From positions 76,707-140,706 of the forward strand of contig OY969885.1 of the NCBI GenBank assembly GCA_963704325.1: a stretch of 64,000 nt of DNA, read 5' to 3'. This DNA is from an uncultured Chloroflexia bacterium (lineage in GTDB: Bacteria > Chloroflexota > Limnocylindria > Limnocylindrales > CSP1-4). The notes beneath the pieces are model-generated. The model ran no database searches, was not told the DNA's origin, and saw only the letters and a list, made by a program, of their open reading frames with translations. This document shows positions 1 to 64,000 of this stretch, piece after piece. How positions within the stretch are numbered: the first letter of the stretch is position 1; the number at the start of each line of letters is the position of its first letter. The translations under genes were made by a program, and so were the position numbers.

Positions 1-197
1 CCCGCGGCACCCACGAAGGGCCGTCCCTCCTGGTCCTCGTTGTAGCCTGGTCCTTCGCCAACGAATACGACCTCCGTCTCCGAGTGGCCCTCGCCCGGCA
101 CAGCTTTCGTGCGCGTCACGGCAAGCGGACAGAGTGTGCAGCCGGCGACCTCGGTCGCTATGACCTCGAGAGCCTGCCTGCGTTCATCGGGCGTCAC
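1..197 (-). CDS. Uracil-DNA glycosylase family 4 (N-terminal part; gene runs off the window start)
   Basis: Minus-strand translation from GTG at 197 gives MTPDERRQALEVIATEVAGCTLCPLAVTRTKAVPGEGHSETEVVFVGEGPGYNEDQEGRPFVGAAG. It shows the GE(G)PG..ED and PFVG..G motifs plus the C..C cluster typical of family-4 UDG. It is not in the ORF track because there is no stop inside the window. Confidence 0.65.
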   Translation of the reverse strand, partial: MTPDERRQALEVIATEVAGCTLCPLAVTRTKAVPGEGHSETEVVFVGEGPGYNEDQEGRPFVGAA

Positions 198-370
198 GAA
201 TGCAGGTCGCCCGCTGTGTGCCCTTTGCGCCTGGTGAGAGACATGATTTCACTCAAAGCGGATATCCAATTGGGCACGGTCTCGATGATACCCCGCCTCC
301 CTGCCCGCTGCGCCCCGAACGGGCGGTGACGGGGAGGTCACCCACGACTGATACCGGTCGCTGAGTACTA

Positions 371-401
371 AACGGCCCGCCGGGCTGTCCGGCGGGCCGT
401 T
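371..401 (-). terminator. GC-rich hairpin downstream of pnp, intrinsic-terminator-like and possibly bidirectional
   Basis: Perfect 13-bp stem aacggcccgccgg / ccggcgggccgtt with loop gctgt, lying 35 nt past the pnp stop at 436. T-rich flanks occur on both strands (cttctttg on plus, tttagta on minus). Confidence 0.6.
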
Positions 402-435
402 CTTCTTTGCGTCTCGCGACTGGAGCTTCGGAGGG

Positions 436-3048
436 CTAGACCTCGGCCGGCTCCGCGTTCTCGGGTGACTTCGCCTGGTGGCGTTGCATGGCTGCCTTGC
501 GCGAGAGGTTGACCCTCCCCTGCCGGTCAACCTCGACCACGACGACCATGATCTCGTCGCCGACTGAGACCACGTCCTCCACGGTGGGCACGTGGTAGTC
601 GGCCAGCTCGCCGATGCGCACGAGACCTTCCTTGCCGGGCAGGATCTCGACGAACGCGCCGAAGGTCATGATCCGGGTCACCTTGCCCAGGTACAGACCG
701 CCGACCTCGACCTCACGAGTGATCCCTTCGATCATCGCGATGGCCGCACGCGACTTGTCGGCGTCGATCGCTGCGATCTCGACCGTGCCGTCGTCCTCGA
801 CGTTGATCTCTGTGCCGGTGTCCTCCTGGATCTTGCGGATCGTGGCGCCGCCCTTGCCGATGATGTCGCGGATCTTCTCCGGGTTGATCTTGATCGTGGT
901 GATGCGCGGCGCGAATGCCGACATCTCCTCACGGGCGCTGGGCAGAACCTCGGTCATCTTGTCCAGGATGAACAGCCGCGCGACGCGCGCCTTTTCCAGC
1001 CCGTCGCGAATGACCTGCTCGTTGATGCCCTCGACCTTGATGTCCATCTGGACGGCGGTGATGCCTTCGCTCGTGCCGGTCACCTTGAAGTCCATGTCAC
1101 CGAAGGAGTCTTCCTTGCCCAGGATGTCGGTCAGCACGGCGAACTTGCCGTCACTGCCTGACACGAGGCCCATTGCCGCGCCGGCAACCGGCGCCTTGAT
1201 CGGCACGCCGGCGTCCATCAGCGCGAGCGTCGAGCCGCACGTTGAGGCCATGGACGTCGAGCCGTTCGAGGTAACAGCCTCCGACACCAGCCGGATGACG
1301 TAAGGGAACTCCTCCGACGATGGCAGGACCGGCAGCAGCGCTCGCTCCGCGAGCGCGCCGTGGCCGATGTCGCGCCGCGAGGGCCCGCGCATCGGCTTGT
1401 TCTCACCCGTCGAGTACGGCGGGAAGTTGTAGTGATGGATGTATCGCTTGGACTCGTCGGGGCTGATCGTGTCGATGCGCTGGACGTCGGACGACGGTCC
1501 GAGTGTCGCGACAGTCAGCACCTGGGTCTGGCCGCGCGTGAACAGGGCGGAGCCGTGCGCGCGCGGCAGGAGGCCCGTCTCGACCGAGATCGGTCGGATG
1601 GTGTCGAGATCGCGGCCGTCCATGCGGATCCCCTCAGTGAGCACCAGCTCGCGCACGACCTTCTTCATCAGCAGGCCGGACAGGCCCTTCGAGAAGCGGG
1701 CCACCTTGCGCGCGGCGTCGATCTGCTTGGACGAATCGTCCGCGGAGGTGCCGTTGCGCAGCGAGCGGATCGCGTTGGCGACGGTCTCCTTGTACAGCTT
1801 GATTCGGTCGGGCAGGTCGCTGCCCAGGCGGATGAGCAATTGCGCGGTTGCCTCGGCGTCCGGCAGTGCGCGGTGGTTTGGCTCCACCTCGAGCGCGAAG
1901 AAGCGGGCCAGATCACCCAGTTTCAGGTCGCTGTCCGGGTGGGCCTCGCGCGCGATGACCAGCGTGTCCAGGTAGCGTCCCTGCTCGATCTTTTCGCCGG
2001 ACTCCAGCGCCGCCTCAATGAAGCCGATGTCGAAGCCCACGTTGTGGCCCACCAGCAGGGCGTCGCCTGCCCAGTCCATGAACGTCCGCGCGGCCTCCGC
2101 CGGAGTCGGCGCACCGGCCACGTCCTGGTCGGTGATGCCGTGCAGCTGGCGGCCGACGATCGGTCCGCCCGGATTGACCAGCGTTGACCAGCGATCCTCG
2201 ATCTGGCCGCGGACGACCTTCACGGCACCGATCTCGACCAGTGAACCCTGCTTGACGTCGCGGCTGGTTGTCTCGACGTCGAACACGACAAGCGGGCGAT
2301 CGCCCTTCATTGCATCGACGAGGTCGAGCACAGACTGGACGCTCGGCTCGATGTACGGCACGCGCTTGGCCTTGCCCACCTTCTCGCGCAGCTGCTCCTG
2401 CAGCTCGACGATCGGGACCAGGGAGCGGTGGCCGAACATGATCGCCTCGGCCATGACGGCCTCAGGCACGATCTTGGCGCCGGCCTCGACCATCATGATC
2501 GCGTCGCGCGTGCCGGAGACGACCAGGTCGATCTCCGAATCGGCCAGCTGGCTGTTGGTCGGGTTGAGCACGAGCTCACCGTTGATGCGGCCCACGCGGA
2601 CCGAAGCAACGGGGCCGGCGAACGGGATCTCGCTGATAGTCAGCGCGGCCGACGCGGCGATGGTGCCCAGGATGTCCGGATCGTTCTCCTGGTCGGTCGA
2701 CATGACCGTCAGCACGATCTGGACGTCGTCCTTGTAGCCCTCAGGGAAAAGCGGCCTGATCGGCCGGTCGGTCAGGCGTGCGGCCAGGATGGCTGCCTCT
2801 GACGGACGTGATTCGCGCTTGATGAAGCCGCCCGGGATCTTGCCCGCGGCATACATGCGCTCCTCGAACTCGATCGTCATCGGGAAGAAGTCGAGTCCCT
2901 GGCGCGGCTCGGACCGATTGGCCGTGCCGAGCAGCATTGTGTCGCCGTAGCGAATCGTGACGGATCCACCCGCGAGCAGGGCAAGCCTGCCCGTCTCGAT
3001 GGTGAGGGTGCGACCGGCGATCTCGGTCGTGAGCGTTGTGACTGGCAT
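436..3048 (-). CDS. pnp: Polyribonucleotide nucleotidyltransferase (PNPase) with an inserted DEDDh exonuclease domain
   Basis: 870-aa ORF with two RNase PH halves, a KH domain (IKINPEKIRDIIGKGGATIRKI) and an S1 domain (GKVTRIMTFGAFVEI). It sits immediately downstream of rpsO as in most bacteria. It is about 160 aa longer than typical PNPases because of the insert at aa ~252-410. Confidence 0.95.
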   Translation of the reverse strand: MPVTTLTTEIAGRTLTIETGRLALLAGGSVTIRYGDTMLLGTANRSEPRQGLDFFPMTIEFEERMYAAGKIPGGFIKRESRPSEAAILAARLTDRPIRPLFPEGYKDDVQIVLTVMSTDQENDPDILGTIAASAALTISEIPFAGPVASVRVGRINGELVLNPTNSQLADSEIDLVVSGTRDAIMMVEAGAKIVPEAVMAEAIMFGHRSLVPIVELQEQLREKVGKAKRVPYIEPSVQSVLDLVDAMKGDRPLVVFDVETTSRDVKQGSLVEIGAVKVVRGQIEDRWSTLVNPGGPIVGRQLHGITDQDVAGAPTPAEAARTFMDWAGDALLVGHNVGFDIGFIEAALESGEKIEQGRYLDTLVIAREAHPDSDLKLGDLARFFALEVEPNHRALPDAEATAQLLIRLGSDLPDRIKLYKETVANAIRSLRNGTSADDSSKQIDAARKVARFSKGLSGLLMKKVVRELVLTEGIRMDGRDLDTIRPISVETGLLPRAHGSALFTRGQTQVLTVATLGPSSDVQRIDTISPDESKRYIHHYNFPPYSTGENKPMRGPSRRDIGHGALAERALLPVLPSSEEFPYVIRLVSEAVTSNGSTSMASTCGSTLALMDAGVPIKAPVAGAAMGLVSGSDGKFAVLTDILGKEDSFGDMDFKVTGTSEGITAVQMDIKVEGINEQVIRDGLEKARVARLFILDKMTEVLPSAREEMSAFAPRITTIKINPEKIRDIIGKGGATIRKIQEDTGTEINVEDDGTVEIAAIDADKSRAAIAMIEGITREVEVGGLYLGKVTRIMTFGAFVEILPGKEGLVRIGELADYHVPTVEDVVSVGDEIMVVVVEVDRQGRVNLSRKAAMQRHQAKSPENAEPAEV
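1819..2295 (-). other. DnaQ/RNase T-like DEDDh 3'-5' exonuclease domain embedded in PNPase
   Basis: Exo I is VVFDVETTS, Exo II is LLVGHNVGFDIGF, and Exo III is NHRALPDAEATAQLL (H-x4-D). It is in frame with no stops, and PNPase helical-domain sequence flanks it on both sides. Confidence 0.8.
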
Positions 3049-3050
3049 CA

Positions 3051-3070
3051 GTCCTCCACTTAGGGAGGAC
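3051..3070 (-). promoter_or_regulatory. Hairpin sequestering the pnp Shine-Dalgarno in the 30-nt rpsO-pnp spacer
   Basis: The minus-strand RNA reads GUCCUCC-CUAAGU-GGAGGAC-UG-AUG. The 7-bp stem pairs the only SD-like element (GGAGGA) with an upstream anti-SD. Confidence 0.3.
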
Positions 3071-3078
3071 GGGTTTGC

Positions 3079-3363
3079 TTAGCGGCGCAGTCCCAGGCTG
3101 CCGATAACGGCGCGGTAGCGGGCGTTGTCCTTGCGCATCAGATACGCAAGCAGCCGCCGCCGCTGCCCGACGAGCTTGAGCAGCCCTCGACGAGAGTGAT
3201 TGTCCTTGGGGAAGCTGCGCAGATGCTCGGTCAGTCCCTTGATCCGCTCCGTGAGGAGCGCGATCTGGACCTCCGGCGATCCTGTATCACCTTCCGATCG
3301 GGCGTAGTCCGCCACGATCCCTTCCTTGGTCTCCCGCGCCAGGGGCACCCGTTCCTCCAACAT
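3079..3363 (-). CDS. rpsO: 30S ribosomal protein S15
   Basis: Contains [24 protein letters not shown]...[20 protein letters not shown], a clear S15 signature. An alternative GTG start at 3348 is preceded by GGAGGA. Confidence 0.95.
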
Positions 3364-3435
3364 ATTCCTTGTCTTCTAGATCCGCGGAAGTCTAACAGTC
3401 ATCTGCCATTGACGCCGTGCTACCTTCCGCTGCGT

Positions 3436-4839
3436 ATGACGTCCACGGACGAGTCGGCCGCGTCTCGACGCGCGCTCACGACGTGGCCGCTCACGGGAAG
3501 CGCAGAGTTCGATCGGCTACCGGCGACATGGCGTGCGCGCACGGCGCAGGTGCTCGCAGCCGATTTCCAGCGTCACGTCTGCCAGGCCTGGTTCCCGCGC
3601 ACCGTGGACAGCGCCGCCGGTGGCTTCCTGTGCGATTTCGACCGCCGTTGGCGGCCGATCGGACGACAGGACCGCACGTTGGAATTCCAGGCGCGACAGA
3701 CGCGCTCGGCGGCGCGCATAGGTCGTGCGTTCCCGAAGCAGGCGAGTTGGGTCGAGGTGTCGCAGCACGGCTTCCGCTACCTGATGGAGGTCATGCACGA
3801 TCACGTGGAAGGCGGCTGGTACAACGCCGTCAATCGCGCTGGCGACCCGCTCATCGGCGGCTCGAAGCATGCCCACGGCACGGCCTACCTGATCGGCGGC
3901 CTCGCCTCCCTGCACCGGCTGACTGGTGACCCTGATGTGCTCGAGGCGGCAGTCGAGGCGTTCGAATGGCTGGAAGACACTCTGCACGACCCCGTCCAGG
4001 GCGGATACTTCGGGTGGGCGACCAGGGAAGGCAGGCCAATTCGATCCGTAGAGGACCTGCCCCCCGAAATCGCCGACATGCGCGTAGACCCGCTTGGTCA
4101 TGGCATCGGCTTCAAGGACGCGAACGTCCACTCGGACCTCCTCGACGCCTTCACTCAGCTCTACGCTGCCTGGCCCAACGAGCGCCTGAGATCGCGGATG
4201 GCCGAGGTCTTCGAGCTGGTCACGCGGCGCTTCGTCACTGCCGCCGGTTCCATGCACTACCTGGCTTATTCGGACTTCACGCCTGCGCCCACGCTCGAGC
4301 GATACGGCGACCCGAGTCAGACGGCGCCACGCCTGATCGTCGCCGGAGCGATGCTCGGCGCAGGCTCCGATGACATCCTGAGCCTCGTGCGCAGGATGTC
4401 GGACCACGTCGCCGAAGTTGCGTGGGACAGTGAGCGGGGAGGCTTTCGCGACGCCGGCCCCAGCGCCGCGCCCTTCCACCTCGCGGGACACTCGATGAGC
4501 CTGCCCACCAGGTCCTGGTGGGTGCAGACGGAGGCCATGAGGACGACCCTCCTCGTCGCGGCCATCTCCGACGACCCGGAGCCATACCTGCGCCGCTTCG
4601 ACGCCGCTCTGGAGTTCACGCGACGCGAGCTGTTGGACCACCGCCACGCTGGCTGGTACGCGGCCGCACTCTCCGATCAACCGCGCTGGCCGCCGCGTCC
4701 GCACCGTTCTCGCCGGCACAAGGGCAACATCTGGAAGGACGCGTCACACGAGACGGATTTCTACCTCGCTGCGCTGCGCATCCTGGGTGGAGTGGAGGCG
4801 GACGCAGCCCTGCCAGGCTCGCCAGATGCGGCGCATTAG
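3436..4839 (+). CDS. N-acylglucosamine 2-epimerase (AGE) superfamily protein (alpha/alpha six-hairpin)
   Basis: The ORF track starts at 3196 inside rpsO. The first plausible start is ATG 3436 (MTSTDES...). Motifs such as GGWYNAVNRAGDPL..SKHAHGTAYLIGGLASL and VQGGYFGWATREG resemble AGE/cellobiose-epimerase-type proteins. Confidence 0.7.
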   Translation: MTSTDESAASRRALTTWPLTGSAEFDRLPATWRARTAQVLAADFQRHVCQAWFPRTVDSAAGGFLCDFDRRWRPIGRQDRTLEFQARQTRSAARIGRAFPKQASWVEVSQHGFRYLMEVMHDHVEGGWYNAVNRAGDPLIGGSKHAHGTAYLIGGLASLHRLTGDPDVLEAAVEAFEWLEDTLHDPVQGGYFGWATREGRPIRSVEDLPPEIADMRVDPLGHGIGFKDANVHSDLLDAFTQLYAAWPNERLRSRMAEVFELVTRRFVTAAGSMHYLAYSDFTPAPTLERYGDPSQTAPRLIVAGAMLGAGSDDILSLVRRMSDHVAEVAWDSERGGFRDAGPSAAPFHLAGHSMSLPTRSWWVQTEAMRTTLLVAAISDDPEPYLRRFDAALEFTRRELLDHRHAGWYAAALSDQPRWPPRPHRSRRHKGNIWKDASHETDFYLAALRILGGVEADAALPGSPDAAH

Positions 4840-5354
4840 CCGACCCGGTCATTACGGGTCTGGTTCCAATGGATCGGCATGAGCCGATCGTGATCGTCAA
4901 CTCCCGGTGGCCCCTCCAGCACATCGCGGTCGAGCGTTACCCAGGCATGGCCGCGCAATGCGCCTCCGGGGCGGTCGAACCATTCCGCGCCGATGCGAAG
5001 CTGCATGTCATGTGCGCCGGCATCCAGAAATCGATACATCGACAGGGCGCGCACGTAGCAGGTGTCGCGGCCGCGCAAGCCCGGAAGGCGCAGCCACGGT
5101 TGCCGAAGCCGCGCAATTCGCTGCGCGCCGGCGCGCGAGTCAATGGCGCTGGGCCGGGCCGCACTTCTCAGGCCGCCGAGGAAATCCGTCAGGTGCGTCC
5201 GCTCGACGTTGCCCGACAGGCGGATCACAAACCAGCCGATGCGCAGCGACCAGTAGACGTCAGCCGGCGAGCGATAGGCGTGCGCCAAGCGCAGCGCGGC
5301 GCCCCACGGAGTCCACCACGGCGCAAGTCGGTGGAAGGAGCGGGCCACGATCAC
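4836..5354 (-). CDS. Lasso-peptide B2-like transglutaminase-fold cysteine protease (McjB C-terminal-like)
   Basis: 172 aa. The Cys motif RDTCYVRALSMYRFL and the His motif LRGHAWVTLD have the spacing typical of PF13471-type B2 proteins. The GTG start at 5354 overlaps the upstream GT2 stop as GTGA. Confidence 0.75.
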   Translation of the reverse strand: MIVARSFHRLAPWWTPWGAALRLAHAYRSPADVYWSLRIGWFVIRLSGNVERTHLTDFLGGLRSAARPSAIDSRAGAQRIARLRQPWLRLPGLRGRDTCYVRALSMYRFLDAGAHDMQLRIGAEWFDRPGGALRGHAWVTLDRDVLEGPPGVDDHDRLMPIHWNQTRNDRVG

Positions 5355-7222
5355 CGTGCGCTGGGTAGCTGAGCGTCCGCTGCCCGCCAGCGTTCAATCT
5401 CGCTCGGGCTCCAGAACGTTCGCGCGAAGCCCAGCCGTTGCGCCACGCGCTTGACGAACGTGCCGCGTCGCACGAGGCCCTCGTCGCCCATGGGCCGGAG
5501 CAGGGCCCCGAGTCCCACCGGGCCAAGTGCAAGCCAGTTGCGCAGCTCGTCGAGTGGGCCCCACTCGAGTTCGTCCTCGTAGCGGCGGAAGAACTGCGCG
5601 TAGCCCTTCCCGTAGCTGACCTGCTGCGCCCAGTACGCTCGCCAGCTCTGTCGGTGGCGGTGGTGGACGACAGCCCGCGGTGCGAAGGGAAAAGCGCCGC
5701 CAACGGCGCGCAGCAGGCGGGTGTGGAGATCGGCTCCCTCGTACGAGTCGAAGCGCGCATCAAATCCGCCCACCTCCAGCAGGGCCTGGCGGCGGTACAT
5801 GGCGTTTGAGGTGGGTGCCCATGGGTATCGCTTGTGAGCAAGGTGGCGATCGGCACGCAGCCCGCCGCTCGCGTCGACGAAGCGCGCCGCCGCCGTGGTC
5901 GAGCGATAGCCGATCGTCATACCCGCCGCGCCCAGCGCCGGATGAGCCGCCGTGGTCGTTTCTGCAACGGCTCCGAGCAGTGCCCGCAGCCAACCCCTGC
6001 TGGGGACGCAGTCCGCGTCCGTGAAGGCAATCCAGGTGCCCTGCGCGGACCGGATGCCGGCATTGCGCGAACTGCCTGCCGCGCGTCCCGAGCCCCGACT
6101 TGAGCTGCGCAGCACGGTTGCCCCGGAGCTCGCCGCTATCTCTGCGGAAGCATCGCGATTGCGCTCGTCAACAACCACGAGCACCTCGTAATCCGATCGC
6201 GCCAGGCTCTGTGCAAACAGGGCCGACAGGCAGTCACCCAGCGTGCCGGCGGCGTCGCGGACGGGAATCACGACCGACACGCTCGGCGGCCCGGAAGAAC
6301 GCGGCGCGCTCACGCGCTCGCGTCCCGCCGTGCCTCGTCGAACCCGTGCCAGAAGCTGCGGTCCCACATGGCCAGGTAGGCATCGAACTCGGCTGTGTCG
6401 GAGTCGATCTGCCCCAGCCGCAGCCGAGTCGAAGCTGCCATCGCATTCAATCGCCGCTGGGCGCTGCGATAGCCGCGCTGGACGCGATAGCGCAGGCTCC
6501 AGGTCCAGGAAGTCAGCATGGCGAGCGTAGAGGTGAGCCATTGCCGAGCCGTACTGGCGCGCCTGTGCCCAGAGCTCCGCGTCCGATTCGCGATCCTGGT
6601 GGAAGGCCAGCGCAGCTTCGATCAGCTCGATCCGCGGCCCGAACATGTCACGCACACGGAACGAGAACTCCACGTCTTCGCCTGCCTTGAGCTCCTGTGG
6701 CCACCCACCAACGGCAAGCGCCACGCTACGCCGGACGGCCATGTTGCGCGTGTTCGCGAAGGGCAGCTCGCGAGTTTCCAGCGGGCGCCGGGCGACGTTG
6801 AGCCCGTAGCGAGCCGCGAAACGCTGCGCGGCAGTGCGCGGCGGAAAGCTCGCCAATCCCCCGGCAACGATGTTGATTTCAGGGTCGGCGAAGGGTGCGG
6901 CTATCTCGCGCAGCCAGTTGCGGGCCGGAACGCAGTCGGCATCGAGCAGTGCCAGCACTTCGCCGCGCGCCTCATGCATGCCTAAATTCCTGGCCGCGGA
7001 GGGACCGCGCTCGTTCTCCTGCAGCACGCGCAGCCCCGGTATGGCGGCGCCCTGGGCAAGCTCGCGGCTGCCGTCTGTCGAGCCGTTGTCCACGATCAGG
7101 TATTCGGCCGCGGCGCCGCTCAACGGTCGCTGGGCGGCGAGCGCGGCGAGCAGGGCGGGCAGAGTACGCATCGCGTTGAGCATCGGCACGATGACAGAGA
7201 CGGCCGGCTGCGGGCCGATCAC
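5351..7222 (-). CDS. Glycosyltransferase family 2, two GT-A modules in one uninterrupted ORF (probably two genes, see findings)
   Basis: Module 1 has VSVIVPMLNA...YLIVDNGSTDGS...LDADC. Module 2 has VSVVIPVRDA...TDADC. The start was moved from 7315 to GTG 7222, which overlaps the kinase stop as GTGA. Third-position GC indicates a frame switch near 6495-6520 and an internal GTGA junction at 6310-6313. Confidence 0.7.
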   Translation of the reverse strand: MIGPQPAVSVIVPMLNAMRTLPALLAALAAQRPLSGAAAEYLIVDNGSTDGSRELAQGAAIPGLRVLQENERGPSAARNLGMHEARGEVLALLDADCVPARNWLREIAAPFADPEINIVAGGLASFPPRTAAQRFAARYGLNVARRPLETRELPFANTRNMAVRRSVALAVGGWPQELKAGEDVEFSFRVRDMFGPRIELIEAALAFHQDRESDAELWAQARQYGSAMAHLYARHADFLDLEPALSRPARLSQRPAAIECDGSFDSAAAGADRLRHSRVRCLPGHVGPQLLARVRRGTAGRERVSAPRSSGPPSVSVVIPVRDAAGTLGDCLSALFAQSLARSDYEVLVVVDERNRDASAEIAASSGATVLRSSSRGSGRAAGSSRNAGIRSAQGTWIAFTDADCVPSRGWLRALLGAVAETTTAAHPALGAAGMTIGYRSTTAAARFVDASGGLRADRHLAHKRYPWAPTSNAMYRRQALLEVGGFDARFDSYEGADLHTRLLRAVGGAFPFAPRAVVHHRHRQSWRAYWAQQVSYGKGYAQFFRRYEDELEWGPLDELRNWLALGPVGLGALLRPMGDEGLVRRGTFVKRVAQRLGFARTFWSPSEIERWRAADAQLPSAR

Positions 7223-8052
7223 GCGAGGAGCTCGTGCAGTGAGTCGAGGTAAGCGGGATTCGCGTATGCGTCGTTGTAGAGGGCGACTCGGTAGCCGGTC
7301 GCCTGCTCGGCACAACCCACGATGGCCTGGATGATCGATGTGGCCAGGCTTCGGTCGCTCGGAATGACCGTCTGGCGCATGAGCGCCGCGATGCGCTCCG
7401 GACGTTCCAGTGGGGTAACGGCGACCCCTCCGCGCCCACCGCGCCGCTCGAGCTCGAGCAGCACCACCGGTTCCATCGTGAGCGCGCTGCCGTGGGGCCA
7501 GAGCGTCCCGATCGGCATTCTCCGCTTGGGGGTCCAGGCGGAGTATTCCGGCAACGCGGCAACCGCTTGAAGCTCGGGAAACCAGGTAGCGGCTGCCGGG
7601 TCGATGTTCATGAACGAAGTCAGGCCGGATACGCGCCGCGGGCCGTTCATGGCCAGCAGCAGCTTGTCGTCGCCGAGCGAGCGCCAGCCGCGGCGCACCA
7701 GGGCGAGGGTGAACGTCGTCTTGCCGCCGCCGCTGGTGGCGCAGACGATTACGCCACGTGAGCCGTCCGTGAGCCCCGCCGCGTGCAGTGGGACCCAGCC
7801 GGAGCGCCGCCAGCCCGTGGTCAGCACCAGACTCAGCGTGTCCTCGATCTCAGGCCAGGCGCCGGCATCCACCAGGGACCCGGGCAAGCGCAGGGTCCAG
7901 CTCTCGCCATGCGCTCCGAAGCTGCCCGACAGCACTCCCCCGCTGCTGGTCGTGGCGCGCAGTCCGCCCGGCGCCGGATCGACCAGCATCTGCGCGCAGA
8001 CCAGGTAGCTTCCAACTGCCGGATCGCCGTCCGTGACGGACTCCACGTGCAC
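7219..8052 (-). CDS. HPr kinase-like (HprK-related) serine kinase; the N-terminus appears to lie in another frame upstream
   Basis: WVPLHAAGLTDGSRGVIVCATSGGGKTTFTLALVRRGWRSLGDDKLLL is a P-loop in the context seen in HprK-related and lasso-tailoring kinases. The GTG start at 8052 has no SD. Codons with coding-like composition continue upstream (8233 to ~8060) in the +1-related frame. Confidence 0.75.
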   Translation of the reverse strand: MHVESVTDGDPAVGSYLVCAQMLVDPAPGGLRATTSSGGVLSGSFGAHGESWTLRLPGSLVDAGAWPEIEDTLSLVLTTGWRRSGWVPLHAAGLTDGSRGVIVCATSGGGKTTFTLALVRRGWRSLGDDKLLLAMNGPRRVSGLTSFMNIDPAAATWFPELQAVAALPEYSAWTPKRRMPIGTLWPHGSALTMEPVVLLELERRGGRGGVAVTPLERPERIAALMRQTVIPSDRSLATSIIQAIVGCAEQATGYRVALYNDAYANPAYLDSLHELLA

Positions 8053-8204
8053 ATCTAACGAGACCTGCCACGGACGTCGTCTCCGGCCAGGGCATGTCGT
8101 ACAGCGCGAAGTTCGCGGCGATGAGGTCGGCGACTGGTCCCGCCGGGGCTGAAACTGCTATCTGCAGCGGCCCCGCCAGCGTGCCCCATTTGACGGGCGC
8201 GGCG

Positions 8205-8624
8205 CTACTCGGCGAGCGGGATGCTGGGGTCAAATGCGCTGACGATCACGCGTTGCAGTGGTTCGGCCTGTCGCTCTACCTGGACCGGCTGCCACTCGGG
8301 CGGAGCCTGGCCGTCTATGTTCGCCGGGTCGGCCATGGGCTCCAGGAGACGCTCGTCGAGCATCAACTGCAGTGCTGAGCGCAAGCCGGCCATATCCTCG
8401 TCCGGCGCGCCCCACGAGCGTGCCCGCGATTCCGCATGGTCGTAGGTGCAGCCGTCCTCGAACAGCTGGACCACGGACCAGCCCGATGGATTGAGCAGGT
8501 AGAAGTACTTGCTCTCCAGGTCGAGCAGAAGGGCGCCGTGATCGAGGACAGTCGCGACAACATCGGGCCGCAGCGCGAGACCGACCGATGGTGCGTTTCC
8601 CGGATCCTCTGCCAACCTGTCCAA
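8205..8624 (-). CDS. PqqD-family protein (RiPP recognition element / lasso B1-like) with a C-terminal extension
   Basis: LRPDVVATVLDHGALLLDLESKYFYLLNPSGWSVVQLF matches the PqqD/RRE pattern. TTG starts occur at 8624 or 8615, preceded by GGGAGGG. About 50 extra C-terminal residues are present. Confidence 0.75.
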   Translation of the reverse strand: MDRLAEDPGNAPSVGLALRPDVVATVLDHGALLLDLESKYFYLLNPSGWSVVQLFEDGCTYDHAESRARSWGAPDEDMAGLRSALQLMLDERLLEPMADPANIDGQAPPEWQPVQVERQAEPLQRVIVSAFDPSIPLAE

Positions 8625-8715
8625 GCCCTCCCACTAAGCGGCCGTAGTCTAACCGCGTGGGCTCTCACCCAGTCCGCAGCGGCGGGCCTGCGCGACGCCG
8701 AAACGCGACCGGTGG

Positions 8716-9915
8716 TCAGCGTGGCTTGGACAGCAGCCGGTTGCCATACTTTCGTGCCAGGCGGATGGGTCGGGTCAGCGCGTAAAGCGGAAACAGCAGG
8801 CGGGGCAGGCGCAGCGCTTCCCAATCGGCGCCGCTCGGCCGGAAGGCGACGTTGAGCAGATAGCGGATCTGATCCGAGGAGCGTTCACGCATACGTGCGT
8901 GAAAGACGAGGGAGTCGAAGCGCCGCGGCTGCGGATTGAAGAGATCCCTTTTGACGCTTTCCGTCAGGCGCCGCGCGGTACCGTCCTGGCCCGCACTTCG
9001 GGCGACTGCGCCGGGCAGGTCCGCGGCGCACAGTTCCGCAGCGAGCAGCAAACCCAGGTGAACCATGCGCAGGGAGCCGCGCGCTCGCGACCCTTCGATG
9101 AGGCGCGCCCAGCCGCCGACGTCAACCAGCCTGACCATAAGCGCGATGTCCAGGATCCACGCCACGCGCTCCCAGCGGTGCTTGGAGCCGTGAATGCACA
9201 GCGCTTCCAGCTCGTCCACTGGATCGAGCGCCCAGATCTTCGTTCTCATCAGCTCGACCTGCGTCAATCGCTGCCACAGGTGCTCGGCCGCCCGGCGCTC
9301 CGAGTAGTAGGTCGGCACTACGGCGCTGTGCAGCTCGAGCCACAGCCCGTCACTGTCGCGCACCATCTCCAGCTCACCCTGATGGTCGACGTAGACCTCC
9401 TGCTCGCTTTCGCTCATCCGCTTCTCTGTTCGAAAGCCCATGTCGCTCATCACGTCGCGCGCCGCCAGAAGCTCGTGGCGGCGAACCAGGATGTCAAGGT
9501 CGTAGAACTGGCGCAGGGACACGTCGCCGTAGGCGCGGTGGGCGAGCACCGGACCCTTCCAGGGGGCAGCCGTGATGCCGGTCGCCGCAAGCTTGCGCAG
9601 AGTCGCCGTCAGCTCGCCGGCAAGCCACAGGTTGCGCCGCGTATTGGCCGTGTACGCAGTCTGGAGATCTGTGGCAACCAGCTCGGGTAGCAGCGCTTTG
9701 TGCGCCTCGAGCGACCGCCAGGCGACTGGTGCCAGCGCGTGCTGCATGATCAGGCGAAGGAACTCGGCCCAATCTGCGCGCGACATGTCCAGCGGAGGTC
9801 GCATCGCCGCGTCTTCGCCGGCTGCGAATGACCGCGCGCACCAAAGCAGAAGATCCGGCGCAGGGCGTGGCGCCTTCGCCGATTGGGTAGCATCCCCGTG
9901 TGGCCCGATCAACAC
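8716..9915 (-). CDS. Uncharacterised nucleotidyltransferase family protein (PF14907 / NTP_transf_5-like)
   Basis: LLLWCARS...WKGPVLAHRAYGDVSLRQFYDLDILVRRHELLAARDVMSDMGF is typical of this family. The longest ORF starts at ATG 9978 but would overlap the divergent sulfotransferase. GTG 9915 is proposed instead; the start is uncertain. Confidence 0.7.
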   Translation of the reverse strand: MLIGPHGDATQSAKAPRPAPDLLLWCARSFAAGEDAAMRPPLDMSRADWAEFLRLIMQHALAPVAWRSLEAHKALLPELVATDLQTAYTANTRRNLWLAGELTATLRKLAATGITAAPWKGPVLAHRAYGDVSLRQFYDLDILVRRHELLAARDVMSDMGFRTEKRMSESEQEVYVDHQGELEMVRDSDGLWLELHSAVVPTYYSERRAAEHLWQRLTQVELMRTKIWALDPVDELEALCIHGSKHRWERVAWILDIALMVRLVDVGGWARLIEGSRARGSLRMVHLGLLLAAELCAADLPGAVARSAGQDGTARRLTESVKRDLFNPQPRRFDSLVFHARMRERSSDQIRYLLNVAFRPSGADWEALRLPRLLFPLYALTRPIRLARKYGNRLLSKPR

Positions 9916-9965
9916 GGTCGCAGCGTAGCGGGGGCGCGGCTCAGGAACGTGGTGCGCGGCGTCGG

Positions 9966-10907
9966 GTGCCCGACGCATTCCTCATCGGCACGCCGCGTGC
10001 CGCGACGACCTCGTTTTACCGCGCACTGGGCGATCATCCCTCCATCTACGCCCCCGCGTTGAAGGAAGCCTGCTTCACCTGCCCTGACATCGACCCCGGC
10101 CAGACCCAGAGTCAGACCAGGTACTTCTCTGACGAAGCCGAGTACCTGCAACTCTTCGCGGCGTCAGGGCCGGAGCAGCTCGTTCTGGAGGGCTGCATGT
10201 ACAACATCTATTCGCCTCGCGCCCCCGGACTCATCCGCGCACTCAACGGTGCCGCCCGTCTACTGGTCCAGCTCCGCGATCCCATTGAGCAGATGTATTC
10301 GAACCACGCGCTCAAGCTGATCATGGTCGATTCGACGCGCACCTTCGAGAATGAGCTTGAGGTTCAGGCTGACGTCCGAGGCGACCGCGCGGGGCAGCCG
10401 TTGAACATGAGGGACTACGACCTGCGCGACAAGGCGATTGCCGCGCCCGGTCTGCGCCGCTTCATCGACGAGTTTGGGCGCGATCGCATACACGTCAGCC
10501 TGTACGAGGATTTCGCTACGGATGCCCACTCGGTGCTGCGATCTGCGTTCCGCTTCCTGGGCGTGGATGAGGGCCATGTCGCGACGGTAGGCGTCCACGT
10601 ACCCAATCGCGTCGCACGGAGTGACACGGTCAATCGGACGATGGCATCGCAGCGTGTGATCGCCGGCGCCAAGAGCGTCGTGCCGGATCGACTCCACCCG
10701 GTGGCCCGCCGCCTGGTCGCGGCTGCCTTTCGGCTCAACCGACGGCGCGTTCAACGCGCGCCATTGGATCCCGCTCTGCGCGACCGCCTGCGGGCCGAGT
10801 TTCGCGCAGAGGTTGCAGAGCTCAGCGACCTCACCGGGATCGACCTCCATGCGCGCTGGTGGAGTGCGCCGCCCAAGCCGCTTGAGCCGTCCGCAGGTGC
10901 GCGCTAG
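9966..10907 (+). CDS. Sulfotransferase family protein
   Basis: The 5'-PSB-like loop is PDAFLIGTPRAATTSFYRAL and the 3'-PB-like motif is LVQLRDPIEQMYSNHA. The ORF track start is GTG 9900. GTG 9966, directly before the PSB loop, avoids a divergent overlap. Confidence 0.7.
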   Translation: MPDAFLIGTPRAATTSFYRALGDHPSIYAPALKEACFTCPDIDPGQTQSQTRYFSDEAEYLQLFAASGPEQLVLEGCMYNIYSPRAPGLIRALNGAARLLVQLRDPIEQMYSNHALKLIMVDSTRTFENELEVQADVRGDRAGQPLNMRDYDLRDKAIAAPGLRRFIDEFGRDRIHVSLYEDFATDAHSVLRSAFRFLGVDEGHVATVGVHVPNRVARSDTVNRTMASQRVIAGAKSVVPDRLHPVARRLVAAAFRLNRRRVQRAPLDPALRDRLRAEFRAEVAELSDLTGIDLHARWWSAPPKPLEPSAGAR

Positions 10908-11860
10908 CGACCTTCTGGGGATCCAGCCAGCAGCGAGCGCGCTCGGACGGCGTCACGGTCCATCTGGCGGATCAACGGCGCGGCCGACCCGAACTTTCGC
11001 TCGCCGCGCAGGCGCCGAACAAACTCCACTCGCAGTCGCTGTCCGTACAGGTCTTCGTCGATATCGAACAGGTGGACCTCAAGCACGCGCGCTCCGCTCG
11101 CGCCAAACGTTGGCCGCACGCCAAGCGACGCCACTCCGGGCGCCGTGCGGCCGGGGTCGAGCGGGTCGCGACCGCTCCAGCCGGCCCGGACCGCGTAGAT
11201 GCCGTCCGGCGGCAGCGCCACTTCCTGATCAAAGGCGAGATTCGCCGTTGGGTAGCCCAGCGTCCGGCCGCGCTGATCGCCTCGCACGACACGGCCGATG
11301 ACCGCGTACGGCCGGCCCAGCAGTCGCCCGGCATCGGCCAGCCGCCCGTGGGCGAGCAGGTTGCGCAGGCGGGTGCTGGAAACCCTGGTCCCGCCGCCGG
11401 TCAGGTGGGTAACTTCGATGACGTCCAGTCCCAGCTGCGGAGCCAGTCGACGGATCTCGGGCAGCCCGCCGGAGCGATCGCGTCCAAAGGCGGACTCCTC
11501 CGTCATCACCAACGCGACCATCTGGCGACCAGTGCAGGCACGATCCAGGAAGGACGCAGCAGTCTGGCCAGCAAAGGCCAGATCAAAAGGCTGCTCGACC
11601 ACGAAGTCCACGCCGAGCTGCCCCAGGCGGGCCAGCTTCTCTGCGGGATCGCACAACAGTGCCGGCGCGTGGCCGCGCAGCACCGCTGCAGGGTGGGGCA
11701 CGAAGGTCATCACGACCGACTTCGCAGCGCGCTCGCGGGCGGCCAGGGTGAGCGACTCGATCACGCGGCGGTGTCCGCGATGAACGCCGTCGAACATGCC
11801 GATCGCGAGGCAGTAGCGGATGCCGGCGGGCAGCTCGTCCACGGCCCCCAGCCGCCTCAC
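10904..11860 (-). CDS. ribF: Bifunctional riboflavin kinase / FMN adenylyltransferase
   Basis: Contains GMFDGVHRGHRRVI, GYPTANL and a riboflavin kinase C-terminal half. It is adjacent to truB. Confidence 0.9.
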   Translation of the reverse strand: MRRLGAVDELPAGIRYCLAIGMFDGVHRGHRRVIESLTLAARERAAKSVVMTFVPHPAAVLRGHAPALLCDPAEKLARLGQLGVDFVVEQPFDLAFAGQTAASFLDRACTGRQMVALVMTEESAFGRDRSGGLPEIRRLAPQLGLDVIEVTHLTGGGTRVSSTRLRNLLAHGRLADAGRLLGRPYAVIGRVVRGDQRGRTLGYPTANLAFDQEVALPPDGIYAVRAGWSGRDPLDPGRTAPGVASLGVRPTFGASGARVLEVHLFDIDEDLYGQRLRVEFVRRLRGERKFGSAAPLIRQMDRDAVRARSLLAGSPEGR

Positions 11861-12789
11861 GGCGCGAAGACCTTCTCCGGGCGCAGCAGGCCCTCGCCGA
11901 ACCGAGCGATGGCGACGAGACGTCCGGCGCTGTCGAGCACCTTGACCAGTCCCTCCCCCGCTGAGCTCTCCGCGCGGCGCAGCTGCTGGCCGCGCATGAA
12001 CGGGCCGAGCTCCTCGTCCGTGAGTGTCAGCTCCGGGAAGTCGATGCCCTCATCCATTGGCAGCAGCAGCTCGCGCGCCCTTCCCTCGGCAAGCGCGGTG
12101 CGCACCTCGTCGAGCGTGTGCGCGGCGTCAATCCTGAACGGGCCACTCGCGATCCGCGTCAGCGCCCCAAGGTAGGCGCCGCTGCCCAGCGCCGCGCCAA
12201 GGTCGCGCGCGATGGCGCGCACGTACGTGCCAGCCGAGCAATGGACCTCGATCGTGGCCGTTGGGCGAGCAGGGTCGGTGTCAGACCACTCCATTACCTC
12301 CAGCCTGCTGATCGTCACTCGTCGCGCTCTGAGCTCGGGCTTCTCGCCGTGGCGCGCCAGCTCGTACGCCTTGCGGCCCGCAATGCGCACCGCCGAGTAG
12401 TCCGGCGGAACCTGCTCTATCTCGCCGCGCAGCCCGGCCAGCGCAGACTCGACCTTGTCACGCGTGGGAGCCGGCGCGTCGCCCGGTGTCAGCTCGCCAT
12501 CGAGGTCGTCGGTGGTCGACCGCGCCCCAAAGCAGACCACGGCGCGGTACTCCTTGGCATCGGTCATGTGGTACTCGACAAGGCGCGTCGCGCGGCCGAC
12601 GAACACCGGCAGCACGCCAGCGGCAAAGGGATCCAGGGTCCCGCCGTGGCCCACGCGGCGCACGCCGGTCAGGCGGCGGACAAGCGCGACGATGTCGTGC
12701 GACGTGGGGCCGGGCTCCTTGGCCACGACCACGATACCGTCGAGCACCGGTCGTGCGGCACGCGCCTCGGAGGACGGGTCAGCCACCAG
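11857..12789 (-). CDS. truB: tRNA pseudouridine(55) synthase
   Basis: Contains GIVVVAKEPGPTSHDIV and GHGGTLDPFAAGVLPVFVGRATRL. The start was set to GTG 12789, close to the upstream stop; GTG 12747 is also possible. Confidence 0.9.
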   Translation of the reverse strand: MVADPSSEARAARPVLDGIVVVAKEPGPTSHDIVALVRRLTGVRRVGHGGTLDPFAAGVLPVFVGRATRLVEYHMTDAKEYRAVVCFGARSTTDDLDGELTPGDAPAPTRDKVESALAGLRGEIEQVPPDYSAVRIAGRKAYELARHGEKPELRARRVTISRLEVMEWSDTDPARPTATIEVHCSAGTYVRAIARDLGAALGSGAYLGALTRIASGPFRIDAAHTLDEVRTALAEGRARELLLPMDEGIDFPELTLTDEELGPFMRGQQLRRAESSAGEGLVKVLDSAGRLVAIARFGEGLLRPEKVFAP

Positions 12790-13822
12790 CCCGGTCGAGC
12801 ATCTCGCGCGCGACCCCCAGCACGGATCGAGTCGCCTCGGCGAGCGGTGCGGGGACTGTCGCGCCGGCGGCGCGCGCGTGGCCACCGCCGCCGAACGCGC
12901 CGGTCAGCTCCGTTGCGTCGTAGCCGCCCTCACGCGTGCGCACGCTGATCTTGGTCTTGCCGCCGTCCACTTCGCGCAGCAGCACGACGAGCTCGCCGGT
13001 GGCCGACTGGCTGAGCAGATCGCTCAGGCCCTCGGCATCCTCCGAGGCTGCGCCCGTTGCCCCGTAGTCGGCAGCCTGGACGCTGCTCCACACCAGCCGC
13101 CCGCCCCGATCGTCCTCCATCCGGCCCAGCACGCGTCCGAACAGCTTCAGCTGGCGATTGGGCTTGGTCCGATAGAGCAGCCGCGCGGTGTCCGCCAGCG
13201 GAGCACCATTGGCCACCAGCTCGGCCGCGACGCGCAGCGTGCGCGGCGTGACGTTGGGGTGCTGGAAGTTGGCCGTGTCGATCACCACGCCGGCCATCAG
13301 GTTGGCCGCGATCGCTCCGTCAGAAGCGTCGAGCGGCACGCCCAGCGCGGGCATGAGCAGGGTGTTCATCTCGCACGTTGCGGCGGCGGTGGCGTCTATC
13401 CAGTCGACGGCGCCGAAGCCCGTGTTCGAGACATGGTGATCGATGTTGACGATGGGCACGCGACTGAAAAGCTCCGCGTTGCGCCCGAGCACGCCGCCGA
13501 TGCGGGCAAGGTCGCCGCAGTCGCCGACCACGATCAGGTCGTAGGCGCGGCCGGGCTCAGGGTCCTGGCGGAAGCGCTCGATGCGCGGCATGAACGAATA
13601 CATCGGCGGGACCTGGTCGCTGCATACCGGCGTCGCCCGTCCGCCCAGCTGCTCCACGGCGAGGGCGAGCGAGAGGGCCGATCCCAGGGCGTCCGCCTCC
13701 GGGTTCTCGTGGCACACGGTCAGCACGTCGTTCGCGTTGCGGATGCGCTGGACGACTTCGGCCGGCACGGCGCCGATGTCCTGGGCGGTCAGCGATTGCA
13801 GGTCCGGGCGTGACTCACCCAT
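12779..13822 (-). CDS. DHH/DHHA1 phosphoesterase (NrnA-like oligoribonuclease / pAp phosphatase)
   Basis: Contains HENPEADALGS, VGDCGD, NIDHHVSN and GGGHARAAG motifs. It sits between rbfA and truB, as in actinobacteria. Confidence 0.85.
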   Translation of the reverse strand: MGESRPDLQSLTAQDIGAVPAEVVQRIRNANDVLTVCHENPEADALGSALSLALAVEQLGGRATPVCSDQVPPMYSFMPRIERFRQDPEPGRAYDLIVVGDCGDLARIGGVLGRNAELFSRVPIVNIDHHVSNTGFGAVDWIDATAAATCEMNTLLMPALGVPLDASDGAIAANLMAGVVIDTANFQHPNVTPRTLRVAAELVANGAPLADTARLLYRTKPNRQLKLFGRVLGRMEDDRGGRLVWSSVQAADYGATGAASEDAEGLSDLLSQSATGELVVLLREVDGGKTKISVRTREGGYDATELTGAFGGGGHARAAGATVPAPLAEATRSVLGVAREMLDRAGG

Positions 13823-14241
13823 CAGGTCGTCTCGCTGCCAGGGCCGCCCGGACCGCGTGTCGGGCTTGGCAGCGTTTCCGTGGTTCGCTCAAGATCGCCC
13901 GTGCCGCCCTGCTCCAGCTCGTCGAGGATCTGGAGCACGCGCGTGCCGCGCTCGGCGCTGTCGTCCTCCCTGATGTGGAGGATCGGGATGCGCCTCAGGC
14001 GCAGCCGGCCCAGGCGCTGGCGAACGAAGGGCATTGCGTGCGAAAGGGCACGCAAGGTCTGGCGCCGCTCATCTCGCTCACCGATGACCGACACCCACAC
14101 ATTTGCGTGACTGAGGTCAGACGACACGTCGACGTCGGTGATGGTCACGAAGCCGATGCGCGGATCGTTCACCTCGCGCCGGATGACCTCGGTGATCTCT
14201 TCGCGCAGCAGCTCATCGAGGCGCGCCGTGCGCTCGCTCAT
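13822..14241 (-). CDS. rbfA: Ribosome-binding factor A
   Basis: RLDELLREEITEVIRREVNDPRIGFVTITDVDVSSDLSHANVWVSV; located downstream of infB. Confidence 0.9.
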   Translation of the reverse strand: MSERTARLDELLREEITEVIRREVNDPRIGFVTITDVDVSSDLSHANVWVSVIGERDERRQTLRALSHAMPFVRQRLGRLRLRRIPILHIREDDSAERGTRVLQILDELEQGGTGDLERTTETLPSPTRGPGGPGSETT

Positions 14242-14245
14242 TGTC

Positions 14246-16135
14246 CTAGGCCGAAATTACGCGCGAGACCATCTGCTGCGTGAAGCACTCGATGATGTCG
14301 CCTTCCTGCAGGTCGTTCGTGTCGTCCAGGCCGATACCGCACTCGTATCCGGTGGCAACCTCACGCACGTCGTCCCGGAAGCGGCGCAGCGACTCGATGC
14401 GATCTGTCGCGACGAGCTTGCCGCCGCGGTAGACGCGCGCGCTGCCGCGGACGATGCGCCCCTCTGTGACGTAGCACCCGGCGATGACGTTGCGCCCCGC
14501 CTTAAAGGTCTGGCGCACCTCAGCGCGACCCTCCACGACCTCGATCTCTTCTGGCTCGAGCAGGCCGCTCAACGCCGCGCTCATCTCCTCGGTCAGCTTG
14601 TAGATGATGTCGTACAGGCGTACGTCGACGCTCTCCGCCTCTGCGGTGCGGCGTGCCTGCGGATCGAGCTTGGTGTTGAAGCCGACCACCACCGCGTTTG
14701 AAGCCGACGCGAGCAGGATGTCGGTATCGGTGATGTCGCCGGTGCCCTCGTGGAGCATGTTGATGCGCACCTCTTCGGTCTGCACCTGCTCCAGCGCGTG
14801 GCGAATGGCGCCCAGCGAGCCCTGTACGTCTGCCTTGAGAATGACGCGCAGCTCCTTGGTCTGGCCGGCCTGGATCTGGCGATACAGGTCCTCCAGCGTG
14901 GCGCGGCCCTGCTGCTCCGGCGTGGCGCCCGCTCGGCGCTGCTCGATCATGACGCGTGCCGTCTTCTCGTCCGGCACGGCGCGCAGGATGTCTCCCGCGG
15001 CAGGCACCTCGGACAGCCCGAGCAGCACTGCCGGGCTGGCTGGGCCGGCCTTGGTGATCCGCTCGCCGCGGCTGTTCTGCAGCGCGCGAACGCGGCCGTA
15101 CGTGTCGCCCACGACGACGATGTCGCCTACCTTGAGAGTGCCCGTCTGGACCAGGACAGTGGCCACCGGGCCGCGTCCCTTGTCCAGCTCCGCTTCCACG
15201 ACGGTGCCCACGGCCGATCGCTTGGGATTGGCCTTCAGCTCCTGCACGTCGGCCACGATCAGGATCGTGTCGAGCAGATCCTTGATGCCCGTGCCGTCGC
15301 GCGCGCTGACTGCCACGAGCGGCGTATCGCCGCCGTACTCCTCGATGATCACGCCGTGCTCGGATAGCTCCGTCTTGACGCGATCCGGATTCGCGTCAGC
15401 CTTGTCCATCTTGTTCAGCGCCACCACGATCGGCACCTTGGCCGCGCGGGCGTGGTCGATCGCCTCCAGCGTCTGGGGCATCACGCCATCGTCCGCAGCC
15501 ACCACCAGCACGGCGATGTCCGTCACCTTCGCGCCGCGCGCGCGCATGGCGGTGAACGCCTCGTGGCCCGGTGTGTCGAGGAAGACGACACGCCGACCGT
15601 CCTGCTCGATCTCGCTCGCGCCTATGTGCTGGGTGATGCCGCCGCGCTCAGCGGCAGCCACCTCCGACGTGCGGATCGCGTCGAGCAGGCTGGTCTTGCC
15701 GTGGTCAACGTGGCCCATCACGGTCACGATCGGCGGCCGGGGGACGAGGTTGCTCGCTTCGTCCTCCTCGAACAGGATCTCCTTGGTTGCCTCCGCGACT
15801 GGCGCATCGCCGTTGCCCTCTACCTGCTCAGGCACGCGCGCTTCGGCCACCTCAAAGCCCAACTCGCCGGTCACCAGCGACGCCGTGTCGCGGTCGAGTG
15901 GCTGATTGATGTTGGCGAAGATGCCACTCTTGATCAGCTCGCGGATGATGTCCGCCGGGTTGACCGTGAGCAGCTCGGCCAGCTCCTTGACGGTGATCGA
16001 GTTCGGTATATCGACCTGGCCGCGGGCGTGAGGGTCAAGGGTCTGAACCGCCGAGTCGCCGGATCCCTGGTCGGGTCGGCGCGGGGGCTTGCGCGGGCCG
16101 CGCATGTTGCGCGTGCCGCTTCTACTGCGTGCCAT
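14246..16135 (-). CDS. infB: Translation initiation factor IF-2 (short N-terminus)
   Basis: GTPase motifs [20 protein letters not shown] and NKMD. ATG 16135 is preceded by GGGAGG and overlaps the ylxR end. The longer ORF from 16231 would lie inside ylxR. Confidence 0.93.
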
Positions 16136-16460
16136 CAGGGCCTCCCCCCAAGTTGCTCGCCGTGCCCGGCGGGCCGGTCTCGAGTCGAGCGCGAACATCA
16201 GCCGGCAGGGCGACTGACAACGCGCGCTCAATTGCTTTCTTCTTGAGTGCTGTCGTCCAGCATGAGCCGTCGGCGCACAGGTATGCGCCGCGACCGGCGG
16301 CGCGCCCGGACATGTCGAACATCACCGAGGCGTCGGGCGCACGCACGATGCGCACGAGGTCACGCTTCTGCCGCTCCGCGCGACAGGAAACGCAGGTGCG
16401 TACCGGGAAGCGCCGCGGAGGAAGCTGCGGCGCCGCCTCGACCGCGTGGCCCGTTGTCAT
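16122..16460 (-). CDS. ylxR: YlxR/DUF448 family RNA-binding protein
   Basis: RTCVSCRAERQKRDLVRIV...GRGAYLC; located between nusA and infB. Confidence 0.85.
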   Translation of the reverse strand: MTTGHAVEAAPQLPPRRFPVRTCVSCRAERQKRDLVRIVRAPDASVMFDMSGRAAGRGAYLCADGSCWTTALKKKAIERALSVALPADVRARLETGPPGTASNLGGGPDGTQ

Positions 16461-17995
16461 TCGCTGCCCTCGGCCCGCGCTGAGGCCACCACCGCCGTCT
16501 TTGCCGAGCGACGGGCGGGTGTGGCAGCGGCCGCCATGGGCGGCGCTGCGGCCTTGGCCGCCGGCGCAGGCTTCTTGCTCGGCTTGGCCGCCGGCGCAGG
16601 CTTCTTGCTCGGCTTGGCAGCCGCTTCTGGCTTCGCTGGCGTCTTAGATGGCTTGGCAACTGGCTTCGCTGCAGCCTTGGCCGACGCCGGCTGAGCGTCC
16701 TTCGCGGGCGCGGCCCTGGTGGCCGCCTTCTTCGCTGCGGGTTTGGCCTTGGCGGCCGGGGCAGCGCCATCGGCAGCCGCGGCATCGTCGGCGGCGGCCT
16801 TCTTGACGGCCGGCTTCTTTGCGGCTGGCTTCTTGGCGGGCGCCTTCTTGGCCGGCGGTGTGGCGGCGTCCGATGCTTCGACCGCGACCGGTGGCTCCGG
16901 GACTGCCTCGAGCACCGGCTCGGCGGCGTCGGCGGGCGGCTCGTCAGCAGCAGCCGGGCGTGGCTGCGCCTGGTCGGAACGGATGTCGATGCGCCAGCCG
17001 GTCAGCTTTGCCGCCAGGCGCGCGTTCTGGCCCTCGCGGCCGATGGCCAGCGACAGCATCCGCTCTGGCACCGTCACGCTGGCGATCCGGTTCTCCTCAT
17101 CGATCGTGACGCTCACGACCGTGGCCGGGCTGAGCGCATTGGCCACAAAGCCGGCCGGGTCCTCGTTCCACGGTATGACGTCGATCTTCTCGCCGCCCAG
17201 CTCGGCCACGACGGCCTGGACGCGGCCGCCGCGCTGGCCGACCGTGGCGCCGACCGGGTCAAGCCCTTCCTGGCGGCTGGAGACCGCAACCTTGGAGCGT
17301 GACCCCGCCTCACGGGCGATGGCCTTGATCTCCACCGTGCCGGCATGGATCTCGGGCACTTCCAACTCGAACATGCGGCGCAGGAAGTTCTTGTGCGTTC
17401 GGCTGACGTAGATCAGCGGACCCTTCGTGGTGCGCCTCACTTCCAGCACGTAGGCCTTGACGTGCTGCCCGATGCGGTAGTGCTCCGTCGCGCTCTGGTC
17501 CGTGGTGGGCAGGATCGCCTCCGCGCGGCCCACATCCAGGATCACGCCGCGCGGCTCGACGCGCGAGACCGTGCCGGTGATGATCTCCGACTCGCGCTGG
17601 GCGTACTGGCCGAAGACCTGCTCGCGCTCTACCTCGCGCAGTCGCTGCCGGACTAGCTGAGTGGCCAGCTGGGCGTGGATCCGGCCGAAGCTGTTGGCAT
17701 CCAGCTCCCCGATCCGGACCAAATCGCCGACCTTGGCGTTCGAGTCGTGCTTCTCCGCGTCTGCGACGGTGAACTCGGTCTGCTCGTCCTCGATCTCGTC
17801 GACGACGTGCATGGCCCGGTAGGCGTTGAACTTGCCGCTCTCCGGGTCCACGTCAACGAAGACGTTCTCATTGCCCGGAGTGGCCCGCCGGTAAGCGGAC
17901 TGGATGGCGTCGGCCAGGGTGGCGACGAGCTGTTCGCGCGGGATGTTCTTCTCAGCGTTGAGCTGCAGGAGCGCGCCGATAAAGTCGCGATTCAC
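16457..17995 (-). CDS. nusA: Transcription termination/antitermination factor NusA with an Ala/Lys/Pro-rich C-terminal tail
   Basis: N-terminal, S1 and two KH regions are recognisable (for example [20 protein letters not shown] and [21 protein letters not shown]). GTG 17995 is preceded by AAGGAGGG with a 6-nt spacer. The last ~173 aa are low complexity. Confidence 0.93.
16554..16613. repeat. Perfect 30-nt tandem duplication inside the nusA tail
   Basis: ttggccgccggcgcaggcttcttgctcggc occurs twice back to back and encodes [10 protein letters not shown] x2. A diverged third copy follows. Confidence 0.9.
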
Positions 17996-18050
17996 GCTGC
18001 GCCCTCCTTTCGCTGAGCCGTTATTCCCCCGTTTGCGCGGGCTCCTCCGC

Positions 18051-18078
18051 ATAAATAAACGTGGGGGTCACCCACGTT
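18051..18078 (-). terminator. Terminator-like hairpin plus U-tract in the nusA 5' leader (candidate attenuator)
   Basis: The minus strand reads AACGUGGG-UGACC-CCCACGUU followed by UAUUUAU. This is an 8-bp stem and a conspicuous AT run in a high-GC genome, about 55 nt upstream of the nusA GTG. Confidence 0.45.
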
Positions 18079-18104
18079 CTGAGGCGGCCGAATAACCGGC
18101 CCGA

Positions 18105-18134
18105 AGTATACAACGCGCCTCGACTCCATCTCAA
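18105..18134 (-). promoter_or_regulatory. Sigma-70/SigA-like promoter candidate for nusA
   Basis: The minus strand reads TTGAGA, an 18-nt spacer, then TATACT. The predicted TSS is ~100 nt upstream of the nusA start, with the leader hairpin between them. Confidence 0.4.
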
Positions 18135-18461
18135 ACTGGACACGATGGCGGCTCTTCACAGCCAAATGGTCGCCCTTGACCCGCCCGCCGCCCAGTGTTG
18201 CCATTGAGCAGCCTCCTGATGCTCGGAGAAGGAGTGCACAGCCGCGACCCGGCCGATAGCTACGGCTGGGTCGCATCTAGTTCGCAACGCTCGCGGAATG
18301 GACTTCCTGTTTCGCGGAGTCAAGGATGGCCGACACGCCAACGAACTCCGAGCCGCTGGCGGGATTTGATCGACTACCGGAACCGAGCACCGTGCAGTCC
18401 GCCGCGCGAGCATGGCGGACGACAGTCGTGGTTGCGCTCGCTCTTCACGAGGTGATCGTAA

Positions 18462-19751
18462 ATGTCGACCAGGCTCGGGGCTCGACGACGTATCGGCCTA
18501 TTCGGTCTTCTTCTTACCCTGACCGCCACGTTCGTGGCGCCAGTGGCCGCTGCCAATCTGCGCGGCCAGTTCCTGGGCGAGGCGTGGGGCAATCGCGCCA
18601 ACGCCCAGGCCGGAGATGTGGCGGTCCGCCTTGGACGCGCCGCCTACCAGCCGTGCCCATGCAACGGAACCAACGGCAACATCCGCTCGAACAGCGTGCA
18701 CGAGGTAGACGCCGGAGACGTGTACAGCGCCGCGGAGCTGCGCTCGACGGCCATGGCCAAGAAGCAGAGCGGGATGCGCGCCCACGCGCAGACAACGTCG
18801 CGCGTGATCAACGTCAGTGCGCTGGACGGCTACATCACGGCCGACGCGATCTCTGCCATTGCCACAGTTGACGCGACCCAGACGGCGATCAACGTGACGT
18901 CGGCGGGCTCCTCCGTCACCAACCTGCGCATCGGGGGCGCGTCCGTGACCGTTGCGCCGGGGCAGCGCATCAACCTGCCCGGCATCGGCTACGTCGTCTT
19001 CTTTGATGTCCAACGGACTGGCGATGGCCAGGCGCGGCGCACAATCCAGGTGGAGATGATGCGCATCGTCATCACCCGCAACAACTCGCTCGACCTGCCC
19101 GTCGGCGCGGTGATCACCGTGGCCCATGCACGGGTCGGCTTCTCCCGGCAGGAGACCGGATCCATCGTCGGCGCGGCCGCCTGGGGCAGCGAGGCGACAT
19201 CGAGGTCGCTCTCCGTGGTCAACGAGTTCGGCCGCAGCGCGCCGGCCTACCTCGGTTGTTTCAACCAGGGAACCTCGAGTGGCTCAAATCGGGTCGAGTC
19301 GGTGACTCATCCCGACCTCTTCCACGCTGCGACCATCGTCAGTCGCGTGTACGGAAAGGTCAGCTCGACTTCCGCGCACGCCGACGCGAACTCACGTCTC
19401 CAATCCGTCAACCTGCTCGACGGCGTGCTGACGGCAGACCTCATTCGCGGTGTCGCATCGGCAACAGCTGATGGATCGGGCGGCCGGACCTCCTTCGAGG
19501 GCTCGCAGTTTGTGAACCTGCGCGTGCTCGGACTATCGATCGGTGACAACGTCCCGCCCAACACCCAGATCGGCATCCCCGGCATCGGGACGCTGACACT
19601 GTTCGCAACCGAGGCGCACAGCGATGGTGACGACGCCAACGCAGGTGTGTACATGGTCATCCTGACCGTGGACCTGCAGAACACCCTCGGCCTGCCGGTG
19701 GGCACCGAGATCAAGCTCGCCCGGGCGCGGGCAGACGCGTCGCGCCCCTAG
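18462..19751 (+). CDS. Secreted protein with an internal tandem duplication (unknown function)
   Basis: Signal peptide RRRIGLFGLLLTLTATFVAPVAAANL, with GAGGTGA 6 nt upstream of the ATG. Two ~190-aa repeats share L(L)DG.(I/L)TAD.I....... then NLR(I/V).G, P(G)IG and L.LPVG(A/T).I..A.A. Confidence 0.7.
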   Translation: MSTRLGARRRIGLFGLLLTLTATFVAPVAAANLRGQFLGEAWGNRANAQAGDVAVRLGRAAYQPCPCNGTNGNIRSNSVHEVDAGDVYSAAELRSTAMAKKQSGMRAHAQTTSRVINVSALDGYITADAISAIATVDATQTAINVTSAGSSVTNLRIGGASVTVAPGQRINLPGIGYVVFFDVQRTGDGQARRTIQVEMMRIVITRNNSLDLPVGAVITVAHARVGFSRQETGSIVGAAAWGSEATSRSLSVVNEFGRSAPAYLGCFNQGTSSGSNRVESVTHPDLFHAATIVSRVYGKVSSTSAHADANSRLQSVNLLDGVLTADLIRGVASATADGSGGRTSFEGSQFVNLRVLGLSIGDNVPPNTQIGIPGIGTLTLFATEAHSDGDDANAGVYMVILTVDLQNTLGLPVGTEIKLARARADASRP

Positions 19752-19767
19752 CGCGGCCTAGCGCGGC

Positions 19768-21240
19768 CTAGTAGGCGCGGGCGAAGAGAACCCTTCTCTC
19801 GGACGGCCGGCCGTCAACCAGGCATTTGCCGGGTTCGTCGGGCGAATCAAACGGGATGACCCGGATGGTGGCACCGGTGTCGGCGTTGACCTGCTTCTCG
19901 CAGGCTCCATCGCCACACCAGTGCGCCATCAGGAACCCGCCCTCCTTGTCCAGGATTGCCTTGAACTCGTCGTAGCCATCGGCGAAGTGCGTGTTCTGGG
20001 CCCGGAAGTCGAGCGCGCGCTGCAGGAGACCCTGCTGGTAGTCGGCCAGCCGGCCGGGCAGCTCGGCTGCCAACGCGTCGAGGCCCACGGTCTGCTTCTC
20101 GCGATCAACGCGGCGAACCAGCACGCCCTGCCCGGCTGCCACGTCGCGCGGCCCGATCTCGAGCCGGAATGGCACGCCACGCAGCTCCCAGTGGTTGAAC
20201 TTGAAGCCCGGCGACTCTTCGCGCCAGTCTGTCTTCCAGCGCAGCGGGCCCGACTTGGTCTGCACGTCGGCCAGGCTGCGCTCGACCGATTCGACGGCCT
20301 CAGCCACCACGCGCCGGTCCTCTTCCGTGCGAAAGATGGGCACGATCACCAGCTGCGTCGGCGCCACGTTGGGCGGCAGCACGAGGCCGGAGTCGTCGCC
20401 GTGGGCCATGATCGTGGCGCCCACCATGCGCGTCGAGAAGCCCCATGACGTGCCGTACGGGGCCTTGCGCTGGTTGTCGCGATCAAGGAACTCGATCCCG
20501 GCCGACTTCGCGAAGTTCGTGCCGAGCATGTGGCTCGTCCCCGCCTGGAGTGCCTTGGTGTCGCGCATCATGGCCTCGATGGCGTGGCTGTACACGGCCC
20601 CCGGGAAGGTCTCGTTGCGCGTCTTCAGGCCACGGATGACGGGAATGGCCAGCCAATCCTCAGATGTTGCGCGGTAGGCCTCGAGGCCCGTGGCGACCTC
20701 ATCGGCCGCCTCCTGCTCGGTGGCGTGGAAGGTGTGCGCCTCCTGCCACAGGAACTCGGCCGTGCGCAGGAAGAGACGCGTGCGCAGCTCCCAGCGGACC
20801 ACGTTGTTCCAGAGGTTGAGCAACAGGGGAAGGTCGCGGTACGACTGGATCCAGTCCTTGACCACCTCGGCGATGAGCGCCTCGCTGGTCGGCCGGATGG
20901 CCAGCCACTCGTTGAGCTCCTCGCCACCTGCATGGGTGACCCACGCCACCTGCGGGTTGAAGCCCTCGACGTGCTCGGCCTCCTTCTCGAGCAGGCTGCG
21001 GGGCACGAAGAGCGGAAAGTAGACGTTGCTGTGGCCGGTGCGCTTGATGTGCCGGTCCAGCTCGTCGCGCATCGATTCCCAGATCGCGAAGCCGTACGGC
21101 CGGATGACCATGCACCCGCGAACGGGCGAGTAGCTGGCCATCTCAGTCTTGAGGACCACGTCGTTGTACCAGCCCGGGAAATCCTCGGACTGGGACGTGA
21201 TCGATGTGACGAAACGGTTCTTATCGGCGGACACGGACAC
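19768..21240 (-). CDS. proS: Prolyl-tRNA synthetase, archaeal/eukaryotic-like type
   Basis: FPGWYNDVVLKTEMASYSPVRGCMVIRPYGFAIWE, class II motifs, no INS editing insertion, and a C-terminal domain ending in ...FARAY. Confidence 0.92.
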   Translation of the reverse strand: MSVSADKNRFVTSITSQSEDFPGWYNDVVLKTEMASYSPVRGCMVIRPYGFAIWESMRDELDRHIKRTGHSNVYFPLFVPRSLLEKEAEHVEGFNPQVAWVTHAGGEELNEWLAIRPTSEALIAEVVKDWIQSYRDLPLLLNLWNNVVRWELRTRLFLRTAEFLWQEAHTFHATEQEAADEVATGLEAYRATSEDWLAIPVIRGLKTRNETFPGAVYSHAIEAMMRDTKALQAGTSHMLGTNFAKSAGIEFLDRDNQRKAPYGTSWGFSTRMVGATIMAHGDDSGLVLPPNVAPTQLVIVPIFRTEEDRRVVAEAVESVERSLADVQTKSGPLRWKTDWREESPGFKFNHWELRGVPFRLEIGPRDVAAGQGVLVRRVDREKQTVGLDALAAELPGRLADYQQGLLQRALDFRAQNTHFADGYDEFKAILDKEGGFLMAHWCGDGACEKQVNADTGATIRVIPFDSPDEPGKCLVDGRPSERRVLFARAY

Positions 21241-21529
21241 TCCGACGCGAAAGGGCGGTGACGGGTGGGTAATCCTAGCGCAGCGTCATGGCGCGCCGCC
21301 GCCGGCCCGCCTCTGCTGGTCTCAGCCCTGTGAGTGTTGCGATCGCCCGTTCTACGGCTGTCCACACTCCGCGCCATGCCGGATGCCGCAAGATCAAGCG
21401 TGGGAGCCGGCCTCGCGGTTGCCCCTCCGCCGCGCGGAGCGGTCGGAAATCAAGGTTCATCGTCCGTTCCAACACTCCTGGTGTTGCAGGCGCTGAGAAC
21501 GTGGCGCGGCTCAGATCCCGTGGCCCGCG

Positions 21530-22831
21530 CTAGCTCCGCCCGCCGTACTTCTGCGTCACGTACTCGTCCAGGATGCCGATGAACTCCTTCACCAGTCCCT
21601 CGCCGCGCAACGTCGTGCGCAGTGCGCCATCCACGAACACGGGCGCGACCGGCTCCTCGAACGTGCCCGGCAGCGAGATGCCGATATCGGCATGCTTCGA
21701 CTCGCCCGGACCGTTGACGACGCAGCCCATGACCGCGACGCGCATCTCTTCAACGCCCGGGTACGACTCGGCCCAGGCCGGCATCTGCTCGCGCAGGTAG
21801 CCCTGGATCTGCTCGGCCATCTCCTGGAAGAACGTGGACGTGGTCCGGCCACAACCTGGGCATGCTGAGACCTGCGGCGTGAACGAGCGCAGCCCGAGCG
21901 ACTGCAGGATCTGCTGGGCGACGAGCACCTCCTCCGTCCGGTCGCCACCGGGCGCCGGCGTGAGCGAGACGCGGATGGTGTCGCCGATGCCCTCCTCGAG
22001 CAGAATCGAGACGCCGGCCGTCGAGGCGACGATGCCCTTCATGGCCATGCCCGCCTCCGTCAGGCCGAGGTGCAGCGGGTAGTCGCAGCGGGCGGCGAGT
22101 GAGCGGTAGACGTCGACCAGGTCGCGCACCTGCGAGACCTTGGCGCTGATGATGATCCGGTCGTGACCCAGGCCAACTTCCTCGGCCAGCTCGGCCGAGC
22201 GCAGAGCGGATTGGATCATCGCCTCGATCATCACGTCGCGCGAGTCGGCCGGCACGGGCAGCGCGGCATTGGCGTCCATCAGCGTCGTCAGCAGCGCCTG
22301 GTCGAGCGAGCCCCAGTTGACGCCGATGCGCACCGGCTTGTCGTTCTCCAGCGCGACGCGCACGATCGTGGTGAAGTTCTCGTCGTGGCGCTTGGTGCCC
22401 ACGTTGCCCGGGTTGATGCGGTACTTGGCCAGCGCCGCGGACATGAGCGGGTACTCGACCAGCAGCTGGTGGCCGTTGTAGTGGAAGTCGCCGATCAACG
22501 GGACGCCCACGCCCAGGTCGTCCAGCTTGCGCCTGATCTCCGGCACGGCCTGCGCCGCGGCGTCGTTGTTGACCGTGATGCGCACCAGCTCCGAGCCGGC
22601 GTGGGCCAATGCGGCCACCTGCAGCGCGGTGCCATCCGCGTCGGCCGTGTCCGTGTTGGTCATCGATTGGACGACGACGGGTTGGCGCGAGCCGACGCTG
22701 ACTCCGCCGATGTCGACCGTCGGGGTTTGGCGCCGCCCGGGCAGATGCGCGTCGCCCTCCACGCGCCCAACTTCCTGGCGACGCTCCTGGATCTCCGGCT
22801 GCTGGAGAGCCCCGTCCGTGGTGCGCGTCAC
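21530..22831 (-). CDS. ispG: 4-hydroxy-3-methylbut-2-en-1-yl diphosphate synthase
   Basis: [13 protein letters not shown]...RITVNN...CPGCGRT...GCVVNGPGE. The N-terminal extension makes the start uncertain. Confidence 0.92.
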
Positions 22832-22835
22832 GCGC

Positions 22836-23975
22836 TCAGCCCAGGCGCTGAATGTCGAAGTAGGTGATCCAGACCAGCAGAAGCATGAGCAGGATGAAGC
22901 CGGCCAGGTAGGCGAGTCGTTCGGCGGCGGCGCTGATGCGACCGCCGGTCAGCGCCTGGATGAGTGAGACGGCGACCCGTCCGCCATCGAGCGGCGGGAA
23001 GGGCAGCGCATTGACCACGGCCAGGTTGGCCGACAGAAGGCCAATGAACCAGAGCATGAACACGGGCGGTAGCTCGGCTCGGACCTGGCCGATGGCGTCA
23101 ACGATGCCGACCGGGCCTGAGACCTGGGGGTTGGTGATGTTGGCGATCAGGTCGCCCAGCCCGCGCAGGATGATCGTTGCCGCATCGAGCGTGCGCCTGA
23201 ACCCGGTCGTGGCCGCGTCGACCGGTCCGCGCTGGATCTCGTCTGTGGGCAGTGACACGAAGCGGACGCCGAGCGCACCCTGCTCGGCGGCCAGGTCGGC
23301 CGGTCGGAGCGTGGCGACGACGTCTTCCTGGGTGCCGTCCGAGTGACGGACGGTGATCGTCACGGCCTGGCCGGCGCGCTCGCGCAGGTAGCCACTGTGC
23401 GGGATGCCCACCCCTGCGGCGCTGTAGTCGAAGATCGGGAAGCGGTTGCCGTCGAGGGCGACGATCGTGTCGCCCGATTCGTCGTAGATCGCGTTGCCGT
23501 CGGCGTCCGTGCCGGTCTGTACTCCGCCGACCAGGCCGGCGGCTTCCGCCGGCGAGCCGGGTTGGACGAAGCCAATGCGCGCGTTCGCGACAGGGTCGGC
23601 AAACCAGGCGATGCCGGTGAAGATGACGAAGGCAAGCAGGATGTTCATCGTCACGCCGGCAAGCAGGATGGCCAGCCGCGTGGGGAGGCGCTGCTTGACG
23701 AACGAGTTCGGGTCGTCCGACTCGCCCTCCTCCCCTTCGAGCTTGACGAAGCCGCCGATGGGCAGCCAATTAAGCGTGTAGAGCGTGCCCTTCCTGTCGC
23801 GGCCCAGCTCCTTCGCGCGGGGCGGGAAGCCAATGCCGAACTCGTGCACGGTCACCCCCGCGCGACGAGCGACGATGAAGTGGCCCCACTCGTGGATGAC
23901 GACGAGGACGACCAGGATTACCAGCAGCAGGATCACGTTGATCAGCCCGTTGCCGAGCCCAATGAAATCGAACAT
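22836..23975 (-). CDS. rseP: RIP metalloprotease RseP (M50 site-2 protease)
   Basis: [14 protein letters not shown] (HExxH), a PDZ-like middle region and multiple TM segments. Confidence 0.9.
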
Positions 23976-25168
23976 CAGTGCCTAGACGCTCCGGCGGGCA
24001 CTGCGGTTGCCGCCCAGGCGCGGACTTCGGCGTCGAGGGCGATCAGCTCGTCCAGGTCCGGCGCCGGACCTGAGCCGAAGCGCGCGACCGCGTCGGCGCA
24101 CACGTCGGCGATCTGGCCGAAGCCCAGCGTACCGGCCAGGAAGCGCTCCACGGCGACATCATCGGCGGCGATCAGGGTGGCGCTGGCGCGCGGTCCCTGG
24201 CGGCCTGCGGCGCGCCCCAGGCTCAGCGCCGGGAAGCGATCGTTGTCGACTGCTTCGAAGGTCAGCGCGCCCATGTCGAGCGGGTTGAGCGTGGCCGCGG
24301 GCGAGGCGAGACGGGTCGGATAGGTGAGCGCGTACTGGATCGGGATGCGCATGTCGGGAAGTCCAAGCTGAGCCTTGAGGGAGCCGTCGGTGAACTCGAC
24401 GAACGAGTGAACGATGCTCTGGGGATGAATGACGACATCGACCTGTTCGTCCTCGACATCGTACAGCCAGAGTGCCTCGATCACCTCCAGGGCCTTGTTC
24501 ATCAGCGTCGCCGAATCGACGGTGATCTTGGCGCCCATGCGCCACGTGGGATGGGCCAGCGCCAACTCGGGCGTGACCAGCGCCAGGCGCTCGGCATTCC
24601 AGCCACGGAACGGGCCGCCTGAACCGGTCAGGATCAGGCGCTGGACATCCTGGCGCCGCTCACCGGCCAGGCACTGCCAGATGGCCGAGTGCTCCGAATC
24701 GATCGGGCGCAGATAGTGGAGGGCCATCGTGTCGCCGCCGGACTCCTGGGCGAGGCGCCGAGCGAGCGGCATGACCAGGTGGCCACCGGCGACGAGCGTC
24801 TCCTTGTTCGCAGTGGCAACCACCTTGCCCTGCTCGAGGGCGGCCAGCACGGGCTTGAGGCTGACGACCCCGGTCGTGCCGACGAGCACCAGGTCCACTT
24901 CGTCGCTGGCCGCGATCTCCTCGAGCGCGTCGGCTCCATCCACCACGCGCGCGGTGCCGGGCTGAAGCGCGGCCGCCACTCCCCTATCAGACAGGGCTAC
25001 CAGCCGCGGCCGGTGCTCAGCGACCTGCTCGTTGAGCGTCGTTACGTCGTGGCCGGTTGCTAGGGCCACGATCTCGAACCGGTCGGGGTGAGCGACCAGC
25101 ACGTCGAGTGACTGGCGACCGATGGACCCGGTGCTGCCCAGCACGGCCACTCGCGTGCGCTGGGTCAT
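23975..25168 (-). CDS. dxr: 1-deoxy-D-xylulose 5-phosphate reductoisomerase
   Basis: MTQRTRVAVLGSTGSIGRQSLDV. ATG 25168 overlaps the cdsA stop as ATGA. The upstream part of the 533-aa ORF is off-frame cdsA. Confidence 0.93.
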   Translation of the reverse strand: MTQRTRVAVLGSTGSIGRQSLDVLVAHPDRFEIVALATGHDVTTLNEQVAEHRPRLVALSDRGVAAALQPGTARVVDGADALEEIAASDEVDLVLVGTTGVVSLKPVLAALEQGKVVATANKETLVAGGHLVMPLARRLAQESGGDTMALHYLRPIDSEHSAIWQCLAGERRQDVQRLILTGSGGPFRGWNAERLALVTPELALAHPTWRMGAKITVDSATLMNKALEVIEALWLYDVEDEQVDVVIHPQSIVHSFVEFTDGSLKAQLGLPDMRIPIQYALTYPTRLASPAATLNPLDMGALTFEAVDNDRFPALSLGRAAGRQGPRASATLIAADDVAVERFLAGTLGFGQIADVCADAVARFGSGPAPDLDELIALDAEVRAWAATAVPAGASRH

Positions 25169-26034
25169 ATCAGACCGCTGGCGTGGAGCAGTCCGATGAT
25201 CACGATCGACGAGTACATCGCCGGTGCGGCGAAGAGGAACGAATCCACCCGATCCAGGATGCCGCCGTGGCCCGGTATGAGCGTGCCTGAGTCCTTCGCG
25301 CCGGCGGCGCGCTTGAGCATCGATTCGGTCAGGTCGCCAGCCTGAGCGCTGATCGTGAGCAGCAGTCCCAACAGGATCCCGCCGACGATGCTCAGGCCGA
25401 TGCCGATGAACAGGAACATGCATACCAGTACGCCGGCGATCGTCCCCCCGATCACTCCGCTCCACGTCTTGTTGGGCGAGATGTGGTTCATGAACCTGCC
25501 CTGGCCGTGGAGCTTGCCCGCCGCGTAAGCCGCCGTATCGAGCGCCCATACGGTGGCGACCAGGACGATCAGCCACATCCGCCCGGAATCGATCTGGATG
25601 CCCCAGATGGACGTGTCGAGACGCGCGGCGGCAACGCCCACGAACGCGGCGGCAAACCCGAGCAGTGCCGGGTAGAGCGCAGCGACCACGGTCCCAGTCC
25701 AGGTCAGGAAGCCCTGGCGCGGATCAGGGGACCTGAGCGCCACCAGCGCGGCGAGCATGACCAGGATGGCCACGGCCGGCGCCAGGACCGCCCAACCGAG
25801 CTGCATTCCGCCAGGACCCACGGCCCAGGCGAGGCCGATCACCGCCAGCGGCGCCCAGATGACGGGCAGGACCGTGGACGTCGGCAATCCGGCGGCCTGC
25901 ATCAGGCGCGTCGTCTCGTAAGCGGCCAGCGCAGCCAGCACGGCCAGGCCGAAGGTCAGCCACGGCGCGCCGAGGAAGAAGAGGATGACGACGACCGGCA
26001 CGAGCACGGCCGCGCCAATCAGGCGCTGGGTCAT
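25165..26034 (-). CDS. cdsA: Phosphatidate cytidylyltransferase
   Basis: Polytopic membrane protein with the C-terminal signature SMLKRAAGAKDSGTLIPGHGGILDRVDS. The start was set to ATG 26034, after the uppS stop. Confidence 0.9.
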   Translation of the reverse strand: MTQRLIGAAVLVPVVVILFFLGAPWLTFGLAVLAALAAYETTRLMQAAGLPTSTVLPVIWAPLAVIGLAWAVGPGGMQLGWAVLAPAVAILVMLAALVALRSPDPRQGFLTWTGTVVAALYPALLGFAAAFVGVAAARLDTSIWGIQIDSGRMWLIVLVATVWALDTAAYAAGKLHGQGRFMNHISPNKTWSGVIGGTIAGVLVCMFLFIGIGLSIVGGILLGLLLTISAQAGDLTESMLKRAAGAKDSGTLIPGHGGILDRVDSFLFAAPAMYSSIVIIGLLHASGLI

Positions 26035-26045
26035 CTCGGGCCTGG

Positions 26046-26780
26046 CTAGCGGCCGAAGCGCCGCGTGCGGCGGCTGAACTCGGCCACCGCAGCATCGAAC
26101 GCGGCCGGGTCGAAGTCGGGCCACAGGATGTCGCAGAAGTACAGCTCGGCGTACGCCGCCTGCCAGATCAGGAAGTTGCTGATGCGCTGCTCTCCGCCGG
26201 TCCTGATGAGCAGGTCCAGGTCGGGCACGTCGGCCGTGTACAGCCGGGCCCGGATGGCGACTTCGTCGATCTCATCGGCCGCCATTCCGTCTGCGATGCA
26301 GCGCCTGACAGCATCCACGATCTCTGACCGGCCGGAGTAGTTGAAGGCGACATTGAGCGTCATGCGCGATCCCCGCTCGGTGGCTGACAGGGCGTCTGCG
26401 ATCGATGCGCGCGTCCGTTCCGGCAGCTCGTCGAGGCGGCCCAGGATCTGCACGCGCACCCCCTGGCGCACGAGGTCCGGTGTCTCGCGCCTGATCGCGG
26501 CCTCCAGCAGCGAGAAGAGCGTCTCCACCTCGTCCTCGCCGCGCGCCCAGTTCTCGCGCGAGAAGGCATAGATGGACAGCGCCTCGATACCCAGGTCGAC
26601 CGCGTGTTCGACCAGGGGCCGGATGGCATCCACTCCGGCCGAGTGGCCCTCGCCCTCGGAGAGGCCATGCAAGCGCGCCCAGCGCCGGTTGCCGTCCATG
26701 ACGATGGCCACGTGGCGCGGTAGCTCGGGCCGCACTTCCGGCTCCGTGTGCGCTGCGTACAGAAGGTCGGCGGAGGTCAT
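26046..26780 (-). CDS. uppS: Isoprenyl transferase (undecaprenyl-diphosphate synthase family)
   Basis: HVAIVMDGNRRWAR...AFSRENW...IRTGGEQRISNFLIWQ. Confidence 0.92.
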   Translation of the reverse strand: MTSADLLYAAHTEPEVRPELPRHVAIVMDGNRRWARLHGLSEGEGHSAGVDAIRPLVEHAVDLGIEALSIYAFSRENWARGEDEVETLFSLLEAAIRRETPDLVRQGVRVQILGRLDELPERTRASIADALSATERGSRMTLNVAFNYSGRSEIVDAVRRCIADGMAADEIDEVAIRARLYTADVPDLDLLIRTGGEQRISNFLIWQAAYAELYFCDILWPDFDPAAFDAAVAEFSRRTRRFGR

Positions 26781-27337
26781 CCGACCTCCATGATCTCCTG
26801 TTCCTTGTGCTTGCCGACGCGGTCAACCTCAGCGGTCCAACGGTCGGTAACCTTCTGCAGCGCGTCTTGCTCGCGGCGACTCTCGTCCGTGCCAATCTCG
26901 CCGTCACGCTCAGCGTGCTTGATCTCATCGGCCACGTCACGCCGGTGATTGCGGATCTCCACGCGCGCCTCTTCCATGCGCTTGTGGACGAGCTTGACCA
27001 GGTCCTTGCGACGCTCCTCGGTCAGGGCCGGGATGTTCAGGCGCACGGCGGCACCGTCCACATTGGGGGTCAGGCCAACCTCGCTCTTCAGGATCGCCTT
27101 CTCGATCGCGCCCAGCGCGCTCCTGTCCCAGGGCTGGATGACGATGGAGTGCGCCTCGGGCACGCTGATGCTGGCCAGCTGATTGAGTGGCGTGTTGGTG
27201 CCGTAGTACTCGACCATGATGCGCTCGACCAGAGTGGTCGCTGCCCGACCGGTGCGGATCGCGGCGAGCTCGCGCTCGAGCGCCTCCACGGCCCGGCTCA
27301 TCCGTCCGTCCGCGTCGCGCTTGATCTCGTCGATCAT
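26777..27337 (-). CDS. frr: Ribosome recycling factor
   Basis: [35 protein letters not shown] 27337 overlaps the pyrH stop as ATGA. Confidence 0.93.
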
Positions 27338-28128
27338 TGACGCTCTCCCTTCCCTGTCCGCTCGCCGCCGTTGATCAACGTGCCCACCGGCTCGCCCATC
27401 GCGGCGCGCTTGATGTGGCCCGGCTGATTGAGGTCGAAGACGACAATTGGCAGGTCGTTCTCCATGCACAGAGTCACGGCTGTCGAGTCGATCACCTGGA
27501 GGCGATCACTGAGCATCTGCGCATAGTCGATGTGTTCGTGGCGCTGCGCCTGCGGATTGGTCATCGGATCGTCGTCGTAGACGCCGTCAACCTTGGTCGC
27601 CTTGAGCAGCACCTGGGCGTTGATTTCCACCGCGCGCAGTGCGGCCGCCGTGTCAGTGGTGAAGTACGGGTTGCCGGTTCCGGCGACGAGGATGATCACG
27701 CGACCCTTCTCAAGGTGGCGCACGGCCCGCCGGCGGATGTACGGCTCGCACACCTCGTTCATGGCAATGGCTGACATCACCCGGGTCGGCACCCCCGACT
27801 TTTCGAGGGCATCTTGCAGTGCCAGGCCGTTCATGACCGTGGCCAGCATGCCGATGTAGTCGCCCGTAGCGCGATCCATGCCCGCCGCGGAAGCGGCAAG
27901 CCCGCGAAAGATGTTGCCGCCGCCCACGACCAGCGCGGCCTGGATGCCCAGCTCGTGAACATCGCGCACCTGGCGCGCGATGAACAGGCACACGTCCGGG
28001 TCCACGCCGTAGCTGCGACTGCCCATCAGGGCCTCGCCGCTGATCTTCAGCAGGATCCGGTCGTAGTGCACGGCCGCGCGCTCGCCTCCGAGCGGGCCCG
28101 CGGCCGCCTGGACGACGGCTTCGCTCAA
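27334..28128 (-). CDS. pyrH: UMP kinase
   Basis: [11 protein letters not shown]...[10 protein letters not shown]...[22 protein letters not shown] 28128 overlaps the tsf stop as TTGA; the start is uncertain. Confidence 0.9.
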
Positions 28129-28724
28129 ATGTCTTCTCCCAGCTGGTAGCGAACGAAGCGCCGAACGCGGATGTTCTCGCCGATTCGGGCGATCGCATCC
28201 GTCACGAGATCGCCGACCTTCTGGTCTGTGTCGCGGAACACCTGTTCGTAGAGAACGACCGACTGATACCACTTGCGCAGCTGGCCCTCGATGATCTGAC
28301 TGCGCACGTTCTCCGGCTTGGCCTGCACGGCTTCGTCCGAGATCAGCTCCTGGCGCTTCGCCTCGAGCTCAGCGGCCGGGATCGATTCGATCGTCGTGTA
28401 CTTGGGGTCGAGTCCGGCGATCTGCATCGCCAGGTCGCGTACGAGCTTCTGGAACTCTTCGTTGCGGGCCACGAAGTCGGTCTCGCTGTTGACCTCGATC
28501 AGCACGCCCAGCCGGCCGCCGGGGTGGATGTACGAGGACACGACGCCTTCGCGCGCATCACGGCCGGCCTTCTTGGCGGCCGACGCCTGGCCACGTTCGC
28601 GCAGCAGCTGGACGGCCTTGTCGACGTCGCCGCCGGTCTCCTCGAGCGCGCGCTTGCAGTCCATCATGCCCGCGCCGGTGCGCTCGCGCAGTTCCTTGAC
28701 CTTCTGTGGAGAGATGTCAGCCAT
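28125..28724 (-). CDS. tsf: Elongation factor Ts (short form)
   Basis: [30 protein letters not shown] 28724 is preceded by GAAGGAAACA. The ORF track start at 28745 has no SD. Confidence 0.92.
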
Positions 28725-28787
28725 TGTTTCCTTCGTTGTCGTCATTGTGGTTGGGCTTCTGGATCTGAACAGAGGGACGCCGCGCGG

Positions 28788-29738
28788 CTATTCGGCCGCC
28801 GGTTCCTCCTTGGCGGGCTTGTTGGCAGCCGGCCGACGAGCGGGCGCGGCCCGTTGCGCGGGTGCCTTGGCCGGAGGAGTCTCCTCCTCGGCCTCCTCGG
28901 GCTCTGCCGCTGCCTCTGAAGGCAGCAGCTCGTCCTCATCCGGCTCCGGCTCGAAACTGAACGTGCCGCCCGCAGCGAGTGCGGCGACCATCTCGTCACT
29001 CGCCTCTTCCTGCTCCTCGATGACCGCCACCGGCTCATCAGCGGGGCGCGCGGCGCGCTCCTGTGAACCCTCGACGGCCGCCTCGGCGATCAGCGTGCAC
29101 AGCAACCGGATGGCGCGGATGGCGTCGTCGTTGGCCGGGATGACGTAGTCGAGCAGGTCCGGGTCAACGTTCGTGTCGCCGGTGCCGATGACCGGGATCT
29201 CCAGCTTGCGCGCCTCGACCACTGCGATGCGCTCGCGCTGCGGATCAATGACGAACATGGCGCCCGGCAGGCGGCGCATCTTGCGGATGCCACCCAGCGT
29301 GCGCTGCAGCTTGGCCTGCTCCTCCATGAGCCCGCTCGCCTCCTTCTTGGAGAGGCGTTCGAAGTCGCCGTTCTGCTGGCGCGCGTCGAGCTGGTCGAGC
29401 AGGCCGATGCGCTTCCTGATCGTCACGAAGTTGGTCAGCATGCCGCCCAGCCAGCGCTGGTTGACGTACGGCATCTCGGCCCGCGTGGCCTCTTCGGAGA
29501 TGGGCTCCTGGGCTTGCTTCTTGGTGCCCACGAAGAGAATTGAGTCACCCTTCGCGACCGTGTCGCGCACGAAGTCAAGCGCGGTCTCCAGGCCACGAAC
29601 GGTCTGGGCAAGGTCGATGATGTGGATCCCGTTGCGCTCGGCAAAGATGTAGGGGCGCATCTTGGGATTCCAGCGCCGAGTCTGGTGGCCGAAATGCACT
29701 CCGGCTTCGAGCAGCTGGCGCATGGAAACGTCAGGCAT
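28788..29738 (-). CDS. rpsB: 30S ribosomal protein S2 with an acidic/Pro-Ala-rich C-terminal tail
   Basis: [25 protein letters not shown] 29738 is preceded by AGGAGG. Confidence 0.95.
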
Positions 29739-29895
29739 GGAAGGTGGACCTCCTGGTTCGGTTATGACCTCCGCGTGCCTCGTTGTCCGCGGACCTTCGC
29801 GCCAATTGAGCGCGACGGGCACCTCGCGGGGAGCGACACGCGTGTGAGATGACACCGCCTTGTGGCTGATGCCGGTCGCTGTAGCGACCACGCGC

Positions 29896-29923
29896 AGTTT
29901 ACACGCTGCGCCCGGCGCCCCAA
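29896..29923 (-). promoter_or_regulatory. Promoter candidate for rpsB
   Basis: The minus strand reads TTGGGG, a 16-nt spacer, then TAAACT, about 160 nt upstream of the rpsB ATG. The 5' UTR has small hairpins (ggtcgc-taca-gcgacc). Confidence 0.25.
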
Positions 29924-29932
29924 TGCGACCGC

Positions 29933-30316
29933 CTACGGCGGCTCGAGTGCGCGCAGGTGCCTGATCTGCGGCACGCCCGAGCGCCGGTCCACCACGACGA
30001 GATCGATTCGACGCGGCAGCCGCGCATGGCCAGTCGAGATCGCCTCCGTCGCACAGGCTGCGGCCAGGCCCCGATACAGGTGTCCGACCTTGCGCCGATC
30101 GACGCGCTCTTCGGGCGCCCCGAAGGCCGACGAGCGCAGGCTGCGCACCTCAGCCGCGACCAGGGTCGCCGGCGGACCCGGATCGAGGGCGAGGATGTCG
30201 ATCTCGTCGCGGCCCACGCGCATGTTGCGGGCCACCACCGTCCAGCCGAGCTGCTCCAGGTATACAGCCGCGAGCGCTTCGCCGCGCATGCCCTGCCTCT
30301 GGCGCGCGCTGTGCAT
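29933..30316 (-). CDS. yraN: YraN family (UPF0102) endonuclease-like protein
   Basis: [37 protein letters not shown]...LVAAEVRS. Confidence 0.85.
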
Positions 30317-30732
30317 GGGATGAATGCTAGATAGCGGCGCTTACCCGGCACTTACTCCCGGTGGCTGGGCTGGACGACGAGGCGGTTGTCAAATGCCGCG
30401 TGGGTGCGCATTAAGTGACGGCTTGTCAGTGTCCGGCGCATCCACGGGCACCCGGCACTGGCGGCCGAGCGTGGCTAACGGCAACGGCATGCAGGCAAGG
30501 CGCTCATACGCGCGCATCCACGTCCTTATGTCACCTGGGGCTGTGCGCACCTGGGATAGTGCGCGGCCACCCGGCGTATGGCGCCCCAAGGGCACGCCTC
30601 GCCCGGTTACCGCCACCCTGGCGCGCATATGACCAGAAACCGACCACGCGTGATCGGATAGTGCGGGCATGGACGGCGTATGACCAGACGCGCCGGAGCG
30701 AGGCGCGGGCGCGACGAGCGGGAAGGAGGGCG

Positions 30733-31464
30733 TCAGCGCGCCTCAGTCGCGCGCAGCACATCGGCAACGGCCGCCTGGCCCGGGACCGCCCAGGCATGGT
30801 CCGGCTCCTCGAACAGTGACAGTGAGGTCTGGCGGCCGTGCAGCACGCGCTGCGTGGTGATGAAGCTCCGCCGGTGATGCGGCGTGACACCCAATGCCTC
30901 GAGTCCGGCGCGGTGGTCGGGCGTGGCATATCCGGCGTTGTGCTCCCAGCCGTAACCCGGGTAGCGCGCGGCCAGCTTGCGCATCAGGCGATCGCGCGTG
31001 ACCTTGGCCACGATCGAGGCACAAGCGACCGTGTAGCACAGCGCGTCGCCGTCGATGACCGCCCTGTAGGGGCCCGCGTGCTGCTCGAAATCGCGGATCC
31101 GTCGCCCATCCACGATGACAAAGTCGTGTTCGCCGGCGCGCGCGACGGCGCGCTTCATGGCCAGCACGGTCGCGTAATAAATGTTCAACCGGTCGATCTC
31201 GGCGACCGAGGCGGCCCCCAGCCCGACGTGCGTGGCGCGGCGCAGGATCAGCCGAGCGAGGCGCTCGCGCTGGCCGGCGGAGAGTGTCTTGGAATCGCGT
31301 ACGCCGCTGATGAAGCGCTTGTCGAGCGGCATCGCCAGCGCGCAGGCCACGACCGGACCGCTTGACGGGGCGACGCCTACCTCATCGAGGCCAAAGATGA
31401 TTCGGTGCCCTTCCTCGCGGAAAAGCCGGTTCTCGAGGCGGCGGGTTGGGACCTTGACCCCCAT
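30733..31464 (-). CDS. rnhB: Ribonuclease HII
   Basis: IFGLDEVGVAPSSGPVVACA...DSKTLSAGQRERL...ASIVAKVTRD...HR.SF. Confidence 0.9.
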   Translation of the reverse strand: MGVKVPTRRLENRLFREEGHRIIFGLDEVGVAPSSGPVVACALAMPLDKRFISGVRDSKTLSAGQRERLARLILRRATHVGLGAASVAEIDRLNIYYATVLAMKRAVARAGEHDFVIVDGRRIRDFEQHAGPYRAVIDGDALCYTVACASIVAKVTRDRLMRKLAARYPGYGWEHNAGYATPDHRAGLEALGVTPHHRRSFITTQRVLHGRQTSLSLFEEPDHAWAVPGQAAVADVLRATEAR

Positions 31465-31497
31465 CGCGCGAAGGCTAGTGCATCGCGGGCGTGGAGA

Positions 31498-31845
31498 TCA
31501 GCTCGAGCGGCGCTCGCGGAGTGAGGCGGCCTTGCCGACTCGCTTGCGCAGGAAGTAGAGCTGCGCGCGGCGAGCGACACCGTGGCGCACGACCTCGATC
31601 TTCTCTATGCGTGGCGAGTTGATCTTGAATGTTCGTTCGACGCCCACGCCACTGCGAATGCTGCGCACTGTGATCGAGCGGCTGATGCCACCTCCGCGCA
31701 GGCGCATGACCGTGCCCTCGAAGACCTGGATGCGCTCGCGAGTGCCTTCGCGTACGCGCGCGGAAACGCGCACGGTGTCACCCGAGGCAAGCTCGGGCAG
31801 GTCTGTGCGCAGCTGTTCGGCGCTGATCTCGTCGATGACGCTCAA
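31498..31845 (-). CDS. rplS: 50S ribosomal protein L19
   Basis: [42 protein letters not shown]...VERTF. Confidence 0.95.
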
Positions 31846-31910
31846 GTGTTGACTCTCAAACTCGCTTGGGACGGCGCGTGACGAAGCGCCTGAAGACGTC
31901 GGGCCGCGGA

Positions 31911-33125
31911 TTATACGCTGCGCTCGGATTGTGAGTCGCCGGCGGGGCTGCGCGACAGACCACGCAGGTTGAGTCGTTGGATCTCCGCCTCAAACCGTTG
32001 TCGAGCGGCTCCGGCCATGAACTCGGCCGTGCGCGGCTGTTCGCAACGCGGGTCGTCTCGCAATTGGAAAGCGAGCAGGCCGTCGGGTGTCGTGGGCAAG
32101 CCGGCTACCGCCTCGCCGCCTGCTTCCTTGTCAGTTGTACCGGAGATCAGCAGCCATCCACTGCTCGAGTCGTACAGCGAATAGTGCTCCCGGCTGGTCA
32201 CGTCGGCCAGAACTCGATCGCGCGGCAGGTCGCCGCCCAGCAGGTCTACACCGTAGGCCGACCCACCAAGATCCTCCAGCCCGAGCAGCCGGCACAGAGT
32301 GGGCTTCATGTCCATCACGGACACCCATGCGTCGTCACGTCCTGCGTCCACGCCCGGGCCGGCTAACAGGACGAACGCTCGGCTCACGTTGGGATGGAAG
32401 TTGTGCGCTGTGTGATCCACGTTTCCCCGGGTTGCGCGGCCCATCAGCGGCAGCCAGCCTTCGAGTGATGTCCCGTGCGAGCTGAACACCGCGATGACGG
32501 TGTCGTCGATGGCGCCCGCCTGCTCCAGATGGCGCAGCGTCGCGCCCAGCCACTTGTCCTGCAGGCGGAGTGAATAGCGCTGCTGGTCGCGCGCGAAAGC
32601 AGGATTGTCGTTGACGACCTCGACCAGCAGCCCGCCCTCTTCCTCGAACGCCAGCACAAAGTTGTAGAAGAGCCGATGCGTGGCCCGCTCGCGATACCAG
32701 TACAGCCAGCGATCAGGGCTGACATCAGGCAGGAACTCGATCTTGGGCAGACCCAGGTTCATGTTCCGCGGGCGGTCGATCATCCGCGGATAGACCTCGT
32801 CGGCCGACTCGATCGCCCCCTGGCTGGCCAGCCATTTGGCGCCCGATCCGATGATGAAGTCCTCGACCACGCCAACCGCTGCGCCCATCTGCGCCGCGGC
32901 GTTCAGGATGTTCTCGCGCGGGTGCACCTCTGAGTTGAACGGCCGGCCGGTGATCTCGCTCAAATTGCTGGTGCGCTGGAAGTGGCCGCCCACAACGGCG
33001 GACGGGAAGAAGGCGCCACGCTCGACGAGCGACGAGTAGTTGGGCAGGACGCCACGCTCGAGCTCCTCGAGGAAAACATCGCGCCGGCAGGAGTGGCTTG
33101 TCCAGACGAGCAGGTTGTGCTTCAC
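31911..33125 (-). CDS. Alkaline-phosphatase-superfamily protein (sulfatase/phosphodiesterase-like), divergent
   Basis: By eye it shows the pattern LLVWTSHS..(L)[17 protein letters not shown]...TSNLSEITG...[14 protein letters not shown]...[12 protein letters not shown], which resembles type I phosphodiesterase/sulfatase folds. The GTG start at 33125 overlaps the trmD stop as GTGA. Confidence 0.5.
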
Positions 33126-33823
33126 GTCCCGGATTCTGCTGCATCGCGCGGACCGGAGAGCAGGTCCGGCCTGTTCGCCCTGGTGCGCTCCAGTGCCTGC
33201 GCGCGTCGCCAGCGCTCGACAGCACCGTGATCGCCGCTGAGCAGCACATCCGGAACGCGCCGACCTTCGAACTCTGCGGGGCGGGTGTACTGCGGGTACT
33301 CCAGCAGCCCGTCGGCAAAGGACTCGTCCAGTGGCGACTGAGCGTCGATCGCCCCGGGCAGCAGGCGCAGCACGGCGTCGATGACGATCATCGCCGGCAC
33401 CTCGCCACCGGACAGCACGTAGTCGCCGATTGAGAGCTCAATGTCGACCATGGCGCGTACGCGATCGTCGACACCCTCGTAGCGCGGACACAGCAGGACG
33501 ATGTGTTCGCGCGCCGCGAGATCGTGCGCCACCTGCTGGTTGAAGACGCGTCCCCCCGGATCGAGCAGTACGCTGGTCGTCTGCGGACCGCGCAGCTCGG
33601 CCAGTGCAGCGGCGATCGGTTCGACGCGCATGATCATGCCAGCTCCCCCACCGTACGGGTAGTCGTCCACGCTGCGGTGACGTCCCAGCCCCCAGCGGCG
33701 CAGGTCGTGCGCAGTCAGGGTCGCCAGTCCCCGCTCCAGGGCGCGGCCCGGGATGCTCGCGCCGAGCGGACCCGGAAACACGTCCGGGAAGATCGTCACG
33801 ACGTCGATGCGCATCTTGCTCAA
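33122..33823 (-). CDS. trmD: tRNA (guanine37-N1)-methyltransferase
   Basis: [17 protein letters not shown]...YPYGGGAGM...[13 protein letters not shown]. Confidence 0.95.
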
Positions 33824-34356
33824 GCCGGTGGCGGTTCGGGTTCCTCGGAGGGAGCTTCTCGGTCGTCCAATCCGAGCGCTACCTCGTCGACGACGATGCG
33901 CCGCTCGGTCGGTGCGAGCTCCCTGACGACCGACTTGACAGCCGGTATGAGGACCTCGCCACGTGGCCCGCGCACGGAGTAGATCTCCGACTCGCCCACA
34001 CGGAAGATGTCCGCGACCGTCCCCAGGTCCTCGCCCGACAGGGTCGTCACGGAGCAGCCGATGATGTCGTGCCAGTAGAACGTGTCCGGCGCGAGCGGCT
34101 GATCCGCTTCCGCTTCCAGGTACTTGTCGCGTAACGCATCGGCGGCGTTGCGGCTGCGAATCTCGCCAAGCATGACGAGCAGTCCGGGGCCGTCCCTGTG
34201 CGCCGACGTCACCGTCAGAGGCCGGTCAGAGCCCTCAACGTACACAACGCTGCCGGGCCCGAAACGGAGCTCGTTGTCAGAGAGGATCTCGACGCGAAGC
34301 ATGCCGCGCAGCCCGTGCACGCCACGCACGAGGCCGACCACCAGTCGGCTGGCCAC
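33820..34356 (-). CDS. rimM: 16S rRNA processing protein RimM
   Basis: [24 protein letters not shown]...[11 protein letters not shown]; located between the KH gene and trmD. Confidence 0.9.
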
Positions 34357-34358
34357 GC

Positions 34359-34592
34359 CTAGAGAATCTCGAGTGAGACCGACTCCCCTTCGCGCGCGGC
34401 GACGACCTTGAGCAGCGTGCGCATGGCCTTGGCCACGCTTCCGTTGCGGCCGATCACCTTGCCCATGTCCGACTCAGCGACGTGCAGCTCGATCACCCGG
34501 CCGTCCTCGTCCTCGACCGACTTGACCTCGACGGCGTCGGGCTCATCCACGAGCGCCTTGGCCACGTACTCGACCAGCGATTCTGCGGACAC
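34359..34592 (-). CDS. KH domain RNA-binding protein (YlqC/UPF0109)
   Basis: VAKALVDEPDAVEV...ELHVAESDMGKVIGRNGSVAKAMRTLL. Confidence 0.88.
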   Translation of the reverse strand: MSAESLVEYVAKALVDEPDAVEVKSVEDEDGRVIELHVAESDMGKVIGRNGSVAKAMRTLLKVVAAREGESVSLEIL

Positions 34593-34595
34593 GGC

Positions 34596-34856
34596 CTAGC
34601 TCGACTGCTTGGCCGGCAGGAGCCCGACCTGGCGGAAGAGCCGCTCAACGGTCTCTGACGGCAGCGCGCCGCGACTGAGCCAGTCGCGCACCTTCTCCTC
34701 GTCGACCTTGATCTCGACCGGATCCGTGCGCGGGTTGTAATGACCAAGCGTGTCCAGCGAACGGCCGTCGCGGGCGTTGCGGCTGTCGGCAACGACGAAG
34801 CGATATGACGGCTGCTTCTTCGCGCCCACGCGAGTCAGACGAATGCGTACTGCCAC
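34596..34856 (-). CDS. rpsP: 30S ribosomal protein S16
   Basis: MAVRIRLTRVGAKKQPSYRFVVADSRNARDGRSLDTLGHYNP. Confidence 0.95.
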   Translation of the reverse strand: MAVRIRLTRVGAKKQPSYRFVVADSRNARDGRSLDTLGHYNPRTDPVEIKVDEEKVRDWLSRGALPSETVERLFRQVGLLPAKQSS

Positions 34857-34891
34857 TTGTTGAATGAGCCTCCCTGAATTTCGCGAGAAGG

Positions 34892-36712
34892 TTACTCGAC
34901 GTAGAGAAAGATGTTGCTGACGATGACGTCGCCGTCCGTGCGCGCCACGAAGGACAGGTGGCTGAAGGGCGCCAGGAAGGGCTGCGCATCCGTCGCGTAG
35001 TCGGTTGTGAGCGCCGGATCTACACCTGCTTCGATGATGGTGCGAGCGCGACCCAGGTCGACGTAGGCAAGCCCGGCGCTGGTCGACCCACCGGCGCTCA
35101 GCGCGGCGCTGAACTTGAGATTGCTGGACAGTGAGTCAGCCGGCAGACGGTCCAGCGCCTGGACGACGAAGTCGCGCAGGCCGATGTACATACGCCCATT
35201 TGCGACGGTAATGGCGAGCGATGTCTCGGCCGGCACCATCGGCGCTGACGCGCCATCGAACGTGATCACGGTCAGGGTCGCCGCACCATGCTCCTCCTCG
35301 CTCACGCTGATGCCACCGCCCAGGCCGGCGAGCGCGCGCACGGTTGTGAGCAGTCGCTCCAGGCGCGTTCGGGCGACCGTCTCGTCGTCCACGGTGGCGA
35401 TCAGGCCGCCGGTGGGCTTGCCGTCTGCGAATGCCACTGCCACGGCCGCGTCATCTACGAAGTCGAGGTAGCTTTCCGGGGCCGTACCCAGGAACTGCTC
35501 CAGCTGGCCAAGGGCGGCGCCGCCCTCTGTGCCGCCGATACAGTCGATCAGGCGGCCCAGGCGGTGGCTGATCGAGGCACCCAGCTGGCGCATCTCGAAA
35601 TAGGCCACGCTATCGGCGGGCATGCTCGCGGCCAGGACAGACGGCTCGTTGGGCGGCAGCGGCAAGCCCTCGGTGGGTGCTGGGCGGGCGCGCACAGAGA
35701 GCGTCATGGCCTGACCCTCGGCGCGCACCTCGGCCACGGCGCGGATGGCGCCGGCAGATGTCAGCTCCGCCGCGCAGCCCATCGGCAGGTCGATCGGCAG
35801 CCCGACGGGAAGCTCGGGCAGGTCCGTCGCACTCGGCTCGTGGGCGAAGTACATGGTCGCCAGGCGGTCGGCGTGCAGGCTGCCCAGCTGGCGCAGGAAG
35901 AACTCGTCGTCGGCCAGCCCTGTGGCACGATCGGCGCGTACGTCGAGAGCCGCCTTTACGCGGTCGCTGCCGGTGCCTGCCACCATCGCCTCGTCCGTAA
36001 CCGCGAAGCTCATCTCCGGACCCTCGTCCTGGTCAATGGTGCGGATGGTGACTCCGTTGAAGTCCTCGTCAGACGTTGAGGTGTCGCCCAGCTTCTGCGC
36101 GATGAGCGACTCCAGCGCTGCCCGGTCAGTGACGGTGAGCACGATGGTCATGTTGGCTGGGGCGGTCATCATCGCTGGGTCCACCGGCTCCGTGCCAAAG
36201 ATCGCCACCTCGCCTCCGAACCAGGGCTCGATGTCGCGCGCCCAGTCGAGCCCGGTCTCCGTTGATCGAATCATCGAGTTGAGCGTCTCGTCCAGCTTCA
36301 GCTCGAAGCTCGCCTGGTCGGCGAAGCCCGGGAAATGCGACATGAACGACGCCAGCTGGTCGCGCTGGTCGCCGGGCAGGTCGAGCCGTGCCTCGAAGTA
36401 CGCCGTCACGTCCGCCGGAGCGAAGTGCGCGACCGTGGATGGCGTTCCCGACCGGGATCCGGCGAAGAGCAGGAGTGCACCAACGATGACGACGACAGCG
36501 AGCGTCGCGACGGCAGCGACTCCCCAGCGGTAGCGGTCGCCGTGGCCGCCGCGGACGACGAGCTCGGCCGGTGCCCTCTCGAGCGGCTCGTTCCCAACAC
36601 TCGGTGCCGCAGCGGCGGGGCTGAAGATGGAGGTTTCACCGTCCGGGGACGTGTTTCGCCCACCGACACTGGGGAATGCGGGCGGCTGACGGTCGGCTGA
36701 CATGCCACTCAT
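34892..36712 (-). CDS. Hypothetical N-terminally membrane-anchored protein, 606 aa (possibly DUF3352-like)
   Basis: A single TM segment (WGVAAVATLAVVVIVGALLLFAG) follows a Pro/Ala-rich cytoplasmic head. The large extracytoplasmic region has coding-like composition throughout. No catalytic motif was recognised. Confidence 0.6.
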   Translation of the reverse strand: MSGMSADRQPPAFPSVGGRNTSPDGETSIFSPAAAAPSVGNEPLERAPAELVVRGGHGDRYRWGVAAVATLAVVVIVGALLLFAGSRSGTPSTVAHFAPADVTAYFEARLDLPGDQRDQLASFMSHFPGFADQASFELKLDETLNSMIRSTETGLDWARDIEPWFGGEVAIFGTEPVDPAMMTAPANMTIVLTVTDRAALESLIAQKLGDTSTSDEDFNGVTIRTIDQDEGPEMSFAVTDEAMVAGTGSDRVKAALDVRADRATGLADDEFFLRQLGSLHADRLATMYFAHEPSATDLPELPVGLPIDLPMGCAAELTSAGAIRAVAEVRAEGQAMTLSVRARPAPTEGLPLPPNEPSVLAASMPADSVAYFEMRQLGASISHRLGRLIDCIGGTEGGAALGQLEQFLGTAPESYLDFVDDAAVAVAFADGKPTGGLIATVDDETVARTRLERLLTTVRALAGLGGGISVSEEEHGAATLTVITFDGASAPMVPAETSLAITVANGRMYIGLRDFVVQALDRLPADSLSSNLKFSAALSAGGSTSAGLAYVDLGRARTIIEAGVDPALTTDYATDAQPFLAPFSHLSFVARTDGDVIVSNIFLYVE

Positions 36713-36790
36713 GGTCCCACTTTGTCGCGCAGGCTGCCGCCCGGCCTACGGCCCGGACGGACCAGGCCCCGATGGACCAGCGTTTCGCGA

Positions 36791-38122
36791 CTAGCGGCGC
36801 TGCCCCAGGTTGAGCAGCGAGCGCTTGCCACCCGGGCTGGCGAACTGGCGCATCAGCTTCTTCATCTCGGCGAACTGCTTGAGCAGGCGATTGACGTCCT
36901 GCAGCGACGTGCCCGAGCCACGCGCCACGCGTCGCCGGCGGCTGCCGCTGAGCAGGTCCGGATCACGCCGCTCGGCGCTGGTCATCGACTGGATGATCGC
37001 CTCGATCCGGGTCAGGTCGCCGCGCTCGACCGCCTGCTGGGCCTCCTTGGCAGCGCCGCCCATGCCCGGCATGAGCTCGAGCAGCTGGCCGATCGGGCCC
37101 ATCTTCTTGAGCTGCTGCATCTGCGCCAGGAAGTCCTCGAGCGTGAAGGCGTTGCGCTGCAGCTTTCGGGCCATGTCCTCGGCCTGTTGCTGGTCGACGT
37201 TCTCCTGGGCACGCTCGATGAGCGTCATCACGTCACCCATGCCCAGGATGCGGCTGGCCAGGCGATCGGGATGGAAGGGCTCCAGCGCGTCCGTGCGCTC
37301 GCCCGTGCCGAAGAACTTGACCGGCAGACCGGTCACTGCGCCGATCGACAGCGCAGCGCCGCCGCGCGCGTCACCGTCGATCTTGGTCAGCACGAGGCCG
37401 GTCACTGGCGCGGCCTGGGCGAATGCCTGGGCCACGGCGACCGACTCCTGGCCGACCATGGCATCCACAACGAGCAGCGTCTCGGACGCCTCGATGACGC
37501 GCGACAGCTGGTGGATCTCGTCCATCAGTGCCGCGTCGATCGAAGTCCGGCCGGCAGTGTCGATGATCAGCACGTCGCGCGCGGCCGTCCGCGCTGCAGT
37601 CACCGCGCCGCGCGCGATGTCGATTACCGCCGTGCCTGCCGGTGCGCGGTGGACAGGGACGTCGATCTGGCGACCGAGCATCTCGAGCTGGTCAGCCGCG
37701 GCTGGTCGATAGGGGTCGGCGGCAACGAGCATCGGCCGGCGGCCCTGCTTGGTGATGTGCCGCGCCAGCTTGGCAGCCGAGGTGGTTTTGCCTGAGCCCT
37801 GCAGCCCGACCAGCGTCACCACTGCCGGTGAGCCGGCGAGCTTGAAGGTCCGGTCACCCGCCGAGAGCATCGCGGTCAGCTCCTCGTGGACGATCTTGAT
37901 GACCTGCTGGCCGGCGTTGAGGCTGTCGAGCACCTCGCTTCCAACGGCACGCTCGCGAACACGAGCCATGAAGTCCTTGACCACGCGGAAGTTGACGTCT
38001 GCCTCGAGTAGCGCCAGGCGCACCTCGCGCAGGGCAGCATCCACGTCAGCCTCGGTTACCCGGCCGCGGCCGGTCAGGCGGCCCAGGACGCCATTGAGTC
38101 GGTCAGATAGATCATCGAACAC
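36791..38122 (-). CDS. ffh: Signal recognition particle protein Ffh
   Basis: (M)FDDLSDRLNGVL..., GLQGSGKTTSAAKLA, DTAGR, and an M-domain with a Met-rich segment. GTG 38122 gives the canonical N-terminus. Confidence 0.93.
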   Translation of the reverse strand: MFDDLSDRLNGVLGRLTGRGRVTEADVDAALREVRLALLEADVNFRVVKDFMARVRERAVGSEVLDSLNAGQQVIKIVHEELTAMLSAGDRTFKLAGSPAVVTLVGLQGSGKTTSAAKLARHITKQGRRPMLVAADPYRPAAADQLEMLGRQIDVPVHRAPAGTAVIDIARGAVTAARTAARDVLIIDTAGRTSIDAALMDEIHQLSRVIEASETLLVVDAMVGQESVAVAQAFAQAAPVTGLVLTKIDGDARGGAALSIGAVTGLPVKFFGTGERTDALEPFHPDRLASRILGMGDVMTLIERAQENVDQQQAEDMARKLQRNAFTLEDFLAQMQQLKKMGPIGQLLELMPGMGGAAKEAQQAVERGDLTRIEAIIQSMTSAERRDPDLLSGSRRRRVARGSGTSLQDVNRLLKQFAEMKKLMRQFASPGGKRSLLNLGQRR

Positions 38123-38158
38123 GGCAAACGAGTTTAGCCGGACGTACTCTGCGCGCCG

Positions 38159-39463
38159 ATGGTGCACGACCCGCTCAGCGATTCACACTTCCCGCCGACG
38201 GACGAGCTGCCCGATGCCTCGTTGTGGCGCAACTCGGCGTTTCGCCGCGTGTGGGCGGCATCGACCATCTCCGTCTTCGGCAGCCTCGTCACGCGCATGG
38301 TGCTGCCCTTCGTGGCCATCCTCGTCCTCGACGCGAACTCGGTCGATGTCGCACTCGTGCGCAGCATGGACCTCATCGCTGGCCTGTCGGTAGGACTCGT
38401 GGCCGGCGCGTGGGTGGACCGATTGCGTCGCCGGCCGGTGCTCATCTGGGCCGACCTGGGTCGCGCCGGCCTGTTGCTTACGGTGCCGCTGGCCGCCTTC
38501 GCCGGCTGGTTGTCGCTGCCCCAGTTGCTGCTGGTCGCGTTCCTGACCGCCGTGCTGACGACCTTCTTCGACTCGGCCGACAACGCCTTCCTGCCCACGA
38601 TCGTGCCGCGCAAGGACCTGGTCAAGGCGAATGGCGCACTGGCTGCTTCCGGATCCGTGTCGGAGTTCGCCGGCTTCGGCGCGGCGGGCTTCCTGGTGCA
38701 GCTGCTCAGCGGACCAATCGCGGTGCTGATCGACGCCTTCACGTACATCGTGTCCGCCCTGCTGCTGGGCTCCATCCGGGTCAAGGAGGCGCCGCCACCG
38801 CCGAAATCGGAGCGTGAGCCGGTCCTGCGCGAGATCGCTGTCGGTCTACGCCTGGTGATCTCGCATCCTGTGCTGCGACCGCTGACCCTCGCGTCAATGG
38901 CCATGGGCGGGCTGTGGGGTGTCTTCGGAGCGACGTGGTTCCTGTTCGCACTCGAGGAGCTGGCGCTCGATCCAGCCGCGATAGGGCTGATTGCCGCGAT
39001 CGGCGGCCTGAGCTCGCTCGGGGGCGCGGTCCTGACCACTCGGCTGAGCCGGCGGCTGGGGATCGGTCGGCTGATCGTGGGGGCGATGCTCATGGTCGCC
39101 ATCGGCAACCTGCTCATCCCGCTCGCCCCAGCGGGAGCGCCGCTCATCGCGCTCGCCTTCCTCCTTGGCCAGCAGCTGATCGCCGATTCGGCCGCGACCG
39201 CCTATGACATCACCGAGACATCCCTGCGCCAGGCCGTGGTCACCGACCGGCAGCTGGGCCGGGTCAACTCGACCGTGCGCGTGGCAGTACTCAGCTTCGA
39301 GCTCGTGTGCACCATTGGCGCAGGCTTCCTGGCGCTGTACATCGGGCTGCGCGAGACCATGTTCCTGGCGCCCCTGGGCGGCCTGCTGGCCGCCGCGATC
39401 CTGTGGTTCTCGCGCCTGAGGCGGCTGCGCGAGATTGACGAGGTGGCGCTGACCGCGGGCTAG
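38159..39463 (+). CDS. MFS transporter
   Basis: About 12 predicted TM helices. The N-terminus WRNSAFRRVWAASTISVFGSLVTRMVLPFVAIL is typical of the MFS_3/EntS-like group. Confidence 0.8.
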   Translation: MVHDPLSDSHFPPTDELPDASLWRNSAFRRVWAASTISVFGSLVTRMVLPFVAILVLDANSVDVALVRSMDLIAGLSVGLVAGAWVDRLRRRPVLIWADLGRAGLLLTVPLAAFAGWLSLPQLLLVAFLTAVLTTFFDSADNAFLPTIVPRKDLVKANGALAASGSVSEFAGFGAAGFLVQLLSGPIAVLIDAFTYIVSALLLGSIRVKEAPPPPKSEREPVLREIAVGLRLVISHPVLRPLTLASMAMGGLWGVFGATWFLFALEELALDPAAIGLIAAIGGLSSLGGAVLTTRLSRRLGIGRLIVGAMLMVAIGNLLIPLAPAGAPLIALAFLLGQQLIADSAATAYDITETSLRQAVVTDRQLGRVNSTVRVAVLSFELVCTIGAGFLALYIGLRETMFLAPLGGLLAAAILWFSRLRRLREIDEVALTAG

Positions 39464-40407
39464 GCGAACAGGGCGCGTACGAAGTCGTTCGGCTGGAAGT
39501 CGATCAGGTCGTCGATCTTCTCGCCAACGCCCACGAAGAGCACGGGCACCTTCAGCGCATCCTCGATGGCGAAGGCGATCCCGCCGCGCGACGTCGTGTC
39601 GAGCTTGGTCAGCGCGACCCCGGTCAGGCCGCTCGACTCATGGAACGCCTTGGCCTGCGCAAGACCGTTCTGGCCGGTAGTCGCGTCGAGCACGAACAGG
39701 ACCTCCGGCTGCGCATCCGGGAGGCGCTTGTCGATGGTGCGGCGGATCTTGGCCAGTTCCTCCATCAGGTTGCTCTTGGTGTGCAGCCGGCCGGCGGTGT
39801 CCACCACGACCACGTCCGCGCCCCGGGCAGCGGCAGCATCGAGCGCGTCGTAGACCACTGCGGAGGGATCCGCGCCGTGTTTGTGAGCGATGACGGGCAG
39901 GTTGGCCCGGCCGCCCCATGTCTCGAGCTGCTCCGCCGCCGCGGCACGGAACGTGTCTGCAGCGGCCATCAGCACCTTTGCGCCGCGCGTGGAGAAGCGG
40001 TAGCCCAGCTTGGCCACGGTCGTGGTCTTGCCTGTGCCATTGACGCCGACGACGAGCACGACGGCGGGCACGCCGGGGGCCGGCACGCGCGGCCATGGTG
40101 TCTCGTCGCGTGGCGCGAAGAGCGCCAGCAGCTCCGCCTCGACCGCCGCCTCGGCGTCGCGCACGTCACGCCGCGCACGGGCACGCTCCACGACCCGCGC
40201 GGCGAGAGTGGCACCGACATCTGCCCCGATCAGTGCCTCTTCCACCTCCTCCCACGCGTCGTCGTCGAGTGGGCCGCTGAGCAGCGTCCTGAGCCGGCCC
40301 ATGACGCCGTGGCGCGTCCGCGCGACTGCGTGGCCGTAGTCAGGTTCCACCGCCGCGACGTCAGGCGGGGTCGCGTCCGCTGGCGGGCTGGAGCGTCTGA
40401 AGGTCAC
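39460..40407 (-). CDS. ftsY: Signal recognition particle receptor FtsY (NG domain only)
   Basis: VVGVNGTGKTTTVAKLG, DTAGRLH, TKLD and GVGEKIDDL. Confidence 0.93.
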   Translation of the reverse strand: MTFRRSSPPADATPPDVAAVEPDYGHAVARTRHGVMGRLRTLLSGPLDDDAWEEVEEALIGADVGATLAARVVERARARRDVRDAEAAVEAELLALFAPRDETPWPRVPAPGVPAVVLVVGVNGTGKTTTVAKLGYRFSTRGAKVLMAAADTFRAAAAEQLETWGGRANLPVIAHKHGADPSAVVYDALDAAAARGADVVVVDTAGRLHTKSNLMEELAKIRRTIDKRLPDAQPEVLFVLDATTGQNGLAQAKAFHESSGLTGVALTKLDTTSRGGIAFAIEDALKVPVLFVGVGEKIDDLIDFQPNDFVRALFA

Positions 40408-40472
40408 GCGACGATGCTAGCGGCGAGCGTTCGTTGCGGCCCGGTGCCGCCCGGGGCCGGACGGGCGTCTGG

Positions 40473-43400
40473 TCAGGACGCGGCGGTCGCTGCCGCCTTG
40501 GCCACCTCGAGCGACGCGTCGTCGCCTTGAGTGCCGTTGCGCGGCAGACGAAGTGACACGACGCGGCTGACCGCATCATCACCGAGCGTCACGCCGTAGA
40601 GCGAATCGGCCGCCTCGATCGTGCCCCGGTTATGGGTGATGACGATGAACTGAGTCTGCGCTGCGAGTCCACGCAGGGCGCGAGCAAAGCGGCCCACGTT
40701 CGCCTCGTCGAGTGCCGCGTCGACCTCGTCCAGGACGCAGAACGGCACCGGCCTGACCTCGAGCATGGCCAGCAGCAGGCTGACTGCGGTCAGCGCCCGC
40801 TCGCCGCCCGACAGCATCGACAGCGGCTGGCGCTTCTTGCCCGGCGGGCGGGCGTGGATCTCCACGCCGGTCGCCGACAGGTCATCCGGCGCGGTCAGGC
40901 TCAGCTGCGCGTCTCCCCCGCCGAAGAGCTCCGTGAAGCGTCGTGAGAAGGCGTCTTCGAGGGCGGCGAACGTTGTCCGGAACTGCTCGTTGATCATCGC
41001 GCTGAGGGATGCGATGAGCTCGCGCGTGGCCACGATCGCCGTCTCCAGATCGCCGCGCTGGCCCTCCATGCCGTCGAGCCGCTCACGCAGCTCGGCGTAC
41101 TCCTCTACGGCGAACGGGTTGCCCGCACCAAGATCGTGGAAGCGCCGGCGCAGCGTCGCCAGCTTTGACGCAGATGGCGGGCCGTCAGGAGCGCCATCTG
41201 CCTGCCAGCGCTCGATCGCCCGGTTGAGCAGCTCTTCGAGGGCCGCCGCCTCGGTCGCATCTTCCTCGGCCGCCCCGTCACGGGCCGGCTCGAGGCGATC
41301 GATGGTCGAATCGCCTTCGGCGGCGCGGTGCAGGGCGAGAAGCCCGTCGGCGCCAATGCCGGCCAGCTCGACCAGCAGCTGCTCGCGTGTCTGCTCGAGC
41401 TGCAGGCGGGCCTCCAGGGCTCCGACCTCGGCCTGCCGGCTGGCGGCCTCGGCCGAACGCAGGCGCTCGCGAGTCTCGACGGCACTGTGCTCCGCCTCCA
41501 GCAGCCGCCGGCGGTCGTCCGCGCCCTCGGCCAGAAGTGCCTCAAGGGCGGTGCGCAGCTCAGCCAGCTTGGACTCCGCCGCCTTCAGCTCGGCCGTGAG
41601 CTGACCGCGACGCTGGTCGAGCTCGACCCGCCGGCCACTTACGCGCTCAGTCTCATCGTCAAGCTCGCGTAGGCGAGTCTCGTCGATCGCGACGCGCACC
41701 TCGGCCGTGCGACGACGCTCCTCGGCCGATCGTGTCGCGGCCTCCTGCTGATTGCTCTGCCTGCGCAGCTCCTCTGCCCGCGCCCGCAGAGTCGCCGCAC
41801 GCGTCCGGGCAGCTTCGTGGTCGACTCCGGCGCCAGCGGAGGCGAGCTCGCCTTCCAGGCGCGCGATGTCCGATGCCAGGCGGCCGATGAGCGCGTCCGC
41901 CGCGTCAGCCTCGCCAGCCAGGCGCTCGTGCTGGGCACGTTCCCAGGCGTGTTCGCGCAAGGCATGTTCCGCGCGTCGCTGGGCAATTCGCTCTGATTCG
42001 TCTGCGCGGCGCGCCGCGATGCGTGCTTCGTTGTGCGCCTGCTGGGCGCCTCGCTGAAGCTCGAGCGCCGCCGTCAGGGCGGCCGCGTCCGTGTCCAGCG
42101 TTGTACGACTGCCCGCCTCGTCGTGCTCCAAATCAGCCAGCGCGCGTTGCTGCTCGTCCATCGCGCGCCGTCGGTCGATCATCGGCTCGGCCTGACCCAG
42201 GCGAACTATGCCCTGGTCGTTGAGGACCGCGCCGTCGAGGGTCACGGCCGACCAACCTGCCGCCAGTGCCGCCCGCGACTCGAGCGCGGCAGCCAGGCTG
42301 GGCAGCCAGATCACCTTCTGAAGCAGCCTCGTGACGCCGCCCTGTGGGTCACGCCGGACCGCGTCGACCAGTGCTCCGCCGCCTCTGCCGGTCGCCGCGC
42401 TGATGGCCGCATCGCGCTCCCGCGCAGTGGGGGCCGGCTGCGCTCCTCTGGCGCGCAGGGCGAGCGTGCCGCGGCGTTCCGCGAGGGCCGGGACGACGTC
42501 CGCGTCGACCAGGTATGCCGTGGCCGCAGGGCCAAGCGCGGCAGCAACGGCTAGCGCGAAGCGCTGATCGATCTCGAGCCCCTCAGCCAGCAGGTGGGCG
42601 CCCCGGGCACGAGCGGCGCGAGCCAGCCCGTCGTCTTCCCCGGCCGTCACCGCCGCCTCGAGCGAGGCCAGGGCCGAGCGTGCCGCCGACACCGCCGACC
42701 GGGCAGCCGAATGGCGCTCCTGGGAGGCACTTCGGGTAGCCGTCGCCTGCTCGATCTTCACCCGCGCCGCCTCCAAAGCGGTCAGCGCCGACTGCTCGGC
42801 GGTGGACGCCTCGCGCATCGCATTAGCCGCGCGCTCGTGCTCGGCTGTGCTCTCTGTGCTGCGCGCTTCCAGCCTGCCGACCGCGGCCTCAGCCTCGGCC
42901 TGCTGACCGCGCAGCTGGGCACGCCGACGCTCATGGCCACCGTGGTCTGTGCGCAGGCCGGCAAGCTGCCGGGCGATCTGGTCGCGTGCGCCGGTAAGGC
43001 TGCCCGGCCCGGTCATCGACTCGATCTCTGCCAGCTGGCGCTCGACCGCCTCGAGCTCGACCGCCAGGGCCTGGTCACTCGCGGGCCGCGGAGCGTCGAG
43101 GAGCTGGCGGGCATCTTGCATCCGAACATCGGCCGCCGCCCGCTCCGTCGCCAGACGCTGCTCGTCGCGGGCCAGCGCCGCCTGCTCCGATTCAAGGTGC
43201 GCCTGGCTCACACGCAGCTCCGTGATCCGGGCTCGATGCTCCTCCAGCACCTCGCGCTGGCTGCGCTCGACTTCCGCCCGCCGGCCCATCTGCTCGGTCA
43301 GGCTGGCGGCGACCTGCTCGGCGGTGTGCAAATCCGCCAGGGCCCTGTCGGCCGCCGAGCGTGCACGTTCGGTCTCCTTGTGCGAGCTGGACGCGGCCTG

Positions 43401-44120
43401 CGCCGCGCTGACCCACCTGGCGCGAGCTGCGGCCAGGAGTGCCTCGGCCAGCTCGATCCCGGCGCTCTGGCGCGCCTGGAGCTGCTCGGCCTGCGCGGCC
43501 AGGCGGCGCGCCTGGGGCCGCAGCTCAGCGAGCACGTCGCGCAGCCGCTCCAGGTTGACCTCCGCCTCGCCCAGCTCAGCCTCGGCGTGGCGCCGGCGAC
43601 GCTCGTGGCGACGTACGCCGGCGGCCTCCTCGAACAGCGGCCGGCGCTCTTCCGGGCGGAGCGCCAGGGCTTGATCGACCATCCCCTGGCCGATGAACAG
43701 GAAAGCGTTGTCGGCGATGTTTCCGGCATCGAGCAGCTCGACCAGGTCACGCAGCCGCACTCGCTGCCGATTGAGCAGGTACTCGTTCTCGCCAGAGCGG
43801 TACAGACGCCGGCCGATCTCGACTTCGTTGTAGTCGACAGGCAGCAACCGGTCCTGGTTGTCGATGACGAGCGTGACGTCGGCCATGCCCACCGCTCGGC
43901 GCGAGGAGGAGCCGGCGAAGATGACGTCCTCCGAGCGCCGCGTGCGAAGCGTCCGGCCCTGCTCGCCCAGCGTCCAGCGCAGCGCGTCGGCGAGGTTGCT
44001 CTTGCCGCTGCCGTTGGGACCCACGACAGCACTGATGCCAGGCCCGAACTCGACCGTGGTGCGCTCTGCGAACGACTTGAAGCCGACCAGCCGCAGCGCG
44101 GTCAGGCGGGCGGCACTCAT
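40473..44120 (-). CDS. smc: Chromosome segregation protein SMC
   Basis: 1215 aa with an N-terminal Walker A (GPNGSGKSN), long coiled coils, a hinge, and a C-terminal LSGGE / Walker B (FCVLDEVDAALD). Confidence 0.95.
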   Translation of the reverse strand: MSAARLTALRLVGFKSFAERTTVEFGPGISAVVGPNGSGKSNLADALRWTLGEQGRTLRTRRSEDVIFAGSSSRRAVGMADVTLVIDNQDRLLPVDYNEVEIGRRLYRSGENEYLLNRQRVRLRDLVELLDAGNIADNAFLFIGQGMVDQALALRPEERRPLFEEAAGVRRHERRRRHAEAELGEAEVNLERLRDVLAELRPQARRLAAQAEQLQARQSAGIELAEALLAAARARWVSAAQAASSSHKETERARSAADRALADLHTAEQVAASLTEQMGRRAEVERSQREVLEEHRARITELRVSQAHLESEQAALARDEQRLATERAAADVRMQDARQLLDAPRPASDQALAVELEAVERQLAEIESMTGPGSLTGARDQIARQLAGLRTDHGGHERRRAQLRGQQAEAEAAVGRLEARSTESTAEHERAANAMREASTAEQSALTALEAARVKIEQATATRSASQERHSAARSAVSAARSALASLEAAVTAGEDDGLARAARARGAHLLAEGLEIDQRFALAVAAALGPAATAYLVDADVVPALAERRGTLALRARGAQPAPTARERDAAISAATGRGGGALVDAVRRDPQGGVTRLLQKVIWLPSLAAALESRAALAAGWSAVTLDGAVLNDQGIVRLGQAEPMIDRRRAMDEQQRALADLEHDEAGSRTTLDTDAAALTAALELQRGAQQAHNEARIAARRADESERIAQRRAEHALREHAWERAQHERLAGEADAADALIGRLASDIARLEGELASAGAGVDHEAARTRAATLRARAEELRRQSNQQEAATRSAEERRRTAEVRVAIDETRLRELDDETERVSGRRVELDQRRGQLTAELKAAESKLAELRTALEALLAEGADDRRRLLEAEHSAVETRERLRSAEAASRQAEVGALEARLQLEQTREQLLVELAGIGADGLLALHRAAEGDSTIDRLEPARDGAAEEDATEAAALEELLNRAIERWQADGAPDGPPSASKLATLRRRFHDLGAGNPFAVEEYAELRERLDGMEGQRGDLETAIVATRELIASLSAMINEQFRTTFAALEDAFSRRFTELFGGGDAQLSLTAPDDLSATGVEIHARPPGKKRQPLSMLSGGERALTAVSLLLAMLEVRPVPFCVLDEVDAALDEANVGRFARALRGLAAQTQFIVITHNRGTIEAADSLYGVTLGDDAVSRVVSLRLPRNGTQGDDASLEVAKAAATAAS

Positions 44121-44797
44121 GACGTTCCGTCAGCGGCGAGCTTGGCGAGCGCGCCGCGCGCAGCTTCCGTCTCTGCGTCGCGCCGGTTGCGGCCCTCGCC
44201 CCGGCCAAGACTCTCACCGCCGACGACCGCCTCGACCACGAAGTGGCGGGCGTGAGGCGGACCGTCGTCACTCACCAGCCGGTAGTGCGGCGCGCGGCCA
44301 GTTCGAGCGTAGCTGAGCTCCTGGAGCGCACTCTTCGGCGGCTTGAGGTCGTCCAGGTCGGGCGGCTCGTCCAGCTCCGGCGCACACACCGCGAGGAGCC
44401 ACTCACGTGTGCGATCCATGCCCAGGTCGAGGTACACGGCGCCGGCGACTGCCTCGAACGTTGCCGCCAGAACGGACCGACGCCTGCGCTCGCCGGCAGC
44501 CGAGGCTCCCAGGCCCAGGGTCAGGTATGTGTCGAGGTCGAGCCGCGCCGCGATGCGCGACAGGCTGCGCGCAGAGACGATGGATGCGCGGCGCGTGGTC
44601 AGCGAGCCCTCGTCATCGTCCGGATGGCGCGCGAAGAGCGCCTCGGAGACGACCAGCGAGATGACCGCGTCACCCAGGAACTCGAGCCGCTCGTTGGACG
44701 GCCCCACGCTGGGCTGCTCATGAACGTAGCTGCTGTGAACGAGGGCCTGCGCGAGCAGCCCGAGATCGCCCAGTCGCAGTCCGAGCCGGTCGGCCAG
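44117..44797 (-). CDS. rnc: Ribonuclease III (conserved N-terminus lacks an ATG/GTG/TTG start; CTG 44797 proposed)
   Basis: NERLEFLGDAVISLVVSE plus a dsRBD. The same frame stays open upstream of the ORF-track GTG (44707) and encodes LADRLGLRLGDLGLLAQALVHSSYVHEQPS, the normal RNase III N-terminus. Confidence 0.85.
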   Translation of the reverse strand: MADRLGLRLGDLGLLAQALVHSSYVHEQPSVGPSNERLEFLGDAVISLVVSEALFARHPDDDEGSLTTRRASIVSARSLSRIAARLDLDTYLTLGLGASAAGERRRRSVLAATFEAVAGAVYLDLGMDRTREWLLAVCAPELDEPPDLDDLKPPKSALQELSYARTGRAPHYRLVSDDGPPHARHFVVEAVVGGESLGRGEGRNRRDAETEAARGALAKLAADGTS

Positions 44798-44835
44798 TAC
44801 TTCCGCCGGCGCGAGGGCGCCGGAGACGGGCCCGC

Positions 44836-45078
44836 TTACGGGGTCGCGCGCTCCTCGACGTACTCGACGGCGTCCTGGACTGTCCGAATCCGCTCGGCGT
44901 CCTCGTCAGAGATCTCTGCCCCGAACTCTTCCTCGAGACTCATGATCAATTCGACCAGGTCGAGCGAGTCGGCGTTGAGATCCTCGACGAACGAAGCCTC
45001 GGGCGTCACCTGCTCCTCGTCCACGCCGAGTTGCTCGATGACGATCTTCTTAAGTCGATCGTAGGTTGATGCGGTCAC
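44836..45078 (-). CDS. acpP: Acyl carrier protein
   Basis: [24 protein letters not shown] (DSL phosphopantetheine site). Confidence 0.92.
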
Positions 45079-45115
45079 TCAGGTCTCCCTCCTGCGCTGC
45101 GGCGTTCCGCCCTGG

Positions 45116-45562
45116 CTATTGCTGCCGGAGCCCGGCGTCCCGCCCACGGTCTGCCGCCTCCCTGGCGACACGCCCGAGCACACCGTTCATCAAACGACGG
45201 GCCGGTTCGCCACTGTAGGTTCGAGCGAGTTCCACCCATTCCGCGATGGCCACCCGGGCCGGCGTCGTGCGGGAGTGTAGCAGTTCGGCCATCGCCGAAC
45301 GCAACAATGCGCGGTCAATTCGAGCGAGCTGGACGACGGGATAGCGAGGCGCAACGGACTCGATTTCGCTGTCGATCGTGTCGCGCCGGGCGGCGACGGC
45401 TTCAACTATCTCGCGCGCGAGCTCGGCCGCTTCCGAGCCGGCGCCCTCCTCGTCCAGGCGGCGCTCGAGGATGCGCGTCGCGGTGTGCTGCCCGAACTCA
45501 GCCTCGAATACGGCGCCGAGGGCCAGCCGGCGCCCTTCGCGATGGCCCTCATGCGAGCGCAT
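45116..45562 (-). CDS. nusB: Transcription antitermination factor NusB
   Basis: RRLALGAVFEAEF...IDRALLRSAMAELL...PARVAIAEWVELARTYSGEPARRLMNGVLGRV. ATG 45562 was chosen as the start. Confidence 0.8.
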   Translation of the reverse strand: MRSHEGHREGRRLALGAVFEAEFGQHTATRILERRLDEEGAGSEAAELAREIVEAVAARRDTIDSEIESVAPRYPVVQLARIDRALLRSAMAELLHSRTTPARVAIAEWVELARTYSGEPARRLMNGVLGRVAREAADRGRDAGLRQQ

Positions 45563-46592
45563 CGGCGATCCGCTCAGGGATGCGTGCACGGGCCGCCGAC
45601 GCGCCGACCTCGACCGCAAAGCCGATCATCCGCCGCCGGGCGCGGCCGTGGGTGATGAGCACCGTGCCCTTGATGCCCAGCAATGGTGCGCCACCCAGGC
45701 GCTCGTAGTCGAAGCGGCGCCGGATGCGCCCGATGCCGGGCTTCATGAAGGCATAGCCGACCGGACCCAGCGGCCAACGCTGGAACTCCGTGCGGAGCAT
45801 GTCGAAGATGAACGACGAAAGGCCCTCGAAGAACTTGATCGTCACGTTGCCCACCGTTGCGTCGCACACGACGACGTCGGCCGGGTGGTGGGGCAGGTCC
45901 TTGCCCTCTGCGTTGCCCACGAAGCGCAGCTTGCTGGCGTTCAGCAGCTCGGTCGCCTCCTGCACGCGCTGCTCGCCCTTGCCGCCCTCTTCGCCGATCG
46001 ACAGCAGGGCCACCGATGGGTTGCTGACGCCGAGCACCTTCTCGGCAAAGATCGCACCCATGTGCGCGTACTGGTACAGGTTCTGCCCGGTCGAGTCGGT
46101 CGTGGCGCCGATGTCGAGCAGCACCATGGGGCCTTTGTCAGTGACCATCTGGACGGCGAGCGCGGGGCGGTCCACGTCGCGCAGGCGGCCCAGGTTGAGG
46201 ATGGACGCGGCCACCCCGGCCCCGGTGTGCCCGGCCGTGACGACAGCGTCCGCGCGGCCTTCCTTCACCAGCCGCATGCAGACGTTGATGCTCGCGTCCT
46301 TCTTGCGCCGCACGGCGGCCGCCGGGTGCTCTTCCATGGTCACCGATTCGGATGCGTGGACGATCGTCACGTTGGCCGGCAGCCCGCCATCGATCAGCGC
46401 CTCGACGCGCGCCTGGTCGCCCACGAGCAGCACGTCCGTGTCCGGGTTGAGCCGCGCCCAGTCGACGCTGCCGGCGACGACCTCGATCGGGGCATGGTCG
46501 CCGCCCATCGCGTCCACGGCGACGCGAACTCGTTCCAGCTCGCCCGTCCCGTTTGCGACGCGGCCCGGGTCGCGCAGCAGCTCAACGTCCAT
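45549..46592 (-). CDS. plsX: Phosphate acyltransferase PlsX
   Basis: VRVAVDAMGGDHAPIEVVAG...VVTAGHTGA...ITHG. ATG 46592 is the first start after the rpmF stop. Confidence 0.9.
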   Translation of the reverse strand: MDVELLRDPGRVANGTGELERVRVAVDAMGGDHAPIEVVAGSVDWARLNPDTDVLLVGDQARVEALIDGGLPANVTIVHASESVTMEEHPAAAVRRKKDASINVCMRLVKEGRADAVVTAGHTGAGVAASILNLGRLRDVDRPALAVQMVTDKGPMVLLDIGATTDSTGQNLYQYAHMGAIFAEKVLGVSNPSVALLSIGEEGGKGEQRVQEATELLNASKLRFVGNAEGKDLPHHPADVVVCDATVGNVTIKFFEGLSSFIFDMLRTEFQRWPLGPVGYAFMKPGIGRIRRRFDYERLGGAPLLGIKGTVLITHGRARRRMIGFAVEVGASAARARIPERIADALA

Positions 46593-46627
46593 CTGGGCGG
46601 CGCGTTGCGCTGTGTGTGTTGGTGCGA

Positions 46628-46834
46628 CTAGGAGGACGCGGCGTCCGGCTTGACCTTGGTCTTGATGCGCACCGCCTCGCGTCCGTTGTACCAGCCGCAG
46701 CTGGGGCAGGCGTGGTGTGCGCGCTTCTGCTGGTGGCAGTGCGGGCACTCCTCCAGCTGCGGCAGGGTCAGCGCGTGATGCGAGCGACGCTCGCCCTGGC
46801 GCGCCTTTGACACGCGCCGCTTGGGTACTCCCAT
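46628..46834 (-). CDS. rpmF: 50S ribosomal protein L32
   Basis: MGVPKRRVSKARQGERRSHH...CPHCHQ...CPSCG. Confidence 0.93.
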   Translation of the reverse strand: MGVPKRRVSKARQGERRSHHALTLPQLEECPHCHQQKRAHHACPSCGWYNGREAVRIKTKVKPDAASS

Positions 46835-46858
46835 TTCCTCAGTCTCTCCTCGGTTGCT

Positions 46859-47416
46859 CTAGTTCGATTCTGACGTATCAGCTGAGTCATCGGCCGCGCG
46901 CCACGCAGCCAGCCCGGCCAGGCGTGGATCGACCTCTTCGTCAAGGTGGTGGTGGTCGGCCGTGCCGTTCAAGTCAATACCGCACACGAGACACAGCCCG
47001 CGACAGTCGGGCCGGCACAGTAGCGAGATTGGCTCGGCGAGCGAGATCGCCTCACGTACGGGCTCGCCCAGGTCCAGCTCGTGATGATCATCAAGGCGCA
47101 GCGCATCCGGGTCCAGGTCGGGATCGACCGGCATTCCGGAGTCGATGTCGATCGAGGGCAGCGCGATTTCCTCGATCTCGACATCGATCGGCGCCACGAT
47201 CGCCTTCACGCAGCGGCTGCAGGTCGTGTCGATGGCCGTGCTCAGCGAGGCCCGCGCAAGGATGCTCCGCCCGGTCAGCGAAAGGCGCACCTCGCCGGCA
47301 ATCGGCGCGGCCAGCTGAAGGTCGTCCGCGATCTCCATCTCGACCCCATCGACCGCGTAGCGGCGCTCCGTGCCGGGCGCTGCGCGGAGGAGGGTCGCGA
47401 CGTTATAGCTGAGCAT
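46859..47416 (-). CDS. YceD/DUF177 family protein
   Basis: CSRCVK...C.PDCRGLCLVCGIDLN. It lies upstream of rpmF as usual. ATG 47416 gives MLSYNVATLL. Confidence 0.85.
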   Translation of the reverse strand: MLSYNVATLLRAAPGTERRYAVDGVEMEIADDLQLAAPIAGEVRLSLTGRSILARASLSTAIDTTCSRCVKAIVAPIDVEIEEIALPSIDIDSGMPVDPDLDPDALRLDDHHELDLGEPVREAISLAEPISLLCRPDCRGLCLVCGIDLNGTADHHHLDEEVDPRLAGLAAWRAADDSADTSESN

Positions 47417-47987
47417 GGCTGGGTTCGCCGATCTCGACCTCGGCTCCATCGCCGGTGCCGTTCAGATCGTCGCCACCATGCCGTTCGTCAAGCAGCGCCA
47501 GGCCGCGCTTGATGCTCTGGAGTGCCTTGACGCACTCTCCCTCGAGTCGAACCAGGACGCTCTGGGCGTACTCGTCGGCGCCGCGCCTGATCTCATCCGC
47601 TTCGCGCTGGCCCTCGCCAATGATCTCAGCGGAGCGGATCTCTGCCGCCCGGGTCAGCTCACGCTCCTCGATCAGGAACGCGGCCTGCTCCTGCGCGCGG
47701 GCCAGGATGCGTTCAGCTTCTTCCTGGGCGCGCTCGACGATGCGCTCCGTCTCCTCGTTGATCCGCTTCGCCGTGCGCACTTCCTCGGGCACGGCAACGC
47801 GCAACTGATCGAGCAGGTCGAGCGCCCTCGCCTGGTCGATGATCACGTTGCTCGTCAGCGGCATGTTGCGCCCGCCGGCAACCAGCCGTTCGAGCTGTTC
47901 GATCAGGAAGATGATGTCGATGGGAGTGTTCTCCGATGCTCCCGATGGGCGAGCGCGGTTAGCGCGCCACGGGCCGTCGACGGCCAA
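47403..47987 (-). CDS. Hypothetical coiled-coil protein (Glu/Arg/Ala-rich heptads)
   Basis: IIFLIEQLERLV...EEVRTAKRINEETERIVERAQEEAERILARAQEQAAFLIEE... with coding-like composition. TTG start; no family assigned. Confidence 0.55.
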   Translation of the reverse strand: MAVDGPWRANRARPSGASENTPIDIIFLIEQLERLVAGGRNMPLTSNVIIDQARALDLLDQLRVAVPEEVRTAKRINEETERIVERAQEEAERILARAQEQAAFLIEERELTRAAEIRSAEIIGEGQREADEIRRGADEYAQSVLVRLEGECVKALQSIKRGLALLDERHGGDDLNGTGDGAEVEIGEPSHAQL

Positions 47988-47997
47988 TTGTAGGGGG

Positions 47998-48483
47998 TTA
48001 GGGCCTCAGGCGGCGCGCGGCGGCTGCGGGCAGCATCCGGCTCACGTCCCCGCCGAACGCAGCTATCTCCTTGACCAGGCTCGAGCTCAGGTAGGCGTGC
48101 TCCAGCGCCGTCATGAAGAAGACCGTGTCCACGTCCGGCGCGAGCTTCCGGTTGGTGTGGGCCATCTGCAGCTCGATCTCGAAGTCGCTCACGGCGCGCA
48201 GGCCGCGGACGATGAATCCGGCACCGATCTGGTGCGCGTAGTCAATGGTCAGTCCGTCAAAGCCGGCCACCTCGATGCGGGGCGCAAGCTCGGGCAGCTC
48301 CGAGGCAACGGCCTCGCGGATGGTCGCCATGCGATCTTCGAGCTCGAGCATCGGCGTCTTGCGCGGGTTGACCAGGACGCCCACGGTGAGCCCATCGAAC
48401 ACATGCGCGGCACGGCCGATCACGTCGAGGTGGCCGAAGGTGATCGGATCGAACGAGCCCGGATATAGCGCCTTGGCGGTCAT
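47998..48483 (-). CDS. coaD: Pantetheine-phosphate adenylyltransferase
   Basis: ALYPGSFDPITFGHLDVIGRAA...ISSSLVKEI. Confidence 0.93.
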   Translation of the reverse strand: MTAKALYPGSFDPITFGHLDVIGRAAHVFDGLTVGVLVNPRKTPMLELEDRMATIREAVASELPELAPRIEVAGFDGLTIDYAHQIGAGFIVRGLRAVSDFEIELQMAHTNRKLAPDVDTVFFMTALEHAYLSSSLVKEIAAFGGDVSRMLPAAAARRLRP

Positions 48484-49055
48484 CACTCGCGAGTGTAGAA
48501 GGACAGGCACGTCTCACCGAAGCGCTTCTGTCTGTCGCGCCGCAGCCGGCCCGCTGTTTCCGGCGGCTCGTCGCGCCAGAAGTGCTTGGCCACGACCGTC
48601 GCGCCCTCGGCCAGCCAGTAGAGCGCCTCGTCACCGAGCAGGTCCAGGGTTGGTGCGACGAGCAGAGTCTCGTAGGGCGGGTCGATCAGCACGACCGCGC
48701 AGCGCGGCTGCTGTGCGGGGCGGCCGCCGGCAAGGTAACGCTCGACGTCGGCGAGAACGACGCTGGCCGCGCCTGTCAGCCTGGTGCGCTCGAGATTGCC
48801 GCGGATCACGCGCGCGGCGGCCGGATCGCGCTCCACGAAAGTGGCGCTCGGCGCGCCGCGGCTGAGTGCCTCTATGCCGGCGCCGCCTGACCCGGCATAG
48901 AGGTCAAGGAAAGGCCCGTCCAGCGCGCCGCCCGCTTCGAGCGCGGCGAAGAGCGATTGCTTGACGCGATCCGAAAGCGGCCGTGTGCCACGCGGCGGCA
49001 CCTCCAGTCCCAGGCCGCGCGCGGTACCGGCGATCACCCGGTTGCGCTCAGGCAT
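48483..49055 (-). CDS. rsmD: 16S rRNA (guanine966-N2)-methyltransferase RsmD
   Basis: RVIAGTARG..L......TRPLSDRVKQSLF...FLDLYAGSGGAGIEALSRGA...IDPPY. Confidence 0.88.
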   Translation of the reverse strand: MPERNRVIAGTARGLGLEVPPRGTRPLSDRVKQSLFAALEAGGALDGPFLDLYAGSGGAGIEALSRGAPSATFVERDPAAARVIRGNLERTRLTGAASVVLADVERYLAGGRPAQQPRCAVVLIDPPYETLLVAPTLDLLGDEALYWLAEGATVVAKHFWRDEPPETAGRLRRDRQKRFGETCLSFYTRE

Positions 49056-51369
49056 CGCTGCCCGGCGCTACAACCTCGCCGGCGCCCACGCGGCGCAGCC
49101 ATCCGGTCGTGATCTCGCGCTCCAGTTCAGCGTGCTCCTCCGGCAGCCGCCCATCGCCGTCGAGCAGCCGCTCGGCTATGTCGCGCGCCCGGTGCGACAG
49201 CTCGCGGTGGTCGGCACGTCCGAGCGAGGCGACACGCAACGGCGGCAGCCCGCTCTGGGTCAGCCCGAGCAGCTCGCCCTCGCGCCGCTGCTCCAGGTCC
49301 TTCTCGGCCAAATCGAAGCCATCCTGGGTTGCGACCAGCGCATCCAGGCGCGCCTTGACCACGGCCGCCTCGCTGCCTGCCTCGGGCTCTCCGGCCGGGT
49401 ATCGCTCGCTGACCAGGACGCAGAACGAGTGCGCCTCGCCGCGCCCAACGCGACCACGCAGCTGGTGCAACTGGGCGAGGCCGAAGCGGTCGGCGTCGAG
49501 GATCAGCATGACCGTCGCCTCGGGCACGTCCACGCCCACCTCGAGCACGGTGGTGCCGACCACGATCCGCACCGCGCCGGCACGGAAGCGCTCCATTCGC
49601 GCGTCGCGCTCGGAGGCCTTCATCTGGCCGTGGACGATCTCCACCTCGGGCAGCGCTGGGTCGACGCCGGCGATGGCCGCCGCGGCCGGCCAGCTCTCGC
49701 GGATCAGCTGCGCGCCTGCCTCGACCGACGCCGCGCCAGTTTCCGGATCGTCCTCGACGAGCGGCACGACCACGAAGGCCCGGTGCCCGGCCGCCACCTG
49801 GCCGGCGATCAGGGCGATCGCGCCCTGCTTTCCGTCACTGCGCTGGATCAGCTCGTCACGCGTACGGATGGCCGTTCGGATCTCCTGCCTGCCGGCGGGA
49901 GGAGTGCGCAGATCCGACACGTCCAGATCGGCGTGCACGATCTGGCCCAGCGTGCGCGGGATCGGCGTGGCGGTCATCAGCAGGACGTGAGGCGCAGCCC
50001 CCTTGGCGGTGAGCGCCTCGCGCTCGGTTACCCCGAAACGGTGCTGCTCATCGACCACCGCGAGGGCCAGGTTCTCGAACGCGACCGCCTCCTGGACCAG
50101 GGCGTGCGTGCCGACCACGATCCGTCCACGCGAGCGACCCTCCAGCGTCAGCCCTATCGGCGCCCCCAGCAATTCGAGCACCTCGCGCCGCGTCGCAGCC
50201 GGAACGGACCCGGTCAGCAACGTCACGTCGTGTCCGAGCGGCTCGAGCAGGCGGCTGAGCGTCTGGTAGTGCTGGCGGGCGAGCAGGTCGGTCGGCGCCA
50301 GCAGGGCCGCCTGGTGCTGCGTGTCGGCGACGAAGGCCATGGCCAGCGCCGCCACTGCCGTCTTGCCCGAGCCGACGTCGCCCTGCAACAAGCGGACCAT
50401 GGGCCGGTCGCGGCCAAGATCGGCCCGGATCTGGTCGAGTGCGGCGCGCTGATCGGTCGTCAGCGTCACATCGGTTACCTCGGCCGACTCGTCACCCGCA
50501 CGCCGGCGCCGCTCGGCGACCTGTCCGCCGATGACAGACTCGACCTGCTCGATGGCGTCCGTGAAGCGGTCGTCCTGCACTGGAATCGGCACGCTGCGCT
50601 CCGACGACCTGCGCCGCTGGCGCGACACCATCCCCAGCTGCAGCGCGAGCAGCTCGTCGAAGGCCAACCGGCGCAGGGCCCGGTCACGGCTCTCGAAGTC
50701 GGGTGGGAAATGGATCCACTCGATGGCGTCAAGGATGCCCGGCAGACCATCCCCGGCCTGCCCCAGCGCAGACCGCGGAACGTATTCCGTGAGCGCCGAC
50801 TGTGCAGCGTCGAGAACGCCCCGGATGCGCGTGCGCAGTGTCGTGCCGAGCACGCCTGCTGTCAGGCGGTAGACGGGCACAATCCGGCCGGCGTGGAGCG
50901 ACTCGTCTCCGGCGATACCGAACTCGGGGTTCTGGAAGCGCGGCAGCCAGCCACGCAGCTCTACCTTGCCTGACAGGGCGATCTGCTGTCCGACGGCCAG
51001 CCGGCGCTCGATGTAGCGCCGTCCGAACCAGATTGCCTCGCCCTCGCCGGAATCGTCGCGCAGACGGGCGACGGTGCGCTGGACGCGGCGCCTGAATCCC
51101 TGCTCCACGCGCAGGTCGACGATGTCAACCGTGGCGCTGACCGGTCCTTCGAACGTCCGCTCGCGCAGCTCGCGCAGCGTCACCGGGTGGCTGAAGTCGT
51201 CGTAGCGCCGGGGCAGGTGGAAGATCAGGTCGCGCGCGCTGCCGATACCCAGCCGGGCCAGCTTGGCGGCCATCGCCGGGGGAACCAGGCCAGAGCGCTT
51301 GAGCGGCACATCGAGCACCCCGGGGGTCGCCGAGTCGGTCCCCGAACCGGCTGACTGTTCGACCGTCAC
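49048..51369 (-). CDS. recG: ATP-dependent DNA helicase RecG
   Basis: Wedge/OB N-terminus, helicase motifs GDVGSGKT, DEQHRFG and MTATPIPRT, and the RecG TRG region QLHQLRGRVGRG. Confidence 0.93.
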   Translation of the reverse strand: MTVEQSAGSGTDSATPGVLDVPLKRSGLVPPAMAAKLARLGIGSARDLIFHLPRRYDDFSHPVTLRELRERTFEGPVSATVDIVDLRVEQGFRRRVQRTVARLRDDSGEGEAIWFGRRYIERRLAVGQQIALSGKVELRGWLPRFQNPEFGIAGDESLHAGRIVPVYRLTAGVLGTTLRTRIRGVLDAAQSALTEYVPRSALGQAGDGLPGILDAIEWIHFPPDFESRDRALRRLAFDELLALQLGMVSRQRRRSSERSVPIPVQDDRFTDAIEQVESVIGGQVAERRRRAGDESAEVTDVTLTTDQRAALDQIRADLGRDRPMVRLLQGDVGSGKTAVAALAMAFVADTQHQAALLAPTDLLARQHYQTLSRLLEPLGHDVTLLTGSVPAATRREVLELLGAPIGLTLEGRSRGRIVVGTHALVQEAVAFENLALAVVDEQHRFGVTEREALTAKGAAPHVLLMTATPIPRTLGQIVHADLDVSDLRTPPAGRQEIRTAIRTRDELIQRSDGKQGAIALIAGQVAAGHRAFVVVPLVEDDPETGAASVEAGAQLIRESWPAAAAIAGVDPALPEVEIVHGQMKASERDARMERFRAGAVRIVVGTTVLEVGVDVPEATVMLILDADRFGLAQLHQLRGRVGRGEAHSFCVLVSERYPAGEPEAGSEAAVVKARLDALVATQDGFDLAEKDLEQRREGELLGLTQSGLPPLRVASLGRADHRELSHRARDIAERLLDGDGRLPEEHAELEREITTGWLRRVGAGEVVAPGSDA

Positions 51370-53022
51370 CTACTCGGCCGAGATGAGAAAGTCGTAGTGC
51401 GGCTGGCCGGCATCGACGAGCTCGAACTCGACCTCACCCAGCGCGTCGGTCAGTGCGTCGCGCAGCTCCTCCGCGGCGCGGTGATCGACATCGATGCCGC
51501 GATAGATGGTGACCAGCTCGAATCCGGGCTCGAGCGCGCCGATCGCGGCGAGCACGGCCGCCGTCCGATCGGCATCGACCGCGACCAGGCCATCGTCCGG
51601 ATCGAGCACGATGTAGTCCCCGCCCCTCACGCTGCGCTTGCCCATGCGCGCGTCCCTGACTGCGATAGTGACCTGCAGCGTCTGGATCTCCCGTGCGGCG
51701 TCGGTCATCGCCTGCACGACTTCGGCGACGGCGCCACGCGGGTCGAAGGCAAGCAACGCGGCAACGCCCTCACCGGCATTGCGCGTCGGCACCACGTGCA
51801 CCGCGGCGCCTACGACCGTCTCGCCAGCCTGCTTGGCAGCCAGCCGAACGTTCGGGTTGTTGGGCAGCACGATGACCTCGTCGCGACCGATCGAGCGGAT
51901 GGCGTCGGCCAGCTCGCCGACCGAAGGATTGGCGCTCTGACCGCCGCGCACCACGGTCGTCGCGCCCAGCGTCCCGAACACGCGCGCCCAGCCATCGCCG
52001 GCCGCCACGGCGACGATCGCAACCCCACCCGCGTCCGCTGCCGCTGCGGACCCATCGCCTTGGGCGGCGGCGCGCGTTCGCTCGCGAACGTCGATCGCCT
52101 GGCGATCGAGGCTCTCGATGCTGATCCGGCTCAAGGTGCCCAGCGCCAGTCCGAAAGCGATCACCTCGTCGGGGCGTTCGTTGTGGATGTGGATCTTGAC
52201 CGCCCGTTCGTCGCCGGCAACGAGAACCGACTCGCCCAACCGCTCGAGCCTGTGGCGGATGGCGTCAGGGTCGAGCCGCTCGCCGTCGCGCGGCAGGATG
52301 ACGAACACGGTCTCGTACCCGTAGCCCTCCGCCTCCAGCGCATCCCACGTGGGCAGGGCGATCTCGTTGGGCAGCCTGGTGCCCTGCGCAATGTGCTGGG
52401 CGCCCTGGATGGAGGCCAATGCTCCGCGGAGAATCAGCTCGAGCCCGCGGCCGCCGGCATCGACGACTCCTGCCTGGCGGAGGACCTCGAGCAGGTTCGG
52501 CGTGCGCTCGACTGAGGCGGCGGCCTCGTCAACGGCTACGCGCAGCACGTGCACCAGCGATCCGTTGCCCATCGCGCTGCGCGTCGCTGCCTGGGCGACG
52601 TCGCGCGCAACCGTCAGGATCGTCCCGTCCACCGGCTGTGCCACGGCCGAGTACGCCGTGGTGCAGCCACGTTCCAGCGATGCGGCGAGGACGGTGCCGT
52701 CGATCCGCTCTGAGCCTGACATCGCGTCGCCCATGCCGCGCAGCAGCTGCGACAGGATCACCCCACTGTTGCCGCGTGCGCCCATGAGCGAGCCCATGCT
52801 CAGCGACGCACAGATGCGCGCCACGTTGCGCTCGACCGGCGGCACGCCCTCTGCCTCGATGATTGCGGCCTGCAGGGTGGCCAGCATGTTCGAGCCGGTG
52901 TCGCCGTCAGGAACGGGGAAGACGTTGAGCGCGTTGACCTCGTCGACGCGGGCATGGAGCATCGCCGCCGCGTGACGCCAGGCGGCCAGCAGGCCGTGGC
53001 CATCCCAGGCGTCGACGCTCAA
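51370..53022 (-). CDS. DAK2 domain fusion protein YloV
   Basis: NVFPVPDGDTGSNM, LMGARGNSGVILSQ, and a C-terminal DegV-like half. It is divergent from rpmB as in Gram-positive genomes. Confidence 0.88.
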   Translation of the reverse strand: MSVDAWDGHGLLAAWRHAAAMLHARVDEVNALNVFPVPDGDTGSNMLATLQAAIIEAEGVPPVERNVARICASLSMGSLMGARGNSGVILSQLLRGMGDAMSGSERIDGTVLAASLERGCTTAYSAVAQPVDGTILTVARDVAQAATRSAMGNGSLVHVLRVAVDEAAASVERTPNLLEVLRQAGVVDAGGRGLELILRGALASIQGAQHIAQGTRLPNEIALPTWDALEAEGYGYETVFVILPRDGERLDPDAIRHRLERLGESVLVAGDERAVKIHIHNERPDEVIAFGLALGTLSRISIESLDRQAIDVRERTRAAAQGDGSAAAADAGGVAIVAVAAGDGWARVFGTLGATTVVRGGQSANPSVGELADAIRSIGRDEVIVLPNNPNVRLAAKQAGETVVGAAVHVVPTRNAGEGVAALLAFDPRGAVAEVVQAMTDAAREIQTLQVTIAVRDARMGKRSVRGGDYIVLDPDDGLVAVDADRTAAVLAAIGALEPGFELVTIYRGIDVDHRAAEELRDALTDALGEVEFELVDAGQPHYDFLISAE

Positions 53023-53195
53023 CGTGGCCGGCTGCGCCGACGCATCAGCTGATTCTTCCGAGCTGGCTGCCGTCGCGCACCTCTCCCCTGGGCTGGGCGC
53101 CTCGAAGCCGACGGCGCCGGAGCGGCTGCTATAGTAGCCAGCGCGCGAGCCCAGCCGGCGCTCGCCTGCGTCACTCTCGGAGACTAATCAGACTT

Positions 53196-53390
53196 ATGGC
53201 ACGCTCCTGCGCGATCTGCGGCAAGACATCGATGGGCGGTTTCAACCCCCAGTCGGTTGGAATGAACCGCGTCCGCGCGCATCGCCGGATGGAACCCAAC
53301 CTGCAGCCCATGCGCCTCGACAAGGACGGCTCCCCGCGCCGCGTCCTGGTCTGCACGCGCTGCCGTAGGACGCTCCAGAAGACCGCCTAA
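53196..53390 (+). CDS. rpmB: 50S ribosomal protein L28
   Basis: MARSCAICGKTSMGGFNPQSVGMNRVRAHRRMEPNLQ. Confidence 0.93.
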   Translation: MARSCAICGKTSMGGFNPQSVGMNRVRAHRRMEPNLQPMRLDKDGSPRRVLVCTRCRRTLQKTA

Positions 53391-53833
53391 CCCGCAGCGC
53401 TGTCGAGCCAGATGGTCATCGGGCCGTCATTGATCAGCTCGACCTCCATCTCCGCCCCGAAGATCCCCTTCGCGACGCTCACCCCACGATCGGCAACTGA
53501 CTGCGCATAGCGTTCGTACAGGCGCTCGCCGATATCCGGTGGCGCGGCGTGAATGAACGACGGGCGCCGCCCGCGGCTGGTGTCGGCGAAGAGCGTGAAC
53601 TGGCTGATGGCGAGCACCCCGCCACCCACGTCGATCAAGGACAGGTTGGTCCGGCCATCGTCGTCGCGGAAGATGCGCAGGTCGACCGACTTGCCTGCCA
53701 GGCCGTCCGCGTCAGCTTCCGTGTCAGTGGCGCCCACGCCAACGAGCACGACCAGGCCGTGCCCGATGCTGCCCACCGTCTCCCCGCCGACGCGGACCTG
53801 CGCGCGGGTCACGCGCTGGAGCAGCAACCTCAC
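53387..53833 (-). CDS. dtd: D-aminoacyl-tRNA deacylase
   Basis: (M)RLLLQRVTRAQVRV...GHGLVVLVGVG...ISQFTLFADT.RGRRPSF. GTG 53833 overlaps the rpe stop as GTGA. Confidence 0.9.
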   Translation of the reverse strand: MRLLLQRVTRAQVRVGGETVGSIGHGLVVLVGVGATDTEADADGLAGKSVDLRIFRDDDGRTNLSLIDVGGGVLAISQFTLFADTSRGRRPSFIHAAPPDIGERLYERYAQSVADRGVSVAKGIFGAEMEVELINDGPMTIWLDSAAG

Positions 53834-54504
53834 TGAGGGGCGGCGGCCTTCACCGCCTTGACCACGTTGGCCGCATCGCGGCCGCGCTGGAAGAGCGCCG
53901 AGCCCACGACGCACACGTCCACGCCATAGCCAACGACGATCCCAGCCGTGTCTGCGCTGACCCCGCCATCCACGTGAACCTGCGTATCCGGGCGACCGGC
54001 GAGCATCCGCTTCGCCTCGGCAATCTTGCGCGCCGGGTCCTCCATGAAGCGCTGGCCGCCGAAGCCCGGCTCGACGGTCATGACCATCACGATCGCCAGG
54101 TCGTCGAGGTACTCGCGCACCGCCTCGGTTGGCGTCGACGGGCTGATCGCAAGGCCGGGCTGGCGCCTCGCCCGGGCGATCTGGCGCAATGTGTCGCGCT
54201 TGACCTGGGCCGGCTCATCAGTCTCGACATGGAAGGTGATCGTGTCCGAGCCGGCCTCAATGAAGCGGTCGACGTAGCGCGACGGCTGGGAAATCATCAG
54301 GTGCGTGTCGAGCGGCAGCCGGGTGAGCCGCCTGAAGGCGGCGACCACGTTCGGGCCGAAGGTGATGTTCGGCACGAAATGGCCGTCCATCACGTCAAGA
54401 TGGATGCGGTCGACTCCGGCGCGCTCGAGCTTGCGCACGACGCGGTACAGGTTGCCGAAATCGGCGGTCAGGATGCTCGCGGCGACGGCCACCTGGCGCG
54501 TCAT
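53830..54504 (-). CDS. rpe: Ribulose-phosphate 3-epimerase
   Basis: SILTADFGNL...IHLDVMDGHFVPNITFG...MTVEPGFGGQ. Confidence 0.93.
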   Translation of the reverse strand: MTRQVAVAASILTADFGNLYRVVRKLERAGVDRIHLDVMDGHFVPNITFGPNVVAAFRRLTRLPLDTHLMISQPSRYVDRFIEAGSDTITFHVETDEPAQVKRDTLRQIARARRQPGLAISPSTPTEAVREYLDDLAIVMVMTVEPGFGGQRFMEDPARKIAEAKRMLAGRPDTQVHVDGGVSADTAGIVVGYGVDVCVVGSALFQRGRDAANVVKAVKAAAPQ

Positions 54505-55712
54505 CGGGCAGAGTCACCGGCCAGTGCCTCGGCGCTCTGGATGACCAGCAACTCACGACGCCGGGCCACCGCCGCGGCCGGCGGCTGACCCTGTCGGTCG
54601 GCGGCGAGCTGGCCGCATGCGGCTCCGATCTCGATGCCCCGGTTGCGCCTGACCGTGGTCTCCAGGCCCGCGGCGCGGAGGACGTTGGCGAAGGCCTCCG
54701 TGCGCTCGAGCGAGCTTGGCTGCCAGGGCGTGTGGGCGACAGGGTTCATGGGGATGAGGTTGACGTGCGCAAGCTGTCCGCCGATCAGGCTCGCCACCGC
54801 GCGTGCTTCGTCGATCGTGTCATTGATGCCGTCGATCATCACGTACTCGTAGGTGATGCGCCTGCCGGTCGCCGCCGCATAACGCGCCGCCGCGTCTACC
54901 ACCTCACGCGCCGGGTAGCGACGATTGAGCGGCACGAGCACGTCACGCAGCGCCGGCCGCGCCGCGTGGAGCGAAACGGCGAGCGTGTACTGCGGGCGCT
55001 CGGCGATGAGGCGCTCCATGCCCGGCACGACGCCACTCGTCGAGATCGTTATGTGCCGCGCGCCCAATCCGAACCTGTTCTTGTCGCTGATCGCGGCAGC
55101 GGCGGCCAGAACCGGCTCAACGTTGAGCAGCGGCTCACCCATGCCCATGAAGACGACATTGGTCAGGCGCTGGCCCACGCCCGCCAGCCAGTGGCGCCAG
55201 AAACGCACCTGGTCGACGATCTCGGCCACGTCCAGGTCGCGCCAGAAGCCCAGCTCCCCTGTCGCGCAGAACGGGCAGCCCACGGCGCAGCCCGCCTGGC
55301 TGGAGATGCACACCGTTGCGCGCGACCGTCGGCAGCCGCGCGCCGGGTAGCGCATCAGGACCGATTCGATCGACCGACCATCGTCCAGCCGGTGGAGCGC
55401 CTTCTGGGTCAGGCCGCGATCCGCTTCGCGAACCTCAGTGTCATGGAGCGTGGTGATCCGGAACGAGTCCTCGAGCTTCGAGCGCAGCGCGAGCGGCAGC
55501 GTACGCAGCTCGTCGAAGGACTGTGCCGCGGCCGACCAGACGTGATCTGCCAGCTGGCGCGCGCGGTAGCCGGGCTCCTCGCGCTCAGCGAGCCAGGCCT
55601 CGAGCTCGGCCTGGGACAGGCCACAGATGCCGGGTCGCGCATCGCGCTCAGTTGCCGGCGGGGCGCTGATCAGTGGTGGGACGACCGGCCCCACCGCGGT
55701 TTGGGAGGCCAC
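54501..55712 (-). CDS. rlmN: 23S rRNA/tRNA (adenine-C2)-methyltransferase RlmN (radical SAM)
   Basis: CISSQAGCAVGCPFCATG...NVVFMGMGEPL...TISTSG...NLIP.NP. Confidence 0.92.
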   Translation of the reverse strand: MASQTAVGPVVPPLISAPPATERDARPGICGLSQAELEAWLAEREEPGYRARQLADHVWSAAAQSFDELRTLPLALRSKLEDSFRITTLHDTEVREADRGLTQKALHRLDDGRSIESVLMRYPARGCRRSRATVCISSQAGCAVGCPFCATGELGFWRDLDVAEIVDQVRFWRHWLAGVGQRLTNVVFMGMGEPLLNVEPVLAAAAAISDKNRFGLGARHITISTSGVVPGMERLIAERPQYTLAVSLHAARPALRDVLVPLNRRYPAREVVDAAARYAAATGRRITYEYVMIDGINDTIDEARAVASLIGGQLAHVNLIPMNPVAHTPWQPSSLERTEAFANVLRAAGLETTVRRNRGIEIGAACGQLAADRQGQPPAAAVARRRELLVIQSAEALAGDSAR

Positions 55713-55728
55713 GTGGTCATGCTACCCG

Positions 55729-56664
55729 TCAGCCCACGGATTGGCCGACGAGCGCCGGCCGGCCGCGCAGCAGGTCGGCCCCGGACATGCGCCGCCCTCC
55801 CGCCGGCTGGACCTCGACCAGCTCAAGCAGCCCGTCGCCGGTCACGACGGCCGGTAAGCGGTCCGCGGTAGCGACGATCGTGCCGGCACGACCCGATCCC
55901 GGGGCGGCGGTGGCGCTCCAGATGATCACGCGCCCGTCGGGAGTGTCGAAGAACGTGCCCGGCCACGGCTGATAGGCGCGCACCTGGCGCTCCAGATACA
56001 CCGCGTCGCGCGTCGCGTCGAGCCGTCCGTCCGCGCGGCGCAGCGGTCGCGTGAGCGTGGCCCCGTCGTCCGGTTGGGGCCGGGCCTGCAGCTCGCCGGC
56101 CAGCCAATCCCGCAGCAGCCCTACGAGCAGCTGGGCGCCCTCGGCGGCCAGCACAGATTCGAGGTCGGGCGCGATCTCGCTCCCGGCCAGGGCAATGATG
56201 GACTGGCCCACGATCGGACCCGTGTCCAGCCCGGCGTCCATGAGCATCACCGAAACACCGGTCTGCGTGTCGCCGGCCAGGATCGAGGCCGGAACTGGGG
56301 TCGAGCCGCGGTGCCGCGGCAGAAGGGAGGGATGGACGTTCAGCGAGCCGCTGCGCGGCAGGTCGAGCACGGACTGGGGCACGATCTGCCCGTAGTCGGC
56401 CAGGACGATGAGCTCGAGTTGGAGCTCGGCCAGGCTGGCGACCGACTCGGGCGCCCTGAGGCGCTCGGGCCTCAGCAGCGGCAGTCCGTGCTCGATGGCC
56501 CAGGTCGCAGCAGGCGGGTCCACCAGGCGGCCGCGTGATCCGGGTCGCGCCGGGGCGCTGACGACCGCGACGAGCGAAACCGAAGGATGCCCTGCGAGCG
56601 CACTGACGATCGGGACGGCGAAGTCGCCAGTGCCCAAAAAGATGGTCCGCGCGGGGCGCGTCAC
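55729..56664 (-). CDS. fmt: Methionyl-tRNA formyltransferase
   Basis: IFLGTGDFAVP...SLNVHPSLLPRHRGSTPV. The GTG start overlaps the def stop as GTGA. Confidence 0.92.
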   Translation of the reverse strand: MTRPARTIFLGTGDFAVPIVSALAGHPSVSLVAVVSAPARPGSRGRLVDPPAATWAIEHGLPLLRPERLRAPESVASLAELQLELIVLADYGQIVPQSVLDLPRSGSLNVHPSLLPRHRGSTPVPASILAGDTQTGVSVMLMDAGLDTGPIVGQSIIALAGSEIAPDLESVLAAEGAQLLVGLLRDWLAGELQARPQPDDGATLTRPLRRADGRLDATRDAVYLERQVRAYQPWPGTFFDTPDGRVIIWSATAAPGSGRAGTIVATADRLPAVVTGDGLLELVEVQPAGGRRMSGADLLRGRPALVGQSVG

Positions 56665-57176
56665 GCCAGCGGCGCCAGCTCCTCTTCCTCGGCCCCCACC
56701 TCGTCAGCGAGCTGGGCGACGGGAATGAGCTCTTCCATCGACTCCAGGTAGTCGATGTACAGCTTGCCGTTGAGATGGTCGATCTCATGCTGCATTGCGC
56801 GCGAAAGGAGGCCCTTGCCACTGACCTTGACCTTGCGACCGTGGCGATTCTGGGCGACGACCCAGACCTGGTCCTTGCGCGTGACGTAGGCCACGTAGCC
56901 GGGCAGCGAGAGGCAGCCCTCCAGGTCCTTGTCCTCGCCCGTCGACTTGACGATGCGCGGGTTTACCAGCTCGTGCAGGCGGCCCTCGACCTCCACCACC
57001 GCCGCCTGGAGGGCGATGCCCAGCTGCGGCGCCGCGAGGCCCACGCCGGGCGCATCGCGCATCGTCTCAGCCAGGTCATCGAGCAGCTCGTGCAGATACT
57101 TGCCGAAGCTGTCCACAGGCTGGCCCACAAGCCGCAGGCGCGGGTCGCCGAGGGTGATGATTTGTTGAATGCTCAT
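56661..57176 (-). CDS. def: Peptide deformylase
   Basis: MSIQQIITLGDPRLR...GVGLAAPQLG...EGCLSLPG...HEIDHLNG. Confidence 0.93.
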   Translation of the reverse strand: MSIQQIITLGDPRLRLVGQPVDSFGKYLHELLDDLAETMRDAPGVGLAAPQLGIALQAAVVEVEGRLHELVNPRIVKSTGEDKDLEGCLSLPGYVAYVTRKDQVWVVAQNRHGRKVKVSGKGLLSRAMQHEIDHLNGKLYIDYLESMEELIPVAQLADEVGAEEEELAPLA

Positions 57177-57202
57177 ACGGCTGCCGAGTATAGGTTGAGC
57201 GC

Positions 57203-59482
57203 TCAGAGCAGGCTGTCCGGGTCGACGTCGACCGACCACGGCGCGCCGGGATCGCCGCCCAGCACCGTCATCGGCTGCGCGCCACGGAGCACGACATGGA
57301 AGCGCCACTTGCCCGCGCGCCGCGCGACGTAGGCCGGGGCAGGACCAAGCACGTCGACGTCCGACGCGCCCTTGGCTGACGACGCGCGCAGCAAGTCCGC
57401 CATCTCCGCCGCGCGGCGCTCCGCCTCGTCGCGATCCTCTGTCGCCACGGTCAGCTTGATGAGCCGGCCGAAGGGCGGCGTCCCGAACAGCCTGCGCGAC
57501 GCGAGCTCGGTCTCGTAGAAGGCCTCACCGTCGTCGCGCGCCACGGCCTGGATGACGGCATGATCGGGAAGATACGTCTGGACGATTGCCAGGCCGGGTT
57601 GGTGCCCGCGCCCAGCACGGCCGATGACCTGGGTCAGGAGCTGGTAAGTCCGCTCGGCGGCACGCTCGTCGGGCAGGTTGAGCGCGATATCGGCCGATAC
57701 GACGCCGACCAGCGTGACCTGCGGCACGTCCAGGCCCTTGGCCACCAGGGCTGTTCCCACGAGCACGTCGAGCTCGCCCCCGGAGAACGCGTCGACGACG
57801 CGAGTTGCCTCGTTCCTGCGCTCGACCACATCGCGGTCCAGGCGGCCGACTCGGAGCGCCGGGAAGCGCACAGACACCTCGCGCTGAACCCGCTCCGATC
57901 CTCCGCCCAGGTAGCGGATGCGGGGCGAGTCGCAAGCCGGGCAGCGCCGAGCGATGGGCGCCGTCGCCCCACAGTGATGGCAGCGCAGCGAAAGCGACGA
58001 AGCGTGAAGCACCAGTGGACGGCGGCACTCGGGGCAGATCTGGACGTAACCGCAGTCGCGGCAGATCACGATCGAGGCGCTGCCGCGTCGGTTGATGAGC
58101 AGGATGGCCTGCTCGCCGTCATCGGTCTTGAGCGACTCGAGCGCCGCCACGAGACGGCCAGAGAGCAGCCCGCGGTTGCCCTGGGCGAGCTCGGCGCGCA
58201 AATCGACTACCTCGACCCGCGCGCGAGTGCCGGCCACGCGCGGCAGCCGAGCGTGCTCGTAATCGCCGGCGCGGGCACGGCCGACGGTGGCCACGTCCGG
58301 TGTCGCGCTGCCCAGCACGACCGGGATCCGGGCGAGCCGGCCAAGCTCGATCGCCACGTCGCGCGCCTGGTAACGCGGGGTGCGGTCCGACTTGTAGGCC
58401 GCGTCGTGCTCCTCGTCGACGATGACCAATCCCGGATCGGCGAGCGGGGCCAGCGCCGCGATGCGCGTGCCCAGCACAACACGTACCTCGCCATCCCTGA
58501 TGCGCCGCCACTCGTCGGCGCGTTCGCCGTCGCTCAGGGCGCTGTGCATCAGCGCGACCTCGACATCAAGGTCGTAGCGCAGCCGATCCAGCAACGGCGC
58601 GGCGAGGGCGATCTCGGGCACGAGCACCAGCGCTCCCCTGCCCTGCTCCAGCGCAGCCGCGATCGCGCTCGCGTACACGGCACTCTTACCGCTCGCAGTG
58701 GTGCCCTCGAGGAGCAGGGTCATGTGGTGCGGCTCACGCAACGCGGGGAGCAGCCGGTCAAGCACCGCGTGCTGGTCGACCGTAAGCTCGGCATCCAGCG
58801 GCCGGGTTCCGCGCTGCGGTTCGGCGCGACCGGCCAGCGGCCGCCGCTCGATACGGACGGTTTCAAGCTCGACCAGCCCGCGCCGCAGCAGTCCCGGAAT
58901 GGCGCTCGTTCCATGCCGCTCGGCCAGCCTGGGCGCGGGGACCGCCGAGCCGCTCTGAACGAGCTCAGCGAGCAGCGCGCGCTGGCGCGGACCGAGGCGC
59001 GCCGTGCCCGCCTCGCCTCCGGTGCCGCCCAGCGCCTGCCTGCCCGCGTCTGTGAGCGACACCCGGCGCTCGTGCTTGTCCCGCGTGCGCGGCGGCCGGA
59101 CGTGCCACTCCACATCAACGCCATCCGTGCCGCGCCGGGCAACGCGCTCGATCCGCTCGAGCATGCCCGGCGCCAGCATCTGGCGCACGACGAGAGCCGG
59201 CGGTGCAAGGTAGTGGCGCCCGATGTGCAGGGCGAGGGCAACCTGGAGCGGCGCCAGCAGCGGTCCGTCGCTGCGCACGCGGGCCAGCACAGGCTTTGTC
59301 GCGAGTACCGGCTCCACGTCGCTCAACCCGAGCACGACGCCCAGTGCGCGGCGCCTGCCGTACTCGACCATGACCGCCTCGCCGGCCGTCACATCGTCAA
59401 GCGCCGCGGGAAGGTGGTAGGTGAACGTCTGGCCGCCGTGCGGCCCGGCCGAGTCGACCGCCACCTCCACCCATCGGCGCAC
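57203..59482 (-). CDS. priA: Primosomal protein N' (PriA helicase)
   Basis: EGTTASGKSAVY, DEEHD, and the Zn-finger array CRDCGYVQICPECRRPL...CHHCG...CPACDS. The start at GTG 59482 is uncertain. Confidence 0.9.
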   Translation of the reverse strand: MRRWVEVAVDSAGPHGGQTFTYHLPAALDDVTAGEAVMVEYGRRRALGVVLGLSDVEPVLATKPVLARVRSDGPLLAPLQVALALHIGRHYLAPPALVVRQMLAPGMLERIERVARRGTDGVDVEWHVRPPRTRDKHERRVSLTDAGRQALGGTGGEAGTARLGPRQRALLAELVQSGSAVPAPRLAERHGTSAIPGLLRRGLVELETVRIERRPLAGRAEPQRGTRPLDAELTVDQHAVLDRLLPALREPHHMTLLLEGTTASGKSAVYASAIAAALEQGRGALVLVPEIALAAPLLDRLRYDLDVEVALMHSALSDGERADEWRRIRDGEVRVVLGTRIAALAPLADPGLVIVDEEHDAAYKSDRTPRYQARDVAIELGRLARIPVVLGSATPDVATVGRARAGDYEHARLPRVAGTRARVEVVDLRAELAQGNRGLLSGRLVAALESLKTDDGEQAILLINRRGSASIVICRDCGYVQICPECRRPLVLHASSLSLRCHHCGATAPIARRCPACDSPRIRYLGGGSERVQREVSVRFPALRVGRLDRDVVERRNEATRVVDAFSGGELDVLVGTALVAKGLDVPQVTLVGVVSADIALNLPDERAAERTYQLLTQVIGRAGRGHQPGLAIVQTYLPDHAVIQAVARDDGEAFYETELASRRLFGTPPFGRLIKLTVATEDRDEAERRAAEMADLLRASSAKGASDVDVLGPAPAYVARRAGKWRFHVVLRGAQPMTVLGGDPGAPWSVDVDPDSLL

Positions 59483-59507
59483 AGGTGGAGCGGTCAAGGG
59501 CGTGCCG

Positions 59508-60128
59508 TCAGAGCGTGACGCGCCGGTCGGGGAAGAGGTTGTGCTCGTGGCGAATGATGCGGTCGATCTCGGTCGCCGTCGCAACCGCCTCATCGGTCTC
59601 GTTGACCACCACGTAGTCGTAGTCGGCGCGCCTCTTCATCTCCATCTCCGCGTCGGCGTTGCGCCGCTGGAGCTCCTGCGGCGTCTCCGTGCCGCGGCCC
59701 ACTAGGCGCGCCTCCAGATCTTCGTCAGACGGGGGCGCGACAAAGATGCGCAGCGCGTCCGGGACCAGTCCCTTGACGATGTCGGCGCCCTGCACGTCGA
59801 TCTTCAGGATCGCGTCGCGCCCCCCGCACAGGGCATCTACGACCTGATCGCGTGGTGTCCCGGACCAGTGGCCATGGACCTCGCTCGCCTCCAGCAGACG
59901 GCCGTCGCGCTCCAGGGCACGGAAGTCGTCCGTGTCCACGAAGTTGTAGTGGACGCCGTCGACCTCGTCCTCTCGCGGAGAACGGGTTTTGAAGGTGACC
60001 ACGAAGTGCCGCTCAGGCTGTGCCGGGATCTCGCGCAGATGGCGAAGGATGGTGTCCTTGCCCACGCCCGAGGGTCCGGAGATGATGACCACCATCGCCC
60101 CGGGCGTGCCGGTTACCGGCTCGGTCAC
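59508..60128 (-). CDS. gmk: Guanylate kinase
   Basis: VVIISGPSGVGKDTI...TTR.PR..E..G..Y.FV. GTG 60128 overlaps the rluD stop as GTGA. Confidence 0.92.
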   Translation of the reverse strand: MTEPVTGTPGAMVVIISGPSGVGKDTILRHLREIPAQPERHFVVTFKTRSPREDEVDGVHYNFVDTDDFRALERDGRLLEASEVHGHWSGTPRDQVVDALCGGRDAILKIDVQGADIVKGLVPDALRIFVAPPSDEDLEARLVGRGTETPQELQRRNADAEMEMKRRADYDYVVVNETDEAVATATEIDRIIRHEHNLFPDRRVTL

Positions 60129-61057
60129 CTGCGCGGGCCACGCAGTGCGGCGAGCACCGACTCGAGCTCATCCGGCAGCGGTGCCTCCGCCCTGATCAGG
60201 CGATCGCCGGATACGGCGCTCAGCTCAATTCGCCACGAATGCAGAAACAGCCGGCCCAGCTGATCGGGTCCCTTGCGTGCCACGCCGACAGCGTAGACGG
60301 GGTCGCCCGCGACCGGGTGGCCGATCGACGCGAGGTGGACGCGAATCTGGTGCGTCCGGCCGGTGAGCAGGTCAACATCGAGCAGCGTCCAGCCCTCGAA
60401 CCGCTCGCGCACGCGGTAGCCAGTGGTCGAGGCGCGGCCGCCGGCGATCACCGTCATGCGTCCGTAGTGGCGCGCGTCGCGGCCTATGGGCGCTTCGATC
60501 CGTCCGACCTCGGCGGGCACGGATCCCGCCACAAGCGCGAGATACGTCTTCTTCACGCGGCGTGCCTTGAGCTGCGTCATCAAAGCCGCCTGGGCACGGT
60601 CGTTGCGCGCAACGAGCATCACGCCACTGGTGTCGCGGTCCAGGCGATGGACGATGCCCGGCCGGTCGGCGCCGGCGACCGTGCCGTACGCCTCGATTCC
60701 GCCGCGCGCCAGCAGGGCATTGACCAGCGTGCCGCTCGATCGGCCCGGCGACGGGTGCACCACGAGGCCGGCGGGCTTGTTGATGATCAGCATGTCGTCG
60801 TCTTCGTGGAGCACCTCGAGCGGGATGTCCTCCGCCTCCAGCGTGGGCTGGGCCACGGCCGGGATATCGAGCTCGAGGCTGGTGCCCGGCTCGAGCAAGG
60901 TGTTGCTCTTGATCCTCTCGCCCGCGGAAGTCAGCCGGCCGTCCTCGATCAGCCTCTGAACGTAGGAGCGCGACAGCCCCACGGCATCGGCCACGACCCG
61001 GTCGGCTCGCAGCCGATCGGCGCCGGCGGGGACGGTGACAGTGACGCGCTCGTTCAT
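60125..61057 (-). CDS. rluD: RluA-family 23S rRNA pseudouridine synthase (RluD-like)
   Basis: S4 domain (RADRVVADAVGLSRSYVQRLIEDG), HRLDRDTSGVMLVA and KTYLALV. The ATG is at 61057; the upstream part of the 450-aa ORF is off-frame lspA. Confidence 0.9.
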   Translation of the reverse strand: MNERVTVTVPAGADRLRADRVVADAVGLSRSYVQRLIEDGRLTSAGERIKSNTLLEPGTSLELDIPAVAQPTLEAEDIPLEVLHEDDDMLIINKPAGLVVHPSPGRSSGTLVNALLARGGIEAYGTVAGADRPGIVHRLDRDTSGVMLVARNDRAQAALMTQLKARRVKKTYLALVAGSVPAEVGRIEAPIGRDARHYGRMTVIAGGRASTTGYRVRERFEGWTLLDVDLLTGRTHQIRVHLASIGHPVAGDPVYAVGVARKGPDQLGRLFLHSWRIELSAVSGDRLIRAEAPLPDELESVLAALRGPRR

Positions 61058-61566
61058 CAGGCGGCTGGCCTGCGACTCAGCCGGTTGGTGAGCCGGGTGC
61101 CGAACACGGCCAGGAGGAGCAGGATCAAGAGCGCCGTGCTGATCGCTGCGTCGGCGATGTTGTAGGTATAGAAGCGCAGGCTGCCGATGCCCATGTCGAC
61201 GAAATCGACCACGTAGCCAAAGCGCAGACGGTCGATCAGGTTGCCGATCGCGCCACCCAGCAACAGGCCCAGCCCGAGCGTCAGCAGCCACGGCCCGCTC
61301 ACGCCTTCGCGCCACTGGTAGACCACGATCAGGGCGATGACCAGCGTGCTGGCCAGGCCCAGAATGGTGGCCGAGTTTCCGAACAGGCCAAAGATCCCGC
61401 CGTCGTTGCGCACGATGATCAGGCGCACGAGGTCGCCGACGACCTCGGTTGGTCGCACCACGTTGGCCACGACCCATGCCTTCGAAAGCTGGTCGGCGAT
61501 GACCACCGCCAGCGCGACTGCCCCGAAGATGAGCCAGCGCCTGCTCCGATGGCCGGCGACGGTCAA
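61057..61566 (-). CDS. lspA: Lipoprotein signal peptidase (signal peptidase II)
   Basis: Four TM segments, VRNDGGIFG, and GGAIGNLIDRLRFGYVVDF. The TTG start overlaps the ileS stop as TTGA. Confidence 0.9.
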   Translation of the reverse strand: MTVAGHRSRRWLIFGAVALAVVIADQLSKAWVVANVVRPTEVVGDLVRLIIVRNDGGIFGLFGNSATILGLASTLVIALIVVYQWREGVSGPWLLTLGLGLLLGGAIGNLIDRLRFGYVVDFVDMGIGSLRFYTYNIADAAISTALLILLLLAVFGTRLTNRLSRRPAA

Positions 61567-64000
61567 CTCTGCGGCCCGCGCCGGCTGATGGTCAGCTCGA
61601 CCGATCCCGCCCCCAGCTCAACGTTGGCTGACTGCGCATCTGCAGGTGGGGCATTGTCAGAAAGCTCAGACAGCGTGTCGTCGGCGAGCCGGGCCAGGTA
61701 CGGCCGCAGCGGTTCGATCAGCTCCGGTGCACCGGTCAACCACAGGCCAACTGTCTCGTCGAGCTCCATGCCGGCCTGCTTACGCAGGTCCTGCACCGCG
61801 CGCGACAGCTCTCGTGCGTCACCCTCTGCGCGCAGCTCGTCATCCAGCTCGGTGTCGATCACGACGACCAGCCCGTGGTCGTGCGCGACGGCCGTGCCGG
61901 GGCGTGGCGTGGCGATGATCTCGACCTCGTCGGCGGCAAGCTCCACGCCCGCCAGGCGCACGGCGCCATCGGCCAAATACTCGACCTCGTTGCTGCGCGC
62001 CGCGGCGAGGACATCCTGTGTCCGCCCGCCGAGCCGCTTGCCGATCCTGGGCAGAAGCGGGCGGATGCGCCGCTCAACCAGGTCCGACTCGTCGCCGATG
62101 ACGACCACCTGTTTGACGTTCGTCTCGTCGGCGAGCAGCTCGAGCAGTGCCTGCTCGTCCGAGGGCCGTGTGGGCGCCAGCCGTCCACCGGGCACGGCCA
62201 GCCACATCGTGCGCAACGGCTGGCGCAACCTGAGGTTGGCCTGGCCGCGCAGCGTGCGGGCAAGCTCCACCGCGCGCAGGACGGTGTCCATGGCGGCTTC
62301 CAGCGCCTCGTCGCGGTCGGCGGCAAAGTCGGTCTCAGGCCAAGCCGTCAGGTGCACGGAATCGGGCCCATCTGAGCCGTCATCCAGGTCCACCACGAGG
62401 CGCTGGTAGAGCTCCTCTGACAGGAAGGGCAGGATCGGCGCGATCATGCGCGCCATGCCCACGAGTGCCGCGTGGAGCGTTGCGAACGCCGCCGCGCGGT
62501 CGTCCGCATCCGGGTTGCGCGAGATGCGCCGCCGGCTGCGGCGCAGGTACCAGGTCGACAGCTCGTCGATGTGAGCGCCCAGTCGCAAAGCTGCGCGACG
62601 AGTATCGAAATCGGTCAGGCTGGCGCCCGTGTCGGCCGCCGCCCCTGCGCTGCGCGAGAGGATCCAGCGGTCCAGGATCGGCGCCTGCCCGGCGCCCGGT
62701 CGCGCCTCCGTCCCTGTGGGACGCCAGCCGTCAAGGCGTGCGTACGTCACAAAGAAGGCGAAGACGTTCCACAGCACGAGCAACTCGCGCCGGGCGTCGT
62801 CAGCGGTCCGGTAGCCGAACAGGATGTTGTCCTCCGGCCGCTGACGGGCGTACATCCAGCGCATCACGTCGACGCCCATTCGCTCGGCCGCCTCGTTGAA
62901 CTCGATCGCGTTGCCCCAGCTCTTGTGCATCGGCCGGCCGTCCTCGCCGAAGAGCGTCGCGTAGCCCAGGATCGTCTTGAACGGCGCCCCGCGGCGCAGG
63001 ACGGTGCTCATCGCGAGCATGGAGTAGAACCAGTTGCGGAACTGGCCCGGGAAGGATTCGGTGATGAAGTCGGCCGGGAACCAGCTGCTCCAGAAATCCG
63101 GGTCCGTGCGGTAGTGGAGCGTCGAGAAGGGCACGATGCCCGCATCCAGCCATGGGTTGCCCACGTCCGGGATGCGCGACGTGACCGCACCGCATGACCT
63201 GCATGCGATCTTGACCGCGTCAACGTGAGGCCGGTGGGGCGTGTGGCCCTCGAACTCCGCCCAGCCATCGACGGCGCGCCGCTGCAGCTCATCGCGCCCG
63301 CCGATTACGTCGAAGGCACCGCACTCTGAGCACTCCCAGATCGGTAGCGCCAGGCCCCAGTAGCGCTTCTTGCTGATCATCCAGTCGGACATCGTGCGCA
63401 GCCAGTCGAGCTCGCGCTCGTAGCCGAAGCCGGGGATCCAGCGGATGTCGTCGACGACGTCCATGATCTGGTAGCGCAGGCTGCACTCCTTCTCCGCAGC
63501 CGTCACCTGGTCGCGCGGCTTGTCATAAACCTCGCCCATCGAGATGTACCACTCGTCCACCACCCGGAAGAGCAGGGCCGTGCCACAGCGCCAGCAATGT
63601 GGATAGCGGTGGCTGTACGGCTCGACGCGGTAGAAGAGGCCCTTGCGCTCCAGGTCCTCGACGACCTGCTGGGCAACGTTGTGCGCGTCGAGGCCGGACA
63701 GCCAGCCGAAGCCGGGCAGGTAATGGCCGTCCTCGGTCAGCGGCGCGATTATCGGCAAGCCGAGCGACTTGCCCAGCTGGTAGTCCTCCGCGCCCGCACC
63801 GGGCGCAATGTGGACGATGCCCGTCCCCTCCTCCTCGCTGACCTCGTCCCAGGCCACCACGCGATGCTCGTAGCCCGTGCCACCATCGGCCCTGGCTGGC
63901 GTGTCGAATGCGGTCTGTACGGCGGACAGCTCATCGAAGGGGCCGCGATAACGCCAGCCCACGAGAGCCGAGCCGTCCAGCTCCTCGAGCACCTCGAACC
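61563..64000 (-). CDS. ileS: Isoleucyl-tRNA synthetase (C-terminal ~810 codons; the N-terminus is beyond the window end)
   Basis: Contains the editing (CP1) region, the KMSKS-equivalent segment (GRPMHKSWGN) and the anticodon-binding domain. The frame remains open to position 64000. Confidence 0.92.
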   Translation of the reverse strand, partial: FEVLEELDGSALVGWRYRGPFDELSAVQTAFDTPARADGGTGYEHRVVAWDEVSEEEGTGIVHIAPGAGAEDYQLGKSLGLPIIAPLTEDGHYLPGFGWLSGLDAHNVAQQVVEDLERKGLFYRVEPYSHRYPHCWRCGTALLFRVVDEWYISMGEVYDKPRDQVTAAEKECSLRYQIMDVVDDIRWIPGFGYERELDWLRTMSDWMISKKRYWGLALPIWECSECGAFDVIGGRDELQRRAVDGWAEFEGHTPHRPHVDAVKIACRSCGAVTSRIPDVGNPWLDAGIVPFSTLHYRTDPDFWSSWFPADFITESFPGQFRNWFYSMLAMSTVLRRGAPFKTILGYATLFGEDGRPMHKSWGNAIEFNEAAERMGVDVMRWMYARQRPEDNILFGYRTADDARRELLVLWNVFAFFVTYARLDGWRPTGTEARPGAGQAPILDRWILSRSAGAAADTGASLTDFDTRRAALRLGAHIDELSTWYLRRSRRRISRNPDADDRAAAFATLHAALVGMARMIAPILPFLSEELYQRLVVDLDDGSDGPDSVHLTAWPETDFAADRDEALEAAMDTVLRAVELARTLRGQANLRLRQPLRTMWLAVPGGRLAPTRPSDEQALLELLADETNVKQVVVIGDESDLVERRIRPLLPRIGKRLGGRTQDVLAAARSNEVEYLADGAVRLAGVELAADEVEIIATPRPGTAVAHDHGLVVVIDTELDDELRAEGDARELSRAVQDLRKQAGMELDETVGLWLTGAPELIEPLRPYLARLADDTLSELSDNAPPADAQSANVELGAGSVELTISRRGPQS

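Follow-up and report, generated by a model that had tools for sequence, protein, structure and literature searches.

In this Limnocylindria (Chloroflexota) bacterium, the minus strand of the window (the whole 64-kb stretch of DNA analysed here) carries a pnp gene whose PNPase product is interrupted by a second nuclease domain. The features of the locus, all on the minus strand, are the following:

3079..3363, minus: rpsO (ribosomal protein S15), an open reading frame 30 nt upstream of pnp
436..3048, minus: pnp open reading frame, 870 aa, consisting of PH1, an all-alpha domain split by a nested DEDDh domain, PH2, KH, and S1
2359..3048, minus: first RNase PH-like core (PH1), residues ~1-230, with RNase_PH and RNase_PH_C matches
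2305..2418, minus: N-terminal part of the all-alpha linker (helices 211-223 and 238-248 in the AF2 secondary structure; the alignment to 5yjj stops at residue 246)
1834..2289, minus: DEDDh (DnaQ-like) 3′-5′ exonuclease domain, residues 254-405, from PF00929, NF005906, 9qpc, and Foldseek
2266..2283, minus: Exo I, FDVETT (D257, E259), residues 256-261, with the D and E invariant
2020..2049, minus: Exo II, GHNVGFDIGF (D340), residues 334-343, with D340 invariant and N336 occurring as N or S
1849..1875, minus: Exo III, HRALPDAEA (H392, D397), residues 392-400, with the H and D invariant
1633..1833, minus: C-terminal part of the all-alpha linker (end of helix 394-431, helices 436-450 and 454-472; AF2, pLDDT ~90)
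949..1674, minus: second (catalytic) RNase PH-like core (PH2), residues 459-700, aligning to 5yjj from residue 315 on
727..900, minus: KH domain, residues 717-774 (PF00013, 2.6e-12)
496..711, minus: S1 domain, residues 780-851 (PF00575, 5.9e-16)

Outside the insert, the protein has the makeup of an ordinary PNPase, as had been claimed for its second PH, KH, and S1 domains. The PNPase equivalog model TIGR03591 scores 939.5 bits against a cut-off of 525, matching in two stretches with the insert between them, and NF008805 likewise assigns the protein to the PNPases (935.5 bits, cut-off 471). The Pfam domains that flank the insert, RNase_PH and RNase_PH_C (two copies each), KH_1, and S1, make up the normal PNPase set. 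Residues 7-246 align with residues 21-260 of the PNPase structure 5yjj, and all the best Foldseek matches of the predicted structure are PNPases, with TM to target of 0.7-0.83; the full-length AF2 model (me6800e20598b) has a pLDDT of 71. PH2 retains the site motifs RRDIGHG, SNGSTSMAS, and GDMDFKV. Within them, R558, R559, H563, S597, T598, S599, D651, D653, and K655, the equivalents of the phosphate- and metal-binding residues of E. coli PNPase, are invariant (124 of 124 sequences). The best-conserved region of the whole protein is S1, with an entropy of 0.16.

An S15 ortholog stands directly upstream of the fused pnp at 17 of 17 related loci, and the 64-kb window holds the nusA-infB...rpsO-pnp core neighbourhood. 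These two observations, together with a TIGR03591 score above the equivalog cut-off, establish the housekeeping status of the gene. The 870-aa product is an rpsO-linked housekeeping PNPase that harbors a complete DEDDh domain.

The original prediction described an insert of about 160 residues with the three exonuclease motifs in order and intact, located at 1819..2295, which corresponds to residues 252-410 of the open reading frame. Profile searches bear this out, and the motifs lie where they had been placed. Pfam RNase_T (PF00929) matches residues 254-405 with 92.8 bits against a cut-off of 24 (E 4.4e-26), and its profile is covered in full (positions 1-164 of 164). The NCBIfam DEDD-exonuclease and PolC/DinG exonuclease models match the insert at 1e-42 to 1e-27, with NF005906 at 1e-42; TIGR00573 (dnaq) scores 82-86 bits against 71.5, and the PolC exonuclease structure 9qpc matches at 2e-21. 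The insert thus lies far above threshold in both Pfam and NCBIfam. In HMMER alignments, its motifs coincide with the catalytic motifs of the solved PolC and DinG exonuclease domains, and the H-x4-D spacing of Exo III is that of the DEDDh subtype. Modelled separately, the insert attains an RNase H-like alpha/beta fold at a pLDDT of 88.5 and superposes on the exonuclease domains of epsilon, PolC, and DinG with RMSD values of 2.2-3.0 Å over ~170 columns (Foldseek); for the targets 2ido, 8h2f, and 4fzx, TM to target is 0.78-0.81. Sequence and model together point to a complete DnaQ-like DEDDh domain with its metal carboxylates and general-base histidine intact, for which nuclease activity is predicted.

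The position of the domain differs from the one first proposed, which was between the first PH domain and the helical linker. The DEDDh domain is instead nested within the all-alpha domain, because helices lie on both sides of it and because query residues 247-458 (~212) stand where solved PNPases have ~54 residues. The all-alpha linker is therefore not contiguous, its helices being split by the DEDDh domain. In the predicted structures, the Exo III motif opens the long helix 394-431, and the Pfam model of the PNPase helical domain (PF03726) matches residues 459-480 only, through profile positions 60-81 of 81 and with 18.2 bits against 24.6. Residues 231-253 form the most variable stretch of the protein (entropy 1.36; dN/dS from 0.3 to >1), and the C-terminal part of the linker (1633..1833) is also variable in sequence. 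Canonical bacterial PNPases, such as those of E. coli, Caulobacter, and Staphylococcus (3cdi, 4am3, 5yjj), match this enzyme in the rpsO-pnp operon, in the FFRR-type loop region, in the residues for phosphate and metal, and in the succession of domains (PH1, all-alpha, PH2, KH, S1), but they lack a DEDDh nuclease nested in the helical domain; the insert is absent from every PNPase chain matched among the solved structures. The PolC exonuclease domain is likewise inserted within another domain.

The fused gene, with the same uninterrupted frame and the same junctions, is present in at least 17 reference-genome species, including on contigs longer than 1 Mb. The fused protein forms at least 240 distinct 90%-identity clusters, which make up two subfamilies ~62% identical to each other, and orthologs are 62-94% identical over their full length. 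Nearly all named carriers are Candidatus Limnocylindria; Ca. Limnocylindrus has the fusion as well, and it is conserved across this class. D257, E259, D340, H392, and D397, which align correctly as the catalytic residues, are invariant in 121 of 121 and 124 of 124 sequences and in 17 of 17 genomes. These five residues are kept in ~260 sequences from subfamilies whose inserts are only ~42-48% identical. The dN/dS of the insert is 0.12-0.17, compared with 0.08-0.32 for the PH cores, while the linkers are relaxed; the insert is under purifying selection similar to that on the PH cores.

These data dispose of the reading in which the locus is an artefact, whether an assembly chimera, a mis-joined reading frame, or a recent inconsequential mobile insertion. 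Many database entries of the fused gene are indeed fragments or frameshifted, and a few of the carrier contigs are binned to unrelated phyla. However, the identical junctions and open frame recur in 17 independent reference genomes, the protein clusters that carry the fusion number at least 240, GC content is flat along the gene, and selection acts on the insert; the artefact reading is refuted and its probability is negligible.

Several apparent extensions of the family were rejected. The divergent fused members (P0138, P0148, P0188, P0213, P0173, and P0240; 40-48% identity) owe their divergence to R/P/A-rich frameshifted stretches and are sequencing or assembly artefacts rather than distant lineages. 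Stand-alone copies of the insert (P0121, P0125, P0130, P0141, and others), considered as donors or split forms, proved to be pieces of the fused gene or chimeras created by frameshifts in it. A homologue search with the insert by itself was discarded as a family count, since it returned 30 short fragments and 0 full-length proteins. In a genome scan with patterns specific to this family, which other DEDD lineages would escape, no independent fusion was found in other phyla. From L018 on, its matches are confined to free DEDD domains, PolC-like or other, of Firmicutes and Actinobacteria, and weak extended alignments at L031, L042, and L070 (28-30% identity) were taken as spurious.

The same conservation bears on a second possibility, namely that the insert is a non-catalytic module for phosphate/NDP gating, RNA binding, or partner docking, with its nuclease chemistry irrelevant. 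In the insert's place, other PNPases have a stretch of the domain to which control over Pi/NDP access is ascribed (PMC6181284), and the insert is flanked by variable helices, as a scaffold would be. Decayed DEDD domains, on the other hand, normally lose the very catalytic residues that are invariant here, and the low dN/dS of the insert also argues against this role, which is improbable.

What the insert acts on is less directly read from its relatives. By sequence and predicted fold, it is nearest to the exonuclease domains of PolC, epsilon, DinG, and Cho-like proteins, with which it shares the fold, the three motifs, and the H-x4-D spacing at 26-49% identity; its host is an RNA phosphorylase, in contrast to the polymerase, helicase, or GIY-YIG nuclease that carries those domains. 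The closest free-standing relatives are Cho-like DEDD-GIY-YIG proteins of the repair type (44-49% identity), and the DNA-acting ExoX and Cas2-DEDDh are also among the nearest. Foldseek E values for the insert are 4e-11 for DinG/PolC, compared with ~2e-6 for RNase T and ~1e-5 for Orn/REXO2, and neither RNase T nor Orn models are among the best 25 NCBIfam families listed for it; the insert falls outside the RNase T/oligoribonuclease subfamily. It also falls outside the Rrp6/RNase D group, as its Exo III motif is H-x4-D and not Y-x3-D, and Pfam finds no HRDC or DNA_pol_A_exo1 match in the 870-aa protein. Given this placement away from RNase T/Orn, RNA and DNA are both candidate substrates.

Accordingly, the insert might be an active 3′-5′ DNA exonuclease, giving this PNPase a part in DNA 3′-end processing or repair, or in the removal of R-loops and RNA:DNA hybrids, instead of bulk RNA decay. 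The best sequence and fold matches (PolC, epsilon, DinG, ExoX, and Cas2-DEDDh) are all DNA-acting DEDDh enzymes, and the Cho-like neighbours point the same way. Mn-dependent DNA end-processing activities have been reported for the PNPases of Bacillus and mycobacteria, which counts in favor of the same reading. Furthermore, B. subtilis DinG acts preferentially on ssDNA and RNA:DNA hybrids and, with Mg2+, does not cut free ssRNA (PMC12525004). The sugar specificity of this DEDDh clade is loose, however, because S. aureus DinG degrades ssRNA (PMC12525004). The host, moreover, is an rpsO-linked RNA-decay enzyme with its KH/S1 RNA-binding domains and phosphorolytic site intact, and the genes downstream of pnp are convergent, so that it has no co-transcribed partner and, in particular, no co-transcribed DNA-repair genes. 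A dedicated DNA role is possible on this evidence but is the less likely outcome.

The best explanation, with a probability of about 0.55, is a housekeeping PNPase in which each protomer has both a phosphorolytic and a hydrolytic 3′-5′ site, the latter serving RNA ends that phosphorolysis handles poorly. Every protomer of the PNPase trimer would thus present two exonuclease sites. The first would be the phosphate-dependent PH2 site, to which RNA is threaded past the KH/S1 cap and down the central channel. The second would be the DEDDh site, phosphate-independent, metal-dependent, and hydrolytic, carried by the helical domain, which borders the side of the ring where the active site and the NDP/Pi access lie. 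In human PNPase, the helical domain touches RNA near the active site (PMC12685370). We infer both the dual phosphorolytic/hydrolytic mechanism and the added hydrolytic activity on RNA, the latter for an insert whose nearest relatives are mainly DNA-acting.

The hydrolytic site would take over RNA 3′ ends for which the phosphorolytic site is ill suited. Its candidate substrates are short limit oligonucleotides leaving the channel, 3′ ends that cannot be threaded for want of length or because a duplex is too near, and, under phosphate scarcity, any RNA. The work of processive exoribonucleases stops at short oligoribonucleotides (PMC9779919). DEDDh enzymes of the Orn/REXO2 type finish off such remnants, whether left by PNPase or by another processive RNase (PMC9779919; PMC7261184), although the insert lies outside that subfamily by the fold E values given above. 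One polypeptide may therefore do the job that elsewhere falls to a PH-ring enzyme and a separate DEDD nuclease. More tentatively, the protein could be a self-contained, exosome-like machine in which limit oligonucleotides or stalled 3′ ends pass directly from PH2 to the tethered DEDDh site at the helical-domain face. Such an arrangement would stand in for a nanoRNase or an RNase T/D-type trimmer as a separate enzyme in Limnocylindria and make decay partly phosphate-independent; this elaboration is speculative and clearly less probable than the two-site PNPase itself.

Pairings of the two chemistries exist in other systems. The eukaryotic exosome core, a PH-domain ring, is paired with Rrp6. In the Caulobacter degradosome, PNPase is physically coupled to RNase D, a hydrolytic 3′-5′ exoribonuclease of the DEDD superfamily (PMC4245959). 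The likeness to both is one of function, with no homology of assembly: Rrp6 and RNase D are separate DEDDy polypeptides, whereas the domain described here is of the DEDDh subtype and sits nested in the ring subunit's own covalent chain. If the two-site reading holds, 3′-5′ decay by phosphorolysis and by hydrolysis would here be fused in one polypeptide for the first time, class-wide and in every protomer. Bacteria would then have, in a single chain, a counterpart of the pairings of exosome with Rrp6 and of degradosome with RNase D. The protein would then offer a natural system for the division of substrates between two chemistries, for the role of the poorly understood PNPase helical domain, and for the way in which the abundant Chloroflexota of soil and freshwater deal with phosphate limitation or short RNA fragments.

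The fusion is a real and conserved variant of PNPase that is apparently uncharacterised. None of the three outcomes named beforehand as refuting the original prediction was seen, and the novelty that it assigned to the fusion holds: full-text literature searches found no publication describing a PNPase-DEDDh fusion, and none of the solved PNPase structures has the insert. A reservation is that the architecture is common within Limnocylindria and is already automatically annotated in databases. It also matters for annotation, as one and the same protein bears two names, PNPase at NCBI and DNA polymerase III epsilon family exonuclease at JGI.

The PNPase encoded by pnp contains a DEDDh exonuclease domain in frame, as the original prediction held, and its match to known exonucleases is far above chance. 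The features of the open reading frame (ORF) and its upstream neighbor are:

436..3048, minus strand: pnp ORF, 870 aa
1819..2295, minus strand: insert region as first flagged, ORF residues 252-410
residues 256-261: FDVETT motif
residues 334-343: GHNVGFDIGF motif
residues 392-400: HRALPDAEA motif, with the H-x4-D spacing of the DEDDh subtype
residues 717-774: KH_1 domain (Pfam)
residues 780-851: S1 domain (Pfam)
3079..3363: rpsO (S15), 30 nt upstream of pnp

Pfam also assigns two RNase_PH and two RNase_PH_C domains to the ORF and, between the PH halves, a full-length RNase_T match (PF00929, residues 254-405, E 4.4e-26) scoring 92.8 bits (gathering score 24). The top NCBIfam family for the insert is NF005906, "DEDD exonuclease domain-containing protein" (1e-42), and the other best ones are PolC, DinG-related proteins, and a dnaq subfamily model. 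The whole protein is a PNPase by TIGR03591 (939.5 bits, cut-off 525), matched in two stretches. The three exonuclease motifs occur in the expected order, and HMMER aligns them properly with the catalytic motifs of solved PolC exonuclease domains (9qpc, 2e-21; 2p1j, 4e-20) and of Staphylococcus aureus DinG (8zef).

The insert had been placed between the first RNase PH core (PH1) and the helical linker, which proved wrong: it is nested inside the linker. In alignments to solved PNPases, residues 7-246 and 459-855 correspond to residues 21-260 and 315-710 of 5yjj, so that a stretch of the all-alpha linker domain about 54 residues long is replaced here by about 212 residues. Predicted models (full-length AF2: pLDDT 71, pTM 0.68, insert region mostly 80-95; residues 232-472 alone: pLDDT 88.5, pTM 0.83) show (i) helices 211-223 and 238-248 preceding the exonuclease fold, (ii) an alpha/beta exonuclease fold at residues 253-383, (iii) a long helix, 394-431, starting at Exo III, and (iv) helices 436-450 and 454-472 running on into the second core (PH2). 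Residues 459-480 weakly match the final quarter of the Pfam profile for the helical domain of PNPase (PF03726), which together with the helices on both sides indicates nesting. The expectation that the rest of the protein is normal holds for every sequence-level hallmark of canonical PNPase except a contiguous helical domain. Fold matches of the full-length model are canonical PNPases only, and the insert is absent from every one.

The fused PNPase is a real, conserved housekeeping protein. The window belongs to the chromosomal core, carrying nusA, infB, smc, recG, priA, and ileS. The best 120 homologs of the protein share 78-94% identity with it and span 854-872 aa, with a single exception in length (P0094, 825 aa); all combine PF00929 with the PNPase domains, and those with names belong to Candidatus Limnocylindria or Limnocylindrales MAGs. 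This lineage appears to have few or no cultured members. A scan of one genome per GTDB species, with the insert as alignment query, recovered the fused protein whole, in one uninterrupted alignment, in at least 17 species; rpsO lies directly upstream and the D-E-D-H-D catalytic set is intact at 17 of 17 loci. From the 18th match onward, the matches listed are all free DEDD cores, from Firmicutes and Actinobacteria, the scan patterns being family-specific such that independent fusions with other DEDD lineages would escape. The most divergent locus, L017 (62% identity overall, 42% in the insert), represents a second large subfamily, with at least 120 further clusters that are 85-96% identical to it and all have the same domain set; a third branch is represented by P0127, a protein named Candidatus Limnocylindrus. 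This recurrence across species and clusters, together with the constraint on the domain, makes an artefactual fusion extremely improbable. A few carriers are labelled Patescibacteria, Verrucomicrobiia, Polarisedimenticolia, or Zixibacteria (loci L008, L009, L014; proteins P0311, P0354). They share 65-74% identity with the window protein, the three loci sit on short contigs (2-16 kb) with rpsO upstream, and they look like Limnocylindria contigs in wrong bins.

Both active sites are under constraint. All 121 members of the first subfamily and all 124 of the second set keep the five DEDDh catalytic residues unchanged; in those 124, the residues of the PNPase phosphate and metal sites (R558, R559, H563, S597-S599, D651, D653, and K655) are invariant too.

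Conservation by region (mean column entropy; dN/dS by Nei-Gojobori from less saturated pairs)
DEDDh domain: entropy 0.73; dN/dS 0.12-0.17
PH cores: entropy 0.33-0.38; dN/dS 0.08-0.32
Linkers (two flanking segments): entropy ~1.4; dN/dS 0.3 to >1

By dN/dS, selection on the insert is about as strong as on the catalytic core, and the tethers of the insert vary freely. This is what one would expect of an active enzyme module on a flexible attachment, and it speaks against a domain that is decayed or purely structural; with the wide conservation of the fusion, it makes a non-catalytic insert improbable.

The insert's fold and sequence relatives point to its source. Its model matches S. aureus DinG (3.7e-11), PolC (4e-11, RMSD 2.2 Å), Escherichia coli epsilon (TM to target 0.78-0.80), CRISPR-associated DnaQ, ExoX, and Cas2-DEDDh; RNase T (~2e-6) and Orn/REXO2 (~1e-5) are clearly farther. 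An exhaustive HMMER search of the insert alone against 1.84 billion representative proteins gave 34 matches at E <= 1e-30, the top ones mostly fragments of fused PNPases. The nearest independent relatives (44-49% identity) include N-terminal DEDDh domains of DEDD + GIY-YIG (Cho-like) proteins, as in the actinobacterium Longispora, DEDD-DinG helicases, and PolC; judged by these, the donor was a DNA-side DnaQ-like domain rather than an RNase T or Orn-type RNase. This ancestry suggests the main rival reading, a role in DNA or R-loop 3′-end processing, which we consider possible, well short of even odds. Some relatives carry tandem DEDD domains: P0129 (1045 aa; three RNase_T, GIY-YIG, UVR), P0140 (1631 aa; PolC-like polymerase with two exonuclease domains), and P0144 (618 aa; two RNase_T, BRCT).

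Comparative evidence shows one housekeeping polypeptide with two intact, conserved 3′-5′ exonuclease active sites of predicted different chemistry, the second (DEDDh) tethered within the helical domain. In human PNPase, the helical domain contacts RNA close to the active site (PMC12685370), and short oligonucleotides left by processive exoribonucleases require other enzymes (PMC9779919). Sugar preference differs among DinG-type DEDD domains: S. aureus DinG cuts ssRNA, and Bacillus subtilis DinG acts on ssDNA and on the RNA of hybrids, and needs Mn2+ to cut ssRNA (PMC12525004). We slightly favor (probability about 0.55) a model in which the DEDDh site would hydrolyze, independently of phosphate, RNA 3′ ends poorly handled by the threaded phosphorolytic site; candidate substrates are limit oligonucleotides, short or duplex-proximal overhangs, and any RNA at low phosphate.

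The insert has the profile, motifs, and fold of DEDDh exonucleases and belongs to neither the RNase T and Orn subfamilies nor the DEDDy Rrp6/RNase D group. The fused enzyme resembles exosome-Rrp6, the Caulobacter degradosome with RNase D (PMC4245959), and the succession of PNPase and Orn/REXO2 only as a functional analog. Full-text literature, with most subscription journals outside coverage, yielded no account of a DEDD domain within a PNPase, in line with the original supposition. Hundreds of fused sequences are already in databases under automatic names, so the sequences are known while the architecture appears uncharacterized. NCBI's name is polyribonucleotide nucleotidyltransferase (PNPase) and JGI/IMG calls the whole 863-aa protein "DNA polymerase III epsilon subunit family exonuclease" (P0003, P0005, and many others), each name reflecting a single component. 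Taken singly, the two domains are familiar; their fusion would surprise an RNA-decay specialist and is easily tested.

Many public entries of this gene are fragments switching to R/P/A-rich out-of-frame translation (P0121, P0125, P0130, P0138, P0148, P0290-P0313), often carried by contigs 100 kb to 1.4 Mb in length, which points to indels introduced in assembling the MAGs. Such entries give rise to spurious stand-alone "3'-5' exonuclease" annotations.

The flanks of rpsO-pnp, where the usual neighbors truB/ribF are not immediately adjacent, hold:

3051-3070, minus strand, rpsO-pnp intergenic: 7-bp hairpin GTCCTCC-ctaagt-GGAGGAC, 2 nt before the pnp ATG
371-401: strong GC-rich palindromic hairpin, 13-14 bp, ~35 nt past the pnp stop codon
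3196-4839, plus strand: 547-aa ORF adjoining rpsO, with a GlcNAc 2-epimerase-like domain
5351-7315, minus strand: 654-aa ORF whose translation resembles a fusion of two putative glycosyltransferase modules

The 3′ arm of the pre-pnp hairpin is the Shine-Dalgarno sequence, and most related loci (L001-L017 regions) have a CCTCC...GGAGG hairpin sequestering it, with differing stem sequences. It recalls the pnp leader of E. coli and may serve translational control or autoregulation of pnp. The hairpin at 371-401, with no more than a weak T tract after it on the minus strand, is likely the terminator of the rpsO-pnp operon.

Follow-up and report, generated by a model that had tools for sequence, protein, structure and literature searches.

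The window, by which we mean the whole 64-kb stretch of DNA analysed here, carries a conserved six-gene peptide-modification unit that is kin to lasso peptide and linear phosphopeptide pathways and has no cyclase. The genes of this cassette, its two neighbours and one candidate peptide region are as follows.

3436-4839, plus strand: AGE-family (GlcNAc 2-epimerase-like) gene, convergent on the B2 gene (PF07221)
4836-5354, minus strand: B2-like transglutaminase-fold cysteine protease (PF13471, 36.4 bits, cutoff 26)
5351-6313, minus strand: GT2b, the second GT2 glycosyltransferase (PF00535 and PF13632)
6310-7222, minus strand: GT2a, the first GT2 glycosyltransferase, frame-broken (PF00535, tblastn)
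7219-8233, minus strand: HprK/ScmC-like P-loop kinase, frame-broken (tblastn with the kinase of the related locus L001)
8205-8624, minus strand: B1/PqqD-like RRE protein with a C-terminal extension (homologues, AF2, Foldseek, profile)
8208-8300, minus strand: candidate cis leader and core, PEWQPVQVERQAEPLQRVIVSAFDPSIPLAE (alignments, AF2)
8716-9978, minus strand: PF14907 (NTP_transf_5) nucleotidyltransferase-fold protein, PsmN/LppN-like (Pfam E 9.7e-52)
9966-10907, plus strand: sulfotransferase, divergent (PF13469)

Pfam and NCBIfam profile searches, with AF2 and Foldseek for the RRE protein, bore out the gene content given in a preliminary description of this DNA, and the GTGA junctions that it listed at 7219-7222, 6310-6313 and 5351-5354 are all present. 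The flanks are of the housekeeping kind, as it had stated, with ribF, truB, DHH, rbfA and infB on one side and the AGE-type epimerase gene plus rpsO/pnp on the other; of the remaining ORFs in the window, the ten largest are likewise all housekeeping genes by Pfam. We also agree that the window holds neither an ABC exporter nor a cyclase, the SGGxDS PP-loop motif being missing from every frame of the 64 kb.

Among its start candidates, GTG 9915 is the probable true start of the nucleotidyltransferase, which carries a DxD motif within 'YDLDILV', aligns in a single frame with its L001 orthologue (58% identity, tblastn) and is found in almost all related loci. GT2b begins at GTG 6313 inside the GTGA overlap, its stop overlaps the B2 start, and it too matches its L001 counterpart in one frame (59% identity). 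The B2-like protein scores above the PF13471 cutoff and slightly below that of NCBIfam lasso_biosyn_B2 NF033537 (31.9 bits, cutoff 33); its Cys lies in 'DTCYVRAL' and its His in 'GHAWV', and across the 33 members of the family the Cys is kept in at least 90% and GHAW in at least 97%, so that the transglutaminase-fold cysteine protease of lasso pathways has its equivalent here. On the plus strand, the divergent sulfotransferase ORF opens at GTG 9900, with GTG 9966 as the likelier start, and its PAPS loop reads FLIGTPRAATTS. This gene had been counted to the cassette, yet among about 40 loci with the module its family occurs only in the window and in the closely related Chloroflexota-type loci L001-L003 and L006, and it is an accessory rather than a core gene. 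The AGE-family gene, a conserved neighbour in L001-type loci (49% identity to the L001 neighbour, the match spanning 3523-4794), is possibly accessory as well.

Frame integrity was surveyed by tblastn against the syntenic locus L001 and by Pfam on the ten large ORFs, and one 1-nt break was found in each of the kinase and GT2a genes. The first ~50 codons of the kinase (TTG 8233 to about 8087) lie in one frame and the remainder (8067-7219) in another, the break falling between 8087 and 8067, and the L001 kinase query splits over frames -1 and -2 of the window; the kinase start overlaps the RRE tail codons by 29 nt. An HprK-like kinase had previously been placed at 7219-8052 on the minus strand, which is right as to identity but misses the N-terminus at 8233-8087 in the other frame. 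GT2a starts at GTG 7222, overlapping the kinase stop, and is broken near 6501-6515 ('gac c tgg'): residues 1-235 map to frame -1 and 240-298 to frame -2, and its true C-terminus ends in the other frame at TGA 6310-6312. Two GT2 domains are indeed encoded within 5351-7315 on the minus strand, but the single 654-aa GT2-GT2 ORF reported there is an artefact of the GT2a indel. This ORF scores 284.6 against the cutoff of 280 for the mycofactocin glycosyltransferase MftF equivalog, an assignment that we rejected because the score sums two partial GT2 matches in a frameshift-fused ORF; MftA-E-type genes were not found near the cassette.

Since two of the six genes are frame-broken, the function of the cassette in this genome is uncertain, and this copy may be inactive unless the breaks are assembly errors. 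Whatever the family does elsewhere, the cassette could here be a decaying remnant with kinase and GT2a pseudogenes, which we consider only a little less probable than its opposite. Both breaks lie inside 2.8 kb, while 16 further genes aligned to L001 and the ten large housekeeping ORFs showed none; by our own arithmetic, the chance that both of two random indels in the ~35 kb of coding sequence surveyed would hit the 6.1-kb cassette is P ~0.03. Moreover, the window is devoid of the PMT_2-like gene and the extra GT2 found in L001 and L006, and L039 is an example that cassette remnants do occur. Against decay, the four remaining cassette genes are intact and neither break introduces an early stop in a main domain. 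The 2.4-Mb contig may also stem from an indel-prone long-read assembly, and the related long contig L004 has broken citrate synthase and Ldh genes.

Matches of the kinase to PF07475 and to TIGR04352/TIGR04355 are weak, and the homologues, which are 320-340 aa long and begin with 'MIPASLSPSS', carry PF27840 (ScmC). In alignment A1 the His, Lys and Asp-Asp residues are invariant, matching the His-Lys-Asp-Asp motif of lasso kinases (review PMC9266682). The preliminary description referred to catalogued genome-context families that pair an HprK-related kinase with a PqqD-family protein and this nucleotidyltransferase. Kinases A and B (TIGR04352, TIGR04355) and SynChlorMet ScmC (PF27840, TIGR04249) resemble the cassette kinase in being P-loop proteins like the HprK C-terminal domain that are paired with a PqqD-family protein, but the cassette kinase remains far under their cutoffs (33.9 and 33.4 bits versus 200 for TIGR04352 and TIGR04355, 19 versus 125 for TIGR04249) and matches the broad Pfam family PF27840 alone. 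With 33.9 bits against a cutoff of 200, the kinase does not belong to 'HprK-related kinase A'.

The RRE protein probably starts at TTG 8615 (136 aa) and consists of an RRE domain of about residues 7-95, a variable linker and a tail. Its AF2 model (pLDDT 86) has a wHTH topology, the best Foldseek matches being the lasso B1 proteins TbiB1 (5v1v) and TfuB1 (6jx3), and the family profile matches TfuB1 (E 3e-4) and TbiB1 (E 3e-3) over positions 7-95. The earlier PqqD-like assignment of 8205-8624 on the minus strand is therefore upheld by fold and profile; PF05402 is found on some of the 249 homologues, the window protein itself having no Pfam match. A B1/PqqD-type RRE as in lasso pathways is thus encoded.

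Proteins of this family always possess a C-terminal extension, in which a leader-like motif of the W-x-x-P-x-[ILV] type precedes a tail that ends in PLQ[RK]VIVSAFDPSIPLAE. In the window the motif reads WQPVQV (W-x-P-x-x-V), and the extension includes Trp108 (8292-8294), the invariant Ser126 (8238-8240) and the C-terminal Glu136. In 155 of 156 RRE proteins the distance from the Trp to the Ser is exactly 18 residues, and 153 of the 156 share the C-terminus SAFDP[STG][IVLF]P[LVM][AV]E; L004 and L005, whose RRE and kinase genes are free of overlap, show the same conservation. The window protein and 106 of the 156 sampled have the Pro at W+2 (WxPxxh) instead of the canonical W+3. In the AF2 model, pLDDT is ~95 up to about residue 110 and ~52 over the last ~16 residues, and an extra strand (113-115) directly follows the leader-like motif. 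Published structures show that leader residues right after WxxPxL lengthen the RRE sheet (PMC13381572), which is the same picture.

The module of RRE, HprK/ScmC-like kinase, two GT2s, B2-like cysteine protease and PF14907 nucleotidyltransferase is shared by about 40 loci, whose uncultured hosts represent at least 10 phyla (including Chloroflexota, Eremiobacterota, Acidobacteriota, Gemmatimonadota, Desulfobacterota and Binatia) and which lie in unrelated genomic contexts, and the order RRE-kinase-GT2-GT2-B2-nucleotidyltransferase is found in 36 genome loci of many phyla. Loci L001-L003 share the genomic context of the window, while L004 and L005 are located elsewhere. ABC exporters adjoin the module in five of ~38 loci, most loci being without one, and some loci carry polysaccharide-type accessory genes (extra GT2s, SDR, PMT_2-like, Polysacc_synt_3 flippase, epimerase).

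A separate precursor was sought in several ways. In 36 loci, the region from -6 to +7 kb around the kinase gene contains no conserved separate precursor or small ORF, and upstream of the RRE gene no motif-bearing small ORF was found, three of the 36 loci giving chance matches. A word-index search for the tail as a stand-alone peptide, using the last 47 aa, returned two candidates, both N-terminally truncated RRE proteins, and all 12 matches of a phmmer search with the tail alone, run against 1.84 billion representatives, are RRE C-termini; the 33-aa P0247 is 45 nt away from the end of its contig. The tail was hence seen only at the ends of RRE proteins or in contig-edge fragments. A 44-aa ATG ORF between the RRE and kinase ORFs (8055-8189, minus strand) was discarded as a precursor because it is a third frame over the displaced N-terminal coding region of the kinase. 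According to the preliminary description no precursor was visible; the alignments correct this point, as the RRE protein itself bears a conserved leader-like motif and tail that qualify as a precursor candidate. Judging from the sequences, the missing precursor is probably the near-invariant tail of the cassette's own recognition protein.

Cyclase-less clusters for linear polyphosphorylated peptides (LPPs) have been shown experimentally in Bacillota, and contain an RRE, an HprK-like kinase and a PF14907-type nucleotidyltransferase (Popov et al., Nat Commun 2026, PMC13381572). Lasso and LPP RREs recognise [Y/W]xxPx[L/V/I/A/F/Y], and the Ser in the LPP leader motif YxxPxVLxHQxIxFETxxS is the phosphorylation site of LppK, with cleavage occurring three residues N-terminal of it (PMC13381572). 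The cassette likewise combines a discrete lasso-type RRE, an HprK-like kinase (frame-broken in the window) and a PF14907-type nucleotidyltransferase with no cyclase, is associated with glycan genes, and has a putative RRE-binding aromatic-xx-Pro motif 18 residues before a conserved Ser, which equals the spacing from Tyr to phospho-Ser in the published Bacillota LPP precursors. This match could be a coincidence, and the resemblance of the tail to an LPP leader ends with the aromatic motif and the distance to the Ser. By analogy, the RRE dependence of leader cleavage in LPP pathways may be common to both systems.

There are also differences. The LPP leader peptidase is a SipW-like serine signal peptidase I, whereas the cassette has a B2-type cysteine protease and no peptidase S26-type gene was found in it or in L001-L005. 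LPP pathways encode their precursors (35-200 aa, variable cores) in genes of their own, in contrast to a motif and an invariant ~14-residue tail fused to the RRE, and a separate precursor with the LPP motif is lacking here. Two GT2s are core genes of the cassette, unlike in LPP clusters, and the MsbA-like exporter that is core to the latter is not in the window. Finally, LPP clusters are described as restricted to Bacillota (PMC13381572), whereas the module is found in Chloroflexota, Eremiobacterota, Acidobacteriota and others.

These comparisons support the earlier view of a cyclase-less, paeninodin-type relative with a linear phospho/glyco product, for which the ~40 loci and the LPP precedent speak, though not its premise of a missing precursor. 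We propose that the cassette is a cyclase-less paeninodin/LPP relative that acts on the C-terminal extension of its own B1-like RRE, i.e. an RRE-leader-core fusion, and we hold this to be evenly balanced between right and wrong. Cis binding of the wHTH RRE to the leader-like aromatic motif downstream of the variable linker (WxxPx[ILV] in most phyla, WQPVQV in the window) would present the otherwise disordered tail beyond it to partner enzymes. The HprK/ScmC-like kinase would then (poly)phosphorylate the invariant Ser126, 18 residues after the Trp, and the PF14907 enzyme and the two GT2s may attach sugar(s) to phosphate or hydroxyl groups, with further decoration by the sulfotransferase and epimerase conceivable in the window and L001/L006-type loci. 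An RRE-recruited B2-like protease, as in lasso pathways, would cut between motif and Ser, at about PLQ[RK]-V-I-V, to free a linear peptide of ~12-14 residues, (VI)VSAFDPSIPLAE.

An invariant 'core' is atypical of RiPPs, which counts against such a fusion, as do the Pro at W+2, the lack of an exporter in most loci and the two frame breaks in the window. A C-terminal tail that is conserved and disordered might just as well serve in docking or autoregulation. The tail might be a built-in pseudo-leader that autoinhibits the RRE or tethers kinase, GT2s and B2, with the true substrate lying elsewhere or being non-peptidic, such as a trans precursor, a cellular protein, or a glycan or lipid intermediate of an envelope polysaccharide pathway. 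Invariance to the last residue fits a binding motif, the accessory genes in subsets of loci are of the polysaccharide type, and LPP clusters are likewise embedded in capsule loci, their final product being not known (PMC13381572). Nevertheless, we regard this explanation as rather unlikely: the 36 loci offer no other conserved ORF or motif-bearing peptide around the kinase gene, the module moves as a unit among contexts, the Ser stands at the exact LPP phospho-acceptor spacing, and a leader peptidase and a kinase with intact catalytic residues require an RRE-presented peptide substrate.

Compared with paeninodin and pseudomycoidin clusters, the cassette shares the split B1/B2 leader peptidase, the HprK-like kinase with His-Lys-Asp-Asp, the Trp-type leader motif (WxxPxL) and the PsmN-type nucleotidyltransferase; PsmN, a PF14907-type enzyme, is needed for the hexose on the phosphate in pseudomycoidin. 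It differs in having no Asn-synthetase-like cyclase, no separate precursor with leader and ring-forming core, the motif being confined to the RRE tail, and usually no exporter, and in that the candidate acceptor Ser lies inside the peptide, which ends in Glu, and not at its C-terminus. A true lasso pathway with the cyclase, and perhaps the precursor, elsewhere in the genome is very improbable: although the B1-like RRE and B2-like protease form the lasso leader-peptidase pair, and the paeninodin ruler (W at -15) would give a core VIVSAFD... with Asp at the ring-compatible position 7, the SGGxDS motif is absent from all six frames of 765 kb (window and 42 related loci), no Asn-synthetase motif lies near the module in the ~40 loci, Asn_synthase is missing from the Pfam-annotated L001-L005 and from the ten biggest further ORFs of the window, many phyla have the module as a compact, self-contained unit, a core of 14 residues and a Val/Ile start would both be unusual, and cyclase-less relatives are now documented (PMC13381572).

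The fusion would be a new variation on LPP and paeninodin logic; a literature search, in which the papers cited here were those examined for this point, returned no paper on a natural RRE-precursor fusion in a lasso-like cluster. Borosins have their modified peptide at the C-terminal end of a pathway protein, the fusion partner being the methyltransferase itself. The cassette would resemble this enzyme-core fusion in that the substrate is a C-terminal tail, with no free-standing small gene, but its fusion partner would be a non-catalytic recognition domain. Tentatively, and with somewhat less than even confidence, we suggest an undescribed RiPP-type architecture in which recognition element, leader and core reside in one polypeptide, a precursor that presents itself and is processed by a lasso-type B2 protease to an invariant phospho-glycosylated 12-14-mer or peptide-primed glycan, in at least 10 mostly uncultured phyla.

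If so, genome mining would have an explanation for B1/B2/kinase clusters with 'no precursor', which would sit at the end of the RRE gene, where small-ORF tools in the style of RODEO/antiSMASH would overlook it. A natural RRE-leader-core fusion would also be a clean model of how RREs hand substrates over to kinases and proteases, and the invariant peptide would be a concrete mass-spectrometry target for the end products and role of this enzyme set. Moreover, cyclase-less 'linear phosphopeptide' logic would no longer be confined to Bacillota: many uncultured phyla of soil and sediment would use it, with another kind of leader peptidase. Because the tail hardly varies between phyla, a conserved physiological molecule, be it a signal or something tied to the envelope or to glycans, is a more probable product than an arms-race antibiotic, and the single-polypeptide architecture, if true, would imply such a physiological role.

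The cassette lies on the minus strand of the window (G+C ~67%), between two housekeeping blocks as the preliminary description had stated, and its genes and neighbours are as follows.

16231-10904, minus strand: infB-rbfA-DHH-truB-ribF housekeeping block, one flank of the cassette
9900/9966-10907, divergent from the cassette: PF13469 sulfotransferase
8716-9978, minus strand: PF14907 NTP_transf_5 protein, the nucleotidyltransferase (NTase; E 1e-51)
8205-8624, minus strand: PqqD-like (RRE) protein, 136-139 aa
7219-8052, minus strand: HprK-like kinase, main ORF
5351-7315, minus strand: 654-aa ORF with two GT2 domains
4836-5354, minus strand: PF13471 transglutaminase-core protein, B2-like (36.4 bits, cutoff 26)
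~3436-4839, convergent on the B2 gene: AGE-type epimerase
3363-436, minus strand: rpsO-pnp housekeeping block, the other flank

The gene content proposed earlier proved essentially right, with PF14907, PqqD-like, HprK-like, GT2 and PF13471 proteins all found and PF13469 assigned to the sulfotransferase that had been described as divergent, and the GTGA junctions had been placed exactly (7219-7222, 6310-6313 and 5351-5354). The B2-like protein scores 31.9 against NCBIfam lasso_biosyn_B2 (cutoff 33), and across its family the Cys is kept in at least 90% and GHAW in at least 97% of members. The claim that the window lacks a lasso cyclase also held, as the SGGxDS PP-loop motif is absent from every frame of the 64 kb and the ten largest other ORFs are housekeeping genes (NusA, ProRS, Dxr, DUF3352, Ffh, a FakA-like protein, a pseudouridine synthase, RecG, PriA and IleRS). 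In the flanking PNPase gene (436-3048, minus strand), a DEDD/RNase T-type exonuclease domain with the motifs 'VVFDVETT' and 'HNVGFDIGF' is inserted between both RNase PH domains; the orthologue in L001, a syntenic reference locus from another genome, is 86% identical and annotated as RNase_PH, RNase_T, RNase_PH, KH, S1.

The search for kinase homologues (E <= 1e-3) yielded 202 proteins from MAGs. The gene neighbourhoods of L001-L005 share one order: RRE, kinase, GT2, GT2, B2, NTase. A genome-collection scan added 36 further loci, all from MAGs, of Chloroflexota, Eremiobacterota/Vulcanimicrobiota, Acidobacteriota, Acidimicrobiia, Gemmatimonadota, Desulfobacterota, Binatia, Myxococcota, Spirochaetales, Planctomycetota and 'proteobacteria', and ORF and jackhmmer annotation revealed the same module order in nearly all of them. 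Accessory genes are confined to subsets of loci and encode an SDR (7 loci), PMT_2-like proteins (4 loci), an ABC exporter (5 loci) or extra GT2s. Beyond the window, the sulfotransferase occurs only in closely related loci of the Chloroflexota type (L001-L003 and L006). The SGGxDS motif was not found across 765 kb of module loci. As a unit the module is both conserved and portable, rather than a piece of some lasso cluster.

The infB...pnp context of the window is common to L001-L003. The cassette sits within a conserved nusA-infB-rbfA-DHH-truB-ribF / rpsO-pnp cluster (window 3079-16231; L001 1-17684), with the same flanks and orientation in L001; for L006 the comparison covers local order alone, which matches the window from sulfotransferase to B2. 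This shared arrangement points to an insertion that is old within the Chloroflexota lineage concerned. Locus L004, found in another context on a 1.5-Mb contig, also carries additional GT2s, an SDR and a Polysacc_synt_3 flippase. It and L017 are two module copies ~800 kb apart on the same 1.54-Mb contig (contig_16991) of one genome, the L017 copy being rearranged so that several kb separate GT2 and B2 from NTase-RRE-kinase-GT2. In L005 (14703-20969) the module directly adjoins a phage-type integrase, two transposases and a TrwC relaxase fragment, neighbours that suggest horizontal mobility. Some Vulcanimicrobiota loci have extra kinase paralogues close to the module (L016, 528-1487; L029, 3724-5597), and in L029 two of them stand in tandem beside a second NTase. 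The Syntrophobacteraceae locus L039 (9977-11496) keeps the kinase and a B2-like gene without RRE, GT2s and NTase and is probably a degenerate remnant.

The window copy carries two frame breaks. Kinase homologues are 320-340 aa long with an N-terminus 'MIPASLSPSS...GPL.I.L.AP...LYDV.W', which in the window is encoded from TTG 8233 to ~8087 in another frame than the main ORF; in tblastn, the L001 orthologue splits into aa 1-48 (frame -1) and aa 55-336 (frame -2). GT2a is likewise split against L001, residues 1-235 lying at 7219-6515 (frame -1) and 240-298 at 6501-6325 (frame -2), and its true C-terminus ends at TGA 6310-6312, within the GTGA that starts GT2b. Since a 1-nt indel splits GT2a, the 654-aa two-GT2 'fusion' is a by-product. 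In the tblastn comparison with L001 the other 16 genes are all single-frame, the ten large housekeeping ORFs of the window appear full-length, and by our arithmetic both indels would land in the cassette by chance with P ~0.03. Decay specific to the cassette is mildly favoured over random assembly error. In L004 (17491-19744) citrate synthase is spread over three ORFs and Ldh over two, so such long-contig assemblies carry indel errors, which bears on how the two breaks are read. The two breaks make it doubtful that the cassette copy of this genome is functional.

The PqqD-like proteins share an N-terminal domain and a variable linker, followed by a strikingly conserved C-terminus, whose last 29 residues (156 proteins) read W-[EQS]-[PAT]-[VP]-x-[LIFV]-E-[RK]-Q-[AP]-E-P-L-Q-[RK]-V-I-V-S-A-F-D-P-S-I-P-L-A-E. 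The ending SAFDP[STG][IVLF]P[LVM][AV]E is present in 153/156, and in 155/156 the SAFDP Ser follows the Trp at a distance of exactly 18 residues. The kinase start TTG 8233 falls inside the tail codons 'AFD' (window 8205-8236, minus strand; overlap 29 nt), so that the conserved kinase N-terminus 'M[TI]PAS[RL]SPSS' is the +1-frame reading of 'FDPSIPLAE' and its stop codon, a dual-coding stretch. The tail pattern is also kept in L004 and L005, whose RRE and kinase genes are free of such an overlap, so the constraint acts at the protein level. Tail-only searches returned RRE proteins or contig-edge fragments only. The family variant P0246 (100 aa) is devoid of helix 3, linker and W motif but keeps 'ERQAEPLQQVIVSAFDPSIPLAE', and could be a true deletion variant or an assembly artefact.

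An AF2 model of the RRE protein (38-sequence alignment; pLDDT 86) shows the topology beta1-4, alpha1-3, beta5 and one additional short strand (113-115) immediately following the W motif, with confidence of ~95 to residue ~110 and ~52 over the last ~16 residues. Its best Foldseek matches are the lasso B1 proteins TbiB1 (5v1v, E 7e-4) and TfuB1 (6jx3), then other RREs, and the matches of the family profile to TfuB1 and TbiB1 are confined to positions 7-95. Lasso-type RREs bind [Y/W]xxPx[L/V/I/A/F/Y], and residues just past this motif extend the RRE beta-sheet (PMC13381572). Pro is at W+2 (WQPVQV), not W+3, in the window protein and 106/156 sampled. No conserved small ORF was found within -6/+7 kb of the kinase gene, and small ORFs with [YW]xxPx[LVIAFY] upstream of the RRE gene were not above chance (3/36).

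The closest parallels are lasso systems and the linear polyphosphorylated peptide (LPP) clusters of Bacillota. LPP precursors are separate peptides with YxxPxVLxHQxIxFETxxS; the Ser of this motif (core Ser3) is the polyphosphorylation site of the kinase, and an RRE-dependent peptidase cuts after Thr (Popov et al., Nat Commun 2026, PMC13381572). Tyr and Ser in this motif are 18 residues apart, as are Trp and Ser in the RRE tail. The His-Lys-Asp-Asp motif common to lasso-tailoring kinases (PMC9266682) is invariant in our kinase alignment and also found in the window ORF. In pseudomycoidin, the phosphate receives its hexose only if PsmN, a protein of the PF14907 type, is present (PMC6993621). The cassette appears to work most like these systems. 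It is outside the lasso family because the cyclase is absent, and outside the LPP family as defined because it has another peptidase, no separate precursor and mostly no exporter; according to the authors, LPPs and paeninodins occur in Bacillota only, and their final products and roles are unknown (PMC13381572).

Our best reading is that the RRE protein may itself be the precursor. By analogy, the kinase would phosphorylate Ser126, the NTase and two GT2s would glycosylate, and the B2-like protease would cut somewhere in PLQ[RK]-V-I-V, 14-16 residues past Trp by the paeninodin, LPP and Tbi rulers, releasing a linear decorated peptide of ~12-14 residues, (VI)VSAFDPSIPLAE. From the AF2 secondary structure and confidence values, we infer that the RRE domain may hold its own leader-like motif in cis. 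The invariant, disordered tail could instead be a docking motif, and beyond the aromatic motif and Ser spacing it does not resemble the LPP leader. The fused RRE-leader-core arrangement, which would be the really new part, we rate at slightly below an even chance. The preliminary description, which saw no precursor, is largely confirmed in its observations and partly supported in its interpretation: the cyclase-less reading stands, and the conserved W motif and tail, a precursor candidate fused to the RRE protein, sharpen it. Both the invariance of the tail across phyla and the polysaccharide-type character of the accessory genes speak against an arms-race antibiotic; a conserved molecule of the envelope, linked to glycans or used in signalling, is the more likely product.

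Follow-up and report, generated by a model that had tools for sequence, protein, structure and literature searches.

On the minus strand of the window (the whole stretch of 64,000 nt from an uncultured Chloroflexia bacterium that was analysed here), a single kinase gene of 337 codons runs from TTG 8233 to the stop at 7219. The 277-aa kinase called as an ORF from GTG 8052 to the stop at 7219 is a truncated version of this gene, and the annotated GTG 8052 is an internal Val codon of it. Genes of the PF27840-type family are expected to be read in a single frame over some 320-340 codons; as assembled, this one is interrupted, and a +1 shift is required at 8076. We consider it quite probable that the extra base at 8076 entered the consensus by mistake, during sequencing or assembly, and is no part of the organism's DNA. 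The consensus would then carry one surplus base at this position, by which the kinase gene would come to appear in two frames. The coordinates of the features of the locus, together with other genes of the same genome that are divided between two frames, are listed in Table 1.

Table 1. Features of the kinase locus (positions in the window) and genes elsewhere in the genome that are split between two frames (profile positions)
Feature	Position	Strand	Evidence or remark
Kinase N-terminal 52 codons (TTG 8233 start)	8078..8233	-	Upstream frame; BLASTP to orthologue N-termini
Extra base, C on minus strand / G on plus, in GAGACGA[C]GTCC	8076..8076	-	Frame moved by +1
Kinase remainder: N-domain strands, Walker A SGGGKTT, C-terminal part, stop 7221-7219	7219..8075	-	Downstream frame
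PF14907 nucleotidyltransferase, first operon gene	8716..9978	-	Pfam NTP_transf_5, E 1e-51
PqqD/RRE-like gene, conserved C-terminal tail ...VIVSAFDPSIPLAE	8205..8624	-	lasso_PqqD_Strm (NCBIfam), 29.3 bits and E 7e-7, under the cut-off
GT2-a glycosyltransferase; GTG 7222 overlaps kinase stop (GTGA); true stop 6312-6310, +1 frame	6310..7222	-	
GT2-b glycosyltransferase; GTG 6313 overlaps GT2-a stop (GTGA)	5351..6313	-	
Lasso B2-like transglutaminase-fold gene, last in operon	4836..5354	-	Transglut_core3 36.4 bits (Pfam); lasso_biosyn_B2 31.9 vs cut-off 33 (NCBIfam)
Second extra base, plus strand CAGGT[C]CAGG, +1 type	6505..6505	-	GT2-a alignments and X1 contig
SufS split	Profile 2-211 upstream frame, 212-402 downstream frame		Homology
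SecA split	Profile 51-261 upstream frame, 263-813 downstream frame		Homology
B12-dependent ribonucleotide reductase (NrdJ) split	Profile 19-273 upstream frame, 275-602 downstream frame		Homology
TreS-maltokinase split	Two frames, adjoining profile positions		Homology

The upstream frame is open on the minus strand from 8233 to 7850, where the translation of the window reads ...VKWGTLAGPLQIAVSAPAGPVADLIAANFALYDMPW..., and its peptide at 8203-8054 includes GPLQIAV...LIAANFALYDMPW. Over 8203-8054 this frame has a GC3 of 0.78 and positive codon log-odds, against -41 and -15 for the other two frames, which agrees with the original prediction of a coding-like frame with about 79% G/C at third positions and no stop until 7850. 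The same prediction had placed the N-terminal part of the kinase between the PqqD stop (8205) and GTG 8052. The frame in this interval is indeed coding, but the start, TTG 8233, sits inside the end of the PqqD gene; the overlap is 29 nt, and the last nine codons and the stop codon of PqqD overlap the kinase start.

A search with the 277-aa ORF gave 202 homologues at E <= 0.001, with a top identity of 56%. Their matches to the residues from 8052 onward reach E values of 1e-90 to 1e-58, and most of them have 300-345 aa, with an N-terminus about 50-60 residues longer than that of the ORF. The peptide of the upstream frame maps onto this N-terminal block, the consensus of which is GPLxI...L...A..LxLYDxxW (alignment A1). 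In BLASTP comparisons, the 52 residues encoded by 8233..8078 match residues 1-50 of the homologue P0025 (E 2e-12, 52% identity) and, at E 3e-12, residues 1-52 of P0087, so that the resemblance to kinase N-termini, which had been suggested at the outset, reflects real homology. In an alignment of 68 sequences W49 never varies, and conservation at G21, P22, L23, L44 and D46 is 90% or higher; the equivalents of all six are encoded upstream of the break in the window. The homology of the kinase frame itself also reaches upstream of GTG 8052, since QVSLD (8067-8053) aligns to (K/R)(R/P)V(S/E)L of the orthologues, and in alignment A1 the string QVSLDVHVES spans GTG 8052 from its upstream side. For P0087, an intact orthologue from the same genus, an AlphaFold model (mean pLDDT 94.6) has residues 14-64 folded into two strands, one helix and a further strand, all of them part of the N-terminal domain, so that a product from GTG 8052 would be expected to begin inside the last strand.

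The position of the break could be fixed from two sides. From the Trp codon (8089-8087) to the Val codon (8064-8062) the distance is 22 nt, that is, seven codons and one base, and most orthologues have seven residues here. In addition, a contig of 231 nt from the soil-metagenome run X4 covers 7932-8163 and is about 95% identical to the window, from which it differs by 12 substitutions and by one base left out at 8076. When this contig was rebuilt from the listed differences, a single frame was obtained through the junction (...LYDMPWRETSPWQVSLD...), and the three substitutions within 8099-8126 are all synonymous in the N-terminal frame. Therefore, the break consists of one extra base at 8076. 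Note that the X4 contig, the sole contig over 8076, comes from a different strain, and it shows that an intact allele exists, not that this allele is present in the strain of the window. Exact-pattern scans for the two junction alleles, with 33 and 25 specified bases in metagenome contigs and with 33 in genome contigs, found neither of them, and among the public sequencing runs none contained more than 0.15 of the sampled words. Once 8076 is deleted, the window reads without interruption from TTG 8233 to 7219, and the 337 codons of this ORF equal the orthologue length. The switch had been expected at 8055-8065, and the actual site lies 10-20 nt further upstream; the homology of the kinase frame already covers 8067-8053.

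Among the 60 related genomes searched, two, both of the same genus (G020 and G025), contain an orthologue of the kinase. In G025 the kinase is an intact ORF of 338 aa with a TTG start, which overlaps the PqqD stop by 29 nt, just as TTG 8233 overlaps the stop at 8205-8207 in the window. Since the gene is intact in one frame in G025, the shift is not conserved. The unpublished genome G003 was not relied on for any of these conclusions. The kinase is read in one frame in G025, in the X4 strain and in more than 100 database homologues. Orthologous kinases that start at the equivalent of GTG 8052, with no similarity to the upstream segment, had been named beforehand as evidence against a longer gene; instead, the orthologue N-termini align with this segment. 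The original claim, by which a +1 shift is needed because some 55 N-terminal codons are out of frame with the remainder, is thus upheld by the collinear N-termini and the lengths of the orthologues, by the intact relatives and by the read-through in X4.

A second extra base of the same type was identified in the adjacent gene, GT2-a, at 6505, which is 1,571 nt from 8076. Residues 1-239 of GT2-a (7222..6506) align to residues 26-259 of its orthologue in G025 (E 2e-100), and the +1 frame at 6504..6313 (64 aa) aligns to residues 261-318 of the same protein (E 2e-10). This +1 frame terminates at TGA 6312-6310, overlapping GTG 6313 of GT2-b. A contig of 151 nt from the run X1, at least 99% identical where aligned, aligns to 6506-6623 and has a loose end of 33 nt, of which the 30 letters shown are exactly those of 6475-6504 in the window. 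Therefore, the X1 contig is without base 6505; it does not span 8076. The 654-aa 'double GT2' ORF of the window is a by-product of the frameshift at 6505, as judged from these alignments, and both G020 and G025 have two separate GT2 genes.

The window comes from a single contig of 2,433,234 bp with 68.4% GC and a completeness estimate of 90%, which was scanned for breaks of this kind with a codon log-odds model trained on 483 long ORFs. A frame switch was recorded where a strongly coding segment breaks off 15 or more codons ahead of its stop codon, with a second frame on that strand becoming coding within 36 nt, and it was termed strong where both sides reach at least 30 units. We found 121 strong same-strand switches in the 2.43 Mb, 107 of the extra-base type and 14 of the opposite type, whereas a control scan of 247 kb of the multi-contig same-genus genome G009 gave six switches, split 3:3. 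The top candidates were confirmed by homology, their two pieces adjoining in a protein profile (Table 1). For example, the single-copy secA is in two frames, and the single-copy nrdJ is in at least four pieces; sufS and treS, likewise single-copy, are divided in the same manner. The breaks lie near genome positions 1261456 (secA), 467911 and further on (nrdJ), 1389693 (sufS) and 1925194 (treS). No organism can live with broken secA, nrdJ and sufS. Consequently, the extra-base class is best explained as consensus insertion errors. Among 36 relatives, the assemblies that have secA split within a contig (G002, G010 and G018) all consist of few contigs and have lowered completeness estimates; in multi-contig relatives, secA is split only where its pieces fall on different contigs.

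The kinase locus itself was missed by the scan, for its 52-codon N-terminal segment scores 6.8 log-odds units against a threshold of 12, which means that the scan undercounts short pieces. False positives also occur, the control rate being 2.4 candidates per 100 kb, so that about 100 insertions is an estimate and no exact count. The rimM/trmD-type candidates at about 33146 and 33848 of the window turned out to be ordinary gene boundaries, and the strong candidate L001 (genome positions 1286522-1291529) was set aside as unvalidated, its upstream part having no family match. No common motif was found at the 73 precisely placed +1 junctions after correction for multiple testing, and no homopolymer enrichment. 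The share of 6-bp palindromes at the same 73 junctions is slightly raised (0.53 vs 0.39). The strong candidates are clustered along the genome, and the first ~160 kb, which holds the window, has almost none of them; the local error rate may therefore be lower than the average over the genome. Where a frameshift, a fusion or a missing start is reported for a single gene of this genome, it should be weighed against roughly 100 insertion-type consensus errors.

Three explanations had been offered for the shift at the outset, and the evidence favours the first of them, an indel that arose in sequencing or assembly. The break at 8076 matches in type the extra bases that disrupt essential genes across the genome, and a second break of this type stands next to it at 6505, a base that a contig of at least 99% identity is without. 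Furthermore, the extra C at 8076 is flanked by A and G and duplicates no neighbouring base, unlike replication-slippage insertions, and both halves of the kinase keep coding-like codon usage with all conserved residues intact. What may count against an error is the divergence of the sole contig over 8076 (12 substitutions in 231 nt), as well as the low rate of the scan in this part of the genome.

The main competitor is a genuine strain-specific frameshift, to which we give a small though appreciable chance. Here the 1-bp insertions at 8076 in the kinase and at 6505 in GT2-a would both be real, and an accessory operon would be decaying. The presence of the orthologue in two of the 60 relatives fits an accessory operon, breaks in two neighbouring genes are as expected of a decaying one, and the otherwise clean surroundings of ~160 kb fit as well; the intact alleles in other strains are as compatible with a recent mutation as with an error. 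However, both breaks belong to the very type that splits single-copy essential genes of the same assembly, the contig without the 6505 base comes from a nearly identical sequence, the insertion at 8076 copies no neighbour, and the two halves are still coding-like and complete in their conserved residues. If the base were real, one strain would have lost an accessory peptide-modification operon, and nothing more.

The remaining explanations fare much worse. It is very improbable that the annotation is right as it stands, with a kinase of 277 aa from GTG 8052 and the upstream frame as a separate small ORF or non-coding DNA. GTG 8052 is a canonical start from which gene callers yield the 277-aa product, and some database homologues have only 257-285 aa; however, these short entries begin in the middle of conserved blocks, and most of them derive from short contigs, while the upstream frame is homologous to the orthologue N-termini, invariant residues included, and the homology of the kinase frame runs on past GTG 8052. 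Equally doubtful is the idea that the roughly eightfold excess of +1 switches (secA, nrdJ, sufS and the kinase among them) is real in the DNA and is tolerated or corrected at expression, for example by genome-wide +1 frameshifting or by correction at the transcript level: the junctions have no motif in common, secA is split within contigs only in few-contig assemblies, and near-identical strains lack both of the bases that could be checked. Programmed +1 ribosomal frameshifting near ACG-ACG-U (8080-8074), by which the full-length kinase would be made as a regulatory device, has next to no chance of being correct. In its favour, the two frames overlap in open reading, and GGAG is found at 8085-8082, a few nt before the shift site; the original prediction had also pointed to a junction CUC GUU AGA U with a rare AGA. 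However, this AGA codon (8056-8054; 0.77 per 1000 codons) belongs to the abandoned frame, some 20 nt past the switch, so that both this junction and the rare-codon idea are ruled out by their position. The zero frame stays open as far as 7850, and neither an in-frame stop nor a hungry codon stands where the shift occurs. Moreover, G025, the X4 strain and the database homologues do without the shift, and the +1 junctions of the genome show neither a shared motif nor homopolymer enrichment.

The intact protein is, as judged from structural models, a P-loop kinase of the HprK/PEPCK fold, with SGGGKTT as its Walker A motif. In Foldseek searches the whole model matches ATP-dependent PEP carboxykinases, and its C-terminal domain matches HprK/P catalytic domains (1kkl_A, 2qmh_B and 3tqf_A, with E values of 1e-6 to 3e-6 and TM scores of 0.55-0.59 on the target). 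The protein thus shares the fold of the catalytic C-terminal domain, P-loop included, with HPr(Ser) kinase/phosphorylase. The window ORF scores 33.9 bits against HprK-related kinase A (TIGR04352, cut-off 200), where the intact orthologues score 31.4 and 29.1, and 33.4 bits against HprK-related kinase B (TIGR04355, cut-off 200), where the orthologues score 22.2-22.5; for HPr(Ser) kinase/phosphorylase, the values are 17.9 vs 33.3 bits with PF07475 and 15.1 vs 240 with TIGR00679. The matches to HprK-related kinases A and B (E 1.8e-8 and 2.6e-8) cover only about 55-80 residues around the P-loop. Membership in HprK_rel_A, HprK_rel_B and the HPr kinases was therefore rejected, with scores far below the cut-offs and the P-loop region alone matching. 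The upstream and downstream frames, alignment of whose fusion had been proposed as a check, together provide the full-length collinear similarity of the PF27840-type family, including GPL...LYDxxW.

The kinase gene comes third in an operon with translational coupling, which consists of a PF14907 nucleotidyltransferase gene, a PqqD/RRE-like gene, the kinase gene, GT2-a, GT2-b and a lasso-B2-like gene, with a sulfotransferase gene placed divergently beside it. The order in G025 (PF14907 nucleotidyltransferase, PqqD, kinase, GT2, GT2) is that of the window, the order in G020 is PqqD, kinase, GT2, GT2, and the C-terminal tail of PqqD is also found in both genomes. The annotated ORFs of the region at about 3.2-11.9 kb are an epimerase-like gene, the B2-like gene, the two GT2 genes, the kinase, PqqD, NTP_transf_5, the sulfotransferase and ribF.

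The closest known counterparts of the kinase are uncharacterised PF27840-tagged kinases (P0004-P0122) from Chloroflexota/Limnocylindria, Candidatus Velthaea and Binatia metagenome bins, with which it is collinear over the full length at 42-56% identity. It shares with them the conserved blocks GPL...LYDxxW, Walker A GGGKT and the C-terminal QTVIP, and in the two same-genus genomes the PF27840-tagged kinases are likewise flanked by PqqD on the upstream side and by GT2 on the downstream side. The window gene differs from them in being divided between two frames through one extra base. In this respect the assembly is similar to indel-rich long-read metagenome assemblies: the genome is a single contig, many single-base breaks occur in conserved single-copy genes, and secA is fragmented in few-contig relatives as well. 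It differs from such assemblies in that insertions make up the great majority of the breaks (107:14), which show no link to homopolymers.

As for function, HPr-kinase homologues are known to phosphorylate the C-terminal Ser of lasso-peptide precursors, as in the case of the paeninodin kinase PadeK and of the pseudomycoidin kinase, which has a nucleotidyltransferase partner (PMC8498205). The operon differs from lasso-peptide clusters (PMC8498205) in that neither a lasso cyclase (no Asn_synthase match) nor an exporter nor an evident precursor gene occurs among the annotated ORFs at about 3.2-11.9 kb, so that they do not make up such a cluster, and two GT2 genes are present instead. By its gene set, however, it is like the tailoring sets of phosphorylated and phosphoglycosylated lasso peptides (PMC8498205), with an HprK-like kinase, a PqqD/B1-like gene, a B2-like gene, a PF14907 nucleotidyltransferase and a sulfotransferase nearby. 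By analogy with this context, the substrate of the kinase is probably a peptide or protein presented by the PqqD-like partner, which would be phosphorylated in the manner of the lasso-peptide HPr-kinase homologues (PMC8498205).

Around 120 strong same-strand frame switches were identified by a scan of the whole source genome, 107 of which are of the extra-base type, that is, the reading frame is restored by skipping one base. These switches are bunched along the genome; for example, when the scan threshold is relaxed to 20 units of codon log-odds, 21 are located in the stretch 2.3-2.4 Mb. Essential single-copy genes are included among the frame-switched genes, and no link of the breaks to homopolymers or to a motif was found. 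Some representative genes are listed in the table.

Frame-switched genes in the source genome (C1, genome coordinates) and in the operon (window coordinates)
Gene	Location	Strand	Remark
secA	C1:1260476-1263458
nrdJ	C1:467026-470094
sufS	C1:1389030-1390272
treS	C1:1923577-1926493
GT2-a	6310-7222	-	extra base at 6505; true end TGA 6312-6310

Outside the operon, the nearest break that looks confirmed, judging by motifs, is in a UvrD/PcrA-like helicase gene at C1:166517-168135 (motifs TFNKRAA, TFHALG and LLVDEVQD), where two +1 switches distribute the gene over three frames. Within the operon, the ORF of 654 aa (7315..5351) that looks like a double GT2 is in truth two genes, GT2-a and GT2-b, and the GTG start of the latter at 6313 is overlapped by the GT2-a stop codon. 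Base 6505 is absent from the aligned contig of the public sequencing run X1 (identity at least 99%).

Among the relatives of the same genus, several genomes of 1-10 contigs (G002, G018 and G028) have completeness estimates of only 51-65%. Of these three, the secA search covered the first two, in both of which the gene is fragmented within a contig. These three assemblies probably contain even more indel errors than the source genome.

In G020, a further relative of the same genus, PqqD ends at a TAA codon, after which the same frame encodes the conserved N-terminus of the kinase (AGPLDIDL; L010:2300-2520). This gene lacks the TTG start (TTC for TTT), and ATG, GTG and TTG are all absent after the PqqD stop until a GTG is reached 28 codons further on. 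Therefore, the G020 kinase gene starts at a non-canonical codon, contains its own indel or is truncated at the N-terminus. This late GTG is the start of the deposited protein (P0050, 302 aa).

The PqqD-like protein is extended at its C-terminus by about 50 aa (window 8205-8357), and the last 25 or so residues of this extension, ERQAEPLQ(K/R)VIVSAFDPSIPLAE, are nearly identical in the two relatives of the same genus. Since the overlap with the kinase start constrains only the last 9 codons of the gene, this tail could be a docking site, or even the substrate of the kinase.

The operon and the divergent sulfotransferase (window 4836-10907) are flanked by ribF and an epimerase-like gene, which lies upstream of pnp. 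Between the two RNase PH cores of the PNPase (window 436-3048, minus strand; 870 aa), residues 254-405 form an RNase_T (DEDD exonuclease) domain. Neither a cyclase nor an exporter was seen in window 4836-10907, and a precursor is not visible. The operon is a lasso-like set for tailoring and leader processing, comprising B1, a B2-like protein, the kinase, the nucleotidyltransferase and two GT2 proteins.
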